From the IMG/VR virus record IMGVR_UViG_3300035494_000025, positions 1 to 43,117 of that record: 43,117 nucleotides of DNA; one strand, written 5' to 3'. The notes below the pieces were generated by a model. The model ran no database searches and was not told the origin of the DNA. It saw only the letters and a program-made list of their open reading frames with translations. This document shows, piece by piece, positions 1 through 43,117 of this stretch. This stretch comes from a virus. A program made the position numbers and the translations under genes. Positions within the stretch are counted from its first letter, which is position 1. Each line of letters opens with the position of its first letter.

Positions 1-805
1 AGGCTCTGAAACACCCGTAGGTATCCCAAGGTATGGACTTGCAGGTGCAAGTATAGATAACGTAGGTGTATATTATGGAGGACTAATTTCGAATAATCCA
101 TTTACCCTAACAAATGCAGTAACAAGGATAAATTCTAGTGGTACTATTATAGGCTCTGAAACACCCGTAGGTATCCCAAGGCATGGACTTGCAGGTGCAA
201 GTATAGATAACGTAGGTGTATATTATGGAGGAATACGTGGCCTAGATACTATTAACCTAACAAATGCAGTAACAAGGATAAATTCTAGTGGTACTATTAT
301 AGGCTCTGAAACACCAGTAGGTATCTCAAGGTATAGACTTGCAGGTGCAAGTATAGATAACGTAGGTGTATATTATGGAGGACTTAAAGCTATATCTCCT
401 ATTGGATCAACAAATGCAGTAACAAGGATAAATTCTAGCGGTACTATTATAGGCTCTGAAACGTCTGTTGGTAAAGTAAGGCATGAACTTGCAGGCTCAA
501 GTATAGATAACGTAGGTGTATATTATGGGGGATCCCTTGCTGGCTTTAACATTAACCCAACAAATGCAGTAACAAGGATAAATTCTAGTGGTACTATTAT
601 AGGCTCTGAAACACCCGTAGGTATCCCAAGGTATGGACTTGCAGGTGCAAGTATAGATAACGTAGGTGTATATTATGGAGGACTAATTTCGAATAATCCA
701 TTTACCCCAACAAATGCAGTAACAAGGATAAATTCTAGTGGTACTATTATAGGCTCTGAAACACCTGTAGGTATACCAAGGTATGGACTTGCAGGCTCAG
801 GATTA
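1..805 (+). repeat. Tandem 150-bp direct repeats, about 5.4 copies, with units starting at 1, 151, 301, 451, 601 and 751
   Basis: aggctctgaaac... recurs exactly every 150 nt. Units are near-identical except for a block of about 27 nt after tattatggagga and a few changes near the unit start. The repeats are in frame and coding. Confidence 0.95.
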
Positions 806-808
806 TAG
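1..808 (+). CDS. Kelch-like beta-propeller repeat protein, 3' portion (the gene starts at 42812 and runs across the contig ends)
   Basis: The frame starting at base 2 is open to TAG at 806-808. It encodes five full 50-aa repeats GSETPVGIPRYGLAGASIDNVGVYYGG-x9-TNAVTRINSSGTII plus a closing half repeat. The R...hydrophobic...YYGG spacing resembles Kelch blades. It is missing from the ORF track because there is no in-window ATG. Confidence 0.75.
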   Translation, partial: GSETPVGIPRYGLAGASIDNVGVYYGGLISNNPFTLTNAVTRINSSGTIIGSETPVGIPRHGLAGASIDNVGVYYGGIRGLDTINLTNAVTRINSSGTIIGSETPVGISRYRLAGASIDNVGVYYGGLKAISPIGSTNAVTRINSSGTIIGSETSVGKVRHELAGSSIDNVGVYYGGSLAGFNINPTNAVTRINSSGTIIGSETPVGIPRYGLAGASIDNVGVYYGGLISNNPFTPTNAVTRINSSGTIIGSETPVGIPRYGLAGSGL

Positions 809-817
809 GGAGATATT

Positions 818-1369
818 ATGGCACAACAAAATCACAATATAAGCTACTTAACAGAAGTAGATGGCATAACAATTTGGGAGAGACTAAGAGTTATTAGAAA
901 CTTCTTAGCTGGTAGAAGAAGAGCATTAGCGCTAGCTGAATATAGTGCTGATAATGTAGATAGGGAAAATTTTGAAGCAGTAATTATGCTCCCTGAGTTA
1001 TTAGAGAGTATAGAGTATGCTAAAGACGAAGTAAACTTTCTAACTAAGTTAGAAGCTACCCTTGCAGCTGAAGCAGAGCTTACAAGAATAGAAGGCAAAA
1101 CAGATAGAGAAATGTATGAGATTAACTTCTTTGAAGAGTCTATACAGAGAAGTCTATTGACTGTACAAGCAGAAGTAATGACATTAGGTAGGGTTAGTAC
1201 TGATACAATGAAGTCTTTACTTAAAAATCCTTATGCCTTGGATAGATGCATAGAGTTAGGGTTTTTATCACCGGAAGTTAAAAATGTATTAACAAATAGT
1301 AAATCTCCGTTGTTACTATTAAACAATACGCAACAAAGTTTACTACCTAAGGAGGCCTTAAATGCCTAG
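818..1369 (+). CDS. hypothetical protein (183 aa)
   Basis: ORF track entry. RBS gggaga sits 4 nt upstream of the ATG. It starts 10 nt after the stop of the preceding gene. No motif recognised. Confidence 0.6.
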   Translation: MAQQNHNISYLTEVDGITIWERLRVIRNFLAGRRRALALAEYSADNVDRENFEAVIMLPELLESIEYAKDEVNFLTKLEATLAAEAELTRIEGKTDREMYEINFFEESIQRSLLTVQAEVMTLGRVSTDTMKSLLKNPYALDRCIELGFLSPEVKNVLTNSKSPLLLLNNTQQSLLPKEALNA

Positions 1370-1370
1370 T

Positions 1371-1416
<46 letters not shown>

Positions 1417-1430
1417 TTAAAGGATAAATA

Positions 1431-1640
1431 ATGGATAACCTATTATCAAACATAGATGAGTTAATAACAGTTATTATAGCTGTTTTAGTTGCAGTTCAAT
1501 CATTAGTGGTGTACTTCCTAAGCCCTGAAAAAGCTGAAAAATGGAACTGGTTAGGAAAGGCATTATCTGTATTAGCTAAAACAAAAGCTGGTATTAGTAC
1601 AAAGGCACCAGAAGATGGAAAAGTATCTAGCACTGATTAA
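1431..1640 (+). CDS. small single-pass membrane protein, possible holin or antiholin
   Basis: 69 aa with one hydrophobic helix (LITVIIAVLVAVQSLVVYFL) and a charged C-terminus. It is the first gene of the spanin/endolysin cluster. RBS aaggat. Confidence 0.45.
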   Translation: MDNLLSNIDELITVIIAVLVAVQSLVVYFLSPEKAEKWNWLGKALSVLAKTKAGISTKAPEDGKVSSTD

Positions 1641-1818
1641 ATACATTATAGCTGCTGCTATTGCCTTATTAATATATAAGAAAGGCAAGGAGTCAGAGCA
1701 GCTAAGCAAATCTAAGGATGATGAAGCATTGAGGAGGAAATATGAAAAAATTGAAGATACCAATATTGCTGATGATATTTATCTTGTCGATAACTGGGTG
1801 CAGCATAAAAACAAATAG
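1615..1818 (+). CDS. i-spanin-like protein (N-terminal TM helix, charged periplasmic part)
   Basis: 67 aa with TM segment YLALIKYIIAAAIALLIY followed by a K/E/D-rich tail. Its 3' end overlaps the lipoprotein ORF at 1742 in another frame, the overlapped Rz/Rz1-type arrangement. Confidence 0.5.
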   Translation: MEKYLALIKYIIAAAIALLIYKKGKESEQLSKSKDDEALRRKYEKIEDTNIADDIYLVDNWVQHKNK

Positions 1819-1957
1819 TATCTGCCCTAATTTTCCAGCACCAGACCAGCATATACTTAATAGTATTAAATCACTTGATGATGATACTGTTAATAGGTGG
1901 ATGGAAGATTTGTATAAACATAAACTAAAAATAGATACTTGTAGAAGTACTCATTAA
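1742..1957 (+). CDS. o-spanin-like outer-membrane lipoprotein
   Basis: Signal peptide MKKLKIPILLMIFILSITG|C with lipobox I-T-G-C. The short mature part contains Pro and Cys. It starts inside the preceding ORF. Confidence 0.65.
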   Translation: MKKLKIPILLMIFILSITGCSIKTNSICPNFPAPDQHILNSIKSLDDDTVNRWMEDLYKHKLKIDTCRSTH

Positions 1958-1966
1958 AGGATAGCT

Positions 1967-2416
1967 ATGACAACTAATTTTACGTTTAAAGAACTTACAA
2001 ATAGTAAAGAACATCCTGAACTTGTTAGTGACAATAGGGCTGAAGCACTTAGTACTCCGCTTATACTTAAAAGACTTAAGTACTTAGCATGTGCTGGTGA
2101 GGAGATTAGAGGGTTAGTCGGTAGACTTTTAACTACATCTGGTTATAGAAATACAGCTTTAAACGATGCAGTTGGCGGGTCTAAAACTAGTTCACATTTG
2201 TTAGGCAATACTGGTGACTTTATACCATTAGATATGCCTATAGAAGAAGCTTGGGAAATTATCAAAGCTAATAAAGATAGGTTTACCAGTATTAGAAAGA
2301 TAATTTTTGAGCATATAGGCAATAGGAAATGGTTCCATATTGAAGCTAAGATTAAGGCTGAGGAAGGGTTAGTACTATATACTACCACTAATGGTAAAAA
2401 CTATACTAAAGTATAG
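1967..2416 (+). CDS. endolysin, peptidase M15-type (zinc D-Ala-D-Ala / L-Ala-D-Glu peptidase fold)
   Basis: The blocks SGYRNTALNDAVGGSKTSSHLLGNTGDF and WFHIEAK match the M15 pattern SGYR..N..GG..S.H..G.A.D ... H. Confidence 0.8.
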   Translation: MTTNFTFKELTNSKEHPELVSDNRAEALSTPLILKRLKYLACAGEEIRGLVGRLLTTSGYRNTALNDAVGGSKTSSHLLGNTGDFIPLDMPIEEAWEIIKANKDRFTSIRKIIFEHIGNRKWFHIEAKIKAEEGLVLYTTTNGKNYTKV

Positions 2417-2439
2417 TAATTAAATTTAAGGAATACGAT

Positions 2440-2676
2440 ATGGCTTTAGTAGATTATAACAAAACAACTTGGGTTAATGATAATGCTCCTGCATTAAATG
2501 AGACCAACCTAAACAACATAGAGAATGGTATAGAGAGAGTTACATCTGCAGTTCAAGCACTTGAGGACAATAAGTATGTATTACCTGGTTCTACTTCTGT
2601 TGATATTGGTGGAATAAGAACAAAGCTTACTACTTCACCTAATGGTGCAACGCTAGAAATATTCACGACTAATTAA
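2440..2676 (+). CDS. small tail-fibre-like protein
   Basis: The N-terminus TTWVNDNAPALNETNLNNIENGIERV resembles the W..g..i.a..LN.iE.gi motif common at the N-termini of phage fibre or tail proteins. RBS taagga. Confidence 0.4.
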   Translation: MALVDYNKTTWVNDNAPALNETNLNNIENGIERVTSAVQALEDNKYVLPGSTSVDIGGIRTKLTTSPNGATLEIFTTN

Positions 2677-2685
2677 GGTGTTACT

Positions 2686-4419
2686 ATGGCACAGACTAAC
2701 GTAACAGAGCTATTAGATTTTACAGGTGGTATAAATAATGTAGTAGCTCCACACTTATTACCTATGAATGAGGCATTAGACCTTACAAATGTGGATATAA
2801 CTTATGGCTCATTAAAATCTATGACTGAGCTAGAAAAAGGTAAAGCTGCTCAAGGCTCACATTTTGTAGAATATAGGGACACTCTATATTTCTACAATGA
2901 TTGGAGAGCTAATGCATTATTAGACAATAAGTTATATTGGACTAATGGCATATCCCAAGGCAAGATATTACCTGATGGTACACAATTGCCTTTAGGTATT
3001 ATAACTCCTAATGGAAAGGCTATTGTATCAGCTAGCGGCTCATCTGGAAGTGGAGTACACAAAGGTGATTTTAAGTATACATATACTTTTTATTCTAGTA
3101 CTACTGGGATAGAGTCGGCTCCTGCACCCCTACCACCATACGTAACAGCAGACAATCAAGATATACTCCTTAGTGGTTTTGATACCATTCCATCTAATGC
3201 TGATATGTATAGAATTTATAGAGTTGGTGGGTACCTAGCTAGATTTACATTAGTGGCTACAATAAAGTCTACAGATTTGCCTTATTTAGATAGTCTTGAC
3301 GATACAGAGGTTGATGGTAGAATACTTCAGACTTTACGTACTGGTGTGCCAAATCCCAACATTAGGAACTTTATTGAACTTAATGGTAGACTATATGGTA
3401 GTGTTGGGTCTAAAGTATATTACTCTGGTTTAGGTGCTCCTGACTCTTGGTATACTGATGACTTCTTTACTATGCCTAATATAGTAGTTGCGCTAGGTAA
3501 AAGCTCAGCTGGTATATTAGTGTTTGGTAAGACTTATACATATTTGCTATACGGTAATTCACCTCAAACATTTAAGGTACAGATTATATCTGACTCACTT
3601 GGATGTATAAGTGCAGAGTCAATAGCCTATTATAATGACTCATGTATATTCTTGGGGGTAGATGGCATATATGCAATTAGTGGGGTTAGTATACAGAATA
3701 TTACATCTAATAAGATACGTAATATATCCGGTTTGAATATATCATCTGCTGCTGTTGCTAATAACGTTTACTACTTAGCATATAAACCTACAATATATGC
3801 TAGTAATGATATAGTACCTAGCAATACATTGTATCCCGGTGGTACAAAAGGAACAGCAAACAATACTAGCAGTCAGGGTATACTTGCCATAGACTTTAGG
3901 CATGGTAATGGGTATAGTTATAACATATACTCATATGATGCTACTTTATCAATAGGAGTATCAAGAGGACTATTACATACTGTACAATACTTGCCCAATT
4001 TACCCATAGTATGTAATGCTACTATATATTGTACTGATGTGTTTTGTCTTGGTGACTATACACTCATGCCGTTAGTACCTACAACTACTGCTGTGTTTAA
4101 GAAGTTAAGATACAATAGCCCTCAGTTAATAGATGGTTCATACTCTACTCTTAAAGAGTATGATAAGGTTAGAATTAATTTTATAGGTTCATTTAATGTT
4201 AAGGTTATATTCTCTAATAAGGATGTTGTTATTGACGTAGATATAGTTAGTAGTAAATATGTTAATACAAATGGAGAGTTATATACAGCAAAAGATGAAG
4301 TAGTTACTTTAGGTATACCTAATAACAACAATAAGTCTTATTCTATAATGTTTATTATAGAAGGCAAAGGAATTATAAAATCTATACAATATAGCTGGAA
4401 AACTAGGGAGCTACCATGA
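2686..4419 (+). CDS. tail structural protein (possibly a beta-propeller nozzle or tail-tubular-B-like protein)
   Basis: 577 aa and beta-rich, with repeated G..vY.s..g / W motifs (LYGSVGSKVYYSGLGAPDSWY, ILVFGKTYTYLLYG, IFLGVDGIYAISG). It lies between the lysis and portal genes. Function is inferred only. Confidence 0.4.
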   Translation: MAQTNVTELLDFTGGINNVVAPHLLPMNEALDLTNVDITYGSLKSMTELEKGKAAQGSHFVEYRDTLYFYNDWRANALLDNKLYWTNGISQGKILPDGTQLPLGIITPNGKAIVSASGSSGSGVHKGDFKYTYTFYSSTTGIESAPAPLPPYVTADNQDILLSGFDTIPSNADMYRIYRVGGYLARFTLVATIKSTDLPYLDSLDDTEVDGRILQTLRTGVPNPNIRNFIELNGRLYGSVGSKVYYSGLGAPDSWYTDDFFTMPNIVVALGKSSAGILVFGKTYTYLLYGNSPQTFKVQIISDSLGCISAESIAYYNDSCIFLGVDGIYAISGVSIQNITSNKIRNISGLNISSAAVANNVYYLAYKPTIYASNDIVPSNTLYPGGTKGTANNTSSQGILAIDFRHGNGYSYNIYSYDATLSIGVSRGLLHTVQYLPNLPIVCNATIYCTDVFCLGDYTLMPLVPTTTAVFKKLRYNSPQLIDGSYSTLKEYDKVRINFIGSFNVKVIFSNKDVVIDVDIVSSKYVNTNGELYTAKDEVVTLGIPNNNNKSYSIMFIIEGKGIIKSIQYSWKTRELP

Positions 4420-4616
4420 CAGATATTACTATTAAGGAAGTAGAGAAACTTGTAGATTTTAAGCTAAGTGCTCTAAGGAATGAGTTACTTAGTAGTACTA
4501 CTGATGAGTACCAGATATCCATGTTAAGCACATCAGCTGATAATACTCAAATTATTAATAAAATTAACGAGATTATCAATTTTATTAATAAAACTTTAAG
4601 AAGAGATAGGGTATAA
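4416..4616 (+). CDS. hypothetical protein (66 aa)
   Basis: Its ATG overlaps the upstream stop (ATGA at 4416-4419). Helical, with no recognisable motif. Confidence 0.5.
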   Translation: MTDITIKEVEKLVDFKLSALRNELLSSTTDEYQISMLSTSADNTQIINKINEIINFINKTLRRDRV

Positions 4617-4622
4617 TATAAC

Positions 4623-5051
4623 ATGAAGATAATTAAGGCTACTCCTGAACACATTGTAGATTTAGCTCTTATGTTACGGGATATGTATATGGAGGTATTC
4701 ACTGCTTATGCTAGTGAGGACCTTGATTTATACATACACGAAATAATTAGATGCTTTAATGACTCTAAACAATGTATATACACTACTAATACCTTAGATG
4801 GTATTGTAATAGTAGTTGATACTACTGATACGTTGACGCCTACTTTACTTAGATGTCAATGCACTAGAGTATATATAAAGCCTGAGCAAAGGCATAGTAA
4901 ACTACTAAGGCAATTTTATGATAAGTTATTTGAGGACTATCCTGAAGGCTCTATACTAGGGTTTACTGAAATAAATAGTTCACATATAAAAGTACTTGAT
5001 AAGCGTCATGAGCTTATAGCAAAAGTATATAAACTTGATAGGAGCAAATAA
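4623..5051 (+). CDS. GNAT-like acetyltransferase (putative)
   Basis: 142 aa. The segment RVYIKPEQRHSKLLRQFYDKL fits the GNAT motif A region (v.V.Pe.Rg.g....l). The overall size fits a single GNAT domain. Confidence 0.4.
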   Translation: MKIIKATPEHIVDLALMLRDMYMEVFTAYASEDLDLYIHEIIRCFNDSKQCIYTTNTLDGIVIVVDTTDTLTPTLLRCQCTRVYIKPEQRHSKLLRQFYDKLFEDYPEGSILGFTEINSSHIKVLDKRHELIAKVYKLDRSK

Positions 5052-5746
5052 TGGGAGCAAGTGGACTTTTAGGCTCAGCAGGTAGTCTATTAGGTTTTGA
5101 GTCTGCAGAGCAAAAAGCTGCAGGTAAGGCTATGGATTCGTCATTATCTATATCTAGTCAAACATTAGCTGAAAATAGGGCTACTAGTGCTGAAATGATT
5201 AACTTTAATCAAAGCATACTAGATAAATGGGAAGCTACATTTGGTAGTATAGAGAGCAATCTAAACAGTTATTATAGTAGCTTAGACCCAGTCAAGTTTG
5301 CTACTCAAAACAAAACTGCCTTATATGACAGTATGAGTAAGCAAATGAAACAACTTAATGAAACTCTTAGCTCTTCCGGTCTTATGAGTAGCGGTATGAG
5401 AGCTCAAGCGGAGAAAGAAGCAGCATTTAGGATGGCAGAGAGTAATGCTGCTATTGATATGGCAGCTCCTGAACAGGTAGCGCAAATGCAACAAGGTTGG
5501 TTAAGTGGTAATAAAGCTACAGAGCAAAATGCAATATCTGGAATTAATCAAGCTTATGCTGCTAAGATGGGAGTTACTACAAACGGCGGAAATGCTATTG
5601 CTGGTCAGTATCAAGCACGAGCGCAACAATACGCAGACTCTTCAGCAGGTTATATGAATTTCTTAGGTTCTGCTCTTGGTATAGGTGCTGCCATGTATAC
5701 TGGTGGTGCATCCGCAGCTGGGGCAGGCTCAGCAGCCACAGTGTAA
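5051..5746 (+). CDS. G/A/S/Q-rich virion-associated protein (putative)
   Basis: 231 aa with low-complexity Gly/Ala/Ser ends (MGASGLLGSAGSLLGF..., ...GGASAAGAGSAATV). It lies immediately upstream of the portal gene. RBS aggag. Confidence 0.45.
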   Translation: MGASGLLGSAGSLLGFESAEQKAAGKAMDSSLSISSQTLAENRATSAEMINFNQSILDKWEATFGSIESNLNSYYSSLDPVKFATQNKTALYDSMSKQMKQLNETLSSSGLMSSGMRAQAEKEAAFRMAESNAAIDMAAPEQVAQMQQGWLSGNKATEQNAISGINQAYAAKMGVTTNGGNAIAGQYQARAQQYADSSAGYMNFLGSALGIGAAMYTGGASAAGAGSAATV

Positions 5747-5765
5747 ATTAATATTTGGAGTAATA

Positions 5766-7703
5766 ATGGCTACACCTACTGCTAAAGGCCAGTTAAAGCT
5801 TGGTAACAAATCTAAGTTACTTCAAGCTTGTCAAGATGCCTATAAAATTAGTGAGGCGCAATATAGGAATTCTGTTAATGAAGGTAGGGAAGTAATAGAC
5901 CTTTACAATAATAGACAATACACAGCTGCACAATTAGCTACAATAGCTGAGAATGGGCAACCAGCTGAAACATTTAATATAATTAAAATGTTTAGTAATG
6001 CAATTATAGGCTACTTGGAGTCAGTAGTAAATAAAGTCAGCGTAGAGCCTAGATATTCAGGTTCTGCAGCTACAGCATTACTTCTTAATGATTTAGTTGA
6101 TTATACTCTAGACCAAAATGACTTTGAGACTATGAACAAGAAGATTAAGCTAGATGGCCTATTAACTGGTTTAATGGCTTGTGAGGAAGAGGTAGTACCT
6201 ACTGGACTTAAGGATAAGTTTGGTAGGCCTTTATTTGAGATTAGACTTAATCATGTACCAAGTTGGCAACTAAGATTAGACCCTCACTCCTTCCTTGATG
6301 ATTATAGTGATGCTAGACACTTGCACCACTTTAAATGGATGCCTGAAGAGTCACTCATTAAGTTATTTGGTGCATCTAAAGTTGCAGAGCTTACAGAATA
6401 TCATAACCATTTAGATGGGGACCCAGATGCTGATTATGAGAGACAGTTTAATGGTAGGGATATCGGTAAATATAAGCAGTATAATAACTACTTAGTTGTT
6501 AGAACTATTATAGAACATAACGGTAAGATATACAACGTTATATGGTGTGATGACGTAATACTTGAGCAAAAGGTTATAACATTTAAAGAGGTTAGATTTC
6601 CTATTCGTGTAGTTAAGATGAGTGCATCAGATATTGCAGAATACTATGGACCATTTAGAGATATAACTGAAACGCAAAAAGCTATCAACCAAGCATTGCT
6701 ACAAATACAGTTACTTGTTAATACTTCTAAGGCATTTGTAGAAGATAATGCTGTAGAAAATCTTGATGAGTTTAAAGCATTATTCAGTAGGATTAATGCT
6801 ATTATACCTGTTACTGATTTAGCTGGTATTAGAGTAGAAGATATGAGTAGAGATATACAACAACAGTATATCATCATAGACCAAGCTTTAACACGTATAA
6901 AAGTTGTATTAGGTATAAATGATAGTTTCTTAGGTTCTACGTTTGCTAGTGATAGTGGTAGAAAAGTTGCAATGAATACAGCCTCTAGCGGTAGTCAACT
7001 AACTATGGTATTAGATAGAGTTCAGTATCTATACAAGATGATAGGTACTGATATTGTTAATCTTATTAAGCAATACTATAGAGGTGAGCAAATATTTAGA
7101 ATTGCTGACCCTTTAAATGGTGCCCACTATGTTGAGATTAATAAGCCTATTCAAATGCCTACAGGTGAAATAGACCCTAATACTGGTGAGCCTATAACAA
7201 GCCTAGTATACGATGAGGAAATTAATCCTGAGACTGGTGAACTTATGGAAGATGATGAAGGCAACATAATTGTTACTCCTTTGTCGCACCCTGACTCAGC
7301 AATAGAGTTTAGTATGGTTGATATTAAGGTAAAAGCTAGTATTGCCAATAACTCACAAGAGAGAAACCAGTTACTACTTGAGACAGTAATGAATGGCCCT
7401 GCAGGTCAAGTATTACTACAAACAAACCCAGCAGGTTATCTAAGAACTTTAGCTATGGGCATTAGTGAATTTGGTACTAAGCACTCATTAGAAGTTGCAA
7501 AGGTACTAATGGATACTGCTTTAGGAATAGAGCAAGGAAAAGTAGACCCTAGGTTAGCTATGGTAGGCGGTGACTTGCAAGCTATAATGGGTGGAGCTAT
7601 GGGCGGTAATAATGGAGCTGGTGGTGCTGTTGGAGGCACAATGCAAGCTAAAGAAAGTCCTACATTAGGTATACCAAAGCCTGGTAGAGAAGGAGGTAGA
7701 TAA
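5766..7703 (+). CDS. portal protein
   Basis: 645 aa counted from the ATG at 5766 (RBS tggag), not the track start at 5685, which overlaps the upstream gene. It has an N-terminal block QYRNSVNEGREVIDLYNNRQYT...GQPAETFNIIKMFSNAIIGYL typical of portals, a Gly-rich C-terminus, and a typical size. Confidence 0.7.
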   Translation: MATPTAKGQLKLGNKSKLLQACQDAYKISEAQYRNSVNEGREVIDLYNNRQYTAAQLATIAENGQPAETFNIIKMFSNAIIGYLESVVNKVSVEPRYSGSAATALLLNDLVDYTLDQNDFETMNKKIKLDGLLTGLMACEEEVVPTGLKDKFGRPLFEIRLNHVPSWQLRLDPHSFLDDYSDARHLHHFKWMPEESLIKLFGASKVAELTEYHNHLDGDPDADYERQFNGRDIGKYKQYNNYLVVRTIIEHNGKIYNVIWCDDVILEQKVITFKEVRFPIRVVKMSASDIAEYYGPFRDITETQKAINQALLQIQLLVNTSKAFVEDNAVENLDEFKALFSRINAIIPVTDLAGIRVEDMSRDIQQQYIIIDQALTRIKVVLGINDSFLGSTFASDSGRKVAMNTASSGSQLTMVLDRVQYLYKMIGTDIVNLIKQYYRGEQIFRIADPLNGAHYVEINKPIQMPTGEIDPNTGEPITSLVYDEEINPETGELMEDDEGNIIVTPLSHPDSAIEFSMVDIKVKASIANNSQERNQLLLETVMNGPAGQVLLQTNPAGYLRTLAMGISEFGTKHSLEVAKVLMDTALGIEQGKVDPRLAMVGGDLQAIMGGAMGGNNGAGGAVGGTMQAKESPTLGIPKPGREGGR

Positions 7704-9625
7704 TGTCTGGTAGTATGTTTGGTGGTCAAGCCATGAGTAATGCTCTTCAAAGTGGTTTAAATGCTTATGCAACTGTGGAGAATATAAAAACTAGTATTCA
7801 AGATAGACAACTTAGAGCTAAAGCTGCAGCAGATGAAGCTAAACTTAGGGCTGAGCAGATAAAAGGAGCGCAAAGCCAAAACGTAATAGCTTCAGCTCAG
7901 GCTGCAGGCTATGAACAGCTTAAAGCCGAATTAGATAGCTTAAAAAGTCAGCTACAAGCAGAGCAAGGTGATAAAGCCAAAACATTAGTAGCTAATGTAT
8001 TAACAGCTAAAATTCCTACAGAACAAAATGATGCACTTAGAATATTTAAAAGCCGTGCGCCTAAATCTGTGCTAGATGCTTTAGATATTAAAGATGTTGG
8101 TAATTTATCTTTACTTAGTGAACATGATATTAAAGACACAAAAGCGTATTTAGCTAAACTACCAGGAGTAGATGCTACAACATTAACTGATGATAATGTT
8201 AAGAAAGTAATTGATGAAGGTTTCTTAATTAAAAATGGCGGCCAAATAGTAGATATTAGTGCTGTTTCTGCTCAAATGGGTGTATATGATACTTTAACTA
8301 AAGAACAAAAAGCTTATCTGGAAGACTCTAGTGCTAGGATACGGAATATTATAGCTCCTAATAAAGATGGAGCTACTCCAGTAGCACAAAGTAATGGAGC
8401 TACTCCAGTAGTACAAAGTCCTGAAGCTACTCCAGCAGTACAAAGTAATGGAGCTACTCCAGTAGCGCCTAATAAAGACTTTGCACCTAGTACTGCCTCT
8501 ACAGTAGATACAGAGGCTTTAAAAGCTGAGATTAACAAACGTGCTAGACAATTAGCTGGAATACCTGCTGATGCTGACAATAGGGTAGCATTAGAGAAAG
8601 AACTTGACTATATAACAAAGCAATTTCCAGGTCAAGATGCTGTTGAAATTTATAGACAGCTAAAACGTTCAAGTAGTGGTGGTTCCCTTGCATGGGATGA
8701 AAGAGTCTTGGAGATGGAAAAAACCATTATGAGAAATGAGGGCATTTCAGAGGGTAGTACTGAATGGAATTCCAGGTTAGCCAAAACAATGGAGCAAATT
8801 AATACTAAGCAGCTGCAAGGTGTTGGTAGTAATGTAACTAGGGATGATATAGAAATAGCAACTAATGCACAAGCATTCGGTAGTATGATTATTAGTAGTA
8901 ATAGCGGTAATGGTTACGTTATTCCTAAGAATGCACAAGAAGTAGAAAATAGATTTATGACTACTGAGCAATTTACAGCTGGTGGCATAAATAAAGACTT
9001 TAAGGATTTTAAAGCTCAATATGCTTCAACTGCTAAGATAGTTGATTTAAGTGCAAGAGTAGATGATTATATAAAAAGAGGAGGTAACTTAGGTATTGAA
9101 AAGTCTATAATGACTACATTTGCCACTAAACTACCTCAGTTTGTTAAAGATACTATACCTGAAGATATAGCAGCTATGGATGCAAAAGATATTGCTGAGA
9201 GTATGGGTATTAAAGGTGAGTCTACATTAATCATCGGTGAAATGGTTAAAGCTATGTATGGTGGTCAGGCGTCTAATAGAGATAGGGAAACATTTGAAGC
9301 TGTAATTAGGAATGGCGCATGGGATAACAATTTTGCTATTCAAGAGAGCTTAAGAAATATGGCTAATGTTACCATTAAATCTACTAAAACAAGTGGTGAG
9401 AAATTAATACAGGCTGGTATGGTATACACTCCTGCCAAGTATATTAATGAGCTAACTACACTTAAGCCTAAGAGTAATAGTAATAAGCCTAGTGTAAATA
9501 ATAAGCCTACTGTTAATATTAAACCACTAACTGATGAAGAGAAGGCAGCTGGCTGGTCTATTAAGCAACAAAATGGTAAATACTACAAAGTCAATATGCA
9601 GACTAAGCAATATGAGGAGCTATAA
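7703..9625 (+). CDS. large virion protein (putative internal or ejection protein)
   Basis: 640 aa with a coiled-coil N-terminus. ATGs overlap or directly abut the neighbouring stops at both ends of the gene (7700-7705 and 9623-9628). No enzymatic motif recognised. Confidence 0.5.
   Translation: MSGSMFGGQAMSNALQSGLNAYATVENIKTSIQDRQLRAKAAADEAKLRAEQIKGAQSQNVIASAQAAGYEQLKAELDSLKSQLQAEQGDKAKTLVANVLTAKIPTEQNDALRIFKSRAPKSVLDALDIKDVGNLSLLSEHDIKDTKAYLAKLPGVDATTLTDDNVKKVIDEGFLIKNGGQIVDISAVSAQMGVYDTLTKEQKAYLEDSSARIRNIIAPNKDGATPVAQSNGATPVVQSPEATPAVQSNGATPVAPNKDFAPSTASTVDTEALKAEINKRARQLAGIPADADNRVALEKELDYITKQFPGQDAVEIYRQLKRSSSGGSLAWDERVLEMEKTIMRNEGISEGSTEWNSRLAKTMEQINTKQLQGVGSNVTRDDIEIATNAQAFGSMIISSNSGNGYVIPKNAQEVENRFMTTEQFTAGGINKDFKDFKAQYASTAKIVDLSARVDDYIKRGGNLGIEKSIMTTFATKLPQFVKDTIPEDIAAMDAKDIAESMGIKGESTLIIGEMVKAMYGGQASNRDRETFEAVIRNGAWDNNFAIQESLRNMANVTIKSTKTSGEKLIQAGMVYTPAKYINELTTLKPKSNSNKPSVNNKPTVNIKPLTDEEKAAGWSIKQQNGKYYKVNMQTKQYEEL
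8353..8479 (+). repeat. In-frame 27-nt tandem repeat (3.7 units, GATPVAQSN) flanked by APNKD
   Basis: Units lie at 8369, 8396, 8423 and 8450 (ggagctactccagtagcacaaagtaat and variants), bracketed by cctaataaaga on both sides. Confidence 0.9.
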
Positions 9626-12532
9626 ATGGGCTTTGATTTCAACGCAGAATATACAGATGTGGATGCTACTGATGTAGTAGATGCACCTGTAACTAGTGCT
9701 AATACTACTACATCTGGATTTGATTTTAATGCAGAGTACACAGACGTTAGTGATGACTCAACCACTCCTATACCTGCTGAAACAGCTACAGTATCTAGCG
9801 CAAAAGATGCTTCGGGTGGGTTTTTAGGTCTTAGTATATTTAGTGGTCCTACGTACAATAAGACTCCTGAGTATAAAAAGGCATTTGATGCTAAGATGCA
9901 AGAACTTAAACTAGCTAAAGAGGAGAAGCGTAAGCAGGAACTCAAGCTAGATGAGGAAAAAGCTACAGCAATTAAAGGCAAGCAGTATAAAGAGACTGAA
10001 CTATCTGAGCAGTTCTTACCGGAAATATTTACTGGCAAGAAGTATACAACTGATAGCATAATGGGATTTGCTGCAAAAAGACGTAGAGAACTGCAAGAGT
10101 CAGGATTTACTGGTAATGTAGACCACCAAATAATTAGTGATCTGGCAGCCAAAGGTGCTACTACACTAGATATTCAAGAGTATTCACAAAACTCTAGAGG
10201 TGTATTGACCGGTGCACAAATGGCAAAAGCTGTATTAGACCCGGTAAATCTCGGTATGGAATTTATGGATACGTTGCAGGAGAGAGTAGTAAGTCCTTTT
10301 GTAAGTAGAGCTATGGAATATAAGCATGCTGTATTTTCTATTGCTGCTGACGTATCTCGTATATCCGAAGGCTTAGGCTTGATAGAAGAGGGTACAGTAG
10401 CTAAAGCCCAAAAAGCTATAACAGAGTCTAGAGCAGTGGAGGATGCTATAGTAGCTGACTACAAAGCAACATATGGTAACTCAGGTGTTAGTACTTTAAT
10501 GACTGCAGCAGAGTTAATAAACTTAGCCCGTTATGCTCCAGTAGGCGCAAGTGGTTCACTTAGTTGGACAAAGATGGCTTTTGCCGATGGAGCCTATGCT
10601 GCGTTTAAAGCAAAAGGTGATGGCTATGATGCTATACAAGCTGGTGCACACGGAGTAGGCGCCTTTGTATTAACAAAAGGGTTAGGTAAAGTACTAGATA
10701 CAGCTCCAGCTATTTGGAATACACTAAAGGGCTCTAACCCTAACTTAAAGAGTATAGAGCAGCTTAGTGACCTACCGTCTAAACATATGAAAGCTGTAAG
10801 AGAACTGCAACGTATTAATGGGTGGGATGATAAGCAAACTATTGAAATTATAAATGGGTTTAGAGAGGGTACAGCTACTGGTAAAATTAATGCATTAGAA
10901 ACTGTACGTCTATTAGCTCAGAACTCATATGATGCATCTGGTAGAGAACTATTTAAAGACTCTATTTTATACAATAGTAAGGCAGCTACTACATTCTTGG
11001 ATGAGACTACAGCTAGGTCTAACAATATACTAAAGTTAGTAGATAGCCAGACAACTCTAGGTAAGATACTTAACCAGAATAAACTAGCTAGACACGGTAA
11101 AGTATCTATTGATTGGCGTGGAGTACAAGTAGCAGCTGAGAAAGCTGGTATTAATATGAACTCTACTATTATGAAACGTATTGCTAAGAACGCTGACGCT
11201 TTTGAAGATTGGGACTTAGCTTATCATAAGATGATAGTAAACAAACTTGGTGGTGTACCTAATACTATAGGAGAGACTATAGCTAAAACAGCGTACCAGC
11301 TTACTGAAGCAGCTGTAGGTAAAGCTTTTGCTAATATGATGCATACAGCAATATTAGTTCCTATTACACCAGCTAAAGCTATGGTAAGAATAGCAAAGGA
11401 GTTGGTACCATATAGTACAATTAGAACAAAAATTACTAAAATGGTATCAGAGTCTTTAGTATCAGGTAAGCCTATAAACCCTATACAAATTAGAGCTGAG
11501 TTTAAACGTGCTAATCCTTATCTTACTGACGCACAGTTAGATAAGGAGCTTGCTAAAGTTGTAGATTTGTCCCAAAAGTCAAAGAGGCAAATCATAAAAG
11601 AAGAGCAAGCAAGAATAGCTAAAGATGAAGCAGCCGCTAAAGCCAGAGCCACTGCTGAAAACCTTAAATGGCAGAAGATGTCTGATGAGGAGGCTAACAT
11701 AGCCTATAGGGATGAAGAAGCTAGAATGAAAGCTTTATCTATGGAAAGAGCTCAAAAAGAAGCAGATGATACTGCTATGGCTGAAGCTACAATGACTAAA
11801 GTTAAAGATGAATTTGCAACAGCTAAAACAATAGCGAGCTTTGAAAGGGAGAAAGCTAAGTCAGATTTAGTGGCAGCCAAGGTAGCATATAAAGCACGCC
11901 AAGTAGATTTGAAAGCGGCAAAGAAAGCTGAGAAAGCTAATCCTAATAAGCAAACTGTTGAAGCTGTACAGCAGGCTACTGAAGCTGTTAAGAAAGCTCA
12001 TACTGATGTAGCTAATGCTATAGGCAAAACCGAAGTTAAAGAAGCGTTAAAAACGCCTACTACTATTAAGTATAGTAATAAGGCTAGAACTGCTGTAAAG
12101 AGTAATATAAATGTAGAAATGAAGGGTGCAACTGAAGAAGGTAAGGCAGCCTCTAGAGTTGCCAGAGAAGTTACTTCTATTCATGCTTTCGGTAAGGAGT
12201 TTACTGATGCATTTAATATTGCACATAAGGATGGCACAACATTTAGTAGCTATTTAATTAAAAACGCATCTAAGGTAGATGCAAAACAAGTTAAAGAATA
12301 CTATATGTTAAATCCTAGTAGATTAGCTGATGGTAGGTTCGGTATACCTAAATCTATACAAGCTAAGTTTGATATACCTCAAAGATATATCAAAGTGCCT
12401 AAATCTATATCAGACAGTGCAATTAAAGAAGCTAGTAAACCGTTAGCTAAACAGAGTGTAGAGATGCAAGCTGAAAATAGATTAGGCATGGCAAAGACTG
12501 GTAAGTCAACTAACCCTAAAGGATGTAAATAA
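9626..12532 (+). CDS. very large virion protein (putative internal or ejection protein)
   Basis: 968 aa. The N-terminus carries a duplicated GFDFNAEYTDV motif (nt 9629-9661 and 9716-9748). There is a long K/A/E coiled-coil region at about aa 640-800. Its position matches podovirus ejection-protein genes. Confidence 0.5.
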   Translation: MGFDFNAEYTDVDATDVVDAPVTSANTTTSGFDFNAEYTDVSDDSTTPIPAETATVSSAKDASGGFLGLSIFSGPTYNKTPEYKKAFDAKMQELKLAKEEKRKQELKLDEEKATAIKGKQYKETELSEQFLPEIFTGKKYTTDSIMGFAAKRRRELQESGFTGNVDHQIISDLAAKGATTLDIQEYSQNSRGVLTGAQMAKAVLDPVNLGMEFMDTLQERVVSPFVSRAMEYKHAVFSIAADVSRISEGLGLIEEGTVAKAQKAITESRAVEDAIVADYKATYGNSGVSTLMTAAELINLARYAPVGASGSLSWTKMAFADGAYAAFKAKGDGYDAIQAGAHGVGAFVLTKGLGKVLDTAPAIWNTLKGSNPNLKSIEQLSDLPSKHMKAVRELQRINGWDDKQTIEIINGFREGTATGKINALETVRLLAQNSYDASGRELFKDSILYNSKAATTFLDETTARSNNILKLVDSQTTLGKILNQNKLARHGKVSIDWRGVQVAAEKAGINMNSTIMKRIAKNADAFEDWDLAYHKMIVNKLGGVPNTIGETIAKTAYQLTEAAVGKAFANMMHTAILVPITPAKAMVRIAKELVPYSTIRTKITKMVSESLVSGKPINPIQIRAEFKRANPYLTDAQLDKELAKVVDLSQKSKRQIIKEEQARIAKDEAAAKARATAENLKWQKMSDEEANIAYRDEEARMKALSMERAQKEADDTAMAEATMTKVKDEFATAKTIASFEREKAKSDLVAAKVAYKARQVDLKAAKKAEKANPNKQTVEAVQQATEAVKKAHTDVANAIGKTEVKEALKTPTTIKYSNKARTAVKSNINVEMKGATEEGKAASRVAREVTSIHAFGKEFTDAFNIAHKDGTTFSSYLIKNASKVDAKQVKEYYMLNPSRLADGRFGIPKSIQAKFDIPQRYIKVPKSISDSAIKEASKPLAKQSVEMQAENRLGMAKTGKSTNPKGCK

Positions 12533-13530
12533 TGGAATGTTCATTAGCAGACAGAGTAAAAGACCTAGTAGATGATATAGCAGTGCCTGAAGAGGCACTG
12601 CTTAGACGTATAGAGTCTACTGATGCTAGAAAATTTAGAGCAGCTAATGGTGAGCTTAAAGATAAACGTAAAGTACTTCAGTCTGAGATTGATAAGCTTA
12701 CTAAACAGTATATTGCACTAACTGATGGCATTAAGCAATATCCTATAAATCCTAACACTGGGGAGTACATTGTGCCTAAGTCACATATAGATTTAGATAA
12801 TAAGCTATATGAACTTAACAAGCAACTAGAGGATTTAGACGATACAATAGAGTCAGCAATGTACAACATGAGTACCTTTAAACCTTCTGTAGTATTTAAA
12901 GGTACTGGGTCTAATAAAGTAGATAGAGGGATAGACTATAGTGAGTGGGATGATGTAATAGCTGACTATACTAATTTATCTTATGTTGATGATATAGCTA
13001 ATATTAGAGCTGGTAGGGACGACCCAGGAGGGATTAGTAAATTCTTAGACAATGCTGAGCAGAACTTCAAAGGTACAGTATATAGAGGCTCTAGATTAAA
13101 GTCAACGCAACTTGATGAGTTAAAAGCAGTTATGACTAAAGGCTCTATTATTACAAATAAAGCTCCTATGAGTACATCAGTAGACCCGAAAGTTGCTGTT
13201 GAATTTTCACGTGGCAGTCCTCTACAAGGTAAGAAACATGCTATATTTACTTTTAAAACAACTGGGCACGACATAAAGAAATACTCTACAGTTGTAGAAG
13301 AAGATGAAGTCCTATTATCCCATAACAAATATTTCCAAGTTATAGAAATGTTTGAAACTGACATGCAGGTACATGTATTAATGGAAGAGATACACCCAGA
13401 GGTAGTAAAGGCTATGAAAGAAAACCCTGAATTTGCTAGTACTTTAAAGACTGCTAGCAACAAGATACTAAGTGCTTTAGGCTTAGGCCTAGGCGCTAAA
13501 GCTATATCAAACAATGAAGGAGAGTTATAA
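12532..13530 (+). CDS. ADP-ribosyltransferase, R-S-E class (C3/Vip2-like), with an N-terminal coiled-coil extension
   Basis: The triad is in the correct order and spacing: VYRG (R185), MSTS (S214-T215-S216) and EEDEVLLSHNKYF (E257-x-E259). The last closely resembles the C3 exoenzyme ARTT/ExE block E-Y-E-V-L-L-N-H. Confidence 0.75.
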   Translation: MECSLADRVKDLVDDIAVPEEALLRRIESTDARKFRAANGELKDKRKVLQSEIDKLTKQYIALTDGIKQYPINPNTGEYIVPKSHIDLDNKLYELNKQLEDLDDTIESAMYNMSTFKPSVVFKGTGSNKVDRGIDYSEWDDVIADYTNLSYVDDIANIRAGRDDPGGISKFLDNAEQNFKGTVYRGSRLKSTQLDELKAVMTKGSIITNKAPMSTSVDPKVAVEFSRGSPLQGKKHAIFTFKTTGHDIKKYSTVVEEDEVLLSHNKYFQVIEMFETDMQVHVLMEEIHPEVVKAMKENPEFASTLKTASNKILSALGLGLGAKAISNNEGEL

Positions 13531-14027
13531 TGGCTGATTTAACATGTGGTGAAAATGGTTCTAATGGTCAAGCAGTAATAGGTCGTATTAATAGTAATAC
13601 AGCTAGAATAGATGCCTTAGAGTCTGCGAATGTATTATTAGATGATAGACTAGATTACATTGAGGGTAACTATAGATTTATTTATGATGTACATGGTGCA
13701 TCTGCTGATATTGGGGAAGTGTATGAAACTTTAGCTAATATTAGTACATCTATTACAGCTGGTGTATATATGGTAACAGTATATATACTGTACACATTAG
13801 ATGATGATAACCATAGTGCTATATTCAGGCTGACTAGAGCTAGTGGTAGTCAAGTTATGACGCAGGAGCCTAAGGATAGGACTGATGTTACACCTATATC
13901 ATACACATATTTACATAACCAAACTGTAGATGGTGATTTTGATTTAACCTTAGAAGCTAAGAAAGAAGCAGGAGCTGGTACATTTAATATTATTGAATGT
14001 GGCTTAATTGTAGATAAGAGAGCTTAA
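13530..14027 (+). CDS. hypothetical structural protein (165 aa)
   Basis: ATG overlaps the upstream stop. RBS gaaggag. It is the last gene of the plus arm. Confidence 0.5.
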   Translation: MADLTCGENGSNGQAVIGRINSNTARIDALESANVLLDDRLDYIEGNYRFIYDVHGASADIGEVYETLANISTSITAGVYMVTVYILYTLDDDNHSAIFRLTRASGSQVMTQEPKDRTDVTPISYTYLHNQTVDGDFDLTLEAKKEAGAGTFNIIECGLIVDKRA

Positions 14028-14037
14028 TTGCTCTCTT
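14016..14037. terminator. Hairpin at the convergence point of the two arms (bidirectional terminator candidate)
   Basis: AAGAGAGC-ttaatt-GCTCTCTT, an 8-bp stem. It spans the overlapping stop codons of the plus gene (TAA 14025-14027) and the minus gene (14024-14026). Confidence 0.5.
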
Positions 14038-14272
14038 CTGCCTCAGAGTAAGTTTCTCTTACTCTATCTTGTATGTACTCTAAGCCTTGCTTCATAGAGT
14101 CTACTAACATAGCAACTTTAGCTTTTGCTTCGCCTTCATCTGTACCGAATACAAACTCATTTACTGTACCGCCAGGTACTTTAAACTCTACTGTAAACAC
14201 CCCATCTTCAGGCCTTTTTACCACTTTAACTGTCATTAATGACTCTTCAAATTGTACATAGTTATCTTGCAT
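14024..14272 (-). CDS. hypothetical protein (82 aa)
   Basis: ORF track entry. Acidic protein and last gene of the minus arm. Confidence 0.5.
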   Translation of the reverse strand: MQDNYVQFEESLMTVKVVKRPEDGVFTVEFKVPGGTVNEFVFGTDEGEAKAKVAMLVDSMKQGLEYIQDRVRETYSEAEESN

Positions 14273-14750
14273 TTATACCCTCCCAGAATTTAATAGCTTT
14301 TATTATTGTGTTACATTTAACGCCATCCCTTATACGCCAATCAACTACCAGATTAGATTTAAGGTTTTCTCTTAATAACTTTAATCTCTCATCTATTACC
14401 TCCTGTGGTATTTGTATTACATCATTAGTACCATATAAGTACATATTAGATTTGTCTTTATCTATGGTCATTATTACTTCCTTAATCTCGTCTACCTTAA
14501 CAGCACATACTGCTATACCATATGCATCAGATATACTGCTTAAATTTATCTTTTGCAACTCACTAAGGTTATTCCTAGTTGTAGGAGTCTTAACCTCTAT
14601 ACCGATGAATGTACCTTTATAGCATGCTACTATATCTGGTACGCCCTTTTTACCAGCTGATACTACCTTAATAGTATAAGCTCCTACACTATTAAGATAT
14701 TTAAGTATCTTGGATTGATAATCCTGCTCTTTCATTAATTGATATCCCAA
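14262..14750 (-). CDS. VRR-NUC / PD-(D/E)xK nuclease
   Basis: GKKGVPDIVACYKGTFIGIEVKTP contains the PD...(E)xK signature of VRR-NUC domains. Confidence 0.6.
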   Translation of the reverse strand: MGYQLMKEQDYQSKILKYLNSVGAYTIKVVSAGKKGVPDIVACYKGTFIGIEVKTPTTRNNLSELQKINLSSISDAYGIAVCAVKVDEIKEVIMTIDKDKSNMYLYGTNDVIQIPQEVIDERLKLLRENLKSNLVVDWRIRDGVKCNTIIKAIKFWEGINAR

Positions 14751-15607
14751 ACAGATTTATCATGCCTAATAAATTTATAAGTAGGCTGTATGTAGGTATC
14801 TAATATTTGCTCATACTTAATCTCTATTACCTTATCTATAAAATACGAATGGTCCATCATGCGGTCCGCATCACTAAGCCCACTTCCTACATTAACTGTA
14901 CGACCTTCAGAGTCTTCAAGTATAAGAGCACCAATTAGCCCTGCGTACTTACCCTCACCCTCAGTAACCCCTACGCATATAAGGTCTGCTGTTGGTCTGT
15001 CTTTATACTTTACAAATGATACCTTTCTACTCTTTGTATTTTCCCACTTCCAGTTAGGGTCCATAAGCATTAAGCCTTCCCAACCAGCAGTAGTAACCTC
15101 ATCCATATAAGCATCTAGAACTCCATGGTTTAGTAGTATCTTGCATTCAACTATATTTGCTATAGGTATTCCGGAACTTAGTATAGACGCCATCCTATCA
15201 GTATAAGGTCTATTACTATACCCTGACTCATACTCATCTATTGTCAAGTAGTCAAATACTTTGTACGTATGTTTAGTAGACTTTTGGTCTGCCTTAGGCC
15301 CAGTTAGGTTACATTTAACCCTATCACCTTTTTTACCTTTGCTGCCTATTCTCTCAGCTAGATACCACCCATCGTAAAGTACATTCTTAAATATATCTCC
15401 GCCAGAGTCTGTATGCTTATATGTAAGCCCCCCACTAGTATAATGGGTTATACTACCTTTATGTACTTTAGTAGCTGTGTAGTTACCGTCATACTTAATA
15501 CCTGCAAGCATAGGAAACTTTAGTTGTTTCTTTAATAACTTTCCTTGTCTGTGATTGTTATACAGTTCATTAAGGTCTAAAGCCTTATTTATCTTAGCAC
15601 TAATCAT
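14735..15607 (-). CDS. ATP-dependent DNA ligase
   Basis: Motif I AGIKYDGN (KxDG), motif IV-like EGLMLMD and motif V-like KYKDRPTADLICVG. 290 aa, the size of minimal phage ligases. Confidence 0.85.
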   Translation of the reverse strand: MISAKINKALDLNELYNNHRQGKLLKKQLKFPMLAGIKYDGNYTATKVHKGSITHYTSGGLTYKHTDSGGDIFKNVLYDGWYLAERIGSKGKKGDRVKCNLTGPKADQKSTKHTYKVFDYLTIDEYESGYSNRPYTDRMASILSSGIPIANIVECKILLNHGVLDAYMDEVTTAGWEGLMLMDPNWKWENTKSRKVSFVKYKDRPTADLICVGVTEGEGKYAGLIGALILEDSEGRTVNVGSGLSDADRMMDHSYFIDKVIEIKYEQILDTYIQPTYKFIRHDKSVWDIN

Positions 15608-15800
15608 TTACGCTTACCCTCATACTGTGTCTATTTCTGTACACTATAGTATCTCCTTTATTTATATGCTTACGCATTATCTTATCTAGCTCTAACTTAG
15701 CATCATACAAGTCATTGCCATATACTATTGTCTCGCCTGCATTAGGTTGTCTAGCTACTCTATTAGCTAGACTAACACATACATATTTAATCTGTTTCAT
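15600..15800 (-). CDS. hypothetical protein (66 aa)
   Basis: ORF track entry, overlapping both neighbouring genes by a few nt. Confidence 0.45.
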   Translation of the reverse strand: MKQIKYVCVSLANRVARQPNAGETIVYGNDLYDAKLELDKIMRKHINKGDTIVYRNRHSMRVSVND

Positions 15801-17026
15801 AACTGCTCCTTTTTAAATAGACTATCTATAAAGTTTGTTTTGTTTACACTAACAGTAGTATAGACTTGCTCACTAATTGCGCCTTTAACTAAATAGAAGT
15901 GTACCTTTATCGGTGTGCTTCTAGCCTTATTAGCTTGCCTTGCTCTACGCTGACTATGTCTAGCTGTTGAAAAATCTTGGCTATAAATAATTAAATGCTC
16001 AAATGCACTAAGGTCTACACCCTCAGCATAACTTGTACCTTGTAGTAATGTAGCATTTTTAAAATGCTTTGATAATTTAGTTCCCTCAGCAATATAGTTA
16101 TACATTATTACTATATCTTTAGAGTCACCAAAGTCTTTTAATATTGCATCAACTTTATCAGTTAAATCCAATACATGATAATTGTCACCATCTTTTACTA
16201 CTCCACCCTCTAACATATGTAATGAAGTTCGTAGCTTCATTGGACTATCTAGTGGTATAACTAGATTTCCATATTTAAGTACCTCATCTTTAATACATTT
16301 ATTATACACATCTTTAGTCTTATCGCTAAGTTCAATATAATGTAGTATATCCTCAGGCTCATGCTCAAAGTCTAGTGCTCGTCTAGTATATGATATAAAC
16401 AAATGTTTTACACTGTCCCACACATCATCTTTACACTTACTATAAGTTTCTTGTAAACCATATGGAGTTCTAACCTTATTAGGTATTCCATAATCATTAA
16501 ACCACTTATAAAAGTTAACATATTTAGCCCAAGGACTCCAATTAGATAAAGCCAATTGATTAAATAGTAGTTGATATCCTTGGGCATTTGGTGTAGCTGA
16601 TAAATACACTATTGGTAACCCTTTGGTTAGTGCTTTTACCGACTTCCATATTGTGCCTCTTTTAGGATACGCCGATAAGTAACTATGAGATTCGTCCAAT
16701 ATTACCATATCAAATTCAGGTTTTAACTTTACTGCACTATGGTAATTAGTAACATATATTTGCTTGCCATTTAACTTGAAAGCTTCTGCTGCTCCTATAG
16801 TTACAGGTTTATTACCTGAGTATGCTTGTAATGTTTTAATCCAATCTTTTAGTGATTTCTTTTTAGTTAATACTAAACATTTATTTCTACTGGTTAGCTC
16901 AAATGTTAGTATACTAATAAGTGTTTTACCTGTACGTTCCTCTAGTGCATAATAAATTATGCCATGTTGCTTTAGTATCTTGTAGCCATCAGATGATATA
17001 GCTATTTGGTGTTTATAAGGTTTCAT
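15797..17026 (-). CDS. SNF2/DEAD-like superfamily 2 helicase
   Basis: Motif I EERTGKT, motif II ILDESH, motif III LSATP and motif VI QRRARQAN. Confidence 0.75.
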   Translation of the reverse strand: MKPYKHQIAISSDGYKILKQHGIIYYALEERTGKTLISILTFELTSRNKCLVLTKKKSLKDWIKTLQAYSGNKPVTIGAAEAFKLNGKQIYVTNYHSAVKLKPEFDMVILDESHSYLSAYPKRGTIWKSVKALTKGLPIVYLSATPNAQGYQLLFNQLALSNWSPWAKYVNFYKWFNDYGIPNKVRTPYGLQETYSKCKDDVWDSVKHLFISYTRRALDFEHEPEDILHYIELSDKTKDVYNKCIKDEVLKYGNLVIPLDSPMKLRTSLHMLEGGVVKDGDNYHVLDLTDKVDAILKDFGDSKDIVIMYNYIAEGTKLSKHFKNATLLQGTSYAEGVDLSAFEHLIIYSQDFSTARHSQRRARQANKARSTPIKVHFYLVKGAISEQVYTTVSVNKTNFIDSLFKKEQL

Positions 17027-17252
17027 AAGGTGTATACGCTTTTAGCGCCTCCTCAGAATATGGATATACAACTATATTGTATACATCATATAACCTTTTT
17101 GCTACGTTTATGCGTGGGCAAAAATCATTGTCCTTCTGTAGCCAAATACTAATCATTGCCGTAGATACTTGCAGCTCTTCAGCTATCTTAGACCTTGTAT
17201 GCTCATTAAGCAAATCTACCATTGCCTCATTTATGTATGTAAGCATTAACAC
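17013..17252 (-). CDS. helix-turn-helix DNA-binding protein
   Basis: RSKIAEELQVSTAMISIWLQK is a typical HTH. It is the first gene downstream of the promoter/operator-like region 17253-17400. Confidence 0.55.
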   Translation of the reverse strand: MLMLTYINEAMVDLLNEHTRSKIAEELQVSTAMISIWLQKDNDFCPRINVAKRLYDVYNIVVYPYSEEALKAYTPYETL

Positions 17253-17275
17253 TCCTATTAAATTTAATTTATCTT

Positions 17276-17298
17276 ATTATATCATAAATAATCTTAAA
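17276..17298 (-). promoter_or_regulatory. Promoter-like motif TTTAAGA-N10-TATAAT with extended -10 TGATATAAT
   Basis: The minus strand reads TTTAAGATTATTTATGATATAAT, 24 nt upstream of the 17252 ATG region. The same 23-nt architecture occurs at 24382-24404, 25948-25970 and 35369-35391. Confidence 0.55.
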
Positions 17299-17317
17299 TT
17301 AAATTTAATTTAATTTA

Positions 17318-17348
17318 ATTTTATTTGATAATAAATATCAAATAAAAT
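17318..17348. promoter_or_regulatory. 13-bp perfect inverted repeat with a 5-bp spacer (operator candidate)
   Basis: ATTTTATTTGATA-ataaa-TATCAAATAAAAT lies between two TGATATAAT boxes (17276-17284 and 17382-17390), upstream of the HTH gene. Confidence 0.45.
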
Positions 17349-17400
17349 GCTCGAGGATTGTTTTAAATTTTTAGATATATCATTATATCAATTAAAAATT

Positions 17401-17431
17401 ATCTCTCTATATTGAAGAGATATAGAGAGAT
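17401..17431 (-). terminator. Rho-independent terminator candidate after the PolA-to-hydroxymethylase operon
   Basis: ATCTCTCTATAT-tgaagag-ATATAGAGAGAT, a perfect 12-bp stem. On the minus strand it is followed by AATTTTTAATT. It lies 15 nt after the stop at 17446. Confidence 0.7.
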
Positions 17432-17445
17432 TAAGAGATAATTTT

Positions 17446-18114
17446 CTATTCTATAAAAGACTCAAATAAGGGAGCTACTAGGTCTAAGTGTCTAGGGTAT
17501 ATATGTAGACTTGCACACTGCCATATTATATCACCAGGCTGTTTACCTAATTCACTACATACTTTATCTAGCATAAACTTATGCCAAGCCCAATCATTCT
17601 TGTAACCAAATATTGCATCGTTACTACGCATTTGTACTATACAGTTGATTTTGCTACTATCATATAAATCTTGATTGTAGTTTACTGCATTAGTACAAAT
17701 GAAGTCTTTCATGCCATCTATATATGCATCCTTATGTATAGATGGTCTAGTGTATACCATAGTAGCTTGTTTAGAGTCAGGTCTTTTTCTTAGAGTTCTT
17801 ATAACATTTCTAAACTGCTCACCATTCTCCTTACTAAACACTAAGTAACCATAGTTACTATTTATATTACCATAAGTAGTAGCTACATCCATCCAAACCT
17901 TAGGAGGATTTCGCATATCATACACATTAAGTGATTGTGATAAATACCACTCTATTTCCATTTCTATGTACTCCTTGTTAGGAGTACCAAAAATTCTATC
18001 CTTATCAGCTATAAAGGATACACCTTGAATTTCTAGCATGCCTCTGCTGTTTACTTTTCCAGCAGAGTGCAATTTTCTAAACCATTGTCTTATATCATTA
18101 ACTCTCAAATACAT
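17446..18114 (-). CDS. deoxycytidylate (dCMP) hydroxymethylase, T4 gp42-like (thymidylate-synthase fold)
   Basis: These blocks match my recollection of T4 gp42: LEIQGVSFIADKDRIFG, EIEWYLSQSL, PKVWMDVATTYGNINSNYG, MVYTRPS, DFICTN (nucleophile Cys) and MRSNDAIFGYKNDWAW (Asp retained in KND). The start is moved to the ATG at 18114 (RBS gaggag, 7-nt spacer). Confidence 0.85.
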   Translation of the reverse strand: MYLRVNDIRQWFRKLHSAGKVNSRGMLEIQGVSFIADKDRIFGTPNKEYIEMEIEWYLSQSLNVYDMRNPPKVWMDVATTYGNINSNYGYLVFSKENGEQFRNVIRTLRKRPDSKQATMVYTRPSIHKDAYIDGMKDFICTNAVNYNQDLYDSSKINCIVQMRSNDAIFGYKNDWAWHKFMLDKVCSELGKQPGDIIWQCASLHIYPRHLDLVAPLFESFIE

Positions 18115-19267
18115 CTGGGTTCTCCTCAAACATTTCGTGTATTAACTTAGAATATCCAGCCAAATCTAACCATGAGTCTGCATGGGATGGGTCTGAAGCA
18201 GCTCGCATAAGTTTTAGTATTAAGTCACTAAATACTACTCTTACTGACTCAGGCAAATCTTTGTTTCGTGTAGCAATATGCTTTTCATTTAGAGCGTTCA
18301 TTATAGAACTCCTACATTCAACTCCACTTATATATGTACCGTATACAGTAGCTCTCTGACTTAACACATCATCAATAGAACTTTCTATGTTATCTTGAAC
18401 AGCTTTGGCTGCATATGTTCTGTATACATCAGTGCTTTCTATAAAACTAGATAACATATTAGTTACATTAGTTCTTGCCTCATTTAATAGCCATGCATAA
18501 TCCTCTTTTTCTAGCTTACAAGCTATGCAATCATATAGCCATCCAAGTTTTTCATTAAATAATGAAGTACGATTACCTATTAACTCTGTGGATATAATAG
18601 GCTTAATACCACACATAAATGCTTCATATATCCTGTAAGGAAAATTAGTACCATCGTGAAATTTATCACCAAATACAGGAGTTGAGTAATGCCCTATAAG
18701 CATACTCTTAAGATGGTCTAGGTCTTTAGTGAATGGCCCCATAATCCAATTCTTACTTAGTTCAGCAGGGTATCTTCTACCTATAACTGTAGTACCAGGC
18801 TGTAGAAACTTTTTATATTGCTCATGTCTCTCAGGCTTATATTGCCCCCAATATACTGAACCTGCCTTATCTGGAATTGTCAATTCCCATAAGTCATCGA
18901 AAGAGCTATCAAATAAAGCCAATTCACTAACTTGGAAATATTCCATCTTTGTATCAGATATTGGGTGCTTAGTAAATTGACTAATTATTGTACATGAATA
19001 ATAATCTTCAGGTACCCAACATGTGTGGTCATCTATAAGGTATATAGATGGTATGTTTTTCATGTACAGTAAAACATTTTTTGTATGTACTGATACTTCA
19101 TCAGATAATACCCCATTTGTAACTATAATTAAGTCTATCGTATTTTCTAGAATACTAGCATCTTCTATACGAACTACATCATATAGCTGCTCTAAAGCAG
19201 TAACTATATAATCAGCAAACTTTATATCTATCCTATGCTCTGTAAGACTTGTAACACCTATTGTCAT
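18098..19267 (-). CDS. fusion protein: T4 beta-glucosyltransferase-like domain plus a C-terminal MazG-like NTP pyrophosphohydrolase-like domain
   Basis: The N-terminal ~290 aa carry DLIIVTNG, IYLIDD, SVYWGQYKPERHE and FGDKFHDGTNFPYRIYEAFMCG. These recall the T4 BGT blocks (IYGGS.R.G.RE; GDK.Y.D.F.T.R.WE.M). The C-terminal ~90 aa carry R-x3-YG ... ILKLMRAASDPSHADSWLDLAGY, like small phage MazG-type domains. Confidence 0.55.
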   Translation of the reverse strand: MTIGVTSLTEHRIDIKFADYIVTALEQLYDVVRIEDASILENTIDLIIVTNGVLSDEVSVHTKNVLLYMKNIPSIYLIDDHTCWVPEDYYSCTIISQFTKHPISDTKMEYFQVSELALFDSSFDDLWELTIPDKAGSVYWGQYKPERHEQYKKFLQPGTTVIGRRYPAELSKNWIMGPFTKDLDHLKSMLIGHYSTPVFGDKFHDGTNFPYRIYEAFMCGIKPIISTELIGNRTSLFNEKLGWLYDCIACKLEKEDYAWLLNEARTNVTNMLSSFIESTDVYRTYAAKAVQDNIESSIDDVLSQRATVYGTYISGVECRSSIMNALNEKHIATRNKDLPESVRVVFSDLILKLMRAASDPSHADSWLDLAGYSKLIHEMFEENPDVFES

Positions 19268-20199
19268 TATTTATCCTTTAACTTTCTTGGGTCCCATAAG
19301 GTTAACACATTTGTTTCTGGGTTATATTGGTCTAATCTAACCATACGCATATTAAGTAATGCGTCAAGCATACTCTTACCAGCTTTCTCATAAGCTTCCA
19401 CTACTGCATCCCACATGTCTAACTCACTTTTACATCCTACTAATATTTTATTAGCTTTAGCAGGTCCTATGTTAGATAAGCCTATAATACCATCACCAGC
19501 ATCACCGGTTAGACATTGCTTATACCAGAATTTTTCAGGCTCTTCTGCTGTAACAAACTTCATATCTATAGGTTGTATCTCATTACCGGATTTAGGGTGA
19601 GTGTAACCAGCCCTTGTATAATAGTTGAATGCTTCATGCACAGTAGCTCCTAATACATCTTTATCAACTGCACAAACTATATATTTATCAGGGTACTTAT
19701 TACCTAACCACCAAACTGCATCATCTGCCTCACATTCATACCACATCTTTGTTTTTAGTGGGTATCTTCTACATAGTTCTTGCTTTATTTGATAAAGGCC
19801 AAATGGTGCTCTTGTGTTTGCTCCCTGAGAGTCTACCAATCTGTTGGCTTTGTACTCTTTGGCTATCCTAGTATATCTAAAGCTATCCCTACCGGCTGTA
19901 AAGTGCAAATAAAAGTCCTTACATCCAGTGTTTTCAAGAATAACGTTTAGTTTATTTATACAACTAGTAACTGCTTCATCTATGTTTATACCATATAGTA
20001 CACCAGCTTCTTCATCATAACCGGGGTCATTCTCTATTAGAAGCCATTCTTCATCAGTACATAGTGATTTATCTACTATCTCTGAATACTCACATGATAC
20101 AGCTGCAGCAAATGCTACTGTATCAGCATCTACAAGTGCTATTTTATTGTTTTTATTTGGTAATATTCTACCAGTGCTTCCAAGGTTTACATCTGTCAT
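19267..20199 (-). CDS. 5'-3' flap endonuclease/exonuclease (FEN/PIN-like)
   Basis: KIALVDADTVAFAAA, ECEADDAVWW and TGDAGDGIIGL are acidic-cluster motifs of T5 D15 / T7 gp6-like FEN enzymes. The start is taken at the ATG at 20199, which overlaps the upstream TGA (ATGA). Confidence 0.8.
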   Translation of the reverse strand: MTDVNLGSTGRILPNKNNKIALVDADTVAFAAAVSCEYSEIVDKSLCTDEEWLLIENDPGYDEEAGVLYGINIDEAVTSCINKLNVILENTGCKDFYLHFTAGRDSFRYTRIAKEYKANRLVDSQGANTRAPFGLYQIKQELCRRYPLKTKMWYECEADDAVWWLGNKYPDKYIVCAVDKDVLGATVHEAFNYYTRAGYTHPKSGNEIQPIDMKFVTAEEPEKFWYKQCLTGDAGDGIIGLSNIGPAKANKILVGCKSELDMWDAVVEAYEKAGKSMLDALLNMRMVRLDQYNPETNVLTLWDPRKLKDK

Positions 20200-20918
20200 T
20201 TTGTTTTCTCCATAAATTTCCAACTTCTACTAAATACTTGTTCTGTGCCTAGATTTGTTGCTTTTAGCACACCATAATGTCTATTTTGGAATGTACCACA
20301 ATACCTACATAACTTATTAAGCGTAGCACTCCTATAAGCATATGAATTTGATAATGTATCAGATGCTAAATAGCTCATACCATATAAATCACCACCAGGT
20401 AAATGCATCATCCTGTCTATATTCATAGCAACCGAGCATGGATAGTAGCCGCGTTCATTGAAGCCATTACCGCATATACCTGATTGTCTACACCCCATAG
20501 AAAAATCCATATCTGTATATACTGGATCATCTATAGGTGCATTCATAGTTAATGCAAATACAGGCTCAGTATCTTTTGTCTTAGATGAGTCCTCTATAAC
20601 TATATCAACTGGTGGAGTATAATGCACCAATCCATTAGTTGTAAGTATAACATTAAAATGCTGAGCTAAGTTTATAATTATATAATCTATATCAGGATGT
20701 AATGTAGGCTCACCACCAAGTATAGCAACCACTAAGTCTTTACCGTAATGCTTGTTAGCTACAATGAACTCATCTATATAATACTTATCCAGTGTTTTAA
20801 AAGTAGACTTGAACTGTGAAAATCTATTGCAGTTATTACAACTAAGATTACACACAGTATTTATGTCTATCTCAACTATTAGTTTGCCTTTTTCCATAGC
20901 TTTTTTTCTAGTAAGCAT
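20196..20918 (-). CDS. radical SAM enzyme with a Cys-rich (SPASM/twitch-like) C-terminal part; substrate unknown
   Basis: CNLSCNNC is the CxxxCxxC cluster motif and ILGGEPTLHPD is the SAM-binding GGEP motif. Later cysteines occur in CRQSGICGNGFNERGYYPC and CRYCG. Confidence 0.8.
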   Translation of the reverse strand: MLTRKKAMEKGKLIVEIDINTVCNLSCNNCNRFSQFKSTFKTLDKYYIDEFIVANKHYGKDLVVAILGGEPTLHPDIDYIIINLAQHFNVILTTNGLVHYTPPVDIVIEDSSKTKDTEPVFALTMNAPIDDPVYTDMDFSMGCRQSGICGNGFNERGYYPCSVAMNIDRMMHLPGGDLYGMSYLASDTLSNSYAYRSATLNKLCRYCGTFQNRHYGVLKATNLGTEQVFSRSWKFMEKTK

Positions 20919-22702
20919 TATTCTACCTCCATAGGTACATCTTTATATTTAAAGAGTGCTGTCTTACTAATTTCAGTCCAACCTTTTAGCATGCTTGCTC
21001 TCTGTAATGCATCCCAATATTCTTTTTCAGATTTAGGTACTCTAGAGTATATCGCATCATGTACTACATTATATATGTATTTTAATGCTAGCGGATTTTC
21101 TTTAATCATATAGTGTGCACCTAACTTAGTAGTCTCTGCACCACTACCTTGAATAGGTATATTTATACCATCTGTTCCTAGCTTAGGTTTTACTCTACGG
21201 CCTAAGGCAGTTTCAACAAAGAAATCAGGCTTTTTATACGATCTCCATATACTACCATGTAAGACAGATAGCTCAGGATACATCTCAAAATAAGCAGCTC
21301 TTAGCTCTTTTGCTTCTTCAGCAGTTACTACTATATCATAGTTAACAAATGCATAAGGTACATAGGAGTCTGCACTCATGCCAAAAACGAAACCAAAGTT
21401 AATAGCTTTAGCGTCATTACGATTTTGTTCATCTAGGTATAACTCATGACCAGTGCCCCATGGTAACATATTTCTATGATTTATGTTTGGAAAGCCATCA
21501 GGTGCTATTGATTTCTTAGAAGCCTTAACAGCCATATCAATATGTAGGTCTCTGCCTTCTTTAAATTGTTTGTACATAAATGGTACTTTGTATATTGCAC
21601 ATGCTAACCTTAACTCTAGTGTAGAGTAGTCCAAATCTATAACAGTAGTATCTCCTATATCCTGAGTAAATAGCTTCTGAAAATCTCTAGGTATTTGCTG
21701 TGCATTAAATCCATCATCTAAATCACCGCCTGCAGATGTAAACCTTCCTGTAATAGCACCAGCAGCATTAAACTTTGTGTACATTTTATCAAAGTTAATA
21801 CTTTTTAAATATGATACCTGCTTTTTGTACTTTTTAGCATTTATTATATATGATGCATTATTGCTATACTCATTGTTTTTAGATACTATGGTTACTAATG
21901 CCTCATTATCACTATTACTAGAATTTAATAATTTTCTAACTTGTTTGTATGAGTTAGGATTAAACCCTTTAGGTAGTAAGTTTGTATACTTTATTACTTC
22001 TTTCTCAGCAAACTCTAGCTTTTGCTTCCATAGTTCTCTATCAACCATAAGCCCATTTTGTTGATATATTAATGCATAAGCTTGTGACATCATATCTACT
22101 TTATAAGCTAGATTATTTTCTATAACGTTTTTGATTTTTTTATCCCGCCACATTAAAGATAAAGCAAGTACGTCTTTAGCAGCATAATCATATGCTTGTG
22201 ATGCAATGTATGAGCCTCTTATGAACCCTTTTGCAGAGTCATTAGTGTTTATACCTTTATACATATCTTTTGTATATGATAACTTGGTTACTACGCTCTT
22301 AAGGCCAAACTCCATAAACTCTGGATAAGCAGTTCTAACAGCATAAAATAGGTCATCAACTCTATGCTCATATTTTGAGTCCATAGTAATATCAGCAGGA
22401 TGTTTAGCACCCATAGATGGGGAAATATTTAATGTACCTAAATCATAACTTGAATTGTACCATACAGTATGCATAGACATTACAAAATCTTCTATTAGGA
22501 TAAGCTCTTTAGCCCATTGTTGTTTATTGTATCCTATAGGAGCAATATCTATTATGTAGATAATATCGGTTGTTTGTGGTTGTAGTACTTGTAGAGTTCT
22601 TAGTGGTCCATATAGGCCATCTGTTTCACTATCACAAAAGACTGGTAGTGATTTGTCAAAAGCGGGGAGCTCAGACACCGAATTTATTATTTTGTATTCC
22701 AT
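20918..22702 (-). CDS. DNA polymerase, family A, with 3'-5' exonuclease domain
   Basis: Exo motifs FCDSETDGL, WYNSSYDL and YAAKDV. Pol motif A DLDYSTLELR, motif B RNDAKAINFGFVFG and motif C VVHDAI. Confidence 0.9.
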   Translation of the reverse strand: MEYKIINSVSELPAFDKSLPVFCDSETDGLYGPLRTLQVLQPQTTDIIYIIDIAPIGYNKQQWAKELILIEDFVMSMHTVWYNSSYDLGTLNISPSMGAKHPADITMDSKYEHRVDDLFYAVRTAYPEFMEFGLKSVVTKLSYTKDMYKGINTNDSAKGFIRGSYIASQAYDYAAKDVLALSLMWRDKKIKNVIENNLAYKVDMMSQAYALIYQQNGLMVDRELWKQKLEFAEKEVIKYTNLLPKGFNPNSYKQVRKLLNSSNSDNEALVTIVSKNNEYSNNASYIINAKKYKKQVSYLKSINFDKMYTKFNAAGAITGRFTSAGGDLDDGFNAQQIPRDFQKLFTQDIGDTTVIDLDYSTLELRLACAIYKVPFMYKQFKEGRDLHIDMAVKASKKSIAPDGFPNINHRNMLPWGTGHELYLDEQNRNDAKAINFGFVFGMSADSYVPYAFVNYDIVVTAEEAKELRAAYFEMYPELSVLHGSIWRSYKKPDFFVETALGRRVKPKLGTDGINIPIQGSGAETTKLGAHYMIKENPLALKYIYNVVHDAIYSRVPKSEKEYWDALQRASMLKGWTEISKTALFKYKDVPMEVE

Positions 22703-22807
22703 TGTAGTTCCTTAGTGTTTTAGACAACTCTGTCTTTTAAAATGGCAATATATCATCCAATAGCGTGTGAAAGTTTGCCACTAATACCTTATAGCTTTCG
22801 CAACAAT

Positions 22808-22960
22808 TTACATCTTCAGGCTCTTTAGCTTTCTTCCCTTAGTAAGAAGACGTATCTGCTTTTGAAGACTAGCTATTTCAAGTTCGAGGTCCTTTATGTA
22901 GCTCTCTGTAGTAACGTCTACTACAGGAGTGTCTTCAATTGCTTCAACGTCTAATCTCAC
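22808..22960 (-). CDS. possible small ORF (50 aa, GTG start), coiled-coil peptide
   Basis: GAGG lies 6 nt before a GTG that directly follows the SSB stop. The N-terminus (IEDTPVVDV) echoes the SSB tail (DDVVDVETDTPEV). It is below the track cutoff and is weakly supported. Confidence 0.25.
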   Translation of the reverse strand: MRLDVEAIEDTPVVDVTTESYIKDLELEIASLQKQIRLLTKGRKLKSLKM

Positions 22961-22961
22961 A

Positions 22962-23606
22962 TTATACCTCTGGTGTATCAGTCTCTACGTCTACTACATC
23001 ATCTTCAATTTCCTCAGCATTAATTTCATTGCCGCCGCCAACATATTCAACAAAAGTAGAATCTTTAATCTGTACACCGTTAAGGTATACTTGAAGTCCC
23101 TCATTATCCTTAAATGCATTAATACCTACTGCATAGTGAATAATGCCCATTGTACCTTCACCGCAACCTTTTTCTAATGGATGTCCTGTAGGTAATTCTT
23201 TACCATTACTACCTAGTAGTTTTACTACATTAGGATTGCCATCAGGCCACGTTGTCATAGTTTTAGCCATCATAACAAATTTGCCAGTAGATTTTCTAAC
23301 TGGCTCATCTTCATCATCTAGTACAGGTTTTCCATGCTCGTCAAGAACTTTTACAAGCTCTTCTTTTATAACGTCATATTTCTGTTTACCTACACCATTA
23401 GGTTTGTTCTCACGCCAAAACTTATCAAACTCAGCTTTTAACTCAGTTGCAGTTTTTTCATCCATTGTAACTGTTGCACAATAAATGTAATTTTCTGGGT
23501 TACCATTGTCTTCAGCATCTTTTTTCAACTTTCCATTGCCTCTAACTGATACCCATGATAATGGTAATAGTTTAGTTTTTCCTACTAATTTTGCTTTTGC
23601 TGCCAT
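22962..23606 (-). CDS. single-stranded DNA-binding protein (putative)
   Basis: 214 aa ending in an acidic tail EEIEDDVVDVETDTPEV, which is typical of SSB interaction tails. It is adjacent to the polymerase operon. The fold was not verified. Confidence 0.5.
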   Translation of the reverse strand: MAAKAKLVGKTKLLPLSWVSVRGNGKLKKDAEDNGNPENYIYCATVTMDEKTATELKAEFDKFWRENKPNGVGKQKYDVIKEELVKVLDEHGKPVLDDEDEPVRKSTGKFVMMAKTMTTWPDGNPNVVKLLGSNGKELPTGHPLEKGCGEGTMGIIHYAVGINAFKDNEGLQVYLNGVQIKDSTFVEYVGGGNEINAEEIEDDVVDVETDTPEV

Positions 23607-23657
23607 TGTGTTTCCTTTTTAGTACTAATTGTTAACTAAGCCCATTTGGGAACCTAA

Positions 23658-23727
23658 GGTTTGCATTAGTCAAGACCGCCGTTATTGTCTTCGTTATCCA
23701 TTTCTGGGCTGGAACTAATGCTTAACC
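23658..23727 (-). promoter_or_regulatory. Structured, comparatively GC-rich leader upstream of the SSB gene
   Basis: An outer helix pairs GGTT-GCATTAGT with ACTAATGC-AACC. It encloses two short hairpins, TCCA/TGGA and AAGAC/GTCTT, as read on the minus strand. It lies between a hairpin after the upstream gene (23737-23757) and the SSB RBS. Confidence 0.35.
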
Positions 23728-23761
23728 TCTAAAGAGCCATACATAGTATGACTCAAAGAAG

Positions 23762-24238
23762 TTAAGCTTCTGGTTGTTCGTCTGAACCTAAACCATCTTC
23801 ACGAGGTTGGTGAATATCACGAGCTGCTTGAAGTTTATCAATTTCAATTTTAGCTTCAGCACCTGTAAGTTTTTCATCAAGCACATCAGTCATGATAGCT
23901 GCTTTAGAAGCATTAAAAGTTTTTGCAGCTTCTTTCCATTGCTTGTCACCCATATCACAATATCTTCGGTAACCATTTTTAGACTTTTCATCTTTAACGA
24001 AAAGTTCAAACTCTTCACCGTCCGCATCCAAAGCAACAACTGGTTCCCATTTTTTGTGGTAAGTACAGAAAATAAATTTAACTGAACCATCTTCACCGAA
24101 TACAGTATAATCAGATACATCCGAGCTTCCACCAACTTTTGGCTTAGTTAATTCGCTAAGTGCTGCAGTAAGTTTTTCACTTGCTTTATAAGTTGAACAT
24201 AGTTCAAGGACTGTTTCATGTAATTTTGCTTTTGTCAT
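23762..24238 (-). CDS. hypothetical protein (158 aa), paralogue-like to 31849-32310
   Basis: The start is moved to the ATG at 24238 (RBS agaggag). It shares an MTK start, a C..H...EP motif and a K.WK helix with the 153-aa protein. Confidence 0.6.
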   Translation of the reverse strand: MTKAKLHETVLELCSTYKASEKLTAALSELTKPKVGGSSDVSDYTVFGEDGSVKFIFCTYHKKWEPVVALDADGEEFELFVKDEKSKNGYRRYCDMGDKQWKEAAKTFNASKAAIMTDVLDEKLTGAEAKIEIDKLQAARDIHQPREDGLGSDEQPEA

Positions 24239-24381
24239 AATAGACTCCTCTTTTACTTTATAAGTAAAGTAATAAAACCAAAGTAATTTATTGTTGTGGC
24301 TTAATGCCAAAGTAGGAAAATCCTATAAAACCTATGTTGTATCTTTAAAAGATATAATATCTATCTCTTTTAAAGATTAAT

Positions 24382-24404
24382 ATTATATCTAATTAAATCT
24401 TAAA
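24382..24404 (-). promoter_or_regulatory. Promoter-like motif TTTAAGA-N10-TATAAT
   Basis: The minus strand reads TTTAAGATTTAATTAGATATAAT. A 12-bp-stem inverted repeat (24341-24352 / 24366-24377) follows immediately downstream. Confidence 0.5.
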
Positions 24405-24452
24405 ATTTAATAAATTTTTTTTATATATTTAAATTTAAATATATAATTTTGT

Positions 24453-25082
24453 CTAAATCGGCTTAACACTATCTGTGAATAAATATTTATGCTCTTCTGG
24501 TAAAGCTTTAAATATAGCAGTAGCAAGTAACCTAATCTCCCACAGTGCTGATTTGTCTGTACGTAATGATAAGAAGTTTTGTAAGCTCCTTGCATTAACT
24601 GTCCATACAAATGAAGTCTTATAGGCTTCTACTATGGCATACTTAGATATATCTCTAGGTAGAGACTTGCCACGTTTTTTTATAAGTTCAGATAGCTTAG
24701 TCATATGTTCAATGTTTAAATTGTCTATATCCAAATCACCAGTCATAACAAGGCATTCTTTAATAGTACCTAAACCATCAAGTACTTTCTCTAATGTATA
24801 CCTACTAGATTGAACACTAATAGATGCAATACGATGTCTAGCCTGCTCTTGCAGTAATGCCCTTGATGGCCCATCTATATCAAAGTTATAAACCAGATGT
24901 TCTAATGTTGAACTGTGCTTGTTCTTATTGCCTACTCTATCTATAATGGCCATATCTGCTTGACCAGTACAGATTACTTCACCATTGTAATCTGTATCAC
25001 TCTTATCTTCGCTTGCCCAACATTTCCTAATAGCTTTAGAAGCAACATATAAAGGTGTGCTATGTAATAATTTTACTTTCAT
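24453..25082 (-). CDS. thyX: flavin-dependent thymidylate synthase
   Basis: ThyX signature RHRIASISVQSSRY (RHR-x7-S-x-RY), with a typical N-terminus and size (209 aa). Confidence 0.9.
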   Translation of the reverse strand: MKVKLLHSTPLYVASKAIRKCWASEDKSDTDYNGEVICTGQADMAIIDRVGNKNKHSSTLEHLVYNFDIDGPSRALLQEQARHRIASISVQSSRYTLEKVLDGLGTIKECLVMTGDLDIDNLNIEHMTKLSELIKKRGKSLPRDISKYAIVEAYKTSFVWTVNARSLQNFLSLRTDKSALWEIRLLATAIFKALPEEHKYLFTDSVKPI

Positions 25083-25129
25083 TGCCTACGTTTCCTTTTC
25101 TTATTAAGTTTTGTGTTATTACATTTCTA

Positions 25130-25219
25130 CTAGTGTATGTTAATAGCTGTAACAGCTACTGTCATTGCTAACAATGTAATAATCGCTATTGTGATTACAT
25201 CAGCCTCATAGAAGCGCAT
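25130..25219 (-). CDS. possible 29-aa hydrophobic peptide
   Basis: MRFYEADVITIAIITLLAMTVAVTAINIH, with tAGGAtattt before the ATG. It fills the 25083-25253 gap. It is below the track cutoff and speculative. Confidence 0.25.
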   Translation of the reverse strand: MRFYEADVITIAIITLLAMTVAVTAINIH

Positions 25220-25253
25220 AAATATCCTAGCCTTTCTGATAAACTCTTTAATG

Positions 25254-25658
25254 TTATTTAGTTCGTGTTTCATTTTTACTCCAATGGTTGTTAAATTTCT
25301 TTATAAACTCTTGCTGTTTAAACTTTCTCATAGCATGCTTGGTAGTAGGTGTATACCTATTATCTGCCCATACATCAGTAGTATTAGGTATACCATCTGG
25401 GAACTTATCCTTAAGGTCTCTTATCTTAAGTAATAGTTGCATGTACTCGGGCGCTTTCCTAACCTTAGATATGCCTATTGCTACAAGGGTATTATCTAGG
25501 TTGAAGCATCTAAGCTTCCTACAAGCTGTAACGCTATCTGAGTGTAGATAATGCTTATATCTAACTACTGGCTTTATAAGCAATTCTAGAGTAGCATAAA
25601 ATCTTCCAATGTACTCATTATCTACAAATAGTGCTAAATGTGACCTATCAAACTCCAT
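25254..25658 (-). CDS. hypothetical protein (134 aa)
   Basis: ORF track entry. It overlaps the upstream gene by 11 nt. No motif recognised. Confidence 0.55.
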   Translation of the reverse strand: MEFDRSHLALFVDNEYIGRFYATLELLIKPVVRYKHYLHSDSVTACRKLRCFNLDNTLVAIGISKVRKAPEYMQLLLKIRDLKDKFPDGIPNTTDVWADNRYTPTTKHAMRKFKQQEFIKKFNNHWSKNETRTK

Positions 25659-25917
25659 CTGCTCTCCTTTTTAAGTAATCGTCAATCATTTGTTTTTCTT
25701 CTAGTGTATACCCTCTTGTTGTAGAGTATGTATCAGTTAATATAGCATCACTACGTAATGTTTTACATCTACTACACATTGAAGGAACGCTATCCAATCC
25801 AATTCTTCTGGTAAATACATAACCACAATCACAAGCAAAAGTGTATAAATTGTCTTGAATATTTATAACTTCTACCTTGTTATTTCTATACCCTATATCG
25901 TATATTTTACGTACCAA
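25648..25917 (-). CDS. zinc-ribbon protein (TTG start)
   Basis: The pairs CDCG...CSRC form a four-Cys ribbon. RBS gaggtg precedes the TTG start. A promoter motif lies about 30 nt upstream. Confidence 0.5.
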   Translation of the reverse strand: MVRKIYDIGYRNNKVEVINIQDNLYTFACDCGYVFTRRIGLDSVPSMCSRCKTLRSDAILTDTYSTTRGYTLEEKQMIDDYLKRRADGV

Positions 25918-25947
25918 TTAAGCACCTCTATTTATTATTTAGATATT

Positions 25948-25970
25948 ATTATATCATAATAATTCTTAAA
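25948..25970 (-). promoter_or_regulatory. Promoter-like motif TTTAAGA-N10-TATAAT with TGATATAAT
   Basis: The minus strand reads TTTAAGAATTATTATGATATAAT. About 40 nt are nearly identical to the 17276-17315 copy. Confidence 0.55.
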
Positions 25971-25981
25971 TTAAATTTAAT

Positions 25982-27283
25982 TTATTTAATTATTATGACA
26001 CGATTTATTGCCCTACTTAAGGCAACATACATAAGTCTTGCATAAGTAACATAATATCCATTACGTATAGCCTTCTTTATGTCATCTTGAGCTATATAAA
26101 CTGTAGAGAACTCACTACCTTGACTCTTATGTACAGTAGTAGCAAAAGGCCGTGCAAGATTAAACACTAAGCTTGTATGTGCAATGTACCTTGACCATGC
26201 AAACCCTCTCTCTTTTACCCCATCAGCAAACCTATTCTCTTTACACCATTGTGGTAGGTTTATATCATCTGCTAAACTGTGAAGCTTTATTACGTTATAC
26301 TGAGCCTCTTCTACTCCTAGCTTAAGTCTTTTAGTTGTAGCATAATGGTTAGCATCATAATATATAGTGTATGGTACATCATTTACTACAACTGTAGCCC
26401 TATCATACATAGATAAATTAGTACCATATTTCTCTATCTCATTAGTAGTTTTCTGACTAGCTATCTGCAAATCTGTACCAGTCATAAGTCGCCCCTTACT
26501 AATGCATGTAGGGTATATTAGTGTATTATTATCATCTACACTGGGTGAGTCATATACACAATCAATACCATTTATAATAAGCTCTGTACCAATATCATAT
26601 GTTAGAGGTAAATGTAATATAGATGCTATTTCATCATTTAACTCTATTATCTTAGCATTTGTATATGCCAAAGCCCTATCTGTTTTTGGATTAAAATCAT
26701 CTAGTGTACCTTGCTTTATTTTAGGATTTAGCTTTAAGTTCATCTCCTTACCAGTCTTAATGTAGTTCATAAAACGCATAAATGTCTCAACAACCTCAGG
26801 AGCTTCTGCACGATGTTGAACAGTTAGTTCCTCAATATCCTCGGTGTATAGCTCTGCCTCTATTGGCTGTCCATCAACTGGTGGAAGCTGATAAGGGTCT
26901 CCAAATACTGTTACTGCTGCTGTCTCAGGTAATACAGATAACAATAAGTCTAATATTGATTGGTTTATCATAGAAAACTCATCTATAAAAACTTTCTTTA
27001 TCTTTGACAAATCTACACCATCAATACGTTGAAGCTTTTGCATCCTTTGTCCAGGCCTAAAGTTCTGATCTAGTGTTGGTACTAACTTAAGAGCTGAATG
27101 TATAGTTACTACATTCTTAACTCCTTTCTTTGTTAATACATCAGCTGCCTTATGTGTAGGTGTTAGCACAAGAGTACTATCATCAGCCATTTTAGACAGC
27201 CTAGTTGATTTACCTGAACCAGCAAACCCTTCTATAAACTTTATCTGCTGGTTAAAACTACCTACTTGTTCTAGCATTTCCAT
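25982..27283 (-). CDS. superfamily 1 DNA helicase, Dda/RecD-like
   Basis: Walker A GFAGSGKST, motif II IDEFSM, motif III GDPYQLPPV, motif V VHKSQGSEF and motif VI YVALSRA. Confidence 0.85.
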   Translation of the reverse strand: MEMLEQVGSFNQQIKFIEGFAGSGKSTRLSKMADDSTLVLTPTHKAADVLTKKGVKNVVTIHSALKLVPTLDQNFRPGQRMQKLQRIDGVDLSKIKKVFIDEFSMINQSILDLLLSVLPETAAVTVFGDPYQLPPVDGQPIEAELYTEDIEELTVQHRAEAPEVVETFMRFMNYIKTGKEMNLKLNPKIKQGTLDDFNPKTDRALAYTNAKIIELNDEIASILHLPLTYDIGTELIINGIDCVYDSPSVDDNNTLIYPTCISKGRLMTGTDLQIASQKTTNEIEKYGTNLSMYDRATVVVNDVPYTIYYDANHYATTKRLKLGVEEAQYNVIKLHSLADDINLPQWCKENRFADGVKERGFAWSRYIAHTSLVFNLARPFATTVHKSQGSEFSTVYIAQDDIKKAIRNGYYVTYARLMYVALSRAINRVIIIK

Positions 27284-27292
27284 GTGATACCT

Positions 27293-29815
27293 TTACATTT
27301 CTGGATTTTCATATGTAGACAAACTCTCTTGAAGCTCTTGTACTACATCTGCGTATAACTTATGGCCATCTTCTGTTAATCTAAACACATACCCATCAAA
27401 CGGCCAATCAGACCACTCTTGTGATAAGTATCTAGGCACCCCTTCTCGCCATTTACTACTATACTTAATACCTACATTTGTAAAATCAATCTGTAACATT
27501 TTAGACAATGCAAGCTTACTAAACGTGTCTTTACTATACTTATCACTCATAATAAATGGTAGTATTTCTGCAAACCACTTCCATGATACAGCTGCTTTAC
27601 TTGTTTCTCTATTCCAAGTATGCATAACAAATTGAAATAGCATTATTACTTGCTCTGTATCAAGCTCATTCTCCATCTTAATAAGCCCGATAAGCTCTCT
27701 TGCATCTGATATAGTATGTACAACATTTTGAGTATTTGTTGCACCCTCCATAATCCATTTAGAACGATACTCTGTTTCTGGACTATATCTATATAACGCC
27801 TTAGACATCTCATCATCTAGTGGTAGTGAATATAAATAATATAAATAGTCTACATACTCTTGAACCTCTTCACTATATGAATGACTATGCATAATCCTAG
27901 ACAACTTCTCGCCATCTGCATCTGACAATCTCTCTGTTATACCTCTTAAATGAGCAGGCTCTAAACACAAAAACCTTCTATCTGATGGTGGTAACATCGG
28001 TCTATGGTTAGAACTACCGCTAATGGTAACATTAACCCTCTGAGTTACTATGGCTCCACCCTTCATGTTAAGCCTGCGATAAGCATTAGATGTGGACTGT
28101 TTAATCATGGCATACACCTGGTCCCAATCCTTAGTACTCAGGTCTGTCATATCCTCTAGTGATATAAGTCTAGCAGATGCAACAACATCACCCCAACCTG
28201 AAAGAGCTGTCTTCTCATTTATTGATTGTACAGCACCGCCAGCAATCAGTGATAATAGTTCTACAGTTGCTATTGACTTACCTGTACCGCCTTTATCAGT
28301 TGGTAATGACGCCATCCATAATACCATGTTAAGTGAGCCATCCCCAAACAATACATATGCGTGATAATATAGTACATATCTCAACCATTTCTGGCCTATT
28401 GTAGACATCATGGCTTTATATATAATGTTATTTTCTGGTATAACGTCTACAGCTCTAGCCTCTTTCAAATATCTACTACGGGTATACAAGTTTATAGTGT
28501 GATTAAATGTTTCCTCATCTACTACATATTGCTGCTTGTAAGGGTCATTCATGTAGTATATTATCGGCACATTACTATCCCATCCTATTACCTTACCATC
28601 CTCATTTACTATTTGACGTTCTGGATGTAGTGCATGTGCCACCTTTTCATCAAAGAAATAATGTCCGTGATGTTTCTGAACCTCCCATGACAACTTATTT
28701 ATATGCATATACATCAAGTGGCCCTTCTCAATAACTCTAAACACAGGGTTATCAGTATTAGGCTGATTATCTAAATGCGCCTGAAACTCCTCAGTATCCT
28801 CAAACAGGCTATATGGCACTATTGGTGGATGCTTAGGCAATGACGGCATGATATTTCGATGTATAAGTGCCTGACTCTTCTTAGACATCGGGTCAATACC
28901 CCACATCTCTAACAGTTTGTACAATGATGGCAGTACATGCTCTTCATAACCAAGTTCTGCAGTTGCCGTCAACTTAACAGCAATCTTATTAAACAAGTCA
29001 TATGTTAATGGAAAGTCCTCAATTCCAAGCTTTTTACGATTTGGTGGTACACTCTCTTTAGGCATAATATTCTTGAAAAACACAAACCACTGTTTTGCAT
29101 TCCACATATGTTTAGTTACTGAATTCGCTGCTACTACATCTAAAGATGCCAAAGACAAAAACTTAGTAATAAGGTTATATCTCTGAATGTTAGGCATTGT
29201 TCTAACCGTGGATGATGCACCACATGGAAGCCCCAAATGGTCTAATATCGCCAATAGGTCTGATGGTGCATCAACCATTGGAATGTCATACACTATATAG
29301 TTACCTGCGAAAGCATGCCACTCAAATATATTACCGTATGTGAATGTATCAATGTCCGTATCCATAAGCCCTACTACTCTTGATGGTAGCTTGGTAGCGT
29401 CCTCCACCTTATAATAGATGTGATACTTACCCTCTGTTGTAGTCTGAGAGTATAGTGATAACGGCATGGTTAGATGCAATGCCGGAATATGTATACTACC
29501 GTTTGGATATGTATCGCACGGTGGAAGTATGTCTACTGGCTCCTTGTCTATGTCAAACACCAATATGTTCTGCTTCATAGACAGATAGTGCTTCGCCATA
29601 TTGTCCTTGTTATGTTTTAACCACTCATTATCAGCCCAAGCTATAGCCCTAGTCATATCACTTACTGAATTGTTAGGGTTATTCTTACGATGTGTTGAGT
29701 ATGGAGCAGTCCCTGTTTTCTTACCATCATCACCAAATGTCCAACTACCGCCTGGAGTCAAGACAATGTTATGCTTAAGAAATACGTCTGCTACATGCGT
29801 TCTACTATTTTCCAT
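27293..29815 (-). CDS. bifunctional primase-polymerase (AEP) / superfamily 3 helicase
   Basis: The N-terminus has LVFDIDKE (DxD) and GKYHIYY (His motif). The C-terminal half has Walker A DKGGTGKS, Walker B-like LISLEDM and motif C SGSSN. 840 aa. Confidence 0.8.
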   Translation of the reverse strand: MENSRTHVADVFLKHNIVLTPGGSWTFGDDGKKTGTAPYSTHRKNNPNNSVSDMTRAIAWADNEWLKHNKDNMAKHYLSMKQNILVFDIDKEPVDILPPCDTYPNGSIHIPALHLTMPLSLYSQTTTEGKYHIYYKVEDATKLPSRVVGLMDTDIDTFTYGNIFEWHAFAGNYIVYDIPMVDAPSDLLAILDHLGLPCGASSTVRTMPNIQRYNLITKFLSLASLDVVAANSVTKHMWNAKQWFVFFKNIMPKESVPPNRKKLGIEDFPLTYDLFNKIAVKLTATAELGYEEHVLPSLYKLLEMWGIDPMSKKSQALIHRNIMPSLPKHPPIVPYSLFEDTEEFQAHLDNQPNTDNPVFRVIEKGHLMYMHINKLSWEVQKHHGHYFFDEKVAHALHPERQIVNEDGKVIGWDSNVPIIYYMNDPYKQQYVVDEETFNHTINLYTRSRYLKEARAVDVIPENNIIYKAMMSTIGQKWLRYVLYYHAYVLFGDGSLNMVLWMASLPTDKGGTGKSIATVELLSLIAGGAVQSINEKTALSGWGDVVASARLISLEDMTDLSTKDWDQVYAMIKQSTSNAYRRLNMKGGAIVTQRVNVTISGSSNHRPMLPPSDRRFLCLEPAHLRGITERLSDADGEKLSRIMHSHSYSEEVQEYVDYLYYLYSLPLDDEMSKALYRYSPETEYRSKWIMEGATNTQNVVHTISDARELIGLIKMENELDTEQVIMLFQFVMHTWNRETSKAAVSWKWFAEILPFIMSDKYSKDTFSKLALSKMLQIDFTNVGIKYSSKWREGVPRYLSQEWSDWPFDGYVFRLTEDGHKLYADVVQELQESLSTYENPEM

Positions 29816-30200
29816 TGCTAGCCTTCAGTTTTAGTTTCAGTTTTAACACACATAATACTACATCTGCCAATACGGCCTTGTGTATATTATGGTCATACTT
29901 TATATTCAAGTTCTTAACAAACTCATCCTTTACTACCACTGATTGTGATGCAACCGATAGCCATTGTAATAACAATGAGTTAGCACTCTTAATCATATCT
30001 ACAAAACTACTACTATGATTACCATTGTACTCACTATATAGTATAGACTCTAACAGTTCCTCTATTGTTAGTGGTGCTGATGCTGATGACTGTAGCCAAA
30101 CTGAAACAGCATGTCTATATCTCTCTACTACCATTTTATAGTTTGGTGATTTGTATACCGGCTCTACATCTGTTATGTGTAATATATAATTGGCATACAT
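29805..30200 (-). CDS. hypothetical protein (131 aa)
   Basis: ORF track entry. It overlaps the primase start by 11 nt. Confidence 0.5.
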   Translation of the reverse strand: MYANYILHITDVEPVYKSPNYKMVVERYRHAVSVWLQSSASAPLTIEELLESILYSEYNGNHSSSFVDMIKSANSLLLQWLSVASQSVVVKDEFVKNLNIKYDHNIHKAVLADVVLCVLKLKLKLKASNGK

Positions 30201-30201
30201 G

Positions 30202-30441
30202 TTAGGCCTTGCTTTGCGTTAATATTGTCCAGTGGTTAGTAGCTGCCTCTTTAAGCATCGGTACTATCTGAGAGAACCGTGTTATTGACATGTTTAAATC
30301 ACGTGCGACAACTCCTTGGTTTCTCATAGACACCTCTAACAATATTGTAGCTGCGTTTTCCATGATTATTCTGTAGTAATCAGGGTTAGGCTGAGGGGCC
30401 GACTGATGTAGTTCATGTAATAAATCTGTGAATGATTGCAT
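30202..30441 (-). CDS. small HTH-like protein (79 aa)
   Basis: The start is moved to the ATG at 30441 (RBS aaggag, 8-nt spacer), which removes the overlap with the upstream gene. GVVARDLNMSITRFSQIV is HTH-like. Confidence 0.5.
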   Translation of the reverse strand: MQSFTDLLHELHQSAPQPNPDYYRIIMENAATILLEVSMRNQGVVARDLNMSITRFSQIVPMLKEAATNHWTILTQSKA

Positions 30442-30463
30442 ATTCCTAATCTCCTTTTGTATC

Positions 30464-30727
30464 TTATTCACTAAAATTAACGTCAGTAGTTCCACTCGTA
30501 GTGTAAAACCAATAAGCCTCACCGGCTGCTGCTAGGCAGATTTCTTCTGTTTGGTTGTGTACATGCTGTAAGGCATGACCATTTTGCTTTACTGCTGCTA
30601 GGCAGATTTCCTCGGTTTGGTTATGAACATACTGCAGATTGTAGCAATCCCTTTTAACTGATTCGAGTGCCTCTTCCGTTGTCTTATATCCCAAAAATTT
30701 CATATATATATATAATCTCCTTTTCAT
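30464..30727 (-). CDS. DUF4116-type repeat protein
   Basis: Two tandem copies of L(Q)(Y/H)VHNQTEEICLAA(V/A), which match the DUF4116 repeat pattern. An alternative start exists at 30703. Confidence 0.55.
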   Translation of the reverse strand: MKRRLYIYMKFLGYKTTEEALESVKRDCYNLQYVHNQTEEICLAAVKQNGHALQHVHNQTEEICLAAAGEAYWFYTTSGTTDVNFSE

Positions 30728-31104
30728 ATTATTATTATATCAAATTATTTATTAAAATATAATAAAATTTTTTATTTCTATAATCAATTTTATTATATTT
30801 ATTATTATATAATTATATCATTGAATAAGCTTTTAGTTTTCTTAAAGTAATCTTAAAGTATAATTATAAAAATTATATCGATATAATTCCGCTAGCTTTT
30901 ATAATTATTTTCTTTTATTTATTAATATTCAATAAGTAATAGATTTTCTCTTAAAAAACTGCTCTTTGAATATAATTTATAATTGATATAATTCAATCTT
31001 AAAATTTTCTTAAATGAGTTTATTTATTGAAATTCAATATAACCTGGCCACAATTGACTAACAATTTATCAATAGTTTGGCCCTGTTATACAATTTATCA
31101 ATAG

Positions 31105-31212
31105 TTATCCACTCATTAAAGCGAAGGCAACCATTACTAACCATATAAATAGTAATGGAGGCCATACAATGCATAACACTATGAACAGGATGAACCCTAA
31201 TACTTTAGACAT
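31105..31212 (-). CDS. possible 35-aa hydrophobic membrane peptide
   Basis: MSKVLGFILFIVLCIVWPPLLFIWLVMVAFALMSG. Its ATG overlaps the stop of the upstream gene (gATGTCTAA), suggesting translational coupling. It is below the track cutoff. Confidence 0.4.
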   Translation of the reverse strand: MSKVLGFILFIVLCIVWPPLLFIWLVMVAFALMSG

Positions 31213-31480
31213 CCCAATCTCTCACTAGTGGCTCATCAGGTTCACCATTGGTATGGCTAGCCAAAAGCTTGAAGATACTGCAGTCCAACTTAGCTAAATT
31301 GTTAATCTTAGTTAGGCATGCATCAAATGTTATAGTTGGCTCTACATCAAGTCTAACAGTCAATGGAGTTCCACCGATTAGTCTAACTCTGGTTACATCT
31401 ATGTGGAGCCCATCCTTGTTAGGAAGGGTAGCAACTGTTACAAAGTGCTTATTAGTGCCGTGTTGTATTACAAATTCCAT
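31205..31480 (-). CDS. hypothetical protein (91 aa)
   Basis: ORF track entry. RBS aaggag lies before the ATG. Confidence 0.55.
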   Translation of the reverse strand: MEFVIQHGTNKHFVTVATLPNKDGLHIDVTRVRLIGGTPLTVRLDVEPTITFDACLTKINNLAKLDCSIFKLLASHTNGEPDEPLVRDWDV

Positions 31481-31489
31481 AGTAACTCC

Positions 31490-31783
31490 TTATAAGTCAG
31501 ACAAATCTAAGTCAATAGCACAACGAAGTCGTACATTGCTAAGCTCTTGTAACTCTTGCCTAGCAATTGTTAGAGCTGTATCTAGCTCATGTATAGTATT
31601 GTCGGCTATTAAAATCTCCATTTGAGCAGCCTCTAACATGTTAGACTTTATTTCTAACTGTTTAGTGAGCTTAGCCTTATCTTCCTTGTACGACAATAGT
31701 GTATTAAGTATTTGCTGTAGTTTAGCAGCGCCTATTGGTAGTATAACTTTACTATCTTGTAGTAATAGCTCTTGAACTGTCAT
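31490..31783 (-). CDS. hypothetical coiled-coil protein (97 aa)
   Basis: ORF track entry with heptad-like L/I spacing. Confidence 0.5.
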   Translation of the reverse strand: MTVQELLLQDSKVILPIGAAKLQQILNTLLSYKEDKAKLTKQLEIKSNMLEAAQMEILIADNTIHELDTALTIARQELQELSNVRLRCAIDLDLSDL

Positions 31784-31848
31784 TGTATCTCCTGTTATAG
31801 TATAGTGATGTTAGACATCATAAGCCCTCCTAAGAGGAGCCTAGCTAT

Positions 31849-32310
31849 CTATTCTTTGATGAATTTGCTTTCATCATAGATATATCCTCCTATATCCGGA
31901 TATTGTAAGGCATTGCCTTCAAAGTTGTAGCGACCACCTCTAAGCTCTCTAAGCTCTTTAAGTTGTAAAGCTAAACCTTGTACATCTTCGCCCTCAATTG
32001 CCTTAGCTGTTAAACTTTCTTCCAATTGTCTAACCTCTTTTGATAGTTGTTTCCAAGCTTTATCCGCTAAAACACAACAATCCGCTTTGTCATTTTTAAA
32101 GTTAGTTGATGGCTCGTATACCTCATGTCTGTTACACCATGTGTATTCGCGTCCGTCTACAACAATGTTTTTCTCACGTTTAACTGTGTCTAACTTTGCG
32201 TTAGATGCATATTGCTCCAAAAGCTCTGTAAGAGCCTCAACGAATTGTGGTTTAGCCTTAAACTCAGCAGCTAATCTTAGTGCCTCATTTTTCATTTGGA
32301 TTTTAGTCAT
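31849..32310 (-). CDS. hypothetical protein (153 aa), paralogue-like to 23762-24238
   Basis: RBS gaggagtctact before ATGACTAAA, nearly the same initiation region as the 24238 gene. It is the first gene after the tandem promoter/operator modules. Confidence 0.6.
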   Translation of the reverse strand: MTKIQMKNEALRLAAEFKAKPQFVEALTELLEQYASNAKLDTVKREKNIVVDGREYTWCNRHEVYEPSTNFKNDKADCCVLADKAWKQLSKEVRQLEESLTAKAIEGEDVQGLALQLKELRELRGGRYNFEGNALQYPDIGGYIYDESKFIKE

Positions 32311-32423
32311 AGTAGACTCCTCGATAAAATTTGTATAACCTAATATATAGGCTATATCAATCTTATTTATACTTATATTATATCAAAGTTTTTATAAATT
32401 TGGAATAAAAACTTTAAGCTAAT

Positions 32424-32435
32424 TTAAACGTTTAA
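32424..32435. promoter_or_regulatory. Perfect 12-bp palindrome TTAAACGTTTAA (operator candidate, copy 1)
   Basis: Exact self-complementary 12-mer. Its centre lies 50 bp upstream of the minus-strand TGATATAAT at 32377-32385. Confidence 0.55.
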
Positions 32436-32537
32436 GATTTGATAAAGAACTTATAAAGTTGGAGTTTATCTCCCCCCTCTTTATACTTATATTATATAAT
32501 AATTTGTATAAATTTGGAATAAAGATTTTAATTTAAT

Positions 32538-32549
32538 TTAAACGTTTAA
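32538..32549. promoter_or_regulatory. Perfect 12-bp palindrome TTAAACGTTTAA (copy 2)
   Basis: Exact copy 114 bp from copy 1, with the same 50-bp offset from the TATAAT at 32491-32496. Confidence 0.55.
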
Positions 32550-32648
32550 GATTTGGTAAAGATGTCATACTGGTAATGGTTATAATAATTGTTATCAACT
32601 GTCGGTGTACCATATTATGTTAAACTTTGATTAAAGAATTAAATTAAG

Positions 32649-32660
32649 TTAAACGTTTAA
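32649..32660. promoter_or_regulatory. Perfect 12-bp palindrome TTAAACGTTTAA (copy 3)
   Basis: Exact copy 111 bp from copy 2. The flanks have diverged, and CATAAT at 32614-32619 is the nearest -10-like box. Confidence 0.5.
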
Positions 32661-32882
32661 GACATCTTTAAGAAGGGGTAGACGTTGATAATGATAATCA
32701 ATATCGGCCCCAACACCTCCTAACATATAATACAGTTTTCCACTATATTTAATAAAATTTATTAAATACCAGTACAATCAAAAACATAATTATATAATTT
32801 TATAACCACCCTCAAGTAAAACAAGCCGTAAAATTATATAATTTAATAAATTTTAATAAACTCAAAACAATAAAAGCACAGC

Positions 32883-34559
32883 TCAAAGAGCCATGCCATC
32901 TACAACGTTACTACTTATCTTATATTTAGTAGACCTGCTTCTGCCTTCTGTACCATAGTCAACTCCCTCATCACGACCACTACCTTTGGACATCGCCATA
33001 TAACGTACTGCGTCAGCAGGGTTACTCCACTCATCATGTAGTGGTTTGTCTTTCCACACGCCTAGTTTATCATCCCACTGTTTAGAGTATGAAAAGAACA
33101 TAGTTATTAGGCGTTCACAAAGGTCGCCATCAATCCATGTATCTGCTAGCATTTTACGTACTTGCTCAATACCTGTATTAACATCCACTCTCTTTAGTAC
33201 CTTAGGCTTTATACCTAACTCACGTAATCTGTGTACCCTACTAAGCCCACTACCAAGCTCTCTAACTTTGGCGTCATGTGGTACCCATACCGTACCATAC
33301 CTATAGCCTTTGTCTTTCATTACATTGGCGTAGTGGGATAGGCCCTCTCCAGTATTATAGTAATAATCTATGATACGTTTTTCTTTTCTAAAGCGTTGGA
33401 AGAACACTAACTCCATAGAGTCATTAATACCTAGGTCCATAGCTACTTCAACAGGTAGTGATGGCTCGTATAGGCTTCCACCAATTTTATTATTGTTTGG
33501 CATGTAAGTCAAGCGGCCATTGCTGTTCTCGGCTTTTATAGCATCACTTGTTATTACTCTACCGCGTTGTTCAACAAGCTCCCTGAATAGTACTGCGTAG
33601 TAAGCGCCATCCCTAACAGCTTCAAACGCCTCGTCAGGAGTTCCTGGATATTCTTGCCCCATCATGGAACCTAACTCACGCTTCTGCGCAATCCACCACC
33701 ATTTCTGTTCCCTAGTTAGAGGTCTTCCAAGGGCATGTTCTAACTGTGCAAAATAGTTGGATGCTTCAGGTGACCCTGATTGCGGTACATTCAGCACACA
33801 GTCAGGGTCATCAGCCCATGATAGAAAAACAGGATAGAAGTCTTTACCACTTCTGCGACCTTTGAAGTCTACGGCACCGTACCATAGGTCATAGAACATG
33901 TTCTTACGTCCCTCAGCTGTAGACTCTAGTACTACAGTATTTCCTGCTTTAATTGCTTGTAGTGAGCCTGATTTAGTCTCTAGTGCTTTCTCTGGATACT
34001 TGGCTGAGATTTTACCTAACTCAGATATATGTAATCGTTGTAGTGTACCAGAACGGAATGACGTTTGTAGATACATTACTGCACCATTACTAAATCCTAA
34101 CTCTTCTTTAGTATCCCTAATAAGTTTCAGATTTAGTCTATCTTTTACAAATTGTGGTAGTTTCTCCCATAATCTTTTAACCCTACGAAATAGCACCTTA
34201 GACTCTTTTTGTCCTTGAGTCATTAGACCTATTTCAAAGTTATCCTCTATTAAGGCATCATCAAAGAAACTAACAAGCCAAAATGTTGATATACCTTGCT
34301 GACGTGATTTTAATATGATTATGCGAGGGTGTATAATAGACGCAGCATATGCTTTATGTTGTGCCCAGTTCATAACAAACCTAATCTCAGCACCTACTTT
34401 ATCAGTAATAGTATAGAGATTATTAAGCCTCCACAACTTGTTAGGCATGAAATTAGCCCATAAATCTGCTATACTATGTGGCTCCCTGCTGAATATTTCA
34501 TCCGGCTCTACGCCGTATATTTCCTCAAACTGTTTAGGAGTTATTCTTAAATTCCACAT
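32883..34559 (-). CDS. terL: terminase large subunit
   Basis: ATPase block ILKSRQQGISTFW (K.RQ.G.S type Walker A). Nuclease blocks VAMDLGINDS, VWVPHDA and NPADAVRYM. 558 aa. Confidence 0.85.
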   Translation of the reverse strand: MWNLRITPKQFEEIYGVEPDEIFSREPHSIADLWANFMPNKLWRLNNLYTITDKVGAEIRFVMNWAQHKAYAASIIHPRIIILKSRQQGISTFWLVSFFDDALIEDNFEIGLMTQGQKESKVLFRRVKRLWEKLPQFVKDRLNLKLIRDTKEELGFSNGAVMYLQTSFRSGTLQRLHISELGKISAKYPEKALETKSGSLQAIKAGNTVVLESTAEGRKNMFYDLWYGAVDFKGRRSGKDFYPVFLSWADDPDCVLNVPQSGSPEASNYFAQLEHALGRPLTREQKWWWIAQKRELGSMMGQEYPGTPDEAFEAVRDGAYYAVLFRELVEQRGRVITSDAIKAENSNGRLTYMPNNNKIGGSLYEPSLPVEVAMDLGINDSMELVFFQRFRKEKRIIDYYYNTGEGLSHYANVMKDKGYRYGTVWVPHDAKVRELGSGLSRVHRLRELGIKPKVLKRVDVNTGIEQVRKMLADTWIDGDLCERLITMFFSYSKQWDDKLGVWKDKPLHDEWSNPADAVRYMAMSKGSGRDEGVDYGTEGRSRSTKYKISSNVVDGMAL

Positions 34560-35083
34560 TATAGTGCCTTTTGACTAGCTTTAAAGAATGCCAAACTCTC
34601 ACCCTCAGCTGTTACATTAGTTTGAGCTACGTTAACTGTAGTACCAGTCTTATTATATATTGCACTATAGGTTGCTGCTAGGGTTGAGGTAACCATTTGC
34701 CACTCTTTAACGCTTAGAGCAGTTTTACCTTCATCCGTTTTCTCATTTAGGAACTCTATTGCTACTTCTACAGCAGTCTCTAAAGCTTCAGCAAAAGCAG
34801 GCTCTAGTTTCTTTAGCGCAATAACTCCATCAACTATTTTCTCTATTTTACCTGCTACTACAGGTGCTTCACGTTTTGCTACATCTTTTATAATCTCTAG
34901 TGATGCTATAGTATTAGATGTTAGTACAGCTATGTCTTCATTAGGTTTATCTAACTCTAACTTCTTTTGCCAGCTTAATACTGTTATATATGGTATGCTG
35001 TACTTATCCGCTAGCTCTTTAGGTGTTTTACCTGTTAGTAGTTCAGCCTCTACTCTAACCTTTAATTCTTCTTTTGTCATCAC
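34559..35083 (-). CDS. terS: terminase small subunit (putative)
   Basis: N-terminal HTH GKTPKELADKYSIPYITVLSWQKK. It lies immediately upstream of TerL and shares a base with it. Confidence 0.6.
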   Translation of the reverse strand: MMTKEELKVRVEAELLTGKTPKELADKYSIPYITVLSWQKKLELDKPNEDIAVLTSNTIASLEIIKDVAKREAPVVAGKIEKIVDGVIALKKLEPAFAEALETAVEVAIEFLNEKTDEGKTALSVKEWQMVTSTLAATYSAIYNKTGTTVNVAQTNVTAEGESLAFFKASQKAL

Positions 35084-35228
35084 ATACTTCCTTTTGTTTT
35101 AAATCATTTTTTATTAACCCTATTATGTAAGTAGAGAAGTTTAGTCCTTGTTTATTGTACTCACGCTTTACTGTACTAACTATTAGTTCGTCTTCAGCAG
35201 CCCTGGTACTAAAACTATAAACAGCCAT
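35055..35228 (-). CDS. ribbon-helix-helix-like small DNA-binding protein (57 aa)
   Basis: TAAGGAGcaattATG is an excellent RBS. VYSFSTR (strand), AEDELIVSTVKREYNKQG (helix) and NFSTYIIGLIKNDL (helix) fit the Arc/CopG layout. It overlaps the TerS start by 29 nt and is just under the track cutoff. Confidence 0.5.
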   Translation of the reverse strand: MAVYSFSTRAAEDELIVSTVKREYNKQGLNFSTYIIGLIKNDLKQKEVCDDKRRIKG

Positions 35229-35253
35229 AATTGCTCCTTATTAATTTTTATTA

Positions 35254-35275
35254 ATTATATCCTTTTAGTCTTAAG
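35254..35275 (-). promoter_or_regulatory. Promoter-like motif CTTAAGA-N9-TATAAT for the RHH/terminase transcript
   Basis: The minus strand reads CTTAAGACTAAAAGGATATAAT, about 25 nt upstream of the RHH ATG. A second TTTAAGA box lies just upstream. Confidence 0.45.
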
Positions 35276-35368
35276 GAAATCTTAAATACCTAATAACAGT
35301 CTATCATTATTATATATGAAATTTTTTTAAACTTCTTTTAATCATAAATTAGATATAATTAAACATGC

Positions 35369-35391
35369 CTTAAGATAGAATAGTATATAAT
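35369..35391 (+). promoter_or_regulatory. Promoter-like motif CTTAAGA-N10-TATAAT for the structural arm
   Basis: The plus strand reads CTTAAGATAGAATAGTATATAAT, 26 nt before the scaffold ATG. A degenerate copy TTTAATC-N10-TATAAT lies at 35337-35359. Confidence 0.5.
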
Positions 35392-35417
35392 AATTCATAT
35401 CTTAATAGGAGTGGACT

Positions 35418-36269
35418 ATGCGACAAAGCAATCCCAATAATGATACACAAAATGTAGAGGTTAGAGAGCCTCAAACTGCCGAAGAGTACTTACAATACGC
35501 TCAAGATTTACTAGGTTCATCTGGTACTACCAGAGCTAATGGTTCTATGGAACAACCAGCAACTCAGAATTTAACATTCGCTGAGCAAGTAAATAAAGTG
35601 CTTAAGGAAGTGACAGTTGATGATAAAGGTAAATTTGTTTATCCAGCAAATACACCTGAACATATCAAATATGCTGTTGCGGCTGAGAAGAAGTACCGAG
35701 ACACTCAGGCTGGCTTTACTAAGTCCCAAATTGAACTTAAGAGTACTGCAGCAGAAGTAGAGGCATTGCGTGAGCAACTAGCCAAAGTTTCAGGCAGATT
35801 GGATATTCCTCAAGACAAGTTGGATGAGTTAGAAGAGTTAAAGTTCACTAATCCTGATGAGTGGTTTAAAAGAAAACTTGCTTTAGAGCAGGAAGTTAAA
35901 TCAACTGTTACGGCAAAGATGGATGAACAGATGAGTGAAGTTCGTAAGAACGCTGGCATTAAAGCGGAGATAGAAAGACGTCTAACAGTGTTAGATGACT
36001 TTAATATAGGCAGAGCTGTACCTATAACCACCGAAATGCTTGATAATGATGTACCTGCTAGAATAACGAAAAAGTTAGAGGCTGGTCATTTAACATTCGA
36101 GGGCTACTTAGCAGAGGTTGATGCATACTTAAGTAAAGCCAAAGTTGCTGGATATGACAATCCACCACAACTTACAAAGTTAACAAATGTTAGTGGTAGT
36201 GGAAATCCACCTACTGAAAGCTCTAACTTAGAAACCGATGCTACGCTATATGATAGCATTACATTTTAA
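35418..36269 (+). CDS. scaffolding protein (putative)
   Basis: 283 aa, helical and acidic, directly upstream of the capsid gene. Confidence 0.55.
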   Translation: MRQSNPNNDTQNVEVREPQTAEEYLQYAQDLLGSSGTTRANGSMEQPATQNLTFAEQVNKVLKEVTVDDKGKFVYPANTPEHIKYAVAAEKKYRDTQAGFTKSQIELKSTAAEVEALREQLAKVSGRLDIPQDKLDELEELKFTNPDEWFKRKLALEQEVKSTVTAKMDEQMSEVRKNAGIKAEIERRLTVLDDFNIGRAVPITTEMLDNDVPARITKKLEAGHLTFEGYLAEVDAYLSKAKVAGYDNPPQLTKLTNVSGSGNPPTESSNLETDATLYDSITF

Positions 36270-36282
36270 TTAAAGGACGCAT

Positions 36283-37449
36283 ATGGGCGCTCAAGCAAGT
36301 GGAACTGGTATCGTAGATATCAATAGCGAATTAGTTCGTAAGGGTTGGGTAATGAAGGGGCTTGTACAAGCTCGTAGTACTTCATTCTGGGATGGCCTTA
36401 CAGGTATGAGTGAAGACTCAGTTATTTACCAAAAAAATGATTTTTCAGTAAAAGAAGGCCATGAGGTCCATTTCCAAATGGATGGAAATCTTGTATCTGA
36501 AGCTCACGTTGATAAAGAGCAAGCATGGGGTAACTCAGAACAAAAGAAATTATTTTCAGACTCTTTACGTATTCGTAGATTACGTTGGTCAGTAGATAAT
36601 GGTGATAAATTTGATGCAAAAAATGTAGGTGACCTTGCTCTTGCGGAGCATAGTGACTCTCGTACTAAACTTGCTGATTTATTTATTCGAGCAAAAGACC
36701 AGTTTAATTTTGACTGTTTACAAGGTAGACTTCATAATGAAACTCCAACTCATGTACTTAGACCAAATGGTAAGACTTCAATTGCTACATTAGCAGCAAC
36801 TGACATTATGTCTTACAACTTTGCTATGGATATGGAAGATGTAGTTAAATCTGGTAGAGGTTACCAAACTGGTGGTACTCGCAGACCATTAGAGCCTTAT
36901 AAATTGGCTGATGGCCGCAAAGTATGGTTGATGGTTATTAACTCTCGCCAAGCACGTGATTTACGTAAAGATGATAAATTTATTCAAATTACATCTAATG
37001 CTGATATCCGTGGTGAAGGTAACAGGCTTATCAAAGGTGTTATAGGGACATACGGTGCATTTGTCGTTATTGAAGCTCAAGACTTCTTTGGTGTATCTAG
37101 CTCAAGGCTAATTGGTAAAACAAAAGTTGAGATTGCTGGTTTACGTAAGGTAGATGAAGATGGTAACTTTACTGGTGAGGTAGGCTTCGGCGCTTCTGGA
37201 AAAATTATTGCAGACAGAGGACTTATTTTAGGTAAGGGTGCTGTTCAAATCGGTTTCGGTAAAATGCCAGATTATAAATTCAAATCTAGCCAAGACTTTG
37301 ACATTAAATCTGAGTCAGCACTTGAAGTATGGATGAACGTTCAAAAGACTATCCTACGTACAGAGGGTTCTGATTATGATGATGCTAAAGTAGCTGGTTT
37401 CGATTATGGTGTAGTTGTATTTGAAACGTACAATAGCACAGTGGCTTAA
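36283..37449 (+). CDS. major capsid protein (N4 gp56-like family by recollection)
   Basis: 388 aa. The N-terminal block ELVRKGWVMKGLVQARSTSFWDGLTG...VIYQKND...GHEVHFQM resembles the N4-gp56-type capsid family. It is followed by a hairpin after the next gene. Confidence 0.7.
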   Translation: MGAQASGTGIVDINSELVRKGWVMKGLVQARSTSFWDGLTGMSEDSVIYQKNDFSVKEGHEVHFQMDGNLVSEAHVDKEQAWGNSEQKKLFSDSLRIRRLRWSVDNGDKFDAKNVGDLALAEHSDSRTKLADLFIRAKDQFNFDCLQGRLHNETPTHVLRPNGKTSIATLAATDIMSYNFAMDMEDVVKSGRGYQTGGTRRPLEPYKLADGRKVWLMVINSRQARDLRKDDKFIQITSNADIRGEGNRLIKGVIGTYGAFVVIEAQDFFGVSSSRLIGKTKVEIAGLRKVDEDGNFTGEVGFGASGKIIADRGLILGKGAVQIGFGKMPDYKFKSSQDFDIKSESALEVWMNVQKTILRTEGSDYDDAKVAGFDYGVVVFETYNSTVA

Positions 37450-37459
37450 GGAGTAGATA

Positions 37460-37906
37460 ATGCCAAGTATTACAAGTAAATTCTTAAACCAAATGAAACG
37501 TGAGACTGAAGCATTAGCTGTTACTGTTCCTGCCCTTTTAAATGAGGGTGGTGGACGTACAAATGCTGCTCCAGAATACGTACAAGGCGGTGTTGCTTAC
37601 ACAGCTGCGGTTGCTCCAAAAGAAGCAATTACTGGTAAGACATACCTATTAGTTGAGGAAGCATTCCCAGCTACAACAACTGTTACAATTACAATTGGCG
37701 GTACTGCTGTATTTACAGATGCTCCTGTTTCAAGTACTGGTTTAACAGTTTCTACAGTTGAAGATATGCTATTATTAGCAGGTTCTGATGTATCAGTTAC
37801 TGTTTCAGGTACTGGTGATGTTACAACTGGTAAGCTACAAGTTATTACTAACTATACACCTTACACAGTTAAGAACGGACGTTATACAGACGTACCAGCT
37901 GTATAG
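37460..37906 (+). CDS. hypothetical head-associated protein (148 aa, T/V/G-rich beta protein)
   Basis: RBS taaggag. It is adjacent to the capsid gene. A decoration role is only a guess. Confidence 0.45.
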   Translation: MPSITSKFLNQMKRETEALAVTVPALLNEGGGRTNAAPEYVQGGVAYTAAVAPKEAITGKTYLLVEEAFPATTTVTITIGGTAVFTDAPVSSTGLTVSTVEDMLLLAGSDVSVTVSGTGDVTTGKLQVITNYTPYTVKNGRYTDVPAV

Positions 37907-37913
37907 CTTGATA

Positions 37914-37935
37914 GTGCCCTCTCATTTGAGGGCAC
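37914..37935 (+). terminator. GC-rich hairpin after the capsid gene block
   Basis: GTGCCCTC-tcattt-GAGGGCAC, an 8-bp stem. The downstream T-run is weak (cattcaatctattta). Confidence 0.5.
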
Positions 37936-37960
37936 CATTCAATCTATTTAAGGAGTTAGT

Positions 37961-38089
37961 ATGAGTAAATACCATAATCCAGCAAAACCTGGTGAGTTAT
38001 TTGAAGACGCTAAAGCTGCTAAAGCTGAAGTTAAAAAAGTTGAACTACCTAAGGTAACGCCTAAGGTAACGCCTAAAACTAAGGATTAA
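37961..38089 (+). CDS. small basic protein (42 aa)
   Basis: aaggagttagtATG is a strong RBS. It contains PKVTPKVTPK. It fills the gap before 38093 and is below the track cutoff. Confidence 0.5.
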   Translation: MSKYHNPAKPGELFEDAKAAKAEVKKVELPKVTPKVTPKTKD

Positions 38090-38092
38090 TTA

Positions 38093-39073
38093 ATGTTAGC
38101 AAGTGTTCTTATTAACAAGGCTAGAGAGCGACTAGGAGACAAATCTAAGCAACGCTGGACTGACTCCAGGATGCTTGATATTGTTAATCAAGGGCAAGCT
38201 TCTATATGTAAACTTACTGGTATATATAGGAAGGAAGCATATATTGCACTTGCTAATTTTGAGGGTAGATATAAACTACCAACTGATTGTATGACAATTC
38301 GTAGAATTGAATACAATGGCGAAGTAGTTCCTTTATTTACTCGTGATGATATAGACTCTAATAAGTACTTCAAATCTGACTTTGTTTGTCTTAAAGACAA
38401 TATAGGTATGGGTATGATTGAAATATATCCAGCGTTAGAGGACTTAGAAACTGATATTGTAACCATTAAAGGTTATAGCTCAGATTTTATATTTTATCTG
38501 TCATCTAACTATGGAGTAACAATAGATGTACAATCTCCATTTTATGTAGCTGATGTATATGGAGTAGTTGAGTCTATAAGCTCTGATGGCAACGCAGAAT
38601 ATACAACTACAAAGCATGGAGAGTTAGCTAGTTCGCCAGTACATCCTGATATAGATGCATCATTTAACTCAGCTTATGGCGTAGTAGTAGATATGGAAGT
38701 TGATGTATCTACTGATAAAGCACTATTTGGCTTTATAACTGATAGTGAAGTATACACTGTTGTAGGGAAATATGGAGTTACTACATCCATTGTAGGTGAA
38801 AGTAATTTGCTTAAAATATTTTACGAAGCAGTGCCTATGGATGTATCTACGCTTACATCAACACTATCTATACCAGATATGTGGGAAGAAGCTATGTTAC
38901 AATACATAGTAGGTACAGCATTACAAGATGATAATGATGCTAACAATATACAAAGAGGTGAGCTCGAGTTAAGTAAGTTTACAAGCAACTTAATGAAAGC
39001 TAGAGAGTTAAGTAGCAAAGACTTCTCTGGTGGTACTAGGGATAAATTACATACTACATATAGGAGAATATGA
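38093..39073 (+). CDS. head-tail adaptor-like structural protein (putative)
   Basis: 326 aa. The N-terminal pattern ARERLGD...RWTDSRMLDIVNQGQ..ICK......Y.LP.DC..I.RIEYNG recalls phage neck/adaptor families. Function is inferred. Confidence 0.4.
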   Translation: MLASVLINKARERLGDKSKQRWTDSRMLDIVNQGQASICKLTGIYRKEAYIALANFEGRYKLPTDCMTIRRIEYNGEVVPLFTRDDIDSNKYFKSDFVCLKDNIGMGMIEIYPALEDLETDIVTIKGYSSDFIFYLSSNYGVTIDVQSPFYVADVYGVVESISSDGNAEYTTTKHGELASSPVHPDIDASFNSAYGVVVDMEVDVSTDKALFGFITDSEVYTVVGKYGVTTSIVGESNLLKIFYEAVPMDVSTLTSTLSIPDMWEEAMLQYIVGTALQDDNDANNIQRGELELSKFTSNLMKARELSSKDFSGGTRDKLHTTYRRI

Positions 39074-39279
39074 TGGCAACTACACAAGATACTAACAAGA
39101 TTATATTTGTTAAGCAAAAGGCTGGAGTAGAAGACTTACTCATGGGTCTAGGCACAATAGGGCAAGTTAGAGAAGGTGAAAATGTCACAATCACGCTTAT
39201 TAATGCACATCAAATACCTTATGATAACTCTAGAAGTATTGGTGATGTATTGGCTTTGTTATTAGCTAACCAAGGATAA
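39070..39279 (+). CDS. hypothetical structural protein (69 aa)
   Basis: ATGA overlap with the upstream stop. RBS aggag. Confidence 0.5.
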   Translation: MMATTQDTNKIIFVKQKAGVEDLLMGLGTIGQVREGENVTITLINAHQIPYDNSRSIGDVLALLLANQG

Positions 39280-39283
39280 TATT

Positions 39284-39922
39284 ATGGTGAATGTTACCAA
39301 AGGTTTAGCATTAACTGAGGATTTAGAGCTTGGATTTGGTTTATCTGGCCAGCCAAGGGGCGGTAGTAAGATAAGTGCTTTTACTATACCTTACACAACA
39401 AGTCTCAGTATAGGTATAGCACTAGATGATAGATATACTAAAGCAGAGTCTGATGCAAAATATGCAACTTTAAATGGCTCTGATTTAGTTTTATTTAAAG
39501 TTGCCAATGGTGTAAGTGGTTATGATGCTGTTACCTATCAGCAATACATTACTAGGGCGGCATTAACTGGTTCTAGTAGTCAAACGTTTAATGTAGCTGA
39601 TGATACTGATAGTATGCATGCAGTTAATAGACGGAGATTAGATGCTGATTTAGCTTTAAAAGATAATGTTGTAGATGTTAACTCTAAGCTATCCTTAAAA
39701 GCTGATATAACTGATATGGCGATGAGAGCTTTATCTAGCGATGTGTTAGAACTAACTAATGGTGTACCATATAACCCAACTTCAGACTATAACCCAGCTA
39801 CAAAAAGATATGTAGATAACACAGTAGCTAGTGCATTTACGTTTGGTGCTAGCGGTACGTTCTTATCATCTGATAATAAGTTAGTAACAGTTACTAACGG
39901 CCTAATAACAGGAATTGTATAA
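39284..39922 (+). CDS. tail fibre protein (short)
   Basis: It shares the L.GS..Q.F.V.DDT.SMHAVNR.RLDADLA.K repeat and the P.SD.NPATK.YVD motif with the following 655-aa fibre. Confidence 0.6.
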   Translation: MVNVTKGLALTEDLELGFGLSGQPRGGSKISAFTIPYTTSLSIGIALDDRYTKAESDAKYATLNGSDLVLFKVANGVSGYDAVTYQQYITRAALTGSSSQTFNVADDTDSMHAVNRRRLDADLALKDNVVDVNSKLSLKADITDMAMRALSSDVLELTNGVPYNPTSDYNPATKRYVDNTVASAFTFGASGTFLSSDNKLVTVTNGLITGIV

Positions 39923-41889
39923 TGAGCTATATAAAAATAACAAAAGAGAAAATTGTAGCTGAAGACTTAGCACTATCTACCTCTACTGTACAGCAATCCA
40001 GAGGAGTTGGCACAGGTATAAGTGCAGCTGTAATACCTTTCACGGAAGGTACAAATGTATTAGCTGTAGTTAATGCTAAAGAAACTATAGCTAATTCAGA
40101 TGCTAAACTTGCTACTAAAGCTGCACTTAATGGTTCTAGTACTCAAACATTTTCAGTAGATACTGACACACTACCATCTCATGCAGTAAATAGAGCTAGG
40201 GTTGATGAATTGCTACTTCTTAAGGCTAGTAAGACTTATGTAGATAGTGAATTAGCTACAAAGGCTGAATTAGCTGGTTCAAGCTTACAGCAATTTGAAG
40301 TAGCTGATGATACAAATAGTATGCATGCAGTTAATAGACAAAGATTAGATGCTGATTTAGCTTTTAAAGCAAATACATCAGATGTATTAGATGCACTTGC
40401 ATTAAAAGCTGATGTATTAAATGTTCTTAGATTAGATGGTTTAAGCCCTGAGTTTACTCCTACTAGCGATAATCAGCCAGCTACTAAAAAGTACATAGAT
40501 GATAAGATACTAGAGACTGGCGCAGCTGATATGCGTAAAGCAGTATATGACACAGACGAAAGTGGTATAGTAGATACAACTGAAGGCGTAGGTATACCCG
40601 GTACATTTCTAGGTCTTACCCCTCAAAATAAGATAATGAGATTAAGCCAATCTAATGTTTTAGATTGTAATACTTTATCAGATTTTGGTATATTTGTAGG
40701 TACGGATGTAGCTAATGCACCTACTAGTGGATTTATAGCACTAGAACAAATGTCTTCCGGTATTATAAAAGGACAAAGATGTTTATCATTTAGCACATTA
40801 GATTGGTACTATAGAACCTACAATGGTACAGTATGGTCTGCTTGGAGTAAGACATTAGATGAGTCTGAGATAGTAGATAACCTTAATGGTGGTACACTAT
40901 ATAAAGTATTATCTGCTAATCAAGGTAAAGTACTAGATGATAAAATTACAGCCTTAAATAGTTCTAAGTTAGATGCAACTGATGCAGCTGTATCAGCAGA
41001 TAAGCTTACAACTGCTAGGACAATTAATGGTGTATCATTTGATGGTAGTGCTGATATAACAGTAAGTGATTCTACAGCAGTTAAAAACACTGGTAATGAA
41101 ACGATATCTGGGGTTAAAACTTTTACATCAAGCCCAATAGTACCAACACCAACAACTGATTTTCAAGTAGCTACTAAAAAATATGTAGATGAAGCTATAA
41201 ATATAAACACTTTACCAGATAAACCAACTTCAGTTGATACAGATAATTTTGTTTTACAAGAAGTTGGAGGAGATTTAAAAAAGCTAAGTTTTGAAAATCT
41301 TAAATTATCTTTATTTAATCCAACTCTAGCTGGAACTGTATCATTTGATTCTACTACTAATAATATTGAATTAACAAATATAGTAACAGCTTTAGGCTTA
41401 GAAATTGGAGATGTTATTCAGATTAGTGGAGCTGAAGATTCTAAAAACAACTCTGAATTTACAGTTGAAGTAATAACAGATGATGACAATATTATAGTAA
41501 ATCAAGCTCACGCAAATAAAGGTACAAGTAAAAACATAGCTACAAGAGCAAGTGATACTGGGGTAACTGTTAAGCTACTAGCTAAGTGGTATAATGCTCT
41601 GATAGGGCTAGGAATGGGTTGGGTAGATGTAACATCTAGCAGAAATCCAAATGTTAACTATAATCCATTTCCTAATAGAGATATTCTTGTGGGCACGAAC
41701 GCTAGTGTTAGTTCAACTGGGGAGTCCGCAAGGATTTTCCAAGGAGGGTATATAATATCTAGTAGTTTTTTAGGTAGTACTGCGGCTATTACTACTTTTA
41801 CGGCTTTGGTTAAATACGACAACGGTGTTTATTTTTGGGCTCCATCTGGCGGAACAATGACTTTAGCTAGGGTAATGGAGTTAAGATAA
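39922..41889 (+). CDS. tail fibre protein (long)
   Basis: It has repeated HAVNR..D..L..KA units, three ATKKY(V/I)D motifs and RTINGVSFDGSADITV, a classic fibre repeat. A chaperone-like gene follows. Confidence 0.75.
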   Translation: MSYIKITKEKIVAEDLALSTSTVQQSRGVGTGISAAVIPFTEGTNVLAVVNAKETIANSDAKLATKAALNGSSTQTFSVDTDTLPSHAVNRARVDELLLLKASKTYVDSELATKAELAGSSLQQFEVADDTNSMHAVNRQRLDADLAFKANTSDVLDALALKADVLNVLRLDGLSPEFTPTSDNQPATKKYIDDKILETGAADMRKAVYDTDESGIVDTTEGVGIPGTFLGLTPQNKIMRLSQSNVLDCNTLSDFGIFVGTDVANAPTSGFIALEQMSSGIIKGQRCLSFSTLDWYYRTYNGTVWSAWSKTLDESEIVDNLNGGTLYKVLSANQGKVLDDKITALNSSKLDATDAAVSADKLTTARTINGVSFDGSADITVSDSTAVKNTGNETISGVKTFTSSPIVPTPTTDFQVATKKYVDEAININTLPDKPTSVDTDNFVLQEVGGDLKKLSFENLKLSLFNPTLAGTVSFDSTTNNIELTNIVTALGLEIGDVIQISGAEDSKNNSEFTVEVITDDDNIIVNQAHANKGTSKNIATRASDTGVTVKLLAKWYNALIGLGMGWVDVTSSRNPNVNYNPFPNRDILVGTNASVSSTGESARIFQGGYIISSSFLGSTAAITTFTALVKYDNGVYFWAPSGGTMTLARVMELR

Positions 41890-42254
41890 TGAAATATGTA
41901 ATTAATTATACAGAACAAGGCAAAATTTTAGGATTTGCAAAAGGCGATACTGATTTAAACATAGAAGTATCAAATGCTATTTGGTTTGAAGCTCAAAGTT
42001 ATAACAAAATCATAATTGATGGTGAGAATATTAGCTTTGATAAAGTTGATTGGCGAACTCCAGAAGAGATTAAACAAGAAACTCAAGCACAATTTAGAGC
42101 AGAAAGAAACAATCTCCTAGTAGAAGCTGATATAGAAATAAATAAGTCAGTAGACTTAGGATTAGACTCAACAGAGTGGAGAGTATATAGACAAGCACTT
42201 AGAGACTCAACATTAACTTGTGTATTACCAAGTAAACCAACGGAGGTAAAATAA
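41889..42254 (+). CDS. tail fibre assembly chaperone (putative)
   Basis: 121 aa. The C-terminal half AQFRAERNNLLVEADIEIN......STEWRVYRQALRDST....LPSKP fits the tail-fibre-assembly pattern (R..r..lL...D ... W..YRq.LRD...P.kP). Confidence 0.6.
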   Translation: MKYVINYTEQGKILGFAKGDTDLNIEVSNAIWFEAQSYNKIIIDGENISFDKVDWRTPEEIKQETQAQFRAERNNLLVEADIEINKSVDLGLDSTEWRVYRQALRDSTLTCVLPSKPTEVK

Positions 42255-42275
42255 TGGAAATAAGGAAACATTGGT

Positions 42276-42590
42276 ATGTTAAATAATGTCCCCCCTGAAT
42301 GGCTCCCTAACATGTTCACGTGGTTGTGGGTGATACTACTCTCTATCTGGGGCGGAACCGTGCACACAATACGTAAAATTAAAACTGGGACTATTAGCAG
42401 GTTCTCGCTAAGCGAATGGATCGGCGACACGGTTACGTCTGGCTTTATCGGCGTTGTGACTTATGCTCTTTGCCAGCATAGCGGGTTTGATGGATGGCTC
42501 ACTGCTGCGCTCGTCGGTGTGGCGTCACACCAAGGGACGCGTGGTTTAGTTTTAATAGAAGAGCTTATCGCTCGAAAAATAAGGGGATAG
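42276..42590 (+). CDS. holin, three-TM class I (lambda S / LydA-like)
   Basis: 104 aa with three hydrophobic segments (WLWVILLSIWGG, TVTSGFIGVVTYAL, WLTAALVGVASH) and a basic C-terminus. It is visibly much more GC-rich than its neighbours. Confidence 0.6.
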   Translation: MLNNVPPEWLPNMFTWLWVILLSIWGGTVHTIRKIKTGTISRFSLSEWIGDTVTSGFIGVVTYALCQHSGFDGWLTAALVGVASHQGTRGLVLIEELIARKIRG

Positions 42591-42592
42591 TT

Positions 42593-42802
42593 ATGCAAGT
42601 ATATGCCATAGCGGCTGGTGCACTTATAGTCACGGTACATGCAACAAACGCATTAGCAATATCTAGTAATACATTAGCTTTGCATAAAGGTAATGTGGCA
42701 TATAAGACAGTAGAAGTAGCAGCACAAAAATCTACTAGTTCTACCTATGGCTGTGCTAAAATGGCATTAAGTGGTAAAACATTAACTATCCCTACAACCT
42801 AA
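42593..42802 (+). CDS. small secreted or membrane-anchored protein (69 aa)
   Basis: The start is taken at the ATG at 42593 (RBS aagggga) rather than track start 42494, which overlaps the holin. The N-terminal hydrophobic segment VYAIAAGALIVTVHATNALA is signal-peptide-like. Confidence 0.45.
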   Translation: MQVYAIAAGALIVTVHATNALAISSNTLALHKGNVAYKTVEVAAQKSTSSTYGCAKMALSGKTLTIPTT

Positions 42803-42811
42803 GGAGGGTAT

Positions 42812-43117
42812 ATGCCTTTAATTTTTAATGGTACTAAAATACCAGAAAATGTAGCAAATGTACTTAAGTTTAATGGTACTAATATTACTAAAGTAATATT
42901 TAATGGTGTTGCAGTTTGGGTGCAGAATTTGTATGTAGGCCCTACTGTAGGTGTATATTATGGAGGACTAATTTCGAATAATCCATTTACCCCAACAAAT
43001 GCAGTAACAAGGATAAATTCTAGTGGTACTATTATAGGCTCTGAAACACCCGTAGGTATCCCAAGGTATGGACTTGCAGGTGCAAGTATAGATAACGTAG
43101 GTGTATATTATGGAGGA
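42812..43117 (+). CDS. Kelch-like beta-propeller repeat protein, 5' portion (continues at base 1)
   Basis: aaggagggtatATG is a strong RBS. The frame is open to the last base. The last 82 nt equal bases 1-82, and the frame is continuous with 1-808. The joined gene (42812-43035 plus 1-808) is 1032 nt, or 343 aa. Confidence 0.75.
   Translation, partial: MPLIFNGTKIPENVANVLKFNGTNITKVIFNGVAVWVQNLYVGPTVGVYYGGLISNNPFTPTNAVTRINSSGTIIGSETPVGIPRYGLAGASIDNVGVYYGG

Follow-up and report, generated by a model that had tools for sequence, protein, structure and literature searches.

A phage gene of near-identical repeats predicted to encode a Kelch-like propeller with variable loops

The coding repeats at the start of IMG/VR virus record IMGVR_UViG_3300035494_000025 (positions 1 to 43,117; this whole stretch of 43,117 nt is referred to as the window) belong to a single late-gene array that, in the reading we favor, encodes a six-bladed Kelch-like β-propeller with blades homogenized by recombination. 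The protein is probably a virion-associated adhesin or accessory receptor-binding module, which would be made late together with the tail fiber and lysis genes. We infer a receptor-binding or host-recognition role, the basis being gene context and domain fusions, and the variable loops suggest that the protein recognizes the host and alters its binding surface when blades recombine with each other.

Repeat array and gene reconstruction

Between positions 1 and 795, Tandem Repeats Finder detected 5.3 copies of a repeat with a period of 150 nt, and the tandem coding units lie within positions 1-808 of the window. Each unit measures exactly 50 aa (150 nt) and contains the sequence VGVYYGG. The open reading frame is split by the contig ends: it begins with an ATG at 42812, preceded by an AAGGAGG ribosome-binding site at 42801-42807, runs off the end and resumes at 83. 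The window begins and ends with the same 82 nt, and merging this exact terminal overlap by removal of one copy gave the joined 343-aa protein that the initial annotation had anticipated, namely a 47-aa N-terminus followed by six units. The features of the joined gene are as follows.

42812-43117, plus strand: propeller gene, 5' part (ATG, 47-aa N-terminal region, blade-1 strands B-D, start of blade 2)
1-82, plus strand: terminal assembly overlap, exact duplicate of 43036-43117, counted once
83-808, plus strand: remainder of the propeller gene (blades 2-6 and C-terminal strand A, LAGSGL, predicted to close blade 1; stop at 806-808)
42968-42994, plus strand: predicted B-C loop cassette of unit 1, LISNNPFTP
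83-109, plus strand: predicted B-C loop cassette of unit 2, LISNNPFTL
233-259, plus strand: predicted B-C loop cassette of unit 3, IRGLDTINL
383-409, plus strand: predicted B-C loop cassette of unit 4, LKAISPIGS; the framework 3' of this cassette is the most diverged of the six, with about 89% identity to the others
533-559, plus strand: predicted B-C loop cassette of unit 5, SLAGFNINP
683-709, plus strand: predicted B-C loop cassette of unit 6, LISNNPFTP
461-490, plus strand: second variable patch of unit 4, TSVGKVRHE (predicted end of strand D and D-A loop)
43046-43075, 161-190, 311-340, 611-640 and 761-790, plus strand: equivalents of the second patch in the other units

Translation of 2-808 recovered exactly the five cassettes reported earlier after YYGG (LISNNPFTL, IRGLDTINL, LKAISPIGS, SLAGFNINP and LISNNPFTP) as well as the second, smaller patch described near the unit start (PVGIPRYG, PVGIPRHG, PVGISRYR and SVGKVRHE). 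Distinct 27-nt cassettes have 10-13 of their 27 nt in common, and the remaining 123 nt of the units, the framework, are 88.6-99.2% identical in pairwise comparison. Within the cassette, 23 of 27 columns are variable versus 15 of 123 elsewhere (hypergeometric P=2.3e-13), in agreement with the earlier observation that differences are concentrated in the nine codons. The variable framework columns of the second patch occupy unit offsets 95-118, and the framework positions that vary in the window are also the most variable framework positions across the propeller family. The same cassette is present in blades 1, 2 and 6, as LISNNPFTP in blades 1 and 6 and as LISNNPFTL in blade 2; at the nucleotide level, the cassettes of units 1 and 6 are identical (27/27).

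Predicted fold and comparison with Kelch proteins

A structure prediction had been proposed as a check on the joined 343-aa protein, and it came out as a propeller. The AlphaFold model is a closed six-bladed propeller with a pLDDT of 85.9 and a pTM of 0.84, where the blades exceed a pLDDT of 93, dips occur only at the cassettes, and residues 1-40 reach approximately 49. In the model, a terminal strand at residues 329-342 completes blade 1. In a Foldseek search against the PDB, the top matches were six-bladed Kelch domains with TM values of 0.80-0.83 (KEAP1, E=8e-17), the best being KEAP1, KLHL20, KLHL12 and the designed SAKe6. A profile of 47 family members searched against PDB sequences matched KLHL20 (E=3.4e-6), KLHL17 (1.2e-5) and SAKe6FR (5.6e-3), and no non-Kelch chain was found among these matches. 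In the alignment to KLHL20, the GG doublet falls on GG and the arginine on arginine, with the family 'FYGG' opposite the 'YAVGG' of KLHL20. The Kelch-type assignment of the initial annotation was thus borne out by model, fold search and profile alike, and the window protein is predicted to be a closed six-bladed Kelch-like β-propeller.

Each 50-aa unit contributes four predicted strands, namely AGASI (A), VGVYYGG (B), AVTRIN (C) and PVGIPRY (D). The nine-codon cassette is predicted to be the B-C loop following the GG doublet; for the second patch, the prediction is the D-A loop plus the last part of strand D. A four-stranded blade has its B-C and D-A loops on one common face. From the order of the strands, the blade topology and the HMMER alignment to KLHL20, this arrangement is predicted for the phage protein too, so that both loop types would jointly make up the face of the disc by which Kelch proteins bind ligands. 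In KLHL20, the substrate-binding face is that of the B-C and D-A loops, and a C-terminal strand closes blade 1 (PMC6720452). The prediction hence agrees with the proposal that the cassettes occupy an exposed face of the ligand-binding type.

The likeness to KEAP1, KLHL20, KLHL12 and SAKe6 extends to the 50-aa repeat (Kelch repeats of approximately 44-56 residues build propellers of 5-7 blades), the hydrophobic strand ending in GG with a variable loop behind it, and the conserved arginine before strand A. Furthermore, six blades with blade 1 closed by the C-terminal strand A, and long B-C loops on one face with the D-A loops, are predicted features held in common. However, the phage family has Ile, Leu or Val at the position of the signature Trp and Ile-Asn in place of Tyr-Asp (RIN for RYD). 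The phage protein also differs in that it lacks a BTB/BACK domain, is encoded by a phage and has blades that are about 92% identical to each other. Finally, it stays below every Pfam Kelch threshold: the single-sequence scan of the window protein gave no Pfam Kelch match, the gathering thresholds were not reached, and 2 of the 47 family members matched at E<=0.01. The long member P0024 scored 22 bits against a cut-off of 50. Sub-threshold matches of the propeller or its partner to SpnB_Rossmann, DUF1317 and DUF5122 look like repeat-driven noise and were rejected.

Gene family, partner gene and genomic context

The propeller family comprises at least 316 clusters, all of which derive from metagenomes. 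Its near-invariant columns are all glycines, the C-terminus is always LAGAGL, and the loops of relatives measure 4-20 aa. Searches of PHROG, NCBIfam, PADLOC and, with single sequences, Pfam gave nothing significant for either the propeller or the gene product encoded downstream of it, and no match to either gene was found in 50,697 GenBank phages by blastn and tblastn. When 185,579 species genomes were scanned with a degenerate motif, eight chance matches came up, with no family member and no clue to the host among them. The surroundings of the array in the window contain the following genes.

39922-41889, plus strand: tail fiber gene (PHROG tail fiber families, Pfam Phage_fiber_rpt)
41889-42254, plus strand: tail fiber assembly protein gene
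42276-42590, plus strand: holin gene (G+C 0.50 versus 0.355 for the genome)
818-1369, plus strand: gene of a conserved 183-aa all-helical partner, starting 9 nt after the propeller stop
1967-2416, plus strand: endolysin gene

The tail fiber, tail fiber assembly, holin and endolysin genes are all on the same strand as the propeller gene, which lies two genes (the holin gene and a 69-aa ORF) past the tail fiber assembly gene, between holin and spanin/endolysin. Tail- and lysis-type regions also gather accessory genes.

The partner was present in all 14 of the 14 IMG/VR loci with a propeller, directly downstream of it in 12 of them, and its family comprises at least 51 clusters. The model of the partner is all helical with a pLDDT of 89, and no fold match was obtained in the PDB at E<0.3. 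Propeller and partner move as a module between otherwise unrelated phages. Across the family loci, the propeller gene is usually found 3' of tail-fiber genes. A tail-fiber gene immediately precedes it in L001 (a T7-like podovirus), L018 (a lambda-J-type siphovirus) and a further locus (L012), and in L021 (a T4-type myovirus) it directly follows the gene of the gp37-like distal subunit of the long tail fiber. In some loci, its neighbors are PhoH, endolysin or 2OG-Fe(II) oxygenase genes. In long family members, the propeller forms the C-terminal part, preceded by a sub-threshold Mtd_N match, DUF7941, sub-threshold fn3/Ig matches or DUF285 repeats.

Proposed function

For the favored role as adhesin or accessory receptor-binding module, the propeller would act together with the co-transcribed helical partner, a potential chaperone or adaptor. 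The propeller might resemble a lectin and also be multivalent, the latter because blades 6, 1 and 2 carry the same loop. Any attachment of the propeller to the tail is conjectural, as the N-terminal region is poorly modelled; a search of the other window ORFs for the 47-aa N-terminus, as a shared docking domain, did not find it.

It is possible, if rather unlikely, that propeller and partner are instead non-structural accessory proteins in or on the infected cell, with loops that track a variable host target other than a surface receptor. Binding of host proteins, an anti-defense factor, superinfection exclusion or lysis timing would be examples of such a role. The position of the pair between the holin and spanin/endolysin genes fits this explanation, as do the PhoH, endolysin or oxygenase neighbors at some loci, the accessory-like travel of the module between unrelated phages, and the fact that Kelch proteins of eukaryotes and poxviruses act as substrate adaptors within the cell. 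However, the propeller gene directly follows the last tail-fiber gene in podo-, sipho- and myovirus backgrounds and is co-oriented with late structural genes, the propeller is C-terminal in long proteins of several domains (in one of them, the tail-fiber domain Mtd_N matches below threshold), and PADLOC has no match to either protein.

With regard to the adhesin reading, T-even gp38 offers a parallel in gene position. Gp38 is a small adhesin encoded directly after the distal tail-fiber gene; its glycine-rich conserved motifs alternate with hypervariable segments for host specificity, and recombination inside those motifs exchanges its specificity (Trojet et al. 2011, PMC3157838). The propeller gene in the T4-type myovirus holds the same position behind the distal tail-fiber gene. 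In contrast, fold and sequence are unrelated, as gp38 is neither a propeller nor made of near-identical tandem units; for the phage propeller, neither PHROG nor tblastn against GenBank phages returned a gp38-related match, and its predicted fold is a propeller. The resemblance is an analogy of design, not homology.

Propeller domains in a phage tail context have likewise been described for Staphylococcus phages. Those of phi11 Gp45, 80alpha and P68 are said to be five-bladed, not Kelch-like and part of trimeric baseplate proteins, with diverged blades. They illustrate that a phage tail can use a propeller domain as a module for host recognition (phi11 Gp45, PMC4901313; 80alpha, PMC7048315; P68, PMC6795507).

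If the propeller is an adhesin, it would represent a natural scaffold of identical blades with exchangeable loops, which is the design sought in the SAKe designed Kelch binders. Host-range change would then have a further route, by recombination only, beside diversity-generating retroelements (DGRs) and gp38-type shuffling.

Number of blades and assembly

We infer six blades for the window gene, a count that has to be read with the assembly join in mind, because this join falls within a 152-nt exact intragenic repeat. It is improbable that the array, or its copy number or unit order, is partly an artefact of short-read assembly, possibly from chained strain variants, and that the true number of blades differs. 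Such an artefact could be expected from the two contig ends, which both fall within the repeat with 82 nt in common, and from the exact internal repeats of 152 nt and 104 nt in the joined gene, as the k-mers in related contig records are 127 and 141 nt; moreover, the block of units 2-5 could have been traversed more than once during assembly. Nevertheless, each of the units 2-5 is marked by a unique cassette and framework SNPs within one contiguous stretch, and a closed propeller is predicted confidently from six units. Six is also the commonest count in the family (55 of 117 members that look complete, as well as 12 of the 15 propeller genes in the IMG/VR loci), and the same architecture is found in relatives with well-diverged repeats, which assemble unambiguously. 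In general, genes of this type are likely to be broken or miscounted routinely in short-read assemblies.

Homogenization of blades and change in unit number

Between the blades of the window protein, third codon positions are 0.918 identical; the corresponding value is 0.858 within P0001, a sister protein of 7 units, and 0.43 between the two proteins. Framework amino-acid identity within the window protein (0.92) is the highest of the family, where values go down to approximately 0.3. Third positions that are 92% identical between blades versus 43% to the nearest lineage indicate recent duplication or gene conversion and not selection at the protein level. Purifying selection on the protein, considered as a cause of blade identity, was ruled out on the same ground, since synonymous sites are equally identical. 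The statement that the repeats are homogenized or recently amplified therefore stands.

Likewise, the expectation that slippage or recombination changes the copy number is met by three sister contigs (L024, L025 and L002), which possess 3, 5 and 7 units at flanks of 95-98% identity and include one hybrid unit with its junction inside the framework. Their internal exact repeats measure 47-78 nt, below the assembly k-mers in the contig records. This evidence on copy number and recombination concerns a sister lineage and not the lineage of the window phage itself. Close relatives of the latter were sought with an exact framework 23-mer, which was absent from IMG/VR and JGI metagenome contigs, and with a protein-seeded IMG/VR scan, in which none was confirmed.

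A plausible mechanism would be recent unit duplication combined with gene conversion or unequal recombination between blades, which would keep the 123-nt frameworks near-identical, synonymous sites included. The loop cassettes would then be of old or exchanged origin, their differences probably being maintained by selection, and the identical frameworks would act as built-in homology arms by which blades can be duplicated, deleted and swapped in frame. More tentatively, propeller and partner might constitute a widespread host-range module of uncultured aquatic phages that works as a recombination 'accordion', its frameworks being retained as homology arms. Blades with their binding loops would be duplicated, deleted and exchanged in frame both within and between phages; variants of 3-7 blades at 95-98% identical flanks and a fast change of receptor specificity could result without a dedicated mutagenic enzyme.

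Enzyme and retroelement alternatives

Very little speaks for the propeller being an enzyme, for instance a depolymerase of six-bladed sialidase-like or glycosidase type with a polymer of the host surface as its substrate. Six-bladed propellers do make up the catalytic domains in sialidases and in the endosialidase of phage K1F, and the gene lies near tail genes; yet the top fold matches are Kelch domains and not sialidases, the near-invariant family columns are all glycine with no unique catalytic set among them, and an asymmetric active site could not be accommodated in near-identical blades.

Least credible of all is a diversification of the cassettes by targeted hypermutation, be it by a DGR or another programmed mutagenesis: the variation is indeed extremely localized and sharply bounded, but no copy of the repeat unit that could serve as template exists in the window outside the propeller gene, neither the large ORFs nor a motif search yielded a reverse transcriptase, the cassette differences span all four bases and not adenine positions only, and loops of 4-20 aa in relatives imply a change in length that DGRs do not produce. 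PHROG scans of 29 window ORFs detected DNA polymerase, helicases, ligase, terminase and structural proteins but no reverse transcriptase, and the three Y-x-D-D motif matches in the window belong to the tail fiber, the portal protein and a head-protein-like ORF. A DGR target was consequently ruled out, as the initial annotation had concluded from the missing reverse transcriptase and template repeat.

Comparison with repetitive propellers

Highly repetitive, recently amplified β-propellers, including Kelch-type and viral examples, have been described before (Pereira and Lupas 2022, PMC9218822; Afanasieva et al. 2019, PMC6805158). The window protein resembles them in its near-identical blades, which suggest a recent amplification from a single blade, and in a blade number that varies among relatives; as in amplified propellers, its blades are far closer to each other than to the blades of homologues, at synonymous sites too. 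It differs in that blade identity leaves out one sharply bounded loop per blade, and in the location of the gene in a tail and lysis region with a tightly linked helical partner.

A related pattern is known from fungi. In the HET-E/HNWD NOD-like receptors, WD40 repeats form propeller blades under concerted evolution, with a few hypervariable positions on the binding surface. These WD repeats are described as unstable and diversifying in a gene family for non-self recognition (Paoletti et al. 2007, PMC1805685; Chevanne et al. 2010, PMC2873952). In contrast to the phage propeller, these are WD40 repeats of a fungal, intracellular immune receptor, and single positions vary there, whereas a whole nine-codon loop is replaced in the phage protein.

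The at least 316 propeller clusters and at least 51 partner clusters, which currently lack an annotation, gain one from this analysis. In addition, the family offers nascent propellers of 3, 5, 6 and 7 blades from genomes that are nearly isogenic, which bear on the origin of propellers from single blades.

Structure of the propeller gene

The window starts within the propeller gene. A 150-nt period with 5.3 copies was detected at positions 1-795 by Tandem Repeats Finder, and positions 1-808 are open in frame 2, with the stop codon TAG at 806-808. The window begins and ends with the same 82 nt (1-82 and 43036-43117), and an ORF that begins with an ATG at 42812, with AAGGAGG upstream, runs past the contig end. 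Once one overlap copy is removed, the joined gene comprises 1032 nt and encodes 343 aa, in which 47 N-terminal residues precede five units of 50 aa each and a sixth of 46 aa that ends with LAGSGL.

Translation of 1-808 exactly reproduced the near-identical 150-bp coding units and the cassettes (nine codons after YYGG) listed in the initial annotation. Compared unit against unit, distinct cassettes have 10-13 of 27 nt in common, and the other 123 nt, the framework, are 88.6-99.2% identical. The remark that differences are concentrated in the cassette holds as well, as 23 of its 27 columns are variable versus 15 of 123 outside (hypergeometric P = 2.3e-13). The majority of these 15 lie in a second patch at unit offsets 95-118.

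Fold and relationship to Kelch proteins

As the initial annotation had proposed, the protein is predicted to be a propeller. AlphaFold, with an 8-sequence alignment, returned a closed ring (pLDDT 85.9, pTM 0.84), in which the blades exceed 93, values of 76-85 are confined to the sequence blocks holding the cassettes, and the model of the N-terminus is poor. In the Foldseek search against the PDB, the top of the list consisted of six-bladed Kelch domains throughout, led by KEAP1 (E = 8e-17, TM 0.80-0.83, rmsd ~3.2 Å) and followed by KLHL20, KLHL12 and the designed SAKe6. Among viral models, the best fold matches were uncharacterised proteins of uncultured tailed phages, the 'Kelch-motif' protein of Burkholderia phage BcepSaruman and poxvirus Kelch proteins. 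A 47-member family profile matched Kelch proteins only among 177,635 PDB sequences (KLHL20, 3.4e-6; KLHL17, 1.2e-5; SAKe6FR, 5.6e-3), and its register on KLHL20 is correct (GG on GG, N-V-x-R-I-N on N-V-E-R-Y-D, R on R). None of the Pfam Kelch models was matched by the window protein, and only 2 of the 47 family members reached them at E ≤ 0.01. Because fold and profile match Kelch proteins, yet the protein falls outside Pfam's own membership criteria, we term it Kelch-like, with a predicted Kelch fold and remote homology. An enzymatic function is excluded or at least weakened, since the fold matches are Kelch domains and not sialidases, and the near-invariant columns of the family are all glycines.

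The model and the KLHL20 alignment together assign these elements to each blade:

Strand A: AGASI
Strand B: VGVYYGG
B-C loop: 11 residues (cassette and TN)
Strand C: AVTRIN
Strand D: around PVGIPRY
D-A loop: around R-Y-G

The B-C and D-A loops of an antiparallel blade with four strands necessarily emerge on one face. Since the cassette forms the former and the second patch spans the end of strand D and the latter, both variable patches would map to one face, judging by topology and alignment. This agrees with the initial suggestion that the loop after the GG doublet lies on an exposed, ligand-type face. In 367 framework copies from relatives, positions around the conserved Arg are among the most variable, and the same ones vary in the window. 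All six B-C loops of KLHL20 are likewise 11 residues long, and the face with its B-C and D-A loops is the substrate-binding surface (PMC6720452). The terminal LAGSGL supplies strand A and closes blade 1, as in KLHL20 (PMC6720452).

Cysteine-rich B-C loops occur in several relatives (P0018, P0157, P0159, P0158), e.g. VQGYYCCACGFLCCFAWTNT; such loops might be stabilised by disulphides or bind metal in an extracellular location. In P0006, P0007, P0008 and P0156, the MPLIFNG-type N-terminus gives way to a second type, M-x-L-x-x-S-G-x-I-S-L..., which may be a shared docking module, as it is also encoded on its own by an 87-aa ORF (L003:9734-9997) just upstream of P0156.

Similarity among the blades

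At third codon positions of the framework, identity reaches 0.918 among units of the window protein and 0.858 among those of P0001, a relative, versus 0.43 between the two proteins. As identity is high within and low between lineages, selection on the protein cannot account for the likeness of the blades and is ruled out as its cause; the units of each lineage are of recent common ancestry via re-amplification or gene conversion, in line with the homogenisation first proposed. Most unit pairs differ at 1-4 of 123 framework nt, yet at 14-17 of 27 cassette nt, which is incompatible with uniform point mutation since duplication. The cassettes thus either predate the homogenised frameworks or came by recombination. 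LISNNPFT(P/L), common to units 1, 2 and 6, shows that whole units, loop included, also get copied. Within the family, homogeneity peaks in the window protein (0.92) and extends down to ~0.3, and B-C loops of relatives range from 4 to 20 aa.

Number of units

The joined gene contains exact internal repeats of 152 and 104 nt, and the contig ends are located within the former, where a short-read assembler is expected to stop. The block of units 2-5 might therefore in principle be traversed repeatedly. With regard to a possible assembly artefact, the array itself is secure, and a copy number of six is probable. Six units are the minimal solution, which is supported by three observations: six occurs most often (in 55 of the 117 family members that look complete and in 12 of the 15 genes at IMG/VR loci), relatives with well-diverged repeats and thus unambiguous assembly likewise have six, and six units form a closed ring in the AlphaFold model. 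The contig closes on itself via the 82-nt overlap, and circular closure and copy number hang on one ambiguous join.

The change in copy number anticipated initially was seen in a sister lineage, in which three phages with flanks 95-98% identical carry different propeller genes:

L024:4001-4561, three units (P0160)
L025:4001-4837, five units (P0155)
L002:371-1501, seven units (P0001)

In P0155, unit 3 exactly matches a hybrid of units 4 and 5 of P0001, with the junction within the framework, and the last 351 nt of both genes are identical. Collapse by the assembler is unlikely, as exact internal repeats there measure only 47-78 nt and the k-mers in the contig records are 127 and 141. Oligomeric propellers exist (PMC6805158). 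Elsewhere, three consecutive propeller-family genes were found at L004:7374-12315, one of them C-terminal in a 657-aa protein, and adjoining ORFs of 8 and 4 units at L014:11113-13207 may be one 12-unit gene that was disrupted or two propellers in their own right.

Genome context and partner gene

The window is a complete-looking phage genome of 43 kb with 35.5% G+C, encoding terminase, portal protein, major head protein, tail fibre, DNA polymerase, helicases and ligase. The propeller gene is surrounded by:

39922-41889, +, tail fibre
41889-42254, +, tail fibre assembly
42276-42590, +, holin
between holin and propeller, +, 69-aa ORF
818-1369, +, 183-aa partner ORF, directly downstream of the propeller
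between partner and endolysin, +, small membrane-protein ORFs
1967-2416, +, endolysin

The partner shares 45-51% identity with the corresponding proteins of L001 and L002; in these two and in L003, its gene immediately follows the propeller gene. Of 14 propeller-carrying IMG/VR loci, all 14 contain it (immediately 3' in 12), and it can also follow a non-propeller fibre gene (L008). As propeller and partner are the only window genes common to L001-L004, the pair moves as a module. The partner is confidently modelled as all-helical (pLDDT 89), with no fold match in the PDB and no match in the family libraries; its N-terminus is highly conserved (MxQxNHNxxYLxxVDGxTxWERLRVIRNFL).

At 50% identity, the propeller family falls into at least 316 clusters, all metagenomic, and no member was found in GenBank phages. 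In four backgrounds, the propeller gene is directly 3' of the last tail-fibre gene: a T7-like podovirus (L001), a siphovirus whose central fibre is of the lambda-J type (L018), a myovirus in which the preceding gene encodes a gp37-like distal subunit of the long tail fibre (L021), and L012. In longer members, the propeller is C-terminal, behind a sub-threshold match to Mtd_N, DUF7941, sub-threshold matches to fn3/Ig or DUF285 repeats.

Function and comparison with known systems

Tail-fibre adjacency and the C-terminal position in long proteins make us lean towards a putative adhesin or accessory receptor-binding protein. The preference is restrained by loci in which the neighbours are PhoH, an endolysin or a 2OG-Fe(II) oxygenase, and which favour the main alternative, an intracellular accessory protein. 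A diversity-generating retroelement was rejected, as in the initial annotation, since scans of 29 window ORFs and a motif search detected no reverse transcriptase, the window holds no second unit copy, the variation involves all four bases, and relatives differ in loop length.

In the fungal HNWD/HET-E WD40 proteins, the propeller repeats are reportedly homogenised and have hypervariable binding positions. Near-identical, recently amplified propellers, Kelch-type and viral ones included, have been surveyed (PMC9218822), and in T-even gp38 adhesins conserved motifs flank hypervariable segments and serve as recombination sites (PMC3157838). Propeller domains also occur in host-recognition devices of phage phi11 and relatives. 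What appears to be new is the combination of a Kelch-like, six-bladed homogenised propeller, whole-loop cassettes and a helical partner, together with the spread over podo-, sipho- and myoviruses and the absence from curated family libraries. Overall, the repeat observation was confirmed, and its initial interpretation is supported.

Other features of the genome

A 78-aa ORF (2440-2676) between the genes for the endolysin and a 577-aa virion protein matched no PHROG family and resembles, by eye, a free-standing tail-fibre N-terminus. A 27-nt tandem repeat (8367-8466; 3.7 copies, 86% matches) lies within a 640-aa ORF (7703-9625) without a PHROG match. An intergenic (AT)20 dinucleotide microsatellite is located at 1374-1413, right after the partner gene. 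The holin gene has ~50% G+C compared with 35.5% for the genome, a composition that suggests recent horizontal acquisition.

Follow-up and report, generated by a model that had tools for sequence, protein, structure and literature searches.

The 332-aa protein encoded at positions 12532..13530 (+ strand, ATG start) of the window, the whole 43,117-nucleotide stretch of DNA analysed here, is by sequence, profile and predicted fold an R-S-E ADP-ribosyltransferase (ART) of the ADPrib_exo_Tox superfamily. Its catalytic residues are intact, and it is predicted to be an active enzyme. We consider it rather likely that this ART is packaged with the large protein encoded directly upstream (p968), ejected while tethered to it through thiols, and then turned on arginines of host proteins. 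The ART itself belongs to a known kind of enzyme; the thiol tether, if true, would be new.

By its sequence, the window is the whole genome of a ~43-kb podovirus of the KF-1/F116 group, and a terminal repeat of 82 bp marks this genome as complete. The P22-type portal protein (5685..7703, +; PF16510 P22_portal, E 8.8e-67; phrog_156, E 5e-72) is ~44% identical to the portals of KF-1, VPMS1, PH1 and Amaethon. On profile evidence, the ejection set first becomes recognisable in a cysteine-free 231-aa protein resembling IVP-B and the P22 gp7 'DNA ejection' protein (5051..5746, +; phrog_21132, E 4.2e-18), with homologs at 17 related loci. The portal stop codon overlaps the ATG at 7703 of p640 (ATAATG), the first large post-portal protein, which is helical and devoid of cysteine (7703..9625, +). 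The end of p640 at 9625 abuts the start of p968 at 9626 (TAAATG), the second large helical protein, poor in cysteine (9626..12532, +). The stop codon of p968 and the start codon of the ART overlap (TAATG at 12530-12534), the latter with an AAGGA Shine-Dalgarno sequence 8 nt on its 5′ side, and the ART stop overlaps the ATG at 13530 of the next gene. The latter encodes p165 (13530..14027, +), a conserved small protein and the last of the structural operon, after which a terminator-like hairpin (14045..14065, +) closes the late transcription unit. These junctions, read in the sequence, bear out the start/stop coupling to the 968-aa and 640-aa proteins reported in a preliminary description of this DNA. 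Promoter-like sites are not enriched between positions 5000 and 15000 (17 found versus 33 expected), and thus give no sign of an ART-specific promoter.

Both p640 and p968 are likely ejection (internal virion) proteins. A candidate for this role by its IVP-C position, p640 contains four tandem ATPV(A/V)QSNG repeats and is weakly similar to a 586-aa protein of L029 and to a pre-portal protein of the KF-1 type; the L002 protein in the equivalent position matches a transglycosylase weakly. For p968, a candidate IVP-D/P22 gp16-like protein with no match in PHROGs or Pfam, the likely assignment draws on synteny, composition, a moderate profile match between its family and that of KF-1 gp37 (hhalign probability 83%, E 8.9e-6) and the literature on this distant relative. 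KF-1 gp37 is encoded by a 969-aa gene that immediately follows the portal, and Hardies et al. (2016, PMC4819975) classed it as P22 gp16-like. The ART gene does close a post-portal block of large helical proteins, as first proposed, and relatives back this block as the ejection or internal-virion set.

The active-site motifs of the ART read Y184-R185-G186 (R185 codon at 13084-13086, +), S214-T215-S216 (13171-13179, +) and E257-D258-E259 (13300-13308, +), followed by VLLSHNKYF; codons and translation confirm the positions previously given for R185, S214-T-S216 and E257-D-E259. Two Pfam profiles score above their cut-offs (PF01129 ART, 31.4 bits against 22.3; PF03496 ADPrib_exo_Tox, 26.7 bits against 23.4), and phmmer against the PDB finds the Vis toxin (E 1.2e-7) with YRG, STS and ExE aligned. 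An alignment-based AlphaFold (AF2) model (pLDDT 81.7, pTM 0.73) gives an ART core from about residue 120 that matches solved R-S-E ADP-ribosyltransferases. With this model, Foldseek places Vis at the top (E 7e-11), followed by ExoS/T, Tre1, HopU1 and C3, all at probability 1.0; Alt-like phage proteins are also among the fold matches. The catalytic domain (aa ~120-290; 12889..13401, +) is supported by Pfam hits at aa 176-287, by Foldseek and by invariant alignment columns.

In an alignment of 24 ART sequences, whose mutual identity is only 22-42% with the exception of one 94% homologue, Y146, G181, R185, G186, S214, E257 and E259 are invariant. An upstream Y-x-x-Y/N..R helix motif, the arginine, S-T-S and ExE are likewise invariant or nearly so. 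Such conservation among otherwise divergent proteins indicates purifying selection on the active site. It makes scarcely credible the idea of a catalytically dead domain serving as a structural or plug part of the ejection apparatus, even if such a domain would fit with the missing immunity gene. Neither an immunity nor an ADP-ribosylhydrolase gene was found, which is uncommon where a producing cell makes a toxic ART, unless the enzyme has a narrow target range or is kept inactive. As a candidate immunity gene, p165 was ruled out: its family, found in L002, L003, L030 and L038, is also present in relatives that have no ART (L002, L003).

The family profile matches Vis (E 1.3e-35) and Tre1 (E 4e-24) far more closely than C3stau (E 9e-4) and Vip2 (E 1.8e-3), so that the original label of C3/Vip2-type holds for the broad family but not for the nearest kin. 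C3 has QxE where the phage ART has ExE, a motif that predicts arginine as the target and not the asparagine of C3. The phage enzyme is thus probably arginine-specific, in the Vis/Tre1-like branch of the R-S-E clade. Vis (Vibrio splendidus; PDB 4xzj/4xzk/4y1w), deposited as an NAD+--arginine ART, and Tre1 (a T6SS effector of Serratia proteamaculans; PDB 6drh/6dre) are its closest solved relatives by both profile and fold, and the three have the R / S-T-S / ExE active site in common. Both bacterial enzymes are delivered by secretion systems, whereas the phage ART lies in a virion operon and is set apart by an N-terminal helical hairpin and a conserved hydrophobic C-terminal tail; Tre1 further has an adjacent immunity protein, Tri1, with no counterpart near the phage gene. 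A tblastn search with the phage ART found no match in 50,697 phage records. The distinction drawn earlier from T4 Alt/ModA/ModB therefore stands at the level of the subfamily, but these proteins are of the same superfamily and are R-S-E enzymes too, and phrog_832 matches the phage ART weakly (E 9e-4).

The closest solved relatives include toxins that hit eukaryotic cells (Vis, ExoS/T, HopU1, SpvB and C3), and the C3 and CTX genes are carried by phages (PMC9503650). An exotoxin against eukaryotes of the lysogenic-conversion type, like C3 and cholera toxin, released by lysis, is nevertheless highly improbable here. The ART has no signal peptide and its N-terminus is acidic, and no integrase or lysogeny module is present among the ORFs scanned. 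The gene also sits within structural genes and is fused to them in relatives, and the second-closest relative, Tre1, is an antibacterial enzyme whose target is FtsZ Arg174 (PMC8120803).

Ahead of the catalytic domain, a coiled coil of ~130 aa had been described; the region is indeed helical, but it is modelled as a hairpin (aa ~20-114; 12589..12873, +; AF2 helices 21-39, 41-64 and 83-114, pLDDT 75-97) and the ART fold already follows from about residue 120. The hairpin is kept only in the closest homologs, N-terminal regions being variable across the family alignment, and is proposed as a candidate docking or adaptor module. At the other end, the family alignment reveals a hydrophobic Gly-rich tail (NKILSALGLGLGAKAIS; 13444..13506, +), kept after the ART domain in standalone and fused homologs (C-termini of P0001-P0019 and P0030), with low pLDDT and a hydropathy maximum of 0.87 over 19 aa. 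This tail may serve in membrane contact or host-factor binding. C-terminal extensions are likewise found in other delivered R-S-E ARTs, which need a host factor bound through them: ExoS/ExoT with 14-3-3, and the Xenorhabdus bovienii Rhs ART toxin TreX, which needs TrxA (PMC11606950) and which, unlike the phage ART, is of the Scabin-like branch.

The case for packaging is strengthened because in five related phages the ART cassette is a C-terminal fusion to a post-portal protein (L031/P0008, L043, P0017, P0019 and P0030), an arrangement that speaks for an ART delivered as a passenger by the ejection apparatus. By profile comparison, the P0030 carrier demonstrably belongs to the p968 family (hhalign probability 95.5%, E 1.4e-8). 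Where the two genes are split, the order of upstream protein then ART is kept in L028, L029, L030, L033, L035, L036 and L038. The protein directly upstream is a p968 homolog in all of these (21-38% identity where detectable) except L036, in which it is truncated and without detectable similarity to p968. Enzymatic domains bound for the cytoplasm have been described on IVP-D-class proteins, namely the N4 vRNAP within gp50 and a methylase-like domain in H66 gp60 (Hardies et al. 2016, PMC4819975). The 1106-aa L043 protein and the P0008, P0017, P0019 and P0030 fusions are built in precisely this way, their passenger being an ART; no ART is among the examples in that paper, whose text does not contain 'ADP-ribosyl' (PMC4819975). 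Unlike the passenger domains of N4 gp50 and H66 gp60, the passenger in the window is a separate polypeptide.

More distant ART homologs (P0018, P0035) are MuF-ART or portal-MuF-ART fusions, and ~44% of phage ARTs occur in head-packaging contexts (Iyer et al. 2022, PMC9503650). MuF polymorphic toxins such as Bxa, a MuF arginine ART of a Bacteroides prophage (Jamet et al. 2017, PMC5576092; PMC11699363), also have their ART cassette on a head-internal carrier and obey the same logic of a variable N-terminal delivery part and a conserved C-terminal enzyme. In contrast to these toxins, the window encodes no MuF domain in the ART or its operon (Pfam), no adjacent immunity gene and an apparently lytic phage, and the carrier would be a post-portal ejection protein. 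An ART made late, left unpackaged and active in the producing cell (late modification, superinfection block, or poisoning of competitors after lysis) would match T4 ModA and ModB, which are non-packaged phage ARTs (PMC8120803). In favour of this reading, the protein has no capsid-targeting sequence or MuF domain, and the sole direct facts are its late-operon position and coupling. We regard this explanation as unlikely: it hardly accounts for the repeated cassette fusion to a post-portal structural protein, or for a gene that in every case closes the ejection-protein block on its 3′ side and does not lie among lysis or metabolism genes, and the paired cysteines at the protein ends suggest that the ART is physically linked to p968.

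Cysteine makes up 0.72% of the phage proteome, and the 2171-aa ejection block has just two. One is Cys967, the sole cysteine of p968 and its penultimate residue (...NPKGCK-stop; TGT codon at 12524..12526, +); the other is Cys3, the sole cysteine of the ART (MECS...; TGT codon at 12538..12540, +). In all eight split, coupled lineages, the upstream protein has its sole cysteine within the last 5 residues and the ART has its own at position 3-5. Three of the eight were checked as a prediction test once the pattern was known; the eight have shared ancestry, so these observations are not fully independent. None of the five fused proteins has a cysteine, nor do three ART-less homologs or analogs (L002, L003, KF-1 gp37) or the uncoupled ART locus L042. 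From this covariation, we infer that Cys967 and Cys3 form a head-to-tail thiol tether, probably a disulfide, in place of a peptide bond.

The cysteine codons might instead be take-off and landing sites of a ribosome hop or frameshift at the junction, yielding a true p968-ART fusion. A matched-codon rule is known from T4 gene 60 bypassing, and it fits L030 and L033, where TGC/TGT-TAA closes the upstream gene and, 8 nt further downstream, the ART frame has a TGT. In the six remaining lineages the cysteine codon precedes the stop by 1-5 codons, so that the peptidyl-tRNA at the stop would carry Lys or Asn, for which no consistent landing codon is found. The overlap type (TAATG versus ATGA), and hence the frame shift needed, also differs between loci, and every ART starts from an ATG with a Shine-Dalgarno sequence of its own. 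Protein-level selection, moreover, accounts for the lack of any other cysteine in the two proteins. Recoding is very unlikely.

The thiol tether has requirements of its own. The bacterial cytoplasm is reducing, so that packaging would need another driver than a disulfide, and p968 and the ART would first have to dock non-covalently; the P0011 lineage, with almost no N-terminal region ahead of the ART domain, counts against such docking. In a reducing cytoplasm the tether could be released. In diphtheria toxin, cholera A1-A2 and botulinum LC-HC, one disulfide holds the catalytic chain to the translocation chain, and its reduction in the target cytosol releases the catalytic chain. The likeness is an analogy only: the putative link in the window would run end to end, from the C-terminus of one phage protein to the N-terminus of another that is translated separately, and is read from sequence covariation alone.

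In the proposed course of delivery, the ART would be made late, alongside the portal, p640 and p968, and would go into the head as a p968 passenger, the Cys967-Cys3 link imitating a fusion during packaging and threading. It would exit the virion with the ejection proteins as infection starts, and reduction of the link in the cytoplasm would free the enzyme, in the manner of the AB toxin interchain disulfide. Alt, a head protein of the myovirus T4, has an N-terminal targeting sequence and undergoes processing by the prohead protease, whereas in the window a podoviral ejection protein seems to be the carrier. The two ARTs share the R-S-E clade and, presumably, the idea of arriving with the DNA, Alt being packaged in the head and injected so that it acts ahead of phage transcription (PMC9503650, PMC8120803). 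In the cytoplasm of the new host, the phage ART would use NAD+ to modify host-protein arginines ahead of all phage gene expression, for host takeover or anti-defence.

The ADP-ribosyltransferase (ART) is encoded by a genuine open reading frame at 12532-13530 on the + strand, which begins with ATG, specifies 332 residues and carries an AAGGA ribosome-binding site 8 nt 5′ of its start. Its motifs lie where the preliminary description had placed them (Y184-R185-G186, S214-T-S216 and E257-D-E259-VLLSHNKYF). The start/stop coupling reported there is also confirmed: the portal stop overlaps the ATG of p640 (7703..9625, + strand), p640 and p968 (9626..12532, + strand) abut, and the p968 stop overlaps the ART start in TAATG. 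The ART stop is in turn overlapped by the ATG of the next gene. The protein scores 31.4 bits against Pfam PF01129 (ART; curated cut-off 22.3) and 26.7 bits against PF03496 (ADPrib_exo_Tox; curated cut-off 23.4), and plain phmmer against the PDB matched the Vibrio splendidus Vis toxin at E 1.2e-7 with the three motifs aligned. Along with these two profile matches and a predicted ART fold, an alignment of 24 sequences contains each element of an R-S-E enzyme: the β1 arginine in its aromatic-R-G setting (R185 and G186 invariant and aligned with YRG of Vis), the β2 S-T-S (S214 invariant, S216 kept in at least 90% of sequences) and the (E/Q)xE ARTT loop (E257 and E259 both invariant). Y146 and G181 are invariant as well. 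The catalytic residues show this predicted enzyme to be an intact R-S-ExE ADP-ribosyltransferase and, given their invariance, a catalytically dead ART domain is extremely improbable. By sequence search the family is small, because an exhaustive HMMER run over 1.84 billion representative proteins yielded no more than 47 relatives at E ≤ 1e-3, 15 of them at E ≤ 1e-10.

A single-sequence AlphaFold model was poor (pLDDT 42). The model built with the 24-sequence alignment (pLDDT 81.7, pTM 0.73) has the anticipated alpha/beta ART core at residues ~120-290. N-terminal to it lies a helical hairpin (helices 21-64 and 83-114), and the C-terminal tail is modelled with low confidence. Foldseek against the PDB returned Vis first (E 7e-11), then ExoS/ExoT, XopAI, Tre1, C3 and HopU1, with all of these and further R-S-E toxins at probability 1.0. 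The family profile ranks the solved relatives more sharply: Vis (E 1.3e-35), Tre1 (4e-24), ExoT (6e-14), HopU1 (1.5e-13), SpvB (1.5e-11), iota/CDT/C2 (~1e-4), C3stau (9e-4) and Vip2 (1.8e-3). Since Vis and Tre1 stand far ahead of C3stau and Vip2, the initial label of a C3/Vip2-type enzyme is right at the superfamily level only, and on this profile the protein is grouped with Vis/Tre1-like arginine ARTs. It carries ExE, the signature of arginine-modifying members (PMC8120803), whereas C3 carries QxE, with asparagine specificity. Two narrower assignments were rejected. C3-like exoenzymes are small secreted single-domain proteins, whereas the ART has a 115-aa helical N-terminal module and no signal peptide was found in it; the ExE motif and the faint C3stau match also count against this class. 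Enzymatic components of the Vip2/iota/C2-I type share ExE with the window protein and are built from two tandem ART-fold domains, an N-terminal adaptor and a C-terminal catalytic one. Here the N-terminal part is a helical hairpin with no second ART fold, the iota profile match reaches E 1e-4, and PHROG/Pfam scans of the window genome found no PA-like B component. An exotoxin directed at eukaryotes is likewise highly improbable, as there is no signal peptide and no lysogeny genes were found; the PHROG/Pfam scans saw no integrase in the window.

The protein had also been set apart from the T4 Alt/ModA/ModB family. At BLAST level the separation stands, with no similarity in 50,697 phage records, but T4 Alt, ModA and ModB all belong to the same R-S-E clade (PMC8120803). 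By sequence, the ART matches phrog_832 weakly (E 9e-4) and phrog_802 not at all, and Alt-like proteins appear among the viral fold matches of its model (E 5e-10 to 1e-7). Neither gene nor protein found a match in the 50,697 records by blastn or tblastn; within that set this is a phage lineage without a cultured representative carrying the ART. A pattern scan of IMG/VR with the single ART protein found no locus, and one with the trimmed alignment found two, of which one (L043) was useful. A metagenome scan gave only the related locus L028 plus one unrelated secreted-toxin locus, and a word-indexed protein search only the 94% relative. A MuF polymorphic toxin was considered and rejected: the Pfam search found no MuF (Phage_Mu_F) domain in the ART, and its PHROG matches to 'head' families are limited to the C-terminal ART part (e.g. 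phrog_595 positions 392-512/513). The remoter homologs are MuF-ART and portal-MuF-ART fusions.

Past the ART fold, standalone and fused homologs alike carry a hydrophobic Gly-rich tail, [ND]-K-x-I-L-x-x-L-G-x-G…, which in the window reads NKILSALGLGLGAKAIS (aa 309-325; 13444-13506). Its 13-17 hydrophobic residues are short for a membrane helix. Speculatively, and by analogy, the tail might contact the membrane or else bind a host factor. ExoS, for instance, binds 14-3-3. TreX, another ART toxin, binds thioredoxin through a C-terminal extension (PMC11606950). A similar Gly/Ala-rich hydrophobic tail (…FLGSALGIGAAMYTGGASAAG…) ends the ejection protein resembling internal virion protein B (IVP-B-like) that is encoded at 5051-5746.

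The window begins and ends with the same 82 bases (1-82 = 43036-43117, a direct repeat), and is therefore a complete phage genome of ~43.0 kb, circularly closed or terminally redundant. PHROG and Pfam scans reveal a podovirus layout in which the + strand structural module wraps the window ends. This module comprises a scaffold-like protein, the major head protein, tail proteins and fibre, an M15 peptidase, a 'tubular tail B / internal virion protein' homolog, the IVP-B-like 'DNA ejection' protein, a P22-type portal and, after the portal, p640, p968, ART and p165 (13530..14027, + strand). The - strand block holds replication genes, namely ligase, helicases, DNA polymerase, exonuclease, ThyX, terminase and others. 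Between the tubular-tail-B-like and IVP-B-like genes lies a 142-aa ORF (4623-5051) without a Pfam or PHROG match; in T7-like layouts, this position is occupied by IVP-A, an acetyltransferase-family assembly protein (PMC4819975). ThyX, a second thymidylate-synthase-like gene and a QueE-like radical-SAM gene are found at 17446-18129, 20196-20918 and 24453-25082, and the related contig L031 carries a GTP cyclohydrolase I / PTPS / radical-SAM set at 8019-11116. Together these genes suggest that phages of this group have modified DNA bases, either 7-deazaguanine or an altered pyrimidine.

Most simply, the ART is part of the late structural transcript, because promoter-like sites are not enriched at 5-15 kb and a terminator-like hairpin lies 3′ of p165. 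A separate ART promoter was rejected on the same lack of enrichment. The final gene on the + strand (stop 14027) meets the first - strand gene (end 14024) in a tail-to-tail overlap, and the hairpin (14045-14065) falls within the - strand gene. Proteins of the p165 type share an invariant N-terminal motif, M-(A)-x-L-T-C-G-E-G-G-S-x-G, have no Pfam or PHROG match and are encoded last in the structural operon of this phage group, whether or not an ART is present (window 13530-14027; L002 16825-17370; L003 14168-14704; L030 1622-2155; L038 5749-6231). As the family also occurs in ART-less relatives, p165 was rejected as an immunity protein and no cognate immunity gene adjoins the ART; neither an ARH nor a macro domain turned up among the window ORFs that were scanned.

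The large protein upstream of the ART, p968, has no PHROG, Pfam or significant PDB match, and its likely nature emerges from its position and its relatives. The window portal is ~44% identical to those of Edwardsiella KF-1, Vibrio VPMS1, Pseudoalteromonas PH1 and Dickeya Amaethon, all of which also encode a ~970-1010-aa protein directly 3′ of the portal. KF-1 was placed in the F116 tail-structure group by Hardies et al. 2016, who list its gp37 as a P22 gp16-like ejection protein (PMC4819975); gp37 is exactly the post-portal gene, and its link to P22 gp16 is taken from that paper only. By hhalign, the p968 family matches the gp37 family over ~200 columns (probability 83%, E 8.9e-6). PHROG and Pfam were uninformative for the large post-portal proteins of the relatives, except for a weak transglycosylase match in the first such protein of L002, which fits an ejection-protein block. 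Comparison at this level supports, with moderate confidence, p968 as a putative ejection protein (IVP-D/gp16-like). As search queries, the p968 alignment reached L002 only in a pattern scan, and the p968 profile returned itself alone in a word-indexed search, candidates being swamped by coiled-coil words. The acidic motif FDFNAEYTDV is duplicated at the p968 N-terminus (aa 3-12 and 32-41; 9632-9661 and 9719-9748), with analogous duplications in a 933-aa protein of L038 and in two of the fused proteins, P0008 and P0019; it may serve post-portal proteins as a common docking signal. In p640, aa 224-259 (8372-8480) consist of four tandem 9-aa repeats, ATPV(A/V)QSNG, which at the DNA level form the repeated hairpin TGGAGTAGCTCCA of the terminator scan.

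Podoviral internal virion proteins 'host' passenger domains bound for the cytoplasm (Hardies et al. 2016, PMC4819975). The window genes run in the coupled order IVP-B-like, portal, p640, p968, ART, and the ART is probably such a passenger, delivered with the ejection proteins. All ART homologs that could be placed on a contig occupy the 3′ end of the post-portal block, immediately ahead of the point where coding switches strand to the ligase/helicase genes: in the 94% relative L001, in L029 (order portal, 586 aa, 760 aa, ART), in L030, L033, L035, L036 and L038/L039, and in L042. The protein upstream is a detectable p968 homolog in L028-L030, L033, L035 and L038. In five relatives, a large helical protein instead has the ART cassette, tail included, as its C-terminal domain: P0008 (1107 aa, encoded immediately 3′ of the portal in L031), a post-portal protein of 1106 aa in L043, and P0017, P0019 and P0030. 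Of these, P0030 belongs to the p968 family (hhalign probability 95.5%, E 1.4e-8; BLASTP E 2.9e-12 to the L002 homolog). BLAST of p968 and p640 against P0008 and its upstream ORF found no similarity, and p968 is tied to the fused forms through P0030 and L002, not via P0008. The closest portal relatives in IMG/VR, L002 and L003 (65-67% identity), have two large post-portal proteins and no ART, and the ART is therefore accessory cargo. Such a pattern was read as head packaging and injection by Iyer et al. 2022, with ~44% of phage ARTs concerned (PMC9503650), and as comparative evidence the gene arrangement of the relatives agrees with this reading. An ART in a phage structural module is an already known theme (PMC9503650, PMC5576092, PMC4819975). 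To our knowledge, a fused/split/absent series on one ejection protein with a split-linked cysteine pair is undescribed; literature searches for ejection proteins that carry ARTs or disulfides brought up no parallel.

This cysteine pair is found at the p968-ART junction. p968 has exactly one cysteine, at residue 967 of 968 (…NPKGCK*), and the ART exactly one, at residue 3 (MECS…), their codons lying 14 nt apart. The phage proteome is 0.72% Cys, and these are the only two cysteines in the four ejection-block proteins (2171 aa). All four syntenic split loci that were looked at first, L028, L029, L030 and L033, repeat this arrangement: the upstream protein has its only Cys among its final 5 residues, and the ART has its only one at position 3. 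In L029 the pair is kept despite fully diverged C-terminal surroundings (…DDILEGCN*). The pattern was then predicted, and found, for the ARTs P0012, P0021 and P0011, which have unrelated N-termini with a sole N-terminal Cys and whose upstream proteins end in …DCK*, …ECK* or …GCK* with no other Cys. In all, eight split, start/stop-coupled lineages, which share ancestry and are not independent trials, have one Cys at the C-terminal end of the large protein and one at ART position 3-5. Cysteine is absent from the five proteins with a fused ART and from three homologs or analogs without an ART (L002, 789 aa; L003, 1046 aa; KF-1 gp37). It is also absent from the one uncoupled ART, that of L042, where the 584-, 638- and 164-aa proteins around the portal lack it too. 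Because the cysteines persist amid changing neighbours and are absent where a peptide bond joins the parts, this distribution argues for selection on a thiol-mediated link from carrier C-terminus to cargo N-terminus. An ART made late and left out of the particle is unlikely, as it leaves both the fusions and the cysteines unexplained. A basic p968 tail faces an acidic ART head in ~5/8 lineages by eye, a weak trend that is not counted as evidence.

The paired codons could alternatively reflect translational hopping. At L030 620-640 and L033 1744-1765, the upstream gene ends in TGC/TGT-TAA and TGT follows 8 nt downstream in the ART frame, which fits the rule of matched take-off and landing codons. 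The other six lineages do not fit it and the overlaps differ, making hopping between matched Cys codons very unlikely; programmed frameshifting or bypass at these codons was judged unlikely on the same grounds.

Returning to the passenger ART, a disulfide tether between p968 Cys967 and ART Cys3, in effect a redox-releasable 'split fusion', is put forward tentatively, at somewhat less than even confidence. The ART would be packed with p968, perhaps docked through its N-terminal hairpin. An oxidising environment around the particle could then allow a head-to-tail disulfide to form, and the linked ART would be towed through the tail channel like the C-terminal domain of an ejection protein, as in the fused versions. 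In the reducing cytoplasm the link would open, and the freed ART would ADP-ribosylate arginines of host proteins ahead of phage gene expression. Since the cytoplasm is reducing, packaging would have to rest first on non-covalent contacts; P0011, with hardly any N-terminal module, is a weak point for such docking, and the missing immunity gene is another for the delivery mechanism. The split state may have arisen when a fused ancestral gene underwent fission, or the fused state from a split one. The tether, if true, would be the phage counterpart of the interchain disulfide of AB toxins.

Virion-delivered ARTs are regarded as a widespread first-strike weapon of phages, and experimental knowledge of them comes almost entirely from T4 Alt. 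The present podovirus offers a compact case, in which one enzyme cassette is fused to, split from or absent on one carrier protein, and with this series and the cysteine pair, the rules by which cargo is loaded onto the DNA-ejection machinery become open to direct testing. If true, the tether would be a new phage route for cargo loading and release, and a simple design principle for engineered phages that inject chosen proteins. Tre1 hits FtsZ, EF-Tu and RNase E, and Alt hits RNA polymerase alpha and MazF (PMC8120803). As the closest relatives, Tre1 and Vis, act on arginines of central bacterial proteins, FtsZ and EF-Tu among them, the ART target could point to a new step in host takeover or anti-defence.

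A terminal cysteine also occurs in a separate setting. L046 (CEVA01511980.1) carries at 734-3126 three tandem paralogous genes for signal-peptide proteins of ~250 aa, each with an ART motif and a conserved Cys 2-3 residues from the C-terminus (…LVCG, …LYCL, …EVCAF). These are bacterial secreted toxins, distantly related to the phage ART (P0027-like).

Follow-up and report, generated by a model that had tools for sequence, protein, structure and literature searches.

A BtrN/SpeY-like radical SAM enzyme encoded with cytosine hydroxymethylation and glycosylation genes in an uncultured phage, and its possible part in tailoring a DNA-borne sugar

Glycosylated hydroxymethyl- and hydroxy-cytosines are among the chief defenses of phages against restriction enzymes and CRISPR nucleases, and the known diversity of the sugars involved stems from differing glycosyltransferases and from sugar nucleotides made by the phages. 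SpeY, a twitch radical SAM dehydrogenase of the spectinomycin pathway, oxidizes a sugar hydroxyl within a glycoside. BtrN oxidizes a secondary alcohol by two electrons, which its auxiliary cluster probably accepts (PMC9012708). HygY and NeoN of aminoglycoside pathways show that a twitch radical SAM enzyme can epimerize a sugar carbon when a cysteine gives the hydrogen back (cited in PMC10991966). In Pseudomonas phage M6, gp53, a spore-photoproduct-lyase-like (SPL-like) radical SAM isomerase of thymidine hypermodification, has been described as the first radical SAM enzyme with a part in installing a DNA modification (PMC8989533). No published precedent for a radical SAM enzyme in the glycosylation of hydroxymethylcytosine (hmC) or hydroxycytosine (hoC) was found in the literature that we searched. 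Here, we describe a radical SAM gene (rSAM) that lies in an operon with a putative hmC-DNA glycosyltransferase (GT) and a dCMP hydroxymethylase in a viral record from IMG/VR (IMGVR_UViG_3300035494_000025).

The window, i.e., the whole stretch of 43,117 nucleotides analyzed, carries an 82-bp terminal repeat, so that the ~43-kb phage genome appears complete. Its genes for PolA, rSAM, FEN, GT, and hydroxymethylase form a block of five with four overlapping junctions in a row (Table 1). The original prediction held that the rSAM start shares a base with the polymerase stop and that the rSAM stop overlaps the FEN start, and both overlaps were found: the PolA TAA and the rSAM ATG have one base in common in TAATG (GGAGGTAGAATAATG), and the rSAM TGA and the FEN ATG overlap as ATGA (GGAGAAAACAAAATGACA). 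GGAGG occurs 8 nt upstream of the rSAM ATG. Because of the ATGA overlap with the rSAM stop, we take the FEN start to be the ATG at 20199 and not the TTG at 20223 given by the ORF lister; in another assembly of this phage, genes were called independently and the FEN came out at 310 aa. The FEN/GT junction is again TAATG, and the GT and hydroxymethylase genes share 17 nt. Inside the five-gene block there is just one weak, 5-bp terminator-like match. The start/stop overlaps thus tie rSAM into one transcription and translation unit with the GT and the hydroxymethylase, although the FEN gene stands between rSAM and the GT.

Table 1. Features of the five-gene block and of the proteins that it encodes (positions are those of the window).
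Feature	Positions	Strand	Basis
Family A DNA polymerase PolA	20918..22702	-	PF00476, E 1.9e-30
rSAM gene, 240 aa	20196..20918	-	ORF, ATG start; PF04055
Shortened AdoMet-radical core (aa ~13-125) and C-terminal twitch-like domain (aa ~140-215) of rSAM			AF2 model and Foldseek
CX3CX2C (C23-NLS-C27-NN-C30), predicted ligands of the SAM-cleaving [4Fe-4S] cluster	20829..20852	-	Read from DNA
GGEPTLH (aa 68-74), 'GGE' SAM-binding motif and family-specific His74	20697..20717	-	Read from DNA
Twitch-like auxiliary-cluster region, C143-x5-C149-x7-G157-x3-C161...C204-x2-C207	20298..20492	-	Alignment and model
FEN / 5'-3' exonuclease	19267..20199	-	phrog_107 exonuclease, E 2.5e-46; weak Pfam 5_3_exonuc
GT-B domain (aa 1-~290 of a 389-aa protein), putative hmC-DNA glycosyltransferase	18398..19267	-	Fold like T4 beta-glucosyltransferase
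DUF6378 helical domain fused to GT	18098..18370	-	PF19905, E 1.8e-6
gp42-type dCMP hydroxymethylase (5-hm-dCMP synthase)	17446..18114	-	T4 gp42 match
Terminator-like hairpin (12-bp stem and T run) after hydroxymethylase	17401..17431	-	Consensus match only

The downstream genes had been put down as base-modification genes, and their closer analysis was in keeping with this. The hydroxymethylase matched T4 gp42 (1b49) with E 1.8e-54, as against 1e-5 for thymidylate synthases (TS), and is 50% identical to gp42 over 185 aa; in its 'DFICTN' and 'RSNDaifgykND' segments, the diagnostic positions are identical to those of T4. In E. coli ThyA numbering, these positions read L143D, D169 retained, and N177D, and the published pattern for dCMP hydroxymethylases is L143D/E, D169, and N177D (PMC13326640). 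A 5-hydroxy-dCMP synthase of the RB69 or DLP3 type was also considered for this TS homologue and was rejected, since the diagnostic Asp, D169, is retained as in T4 gp42. No dCTPase or dNMP kinase domain was recognized in any of the scanned ORFs of the genome. The GT gave no sequence match in Pfam, NCBIfam, or the GenBank phages; its AF2 model (pLDDT 80.9 overall, high over aa 1-290) was compared with the PDB by Foldseek, where the first six matches were all T4 beta-glucosyltransferase (BGT; 1qkj, E 2.9e-8, TMq 0.52, 12% identity), followed by other GT-B enzymes. The DUF6378 domain fused to the GT is a separate ORF in five relatives (L002, L102, L105, L106, and L096) and is kept alone in relatives without the GT and the hydroxymethylase. 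It is therefore probably not specific to the modification module, and we have left it out of the mechanism proposed below. Our searches gave no functional literature on DUF6378 and no MazG-level Pfam match for it.

The rSAM protein belongs to the radical SAM superfamily and is predicted to cleave SAM. It matched Pfam Radical_SAM (PF04055) with 33.5 bits (gathering cut-off 29.5) over aa 21-98 only. The CNLSCNNC and GGEPTL motifs and the extra cysteines named in the original prediction are present in both translation and DNA, the C-terminal cysteines being arranged as C143-RQSGI-C149...YP-C161...C204-RY-C207. The best Foldseek match of the AF2 model (pLDDT 90.3) was SpeY (7wzv; E 3.7e-7, TMq 0.59), which aligned over the full length of rSAM with ~282 aligned columns; BtrN (4m7s/4m7t) also aligned over the full length with E 2.8e-4, and anSME was among the further matches. 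TM-scores to SpeY and BtrN were moderate (0.44-0.60), at 12-17% identity. When PDB sequences were searched with a sequence profile, SpeY (5e-8, N-terminal part), AbmM, and BtrN were found; a profile of the C-terminal domain alone gave zero PDB sequence matches, and aa 125-240 gave no Pfam match, SPASM (PF13186) included, even at E 10. In a fold search of BFVD, only proteins of uncultured Caudovirales aligned over the full length, and the radical SAM proteins of Campylobacter phages aligned to the N-terminal core only.

Conservation of the cysteines was counted in an alignment of 170 family members. C23, C27, and C30 are Cys in every aligned member (164-165/170, the remainder being gaps), and the SAM-binding motif is nearly invariant (G68 in 169/170, G69 and E70 in 170/170, H74 in 165/170). 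The C-terminal cysteines are as strongly kept: C143 in 170/170, C161 in 167/170, C204 in 166/166, and C207 in 165/165. By the published definition, a twitch domain has a beta-hairpin, bracketed by Cys ligands, and then a helix that is followed by further Cys ligands (PMC6231123). In the model of rSAM, a predicted beta-hairpin at aa 151-159 (strands 151-154 and 157-159) is followed by a helix; a single Cys lies on each side of the hairpin, and another two come behind the helix. The predicted C-terminal structure and the conserved C143/C161/C204/C207 therefore fit a twitch-like domain with a candidate site for a second Fe-S cluster, as had been suggested from the extra cysteines. C149, present in 135/170 family members (79%) and with an equivalent in 10/10 members of the phage clade, could be a fifth or alternative cluster ligand by analogy with the CX5C of anSME. 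The pI of the phage rSAM proteins (4.7-8.6) is uninformative on DNA versus small-molecule substrates, as the presumed DNA-binding GT is acidic too.

Radical SAM enzymes with known functions in phages include QueE (7-carboxy-7-deazaguanine synthase), NrdG (anaerobic RNR activase), and the M6 gp53-type isomerase of thymidine hypermodification, and the N-terminal part of rSAM resembles every radical SAM family weakly (QueE phrog_2076, E 2e-4; TIGR03963, 25.4 bits; NrdG, 17.6 bits). That rSAM has one of these functions is nonetheless very improbable. All of its NCBIfam matches lay far under their cut-offs and within the N-terminal part; scores were 7- to 10-fold under the curated cut-offs for QueE (TIGR03963, 25.4 vs. 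260 bits) and NrdG (TIGR02495, 17.6 vs. 131 bits), and they spanned the generic cluster-binding third only. The QueE structure 4njg ranked 25th among the structural matches (E 0.16). The partner genes, whose absence had already been noted, were again not found: Pfam or PHROGs searches took in almost all ORFs of 130 aa or more together with many shorter ones, and none encoded QueC, QueD, FolE, DpdA, or NrdD. Likewise, none of this set encoded a 5-HMUDK, an aGPT-Pplase, or a PLP decarboxylase. SPL was absent from the top 50 structural matches of the rSAM model, and the TS homologue, with its dCMP-specifying Asp, is dCMP-specific and not dUMP-specific, which also argues against an enzyme of the M6 gp53 type.

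The GenBank phages offered no cultured relative from which annotation could be drawn: they gave no DNA match to 17400-22800 and no tblastn match for rSAM or GT, and none of them has a PolA more than 28% identical to this one. The rSAM gene is present in the same slot in nine further related phage contigs at 42-71% identity and is thus real and conserved. A survey of gene neighborhoods in phage contigs, of the kind envisaged in the original prediction, showed that among relatives by PolA, rSAM occurs in 10/11 contigs with the GT and the gp42-type hydroxymethylase and in 0/12 without them, although these counts overstate the number of independent events because the compared genomes are akin to one another. 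Three contigs without rSAM, GT, and hydroxymethylase (L107, L108, and L120) are as near by PolA (47-52%) as the rSAM-bearing L105, L106, and L003. One close relative (L095/L103) keeps the GT and the hydroxymethylase and is without rSAM. The pathway therefore runs without rSAM, which could then be unrelated cargo.

Alternatively, rSAM might tailor a glycoconjugate other than DNA during infection, for instance a polysaccharide of the host envelope or a glycosylated protein of the virion or host, or it might be a mobile accessory gene that landed between PolA and FEN. This slot is variable, being occupied in L095 by a 91-aa, weakly MazG-like ORF; radical SAM cassettes occur in the hypervariable regions of marine myophages (PMC7029224); and on other viral contigs, family members have GT25, GT2, or GT_PLOD as neighbors while nothing points to a DNA-modification module. 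However, the BGT-like enzyme is the sole glycosyltransferase of the 43-kb genome, the start/stop overlaps bind rSAM to the same transcription and translation unit, and in the phage clade rSAM is never found without the GT and the hydroxymethylase, all three having been lost jointly in L107, L108, and L120. We thus regard a non-DNA target or a chance insertion as unlikely, though it is the most serious of the alternatives.

The wider family to which rSAM belongs is, as far as we could find in the literature, uncharacterized. It comprises at least 518 clusters at 50% identity from bacteria, archaea, and viruses, with the signature CX3CX2CxR, GGEPTLH, NG, K113, (N)APxD, GC143, G157-Y-Y-x-C161, D-R169, C204-x2-C207-G, and S-x2-W233. 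Across the aligned members, conservation of the single elements is 84-100%, and >93% for most of them; the phage rSAM carries every one. Among the top 150 family representatives, 47 are multidomain proteins; 27 of the 47 have a GT domain (GT2 in 24), and GT25, GT1, a nucleotide-diphospho-sugar transferase, an NDP-sugar epimerase/dehydratase, and a sulfotransferase occur as single cases. In cellular loci from 80 species representatives, a GT2-like ORF is adjacent to or the same as the family member's ORF in 26, and is fused in 16. Neighbors in cellular and other viral contigs include GT2, GT25, GT_PLOD, UDP-galactopyranose mutase, UDP-sugar dehydrogenase and 2-epimerase, NDP-sugar epimerase/dehydratase, and polysaccharide flippase. 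The phage arrangement, with a GT one gene downstream in the same operon, can be set beside these. The cellular context of one member (L005) resembles a RiPP cassette (PqqD, ScmC, and other radical SAM proteins), so that a sugar need not be the substrate throughout the family.

The frequent fusion of the family to glycosyltransferases suggests that rSAM probably alters the DNA-shielding sugar. As three independent lines of support, the fold, the strict co-occurrence with the GT and the hydroxymethylase, and this association make the sugar the likely target rather than the base. An action on the base would be, e.g., an anSME-like oxidation of 5-hydroxymethyl-dC(MP) to 5-formyl-C or some other radical edit of the hydroxymethyl carbon. 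Some twitch/SPASM dehydrogenases do oxidize a primary CH2-OH, anSME is among the structural matches, and the co-occurrence of rSAM with the hydroxymethylase is just as strict as that with the GT. Yet oxidation of the hydroxymethyl group would take away the acceptor of the co-encoded GT, the family associates with glycosyltransferases and NDP-sugar enzymes and not with nucleotide or base enzymes, and the nearest full-length structural matches work on secondary alcohols of sugars or cyclitols. We therefore consider an edit of the base improbable, and more so than a non-DNA target.

On balance, we incline, by a modest margin over even odds, to the view that rSAM is a BtrN/SpeY-like twitch enzyme that acts as an optional tailoring step in the phage's hmC glycosylation pathway; the tailoring role was already part of the original prediction and is here narrowed to the sugar. 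We infer the substrate, the site of hydrogen abstraction, and the outcome as follows. By the T4 paradigm, the gp42-type enzyme would make 5-hm-dCMP for incorporation into DNA, and the BGT-like GT-B enzyme, judging from its fold, would put a hexose on hmC. The C23/C27/C30 cluster of rSAM would reductively cleave SAM, and the resulting 5'-deoxyadenosyl radical would take a hydrogen from one of the carbinol carbons of the hexose, either in the NDP-sugar donor or already on the DNA. From there, the sugar radical may pass an electron to an auxiliary [4Fe-4S] cluster on C143/C161/C204/C207 to give a keto-sugar, a dehydrogenation as in BtrN and SpeY, or it may be quenched from the opposite face by the C149 thiol to give an epimer, as in HygY and NeoN. 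Epimerization is slightly favored over dehydrogenation, since all ten phage members have C149 and no gene that could process a keto-sugar occurs in the genome.

If so, cytosine DNA hypermodification would gain its first radical SAM step: the hexose of glycosyl-hmC would be epimerized or oxidized on the NDP-sugar or on DNA, so that the phage would turn an ordinary sugar nucleotide of the host into a non-glucose or keto-hexose adduct. The same chemistry would give the large, often GT2-fused family a function, its members being in-line radical editors of newly transferred sugars. We put this larger proposal forward tentatively, at somewhat less than an even chance. Were it true, sugar diversity on DNA could also arise by a new route, in which one small radical SAM gene, built into an operon of this kind, edits a common host sugar. 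This would bear on predicting phage resistance to type IV restriction, on the making of new enzymatic DNA-labeling reagents, and on the sequencing of such genomes. It would also offer a tractable entry to the widespread GT-fused radical SAM family of bacterial and archaeal glycan clusters, the system being small: a 240-aa enzyme, two partner genes, and DNA as an easily analyzed product.

Among known systems, the nearest in structure is SpeY (PDB 7WZV), which differs from rSAM in its sequence (16-17% identity), in being ~60-80 residues longer, and in serving a natural-product and not a DNA pathway. BtrN, the 2-deoxy-scyllo-inosamine dehydrogenase of butirosin synthesis (PDB 4M7T), is like rSAM in its length of ~250 aa, its shortened core, and its C-terminal twitch domain, and both have a fully Cys-ligated auxiliary pattern in which a single Cys stands on either side of the hairpin and CX2C follows the helix; the BtrN substrate is a secondary alcohol on a carbohydrate-like ring. 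The AdoMet-radical core of BtrN was reportedly called abridged by Goldman et al. in 2013, and its auxiliary ligands are said to be numbered C169/C188/C232/C235. BtrN nevertheless belongs to a separate sequence family (12-13% identity) and an aminoglycoside pathway, and the phage family is set apart by a signature of its own (GGEPTLH, NG, K113, NAPxD, GYYxC, DR, CxxCG, and SxSW) and by the extra Cys149. Having one conserved Cys, C149, beyond the four presumed ligands, rSAM may be likened to HygY and NeoN, an analogy drawn from that residue.

The phage resembles the T4-type hmC glycosylation system in its gp42-type enzyme, whose diagnostic residues are those of T4, and in the BGT-like GT-B fold of its putative hmC-DNA glycosyltransferase. 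Unlike T4, it has no recognized dCTPase or dNMP kinase, its GT has a DUF6378 tail, and it represents an uncultured 43-kb lineage; for T4 and the other described hmC/hoC-glycosylating phages, the searched literature reported no radical SAM enzyme. M6 gp53 is also a phage radical SAM enzyme, and the group that it edits is attached to a hydroxymethyl-pyrimidine of DNA. In contrast to rSAM, it has a 5-hmdU glycine adduct as its substrate and depends on a 5-hmdU DNA kinase, an aGPT-Pplase, and a PLP decarboxylase.

The original prediction placed a radical SAM gene (rSAM) between the genes for a family A DNA polymerase (PolA) and a 5'-3' exonuclease (FEN), and both the motifs and the overlaps it described were borne out. 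The translation reads C23-NLS-C27-NN-C30, G68-GEPTLH74, C143-RQSGI-C149, YP-C161 and C204-RY-C207, and the codons of C23, C30, G68-E70, C143 and C149 agree with the DNA. On the minus strand, TAATG holds both the stop of PolA and the start of rSAM, with GGAGG upstream, and the rSAM stop and FEN start overlap as ATGA. Because of the latter overlap, the TTG at 20223, where mechanical ORF calling began FEN, is too early; the ATG at 20199, which forms the overlap, has GGAG upstream, is consistent with homologue alignments, and agrees with genes called independently in another assembly of this phage (Logan SRR11791834), where FEN has 310 aa and starts within the rSAM stop. FEN meets the putative glycosyltransferase gene (GT) at TAATG, and GT overlaps the hydroxymethylase gene by 17 nt. 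Since the junctions overlap and the one good terminator-like hairpin lies at the end, the five genes from PolA to the hydroxymethylase look like a single unit.

Coordinates of rSAM, its partner genes and the terminator-like hairpin in the window
Feature	Position	Strand	Length	Remark
rSAM gene	20196..20918	-	240 aa	ORF
GT + DUF6378 protein	18098..19267		389 aa	
DUF6378 domain	18098-18370		90 aa	C-terminal part of GT protein
Thymidylate-synthase homologue	17446..18129		227 aa	dCMP hydroxymethylase match
Terminator-like hairpin	17401-17431			just after hydroxymethylase; sole good one

The Pfam Radical_SAM model matched rSAM over aa 21-98 only, at 33.5 bits, marginally over the gathering score of 29.5, and all NCBIfam matches, including MoaA, HpnH, SPASM maturases and viperin, were sub-threshold and N-terminal only. 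NCBIfam QueE and NrdG scored 25 and 18 bits against cut-offs of 260 and 131, and ORF scans of the window detected no QueC, QueD, FolE, DpdA, NrdD, 5-hmdU kinase, aGPT-Pplase or sugar-nucleotide genes, in keeping with the predicted absence of QueE and NrdG partners. Membership tests ruled out rSAM as QueE, as NrdG or as an SPL-like isomerase of the M6 gp53 type.

A word-indexed search recovered 24 rSAM homologues, whose alignment shows the family signature and yielded an AlphaFold model (pLDDT 90.3, pTM 0.88) in which just four or five core strands are followed by a beta-hairpin (aa 151-159) and by helices. Full-length Foldseek matches in the PDB were only BtrN (E 2.8e-4) and SpeY (E 3.7e-7, TMq 0.59), the latter being a twitch radical SAM dehydrogenase; all other radical SAM structures aligned over just ~90-110 N-terminal residues. 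A twitch domain consists of a beta-hairpin and then a helix, with a single cysteine ligand on either side of the hairpin and a further two beyond the helix (PMC6231123), and in BtrN four cysteines fully ligate the cluster (PMC6231123; PMC9012708). Among 170 family members aligned to the profile, the cysteines occupying exactly these positions were conserved in 170/170 (C143), 167/170 (C161), 166/166 (C204) and 165/165 (C207). C149 was conserved in 135/170; in the others (21%) Ser, Tyr or Val takes its place, which may mark a functional split of the family. Since the domain is too divergent for sequence recognition (no Pfam SPASM or PDB sequence match), its assignment as twitch-like rests on predicted fold and cysteine topology; the auxiliary Fe-S cluster originally proposed fits the cysteine positions and the model.

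The thymidylate-synthase homologue matched T4 dCMP hydroxymethylase at E 1.8e-54 (50% identity over 185 aa), as against ~1e-5 for true thymidylate synthases. Some phage thymidylate-synthase homologues make 5-hydroxy-dCMP instead, according to a 2026 paper, in whose set of diagnostic residues (E. coli ThyA numbering) N177D marks dCMP, L143D/E a non-methyl product and D169N hydroxylation (PMC13326640). The window protein has DFICTN and RSND...ND, and, since all three positions are as in T4 gp42, we call it a 5-hydroxymethyl-dCMP synthase. A flavin-dependent thymidylate synthase, ThyX (24453-25082), coexists with this gp42-type enzyme. Neither a dCTPase nor a dNMP kinase was recognised in the window, so hmC may replace dC only incompletely. 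The first 290 residues of the GT protein had no match in Pfam, NCBIfam or GenBank phages. The six best PDB matches of its AlphaFold model (pLDDT 80.9) were all T4 beta-glucosyltransferase (1qkj, E 2.9e-8, TMq 0.52), followed by further GT-B enzymes. DUF6378, GT-fused here, is a separate ORF of ~95-110 aa in several relatives and stays beside FEN in those lacking GT and hydroxymethylase (L107, L108, L111, L114, L120). Therefore, we did not count it in the pathway, and it probably has a role independent of DNA modification. We found no literature on DUF6378; its PHROGs label, 'phosphofructokinase', looks spurious.

The remaining genes, by Pfam/PHROGs-type scans, serve replication (ligase, ResIII and PIF1-type helicases, a DUF5906 protein, ThyX) and structure or packaging (portal, major head protein, tail fibre, terminase); an unannotated 214-aa protein is a possible SSB. 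The genome has 43.1 kb, 35.5% GC and no tRNA, and a tandem array (150-bp unit, 5.3 copies, 84% matches) occupies the contig start (1-795). Its first and last 82 bases (1-82 and 43036-43117) are identical, indicating a terminal repeat or circular assembly, and because of this exact repeat the window is probably the whole genome.

The order PolA-rSAM-FEN-GT(-DUF6378)-hydroxymethylase was common to nine further phage contigs (rSAM 42-71% identity). When PolA relatives were collected from IMG/VR and their contigs scored with local profiles, rSAM occurred in 10 of the 11 with both GT and gp42-type hydroxymethylase and in 0 of the 12 with neither, these counts being non-independent events among mutually related genomes. 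In three of the latter contigs (L107, L108, L120), FEN comes straight after PolA, whose identity to the window's PolA (47-52%) is as high as in rSAM-bearing L105, L106 and L003. The sole exception, L095/L103, keeps GT and hydroxymethylase, lacks rSAM, and carries in the PolA-FEN slot (L095 5861-6136; the same in L103) a 91-aa, weakly MazG-like ORF (Pfam E 0.04, sub-threshold), the slot being a hot spot for small cargo of nucleotide metabolism. Given the 10/11 versus 0/12 pattern and this exception, rSAM is an accessory confined, among these contigs, to those with the hmC-glycosylation pair.

When all 1.84 billion representatives were searched with an HMM, 518 matched at E <= 1e-30, a number that rose to 1512 with the limit set at E <= 1e-10. 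Cellular members of 30-36% identity sit in glycan clusters with GT2, GT_PLOD, UDP-sugar dehydrogenase and 2-epimerase, methyltransferase, flippase and other rSAM-SPASM genes; neighbours in other viral contigs were GT25, GT2, GT_PLOD with UDP-galactopyranose mutase, and NDP-sugar epimerase/dehydratase. Among the best 150 representatives, 47 were multidomain, the extra domain being GT2 in 24 and, in one each, GT25, GT1, nucleotide-diphospho-sugar transferase, NDP-sugar epimerase/dehydratase, sulfotransferase or methyltransferase. By a crude GT2 profile, GT2 was adjacent or in the same ORF at 26/80 loci (16 fusions) in species-representative genomes from many bacterial and archaeal phyla. Many family members (P0040, P0052, P0074, P0076, P0082, P0126 and others) bear the rSAM domain at the C-terminus of 1000-1600-aa proteins, whose large central regions had no Pfam match; of four scanned individually, P0040, P0074 and P0076 among them, three had GT2 domains. 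IMG/VR contigs L018, L020, L021 and L022 (330-675 kb), which may derive from giant viruses or be cellular DNA that was misbinned, encode full-length members (30-32% identity); L018, L020 and L022 share a gene arrangement, and the 238-aa ORF directly upstream, checked in L018, is a GT25 glycosyltransferase. As a caveat to a sugar substrate, the cellular member in L005 lies at one end of what looks like a RiPP cassette (1574-9881), with PqqD, ScmC, three other radical SAM genes, an S24 peptidase and methyltransferases, GT2 being next; some members might act on glycopeptides. None of the curated family models covers this GT-associated family, and our literature search found no paper on it.

The tailoring role first proposed gains support from fold, co-occurrence and family-wide GT links, and narrows to sugar as the likely target, rather than the pyrimidine; that rSAM tailors a DNA-linked or DNA-destined sugar we consider slightly better than an even bet. 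We take as established the radical SAM core, the twitch-like second cluster site, operon linkage, GT/hydroxymethylase co-occurrence and the physical GT link across the family. The hexose that the BGT-like enzyme uses would lose H from one of its carbinol carbons to the 5'-deoxyadenosyl radical. The sugar radical could then be oxidised via the auxiliary cluster to a ketone, as in the chemistry of BtrN and SpeY (PMC9012708). Alternatively, a cysteine thiol could re-reduce it from the opposite face to give an epimer, as is reported for HygY and NeoN (cited in PMC10991966). Since C149, the sole conserved cysteine outside the four presumed ligands, is kept in 10/10 phage-clade members, and nothing encoded in the window was found able to use a keto-sugar, we lean towards epimerisation. 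The NDP-sugar epimerase/dehydratase fusion hints at an NDP-sugar substrate rather than a DNA-bound sugar; the numerous GT fusions fit either substrate.

The hmC/hoC glycosylation papers surveyed describe glycosyltransferases and sugar-nucleotide enzymes, and none of them includes a radical SAM enzyme. As far as our search showed, the GT-associated family is large and uncharacterised, and rSAM offers a first functional handle on it. Unlike M6 gp53, the SPL-like isomerase of thymidine hypermodification, to whose family it does not belong, rSAM resembles the twitch sugar editors SpeY, BtrN and HygY, and is perhaps best described as such an editor recruited into a T4-like hmC-glycosylation module.
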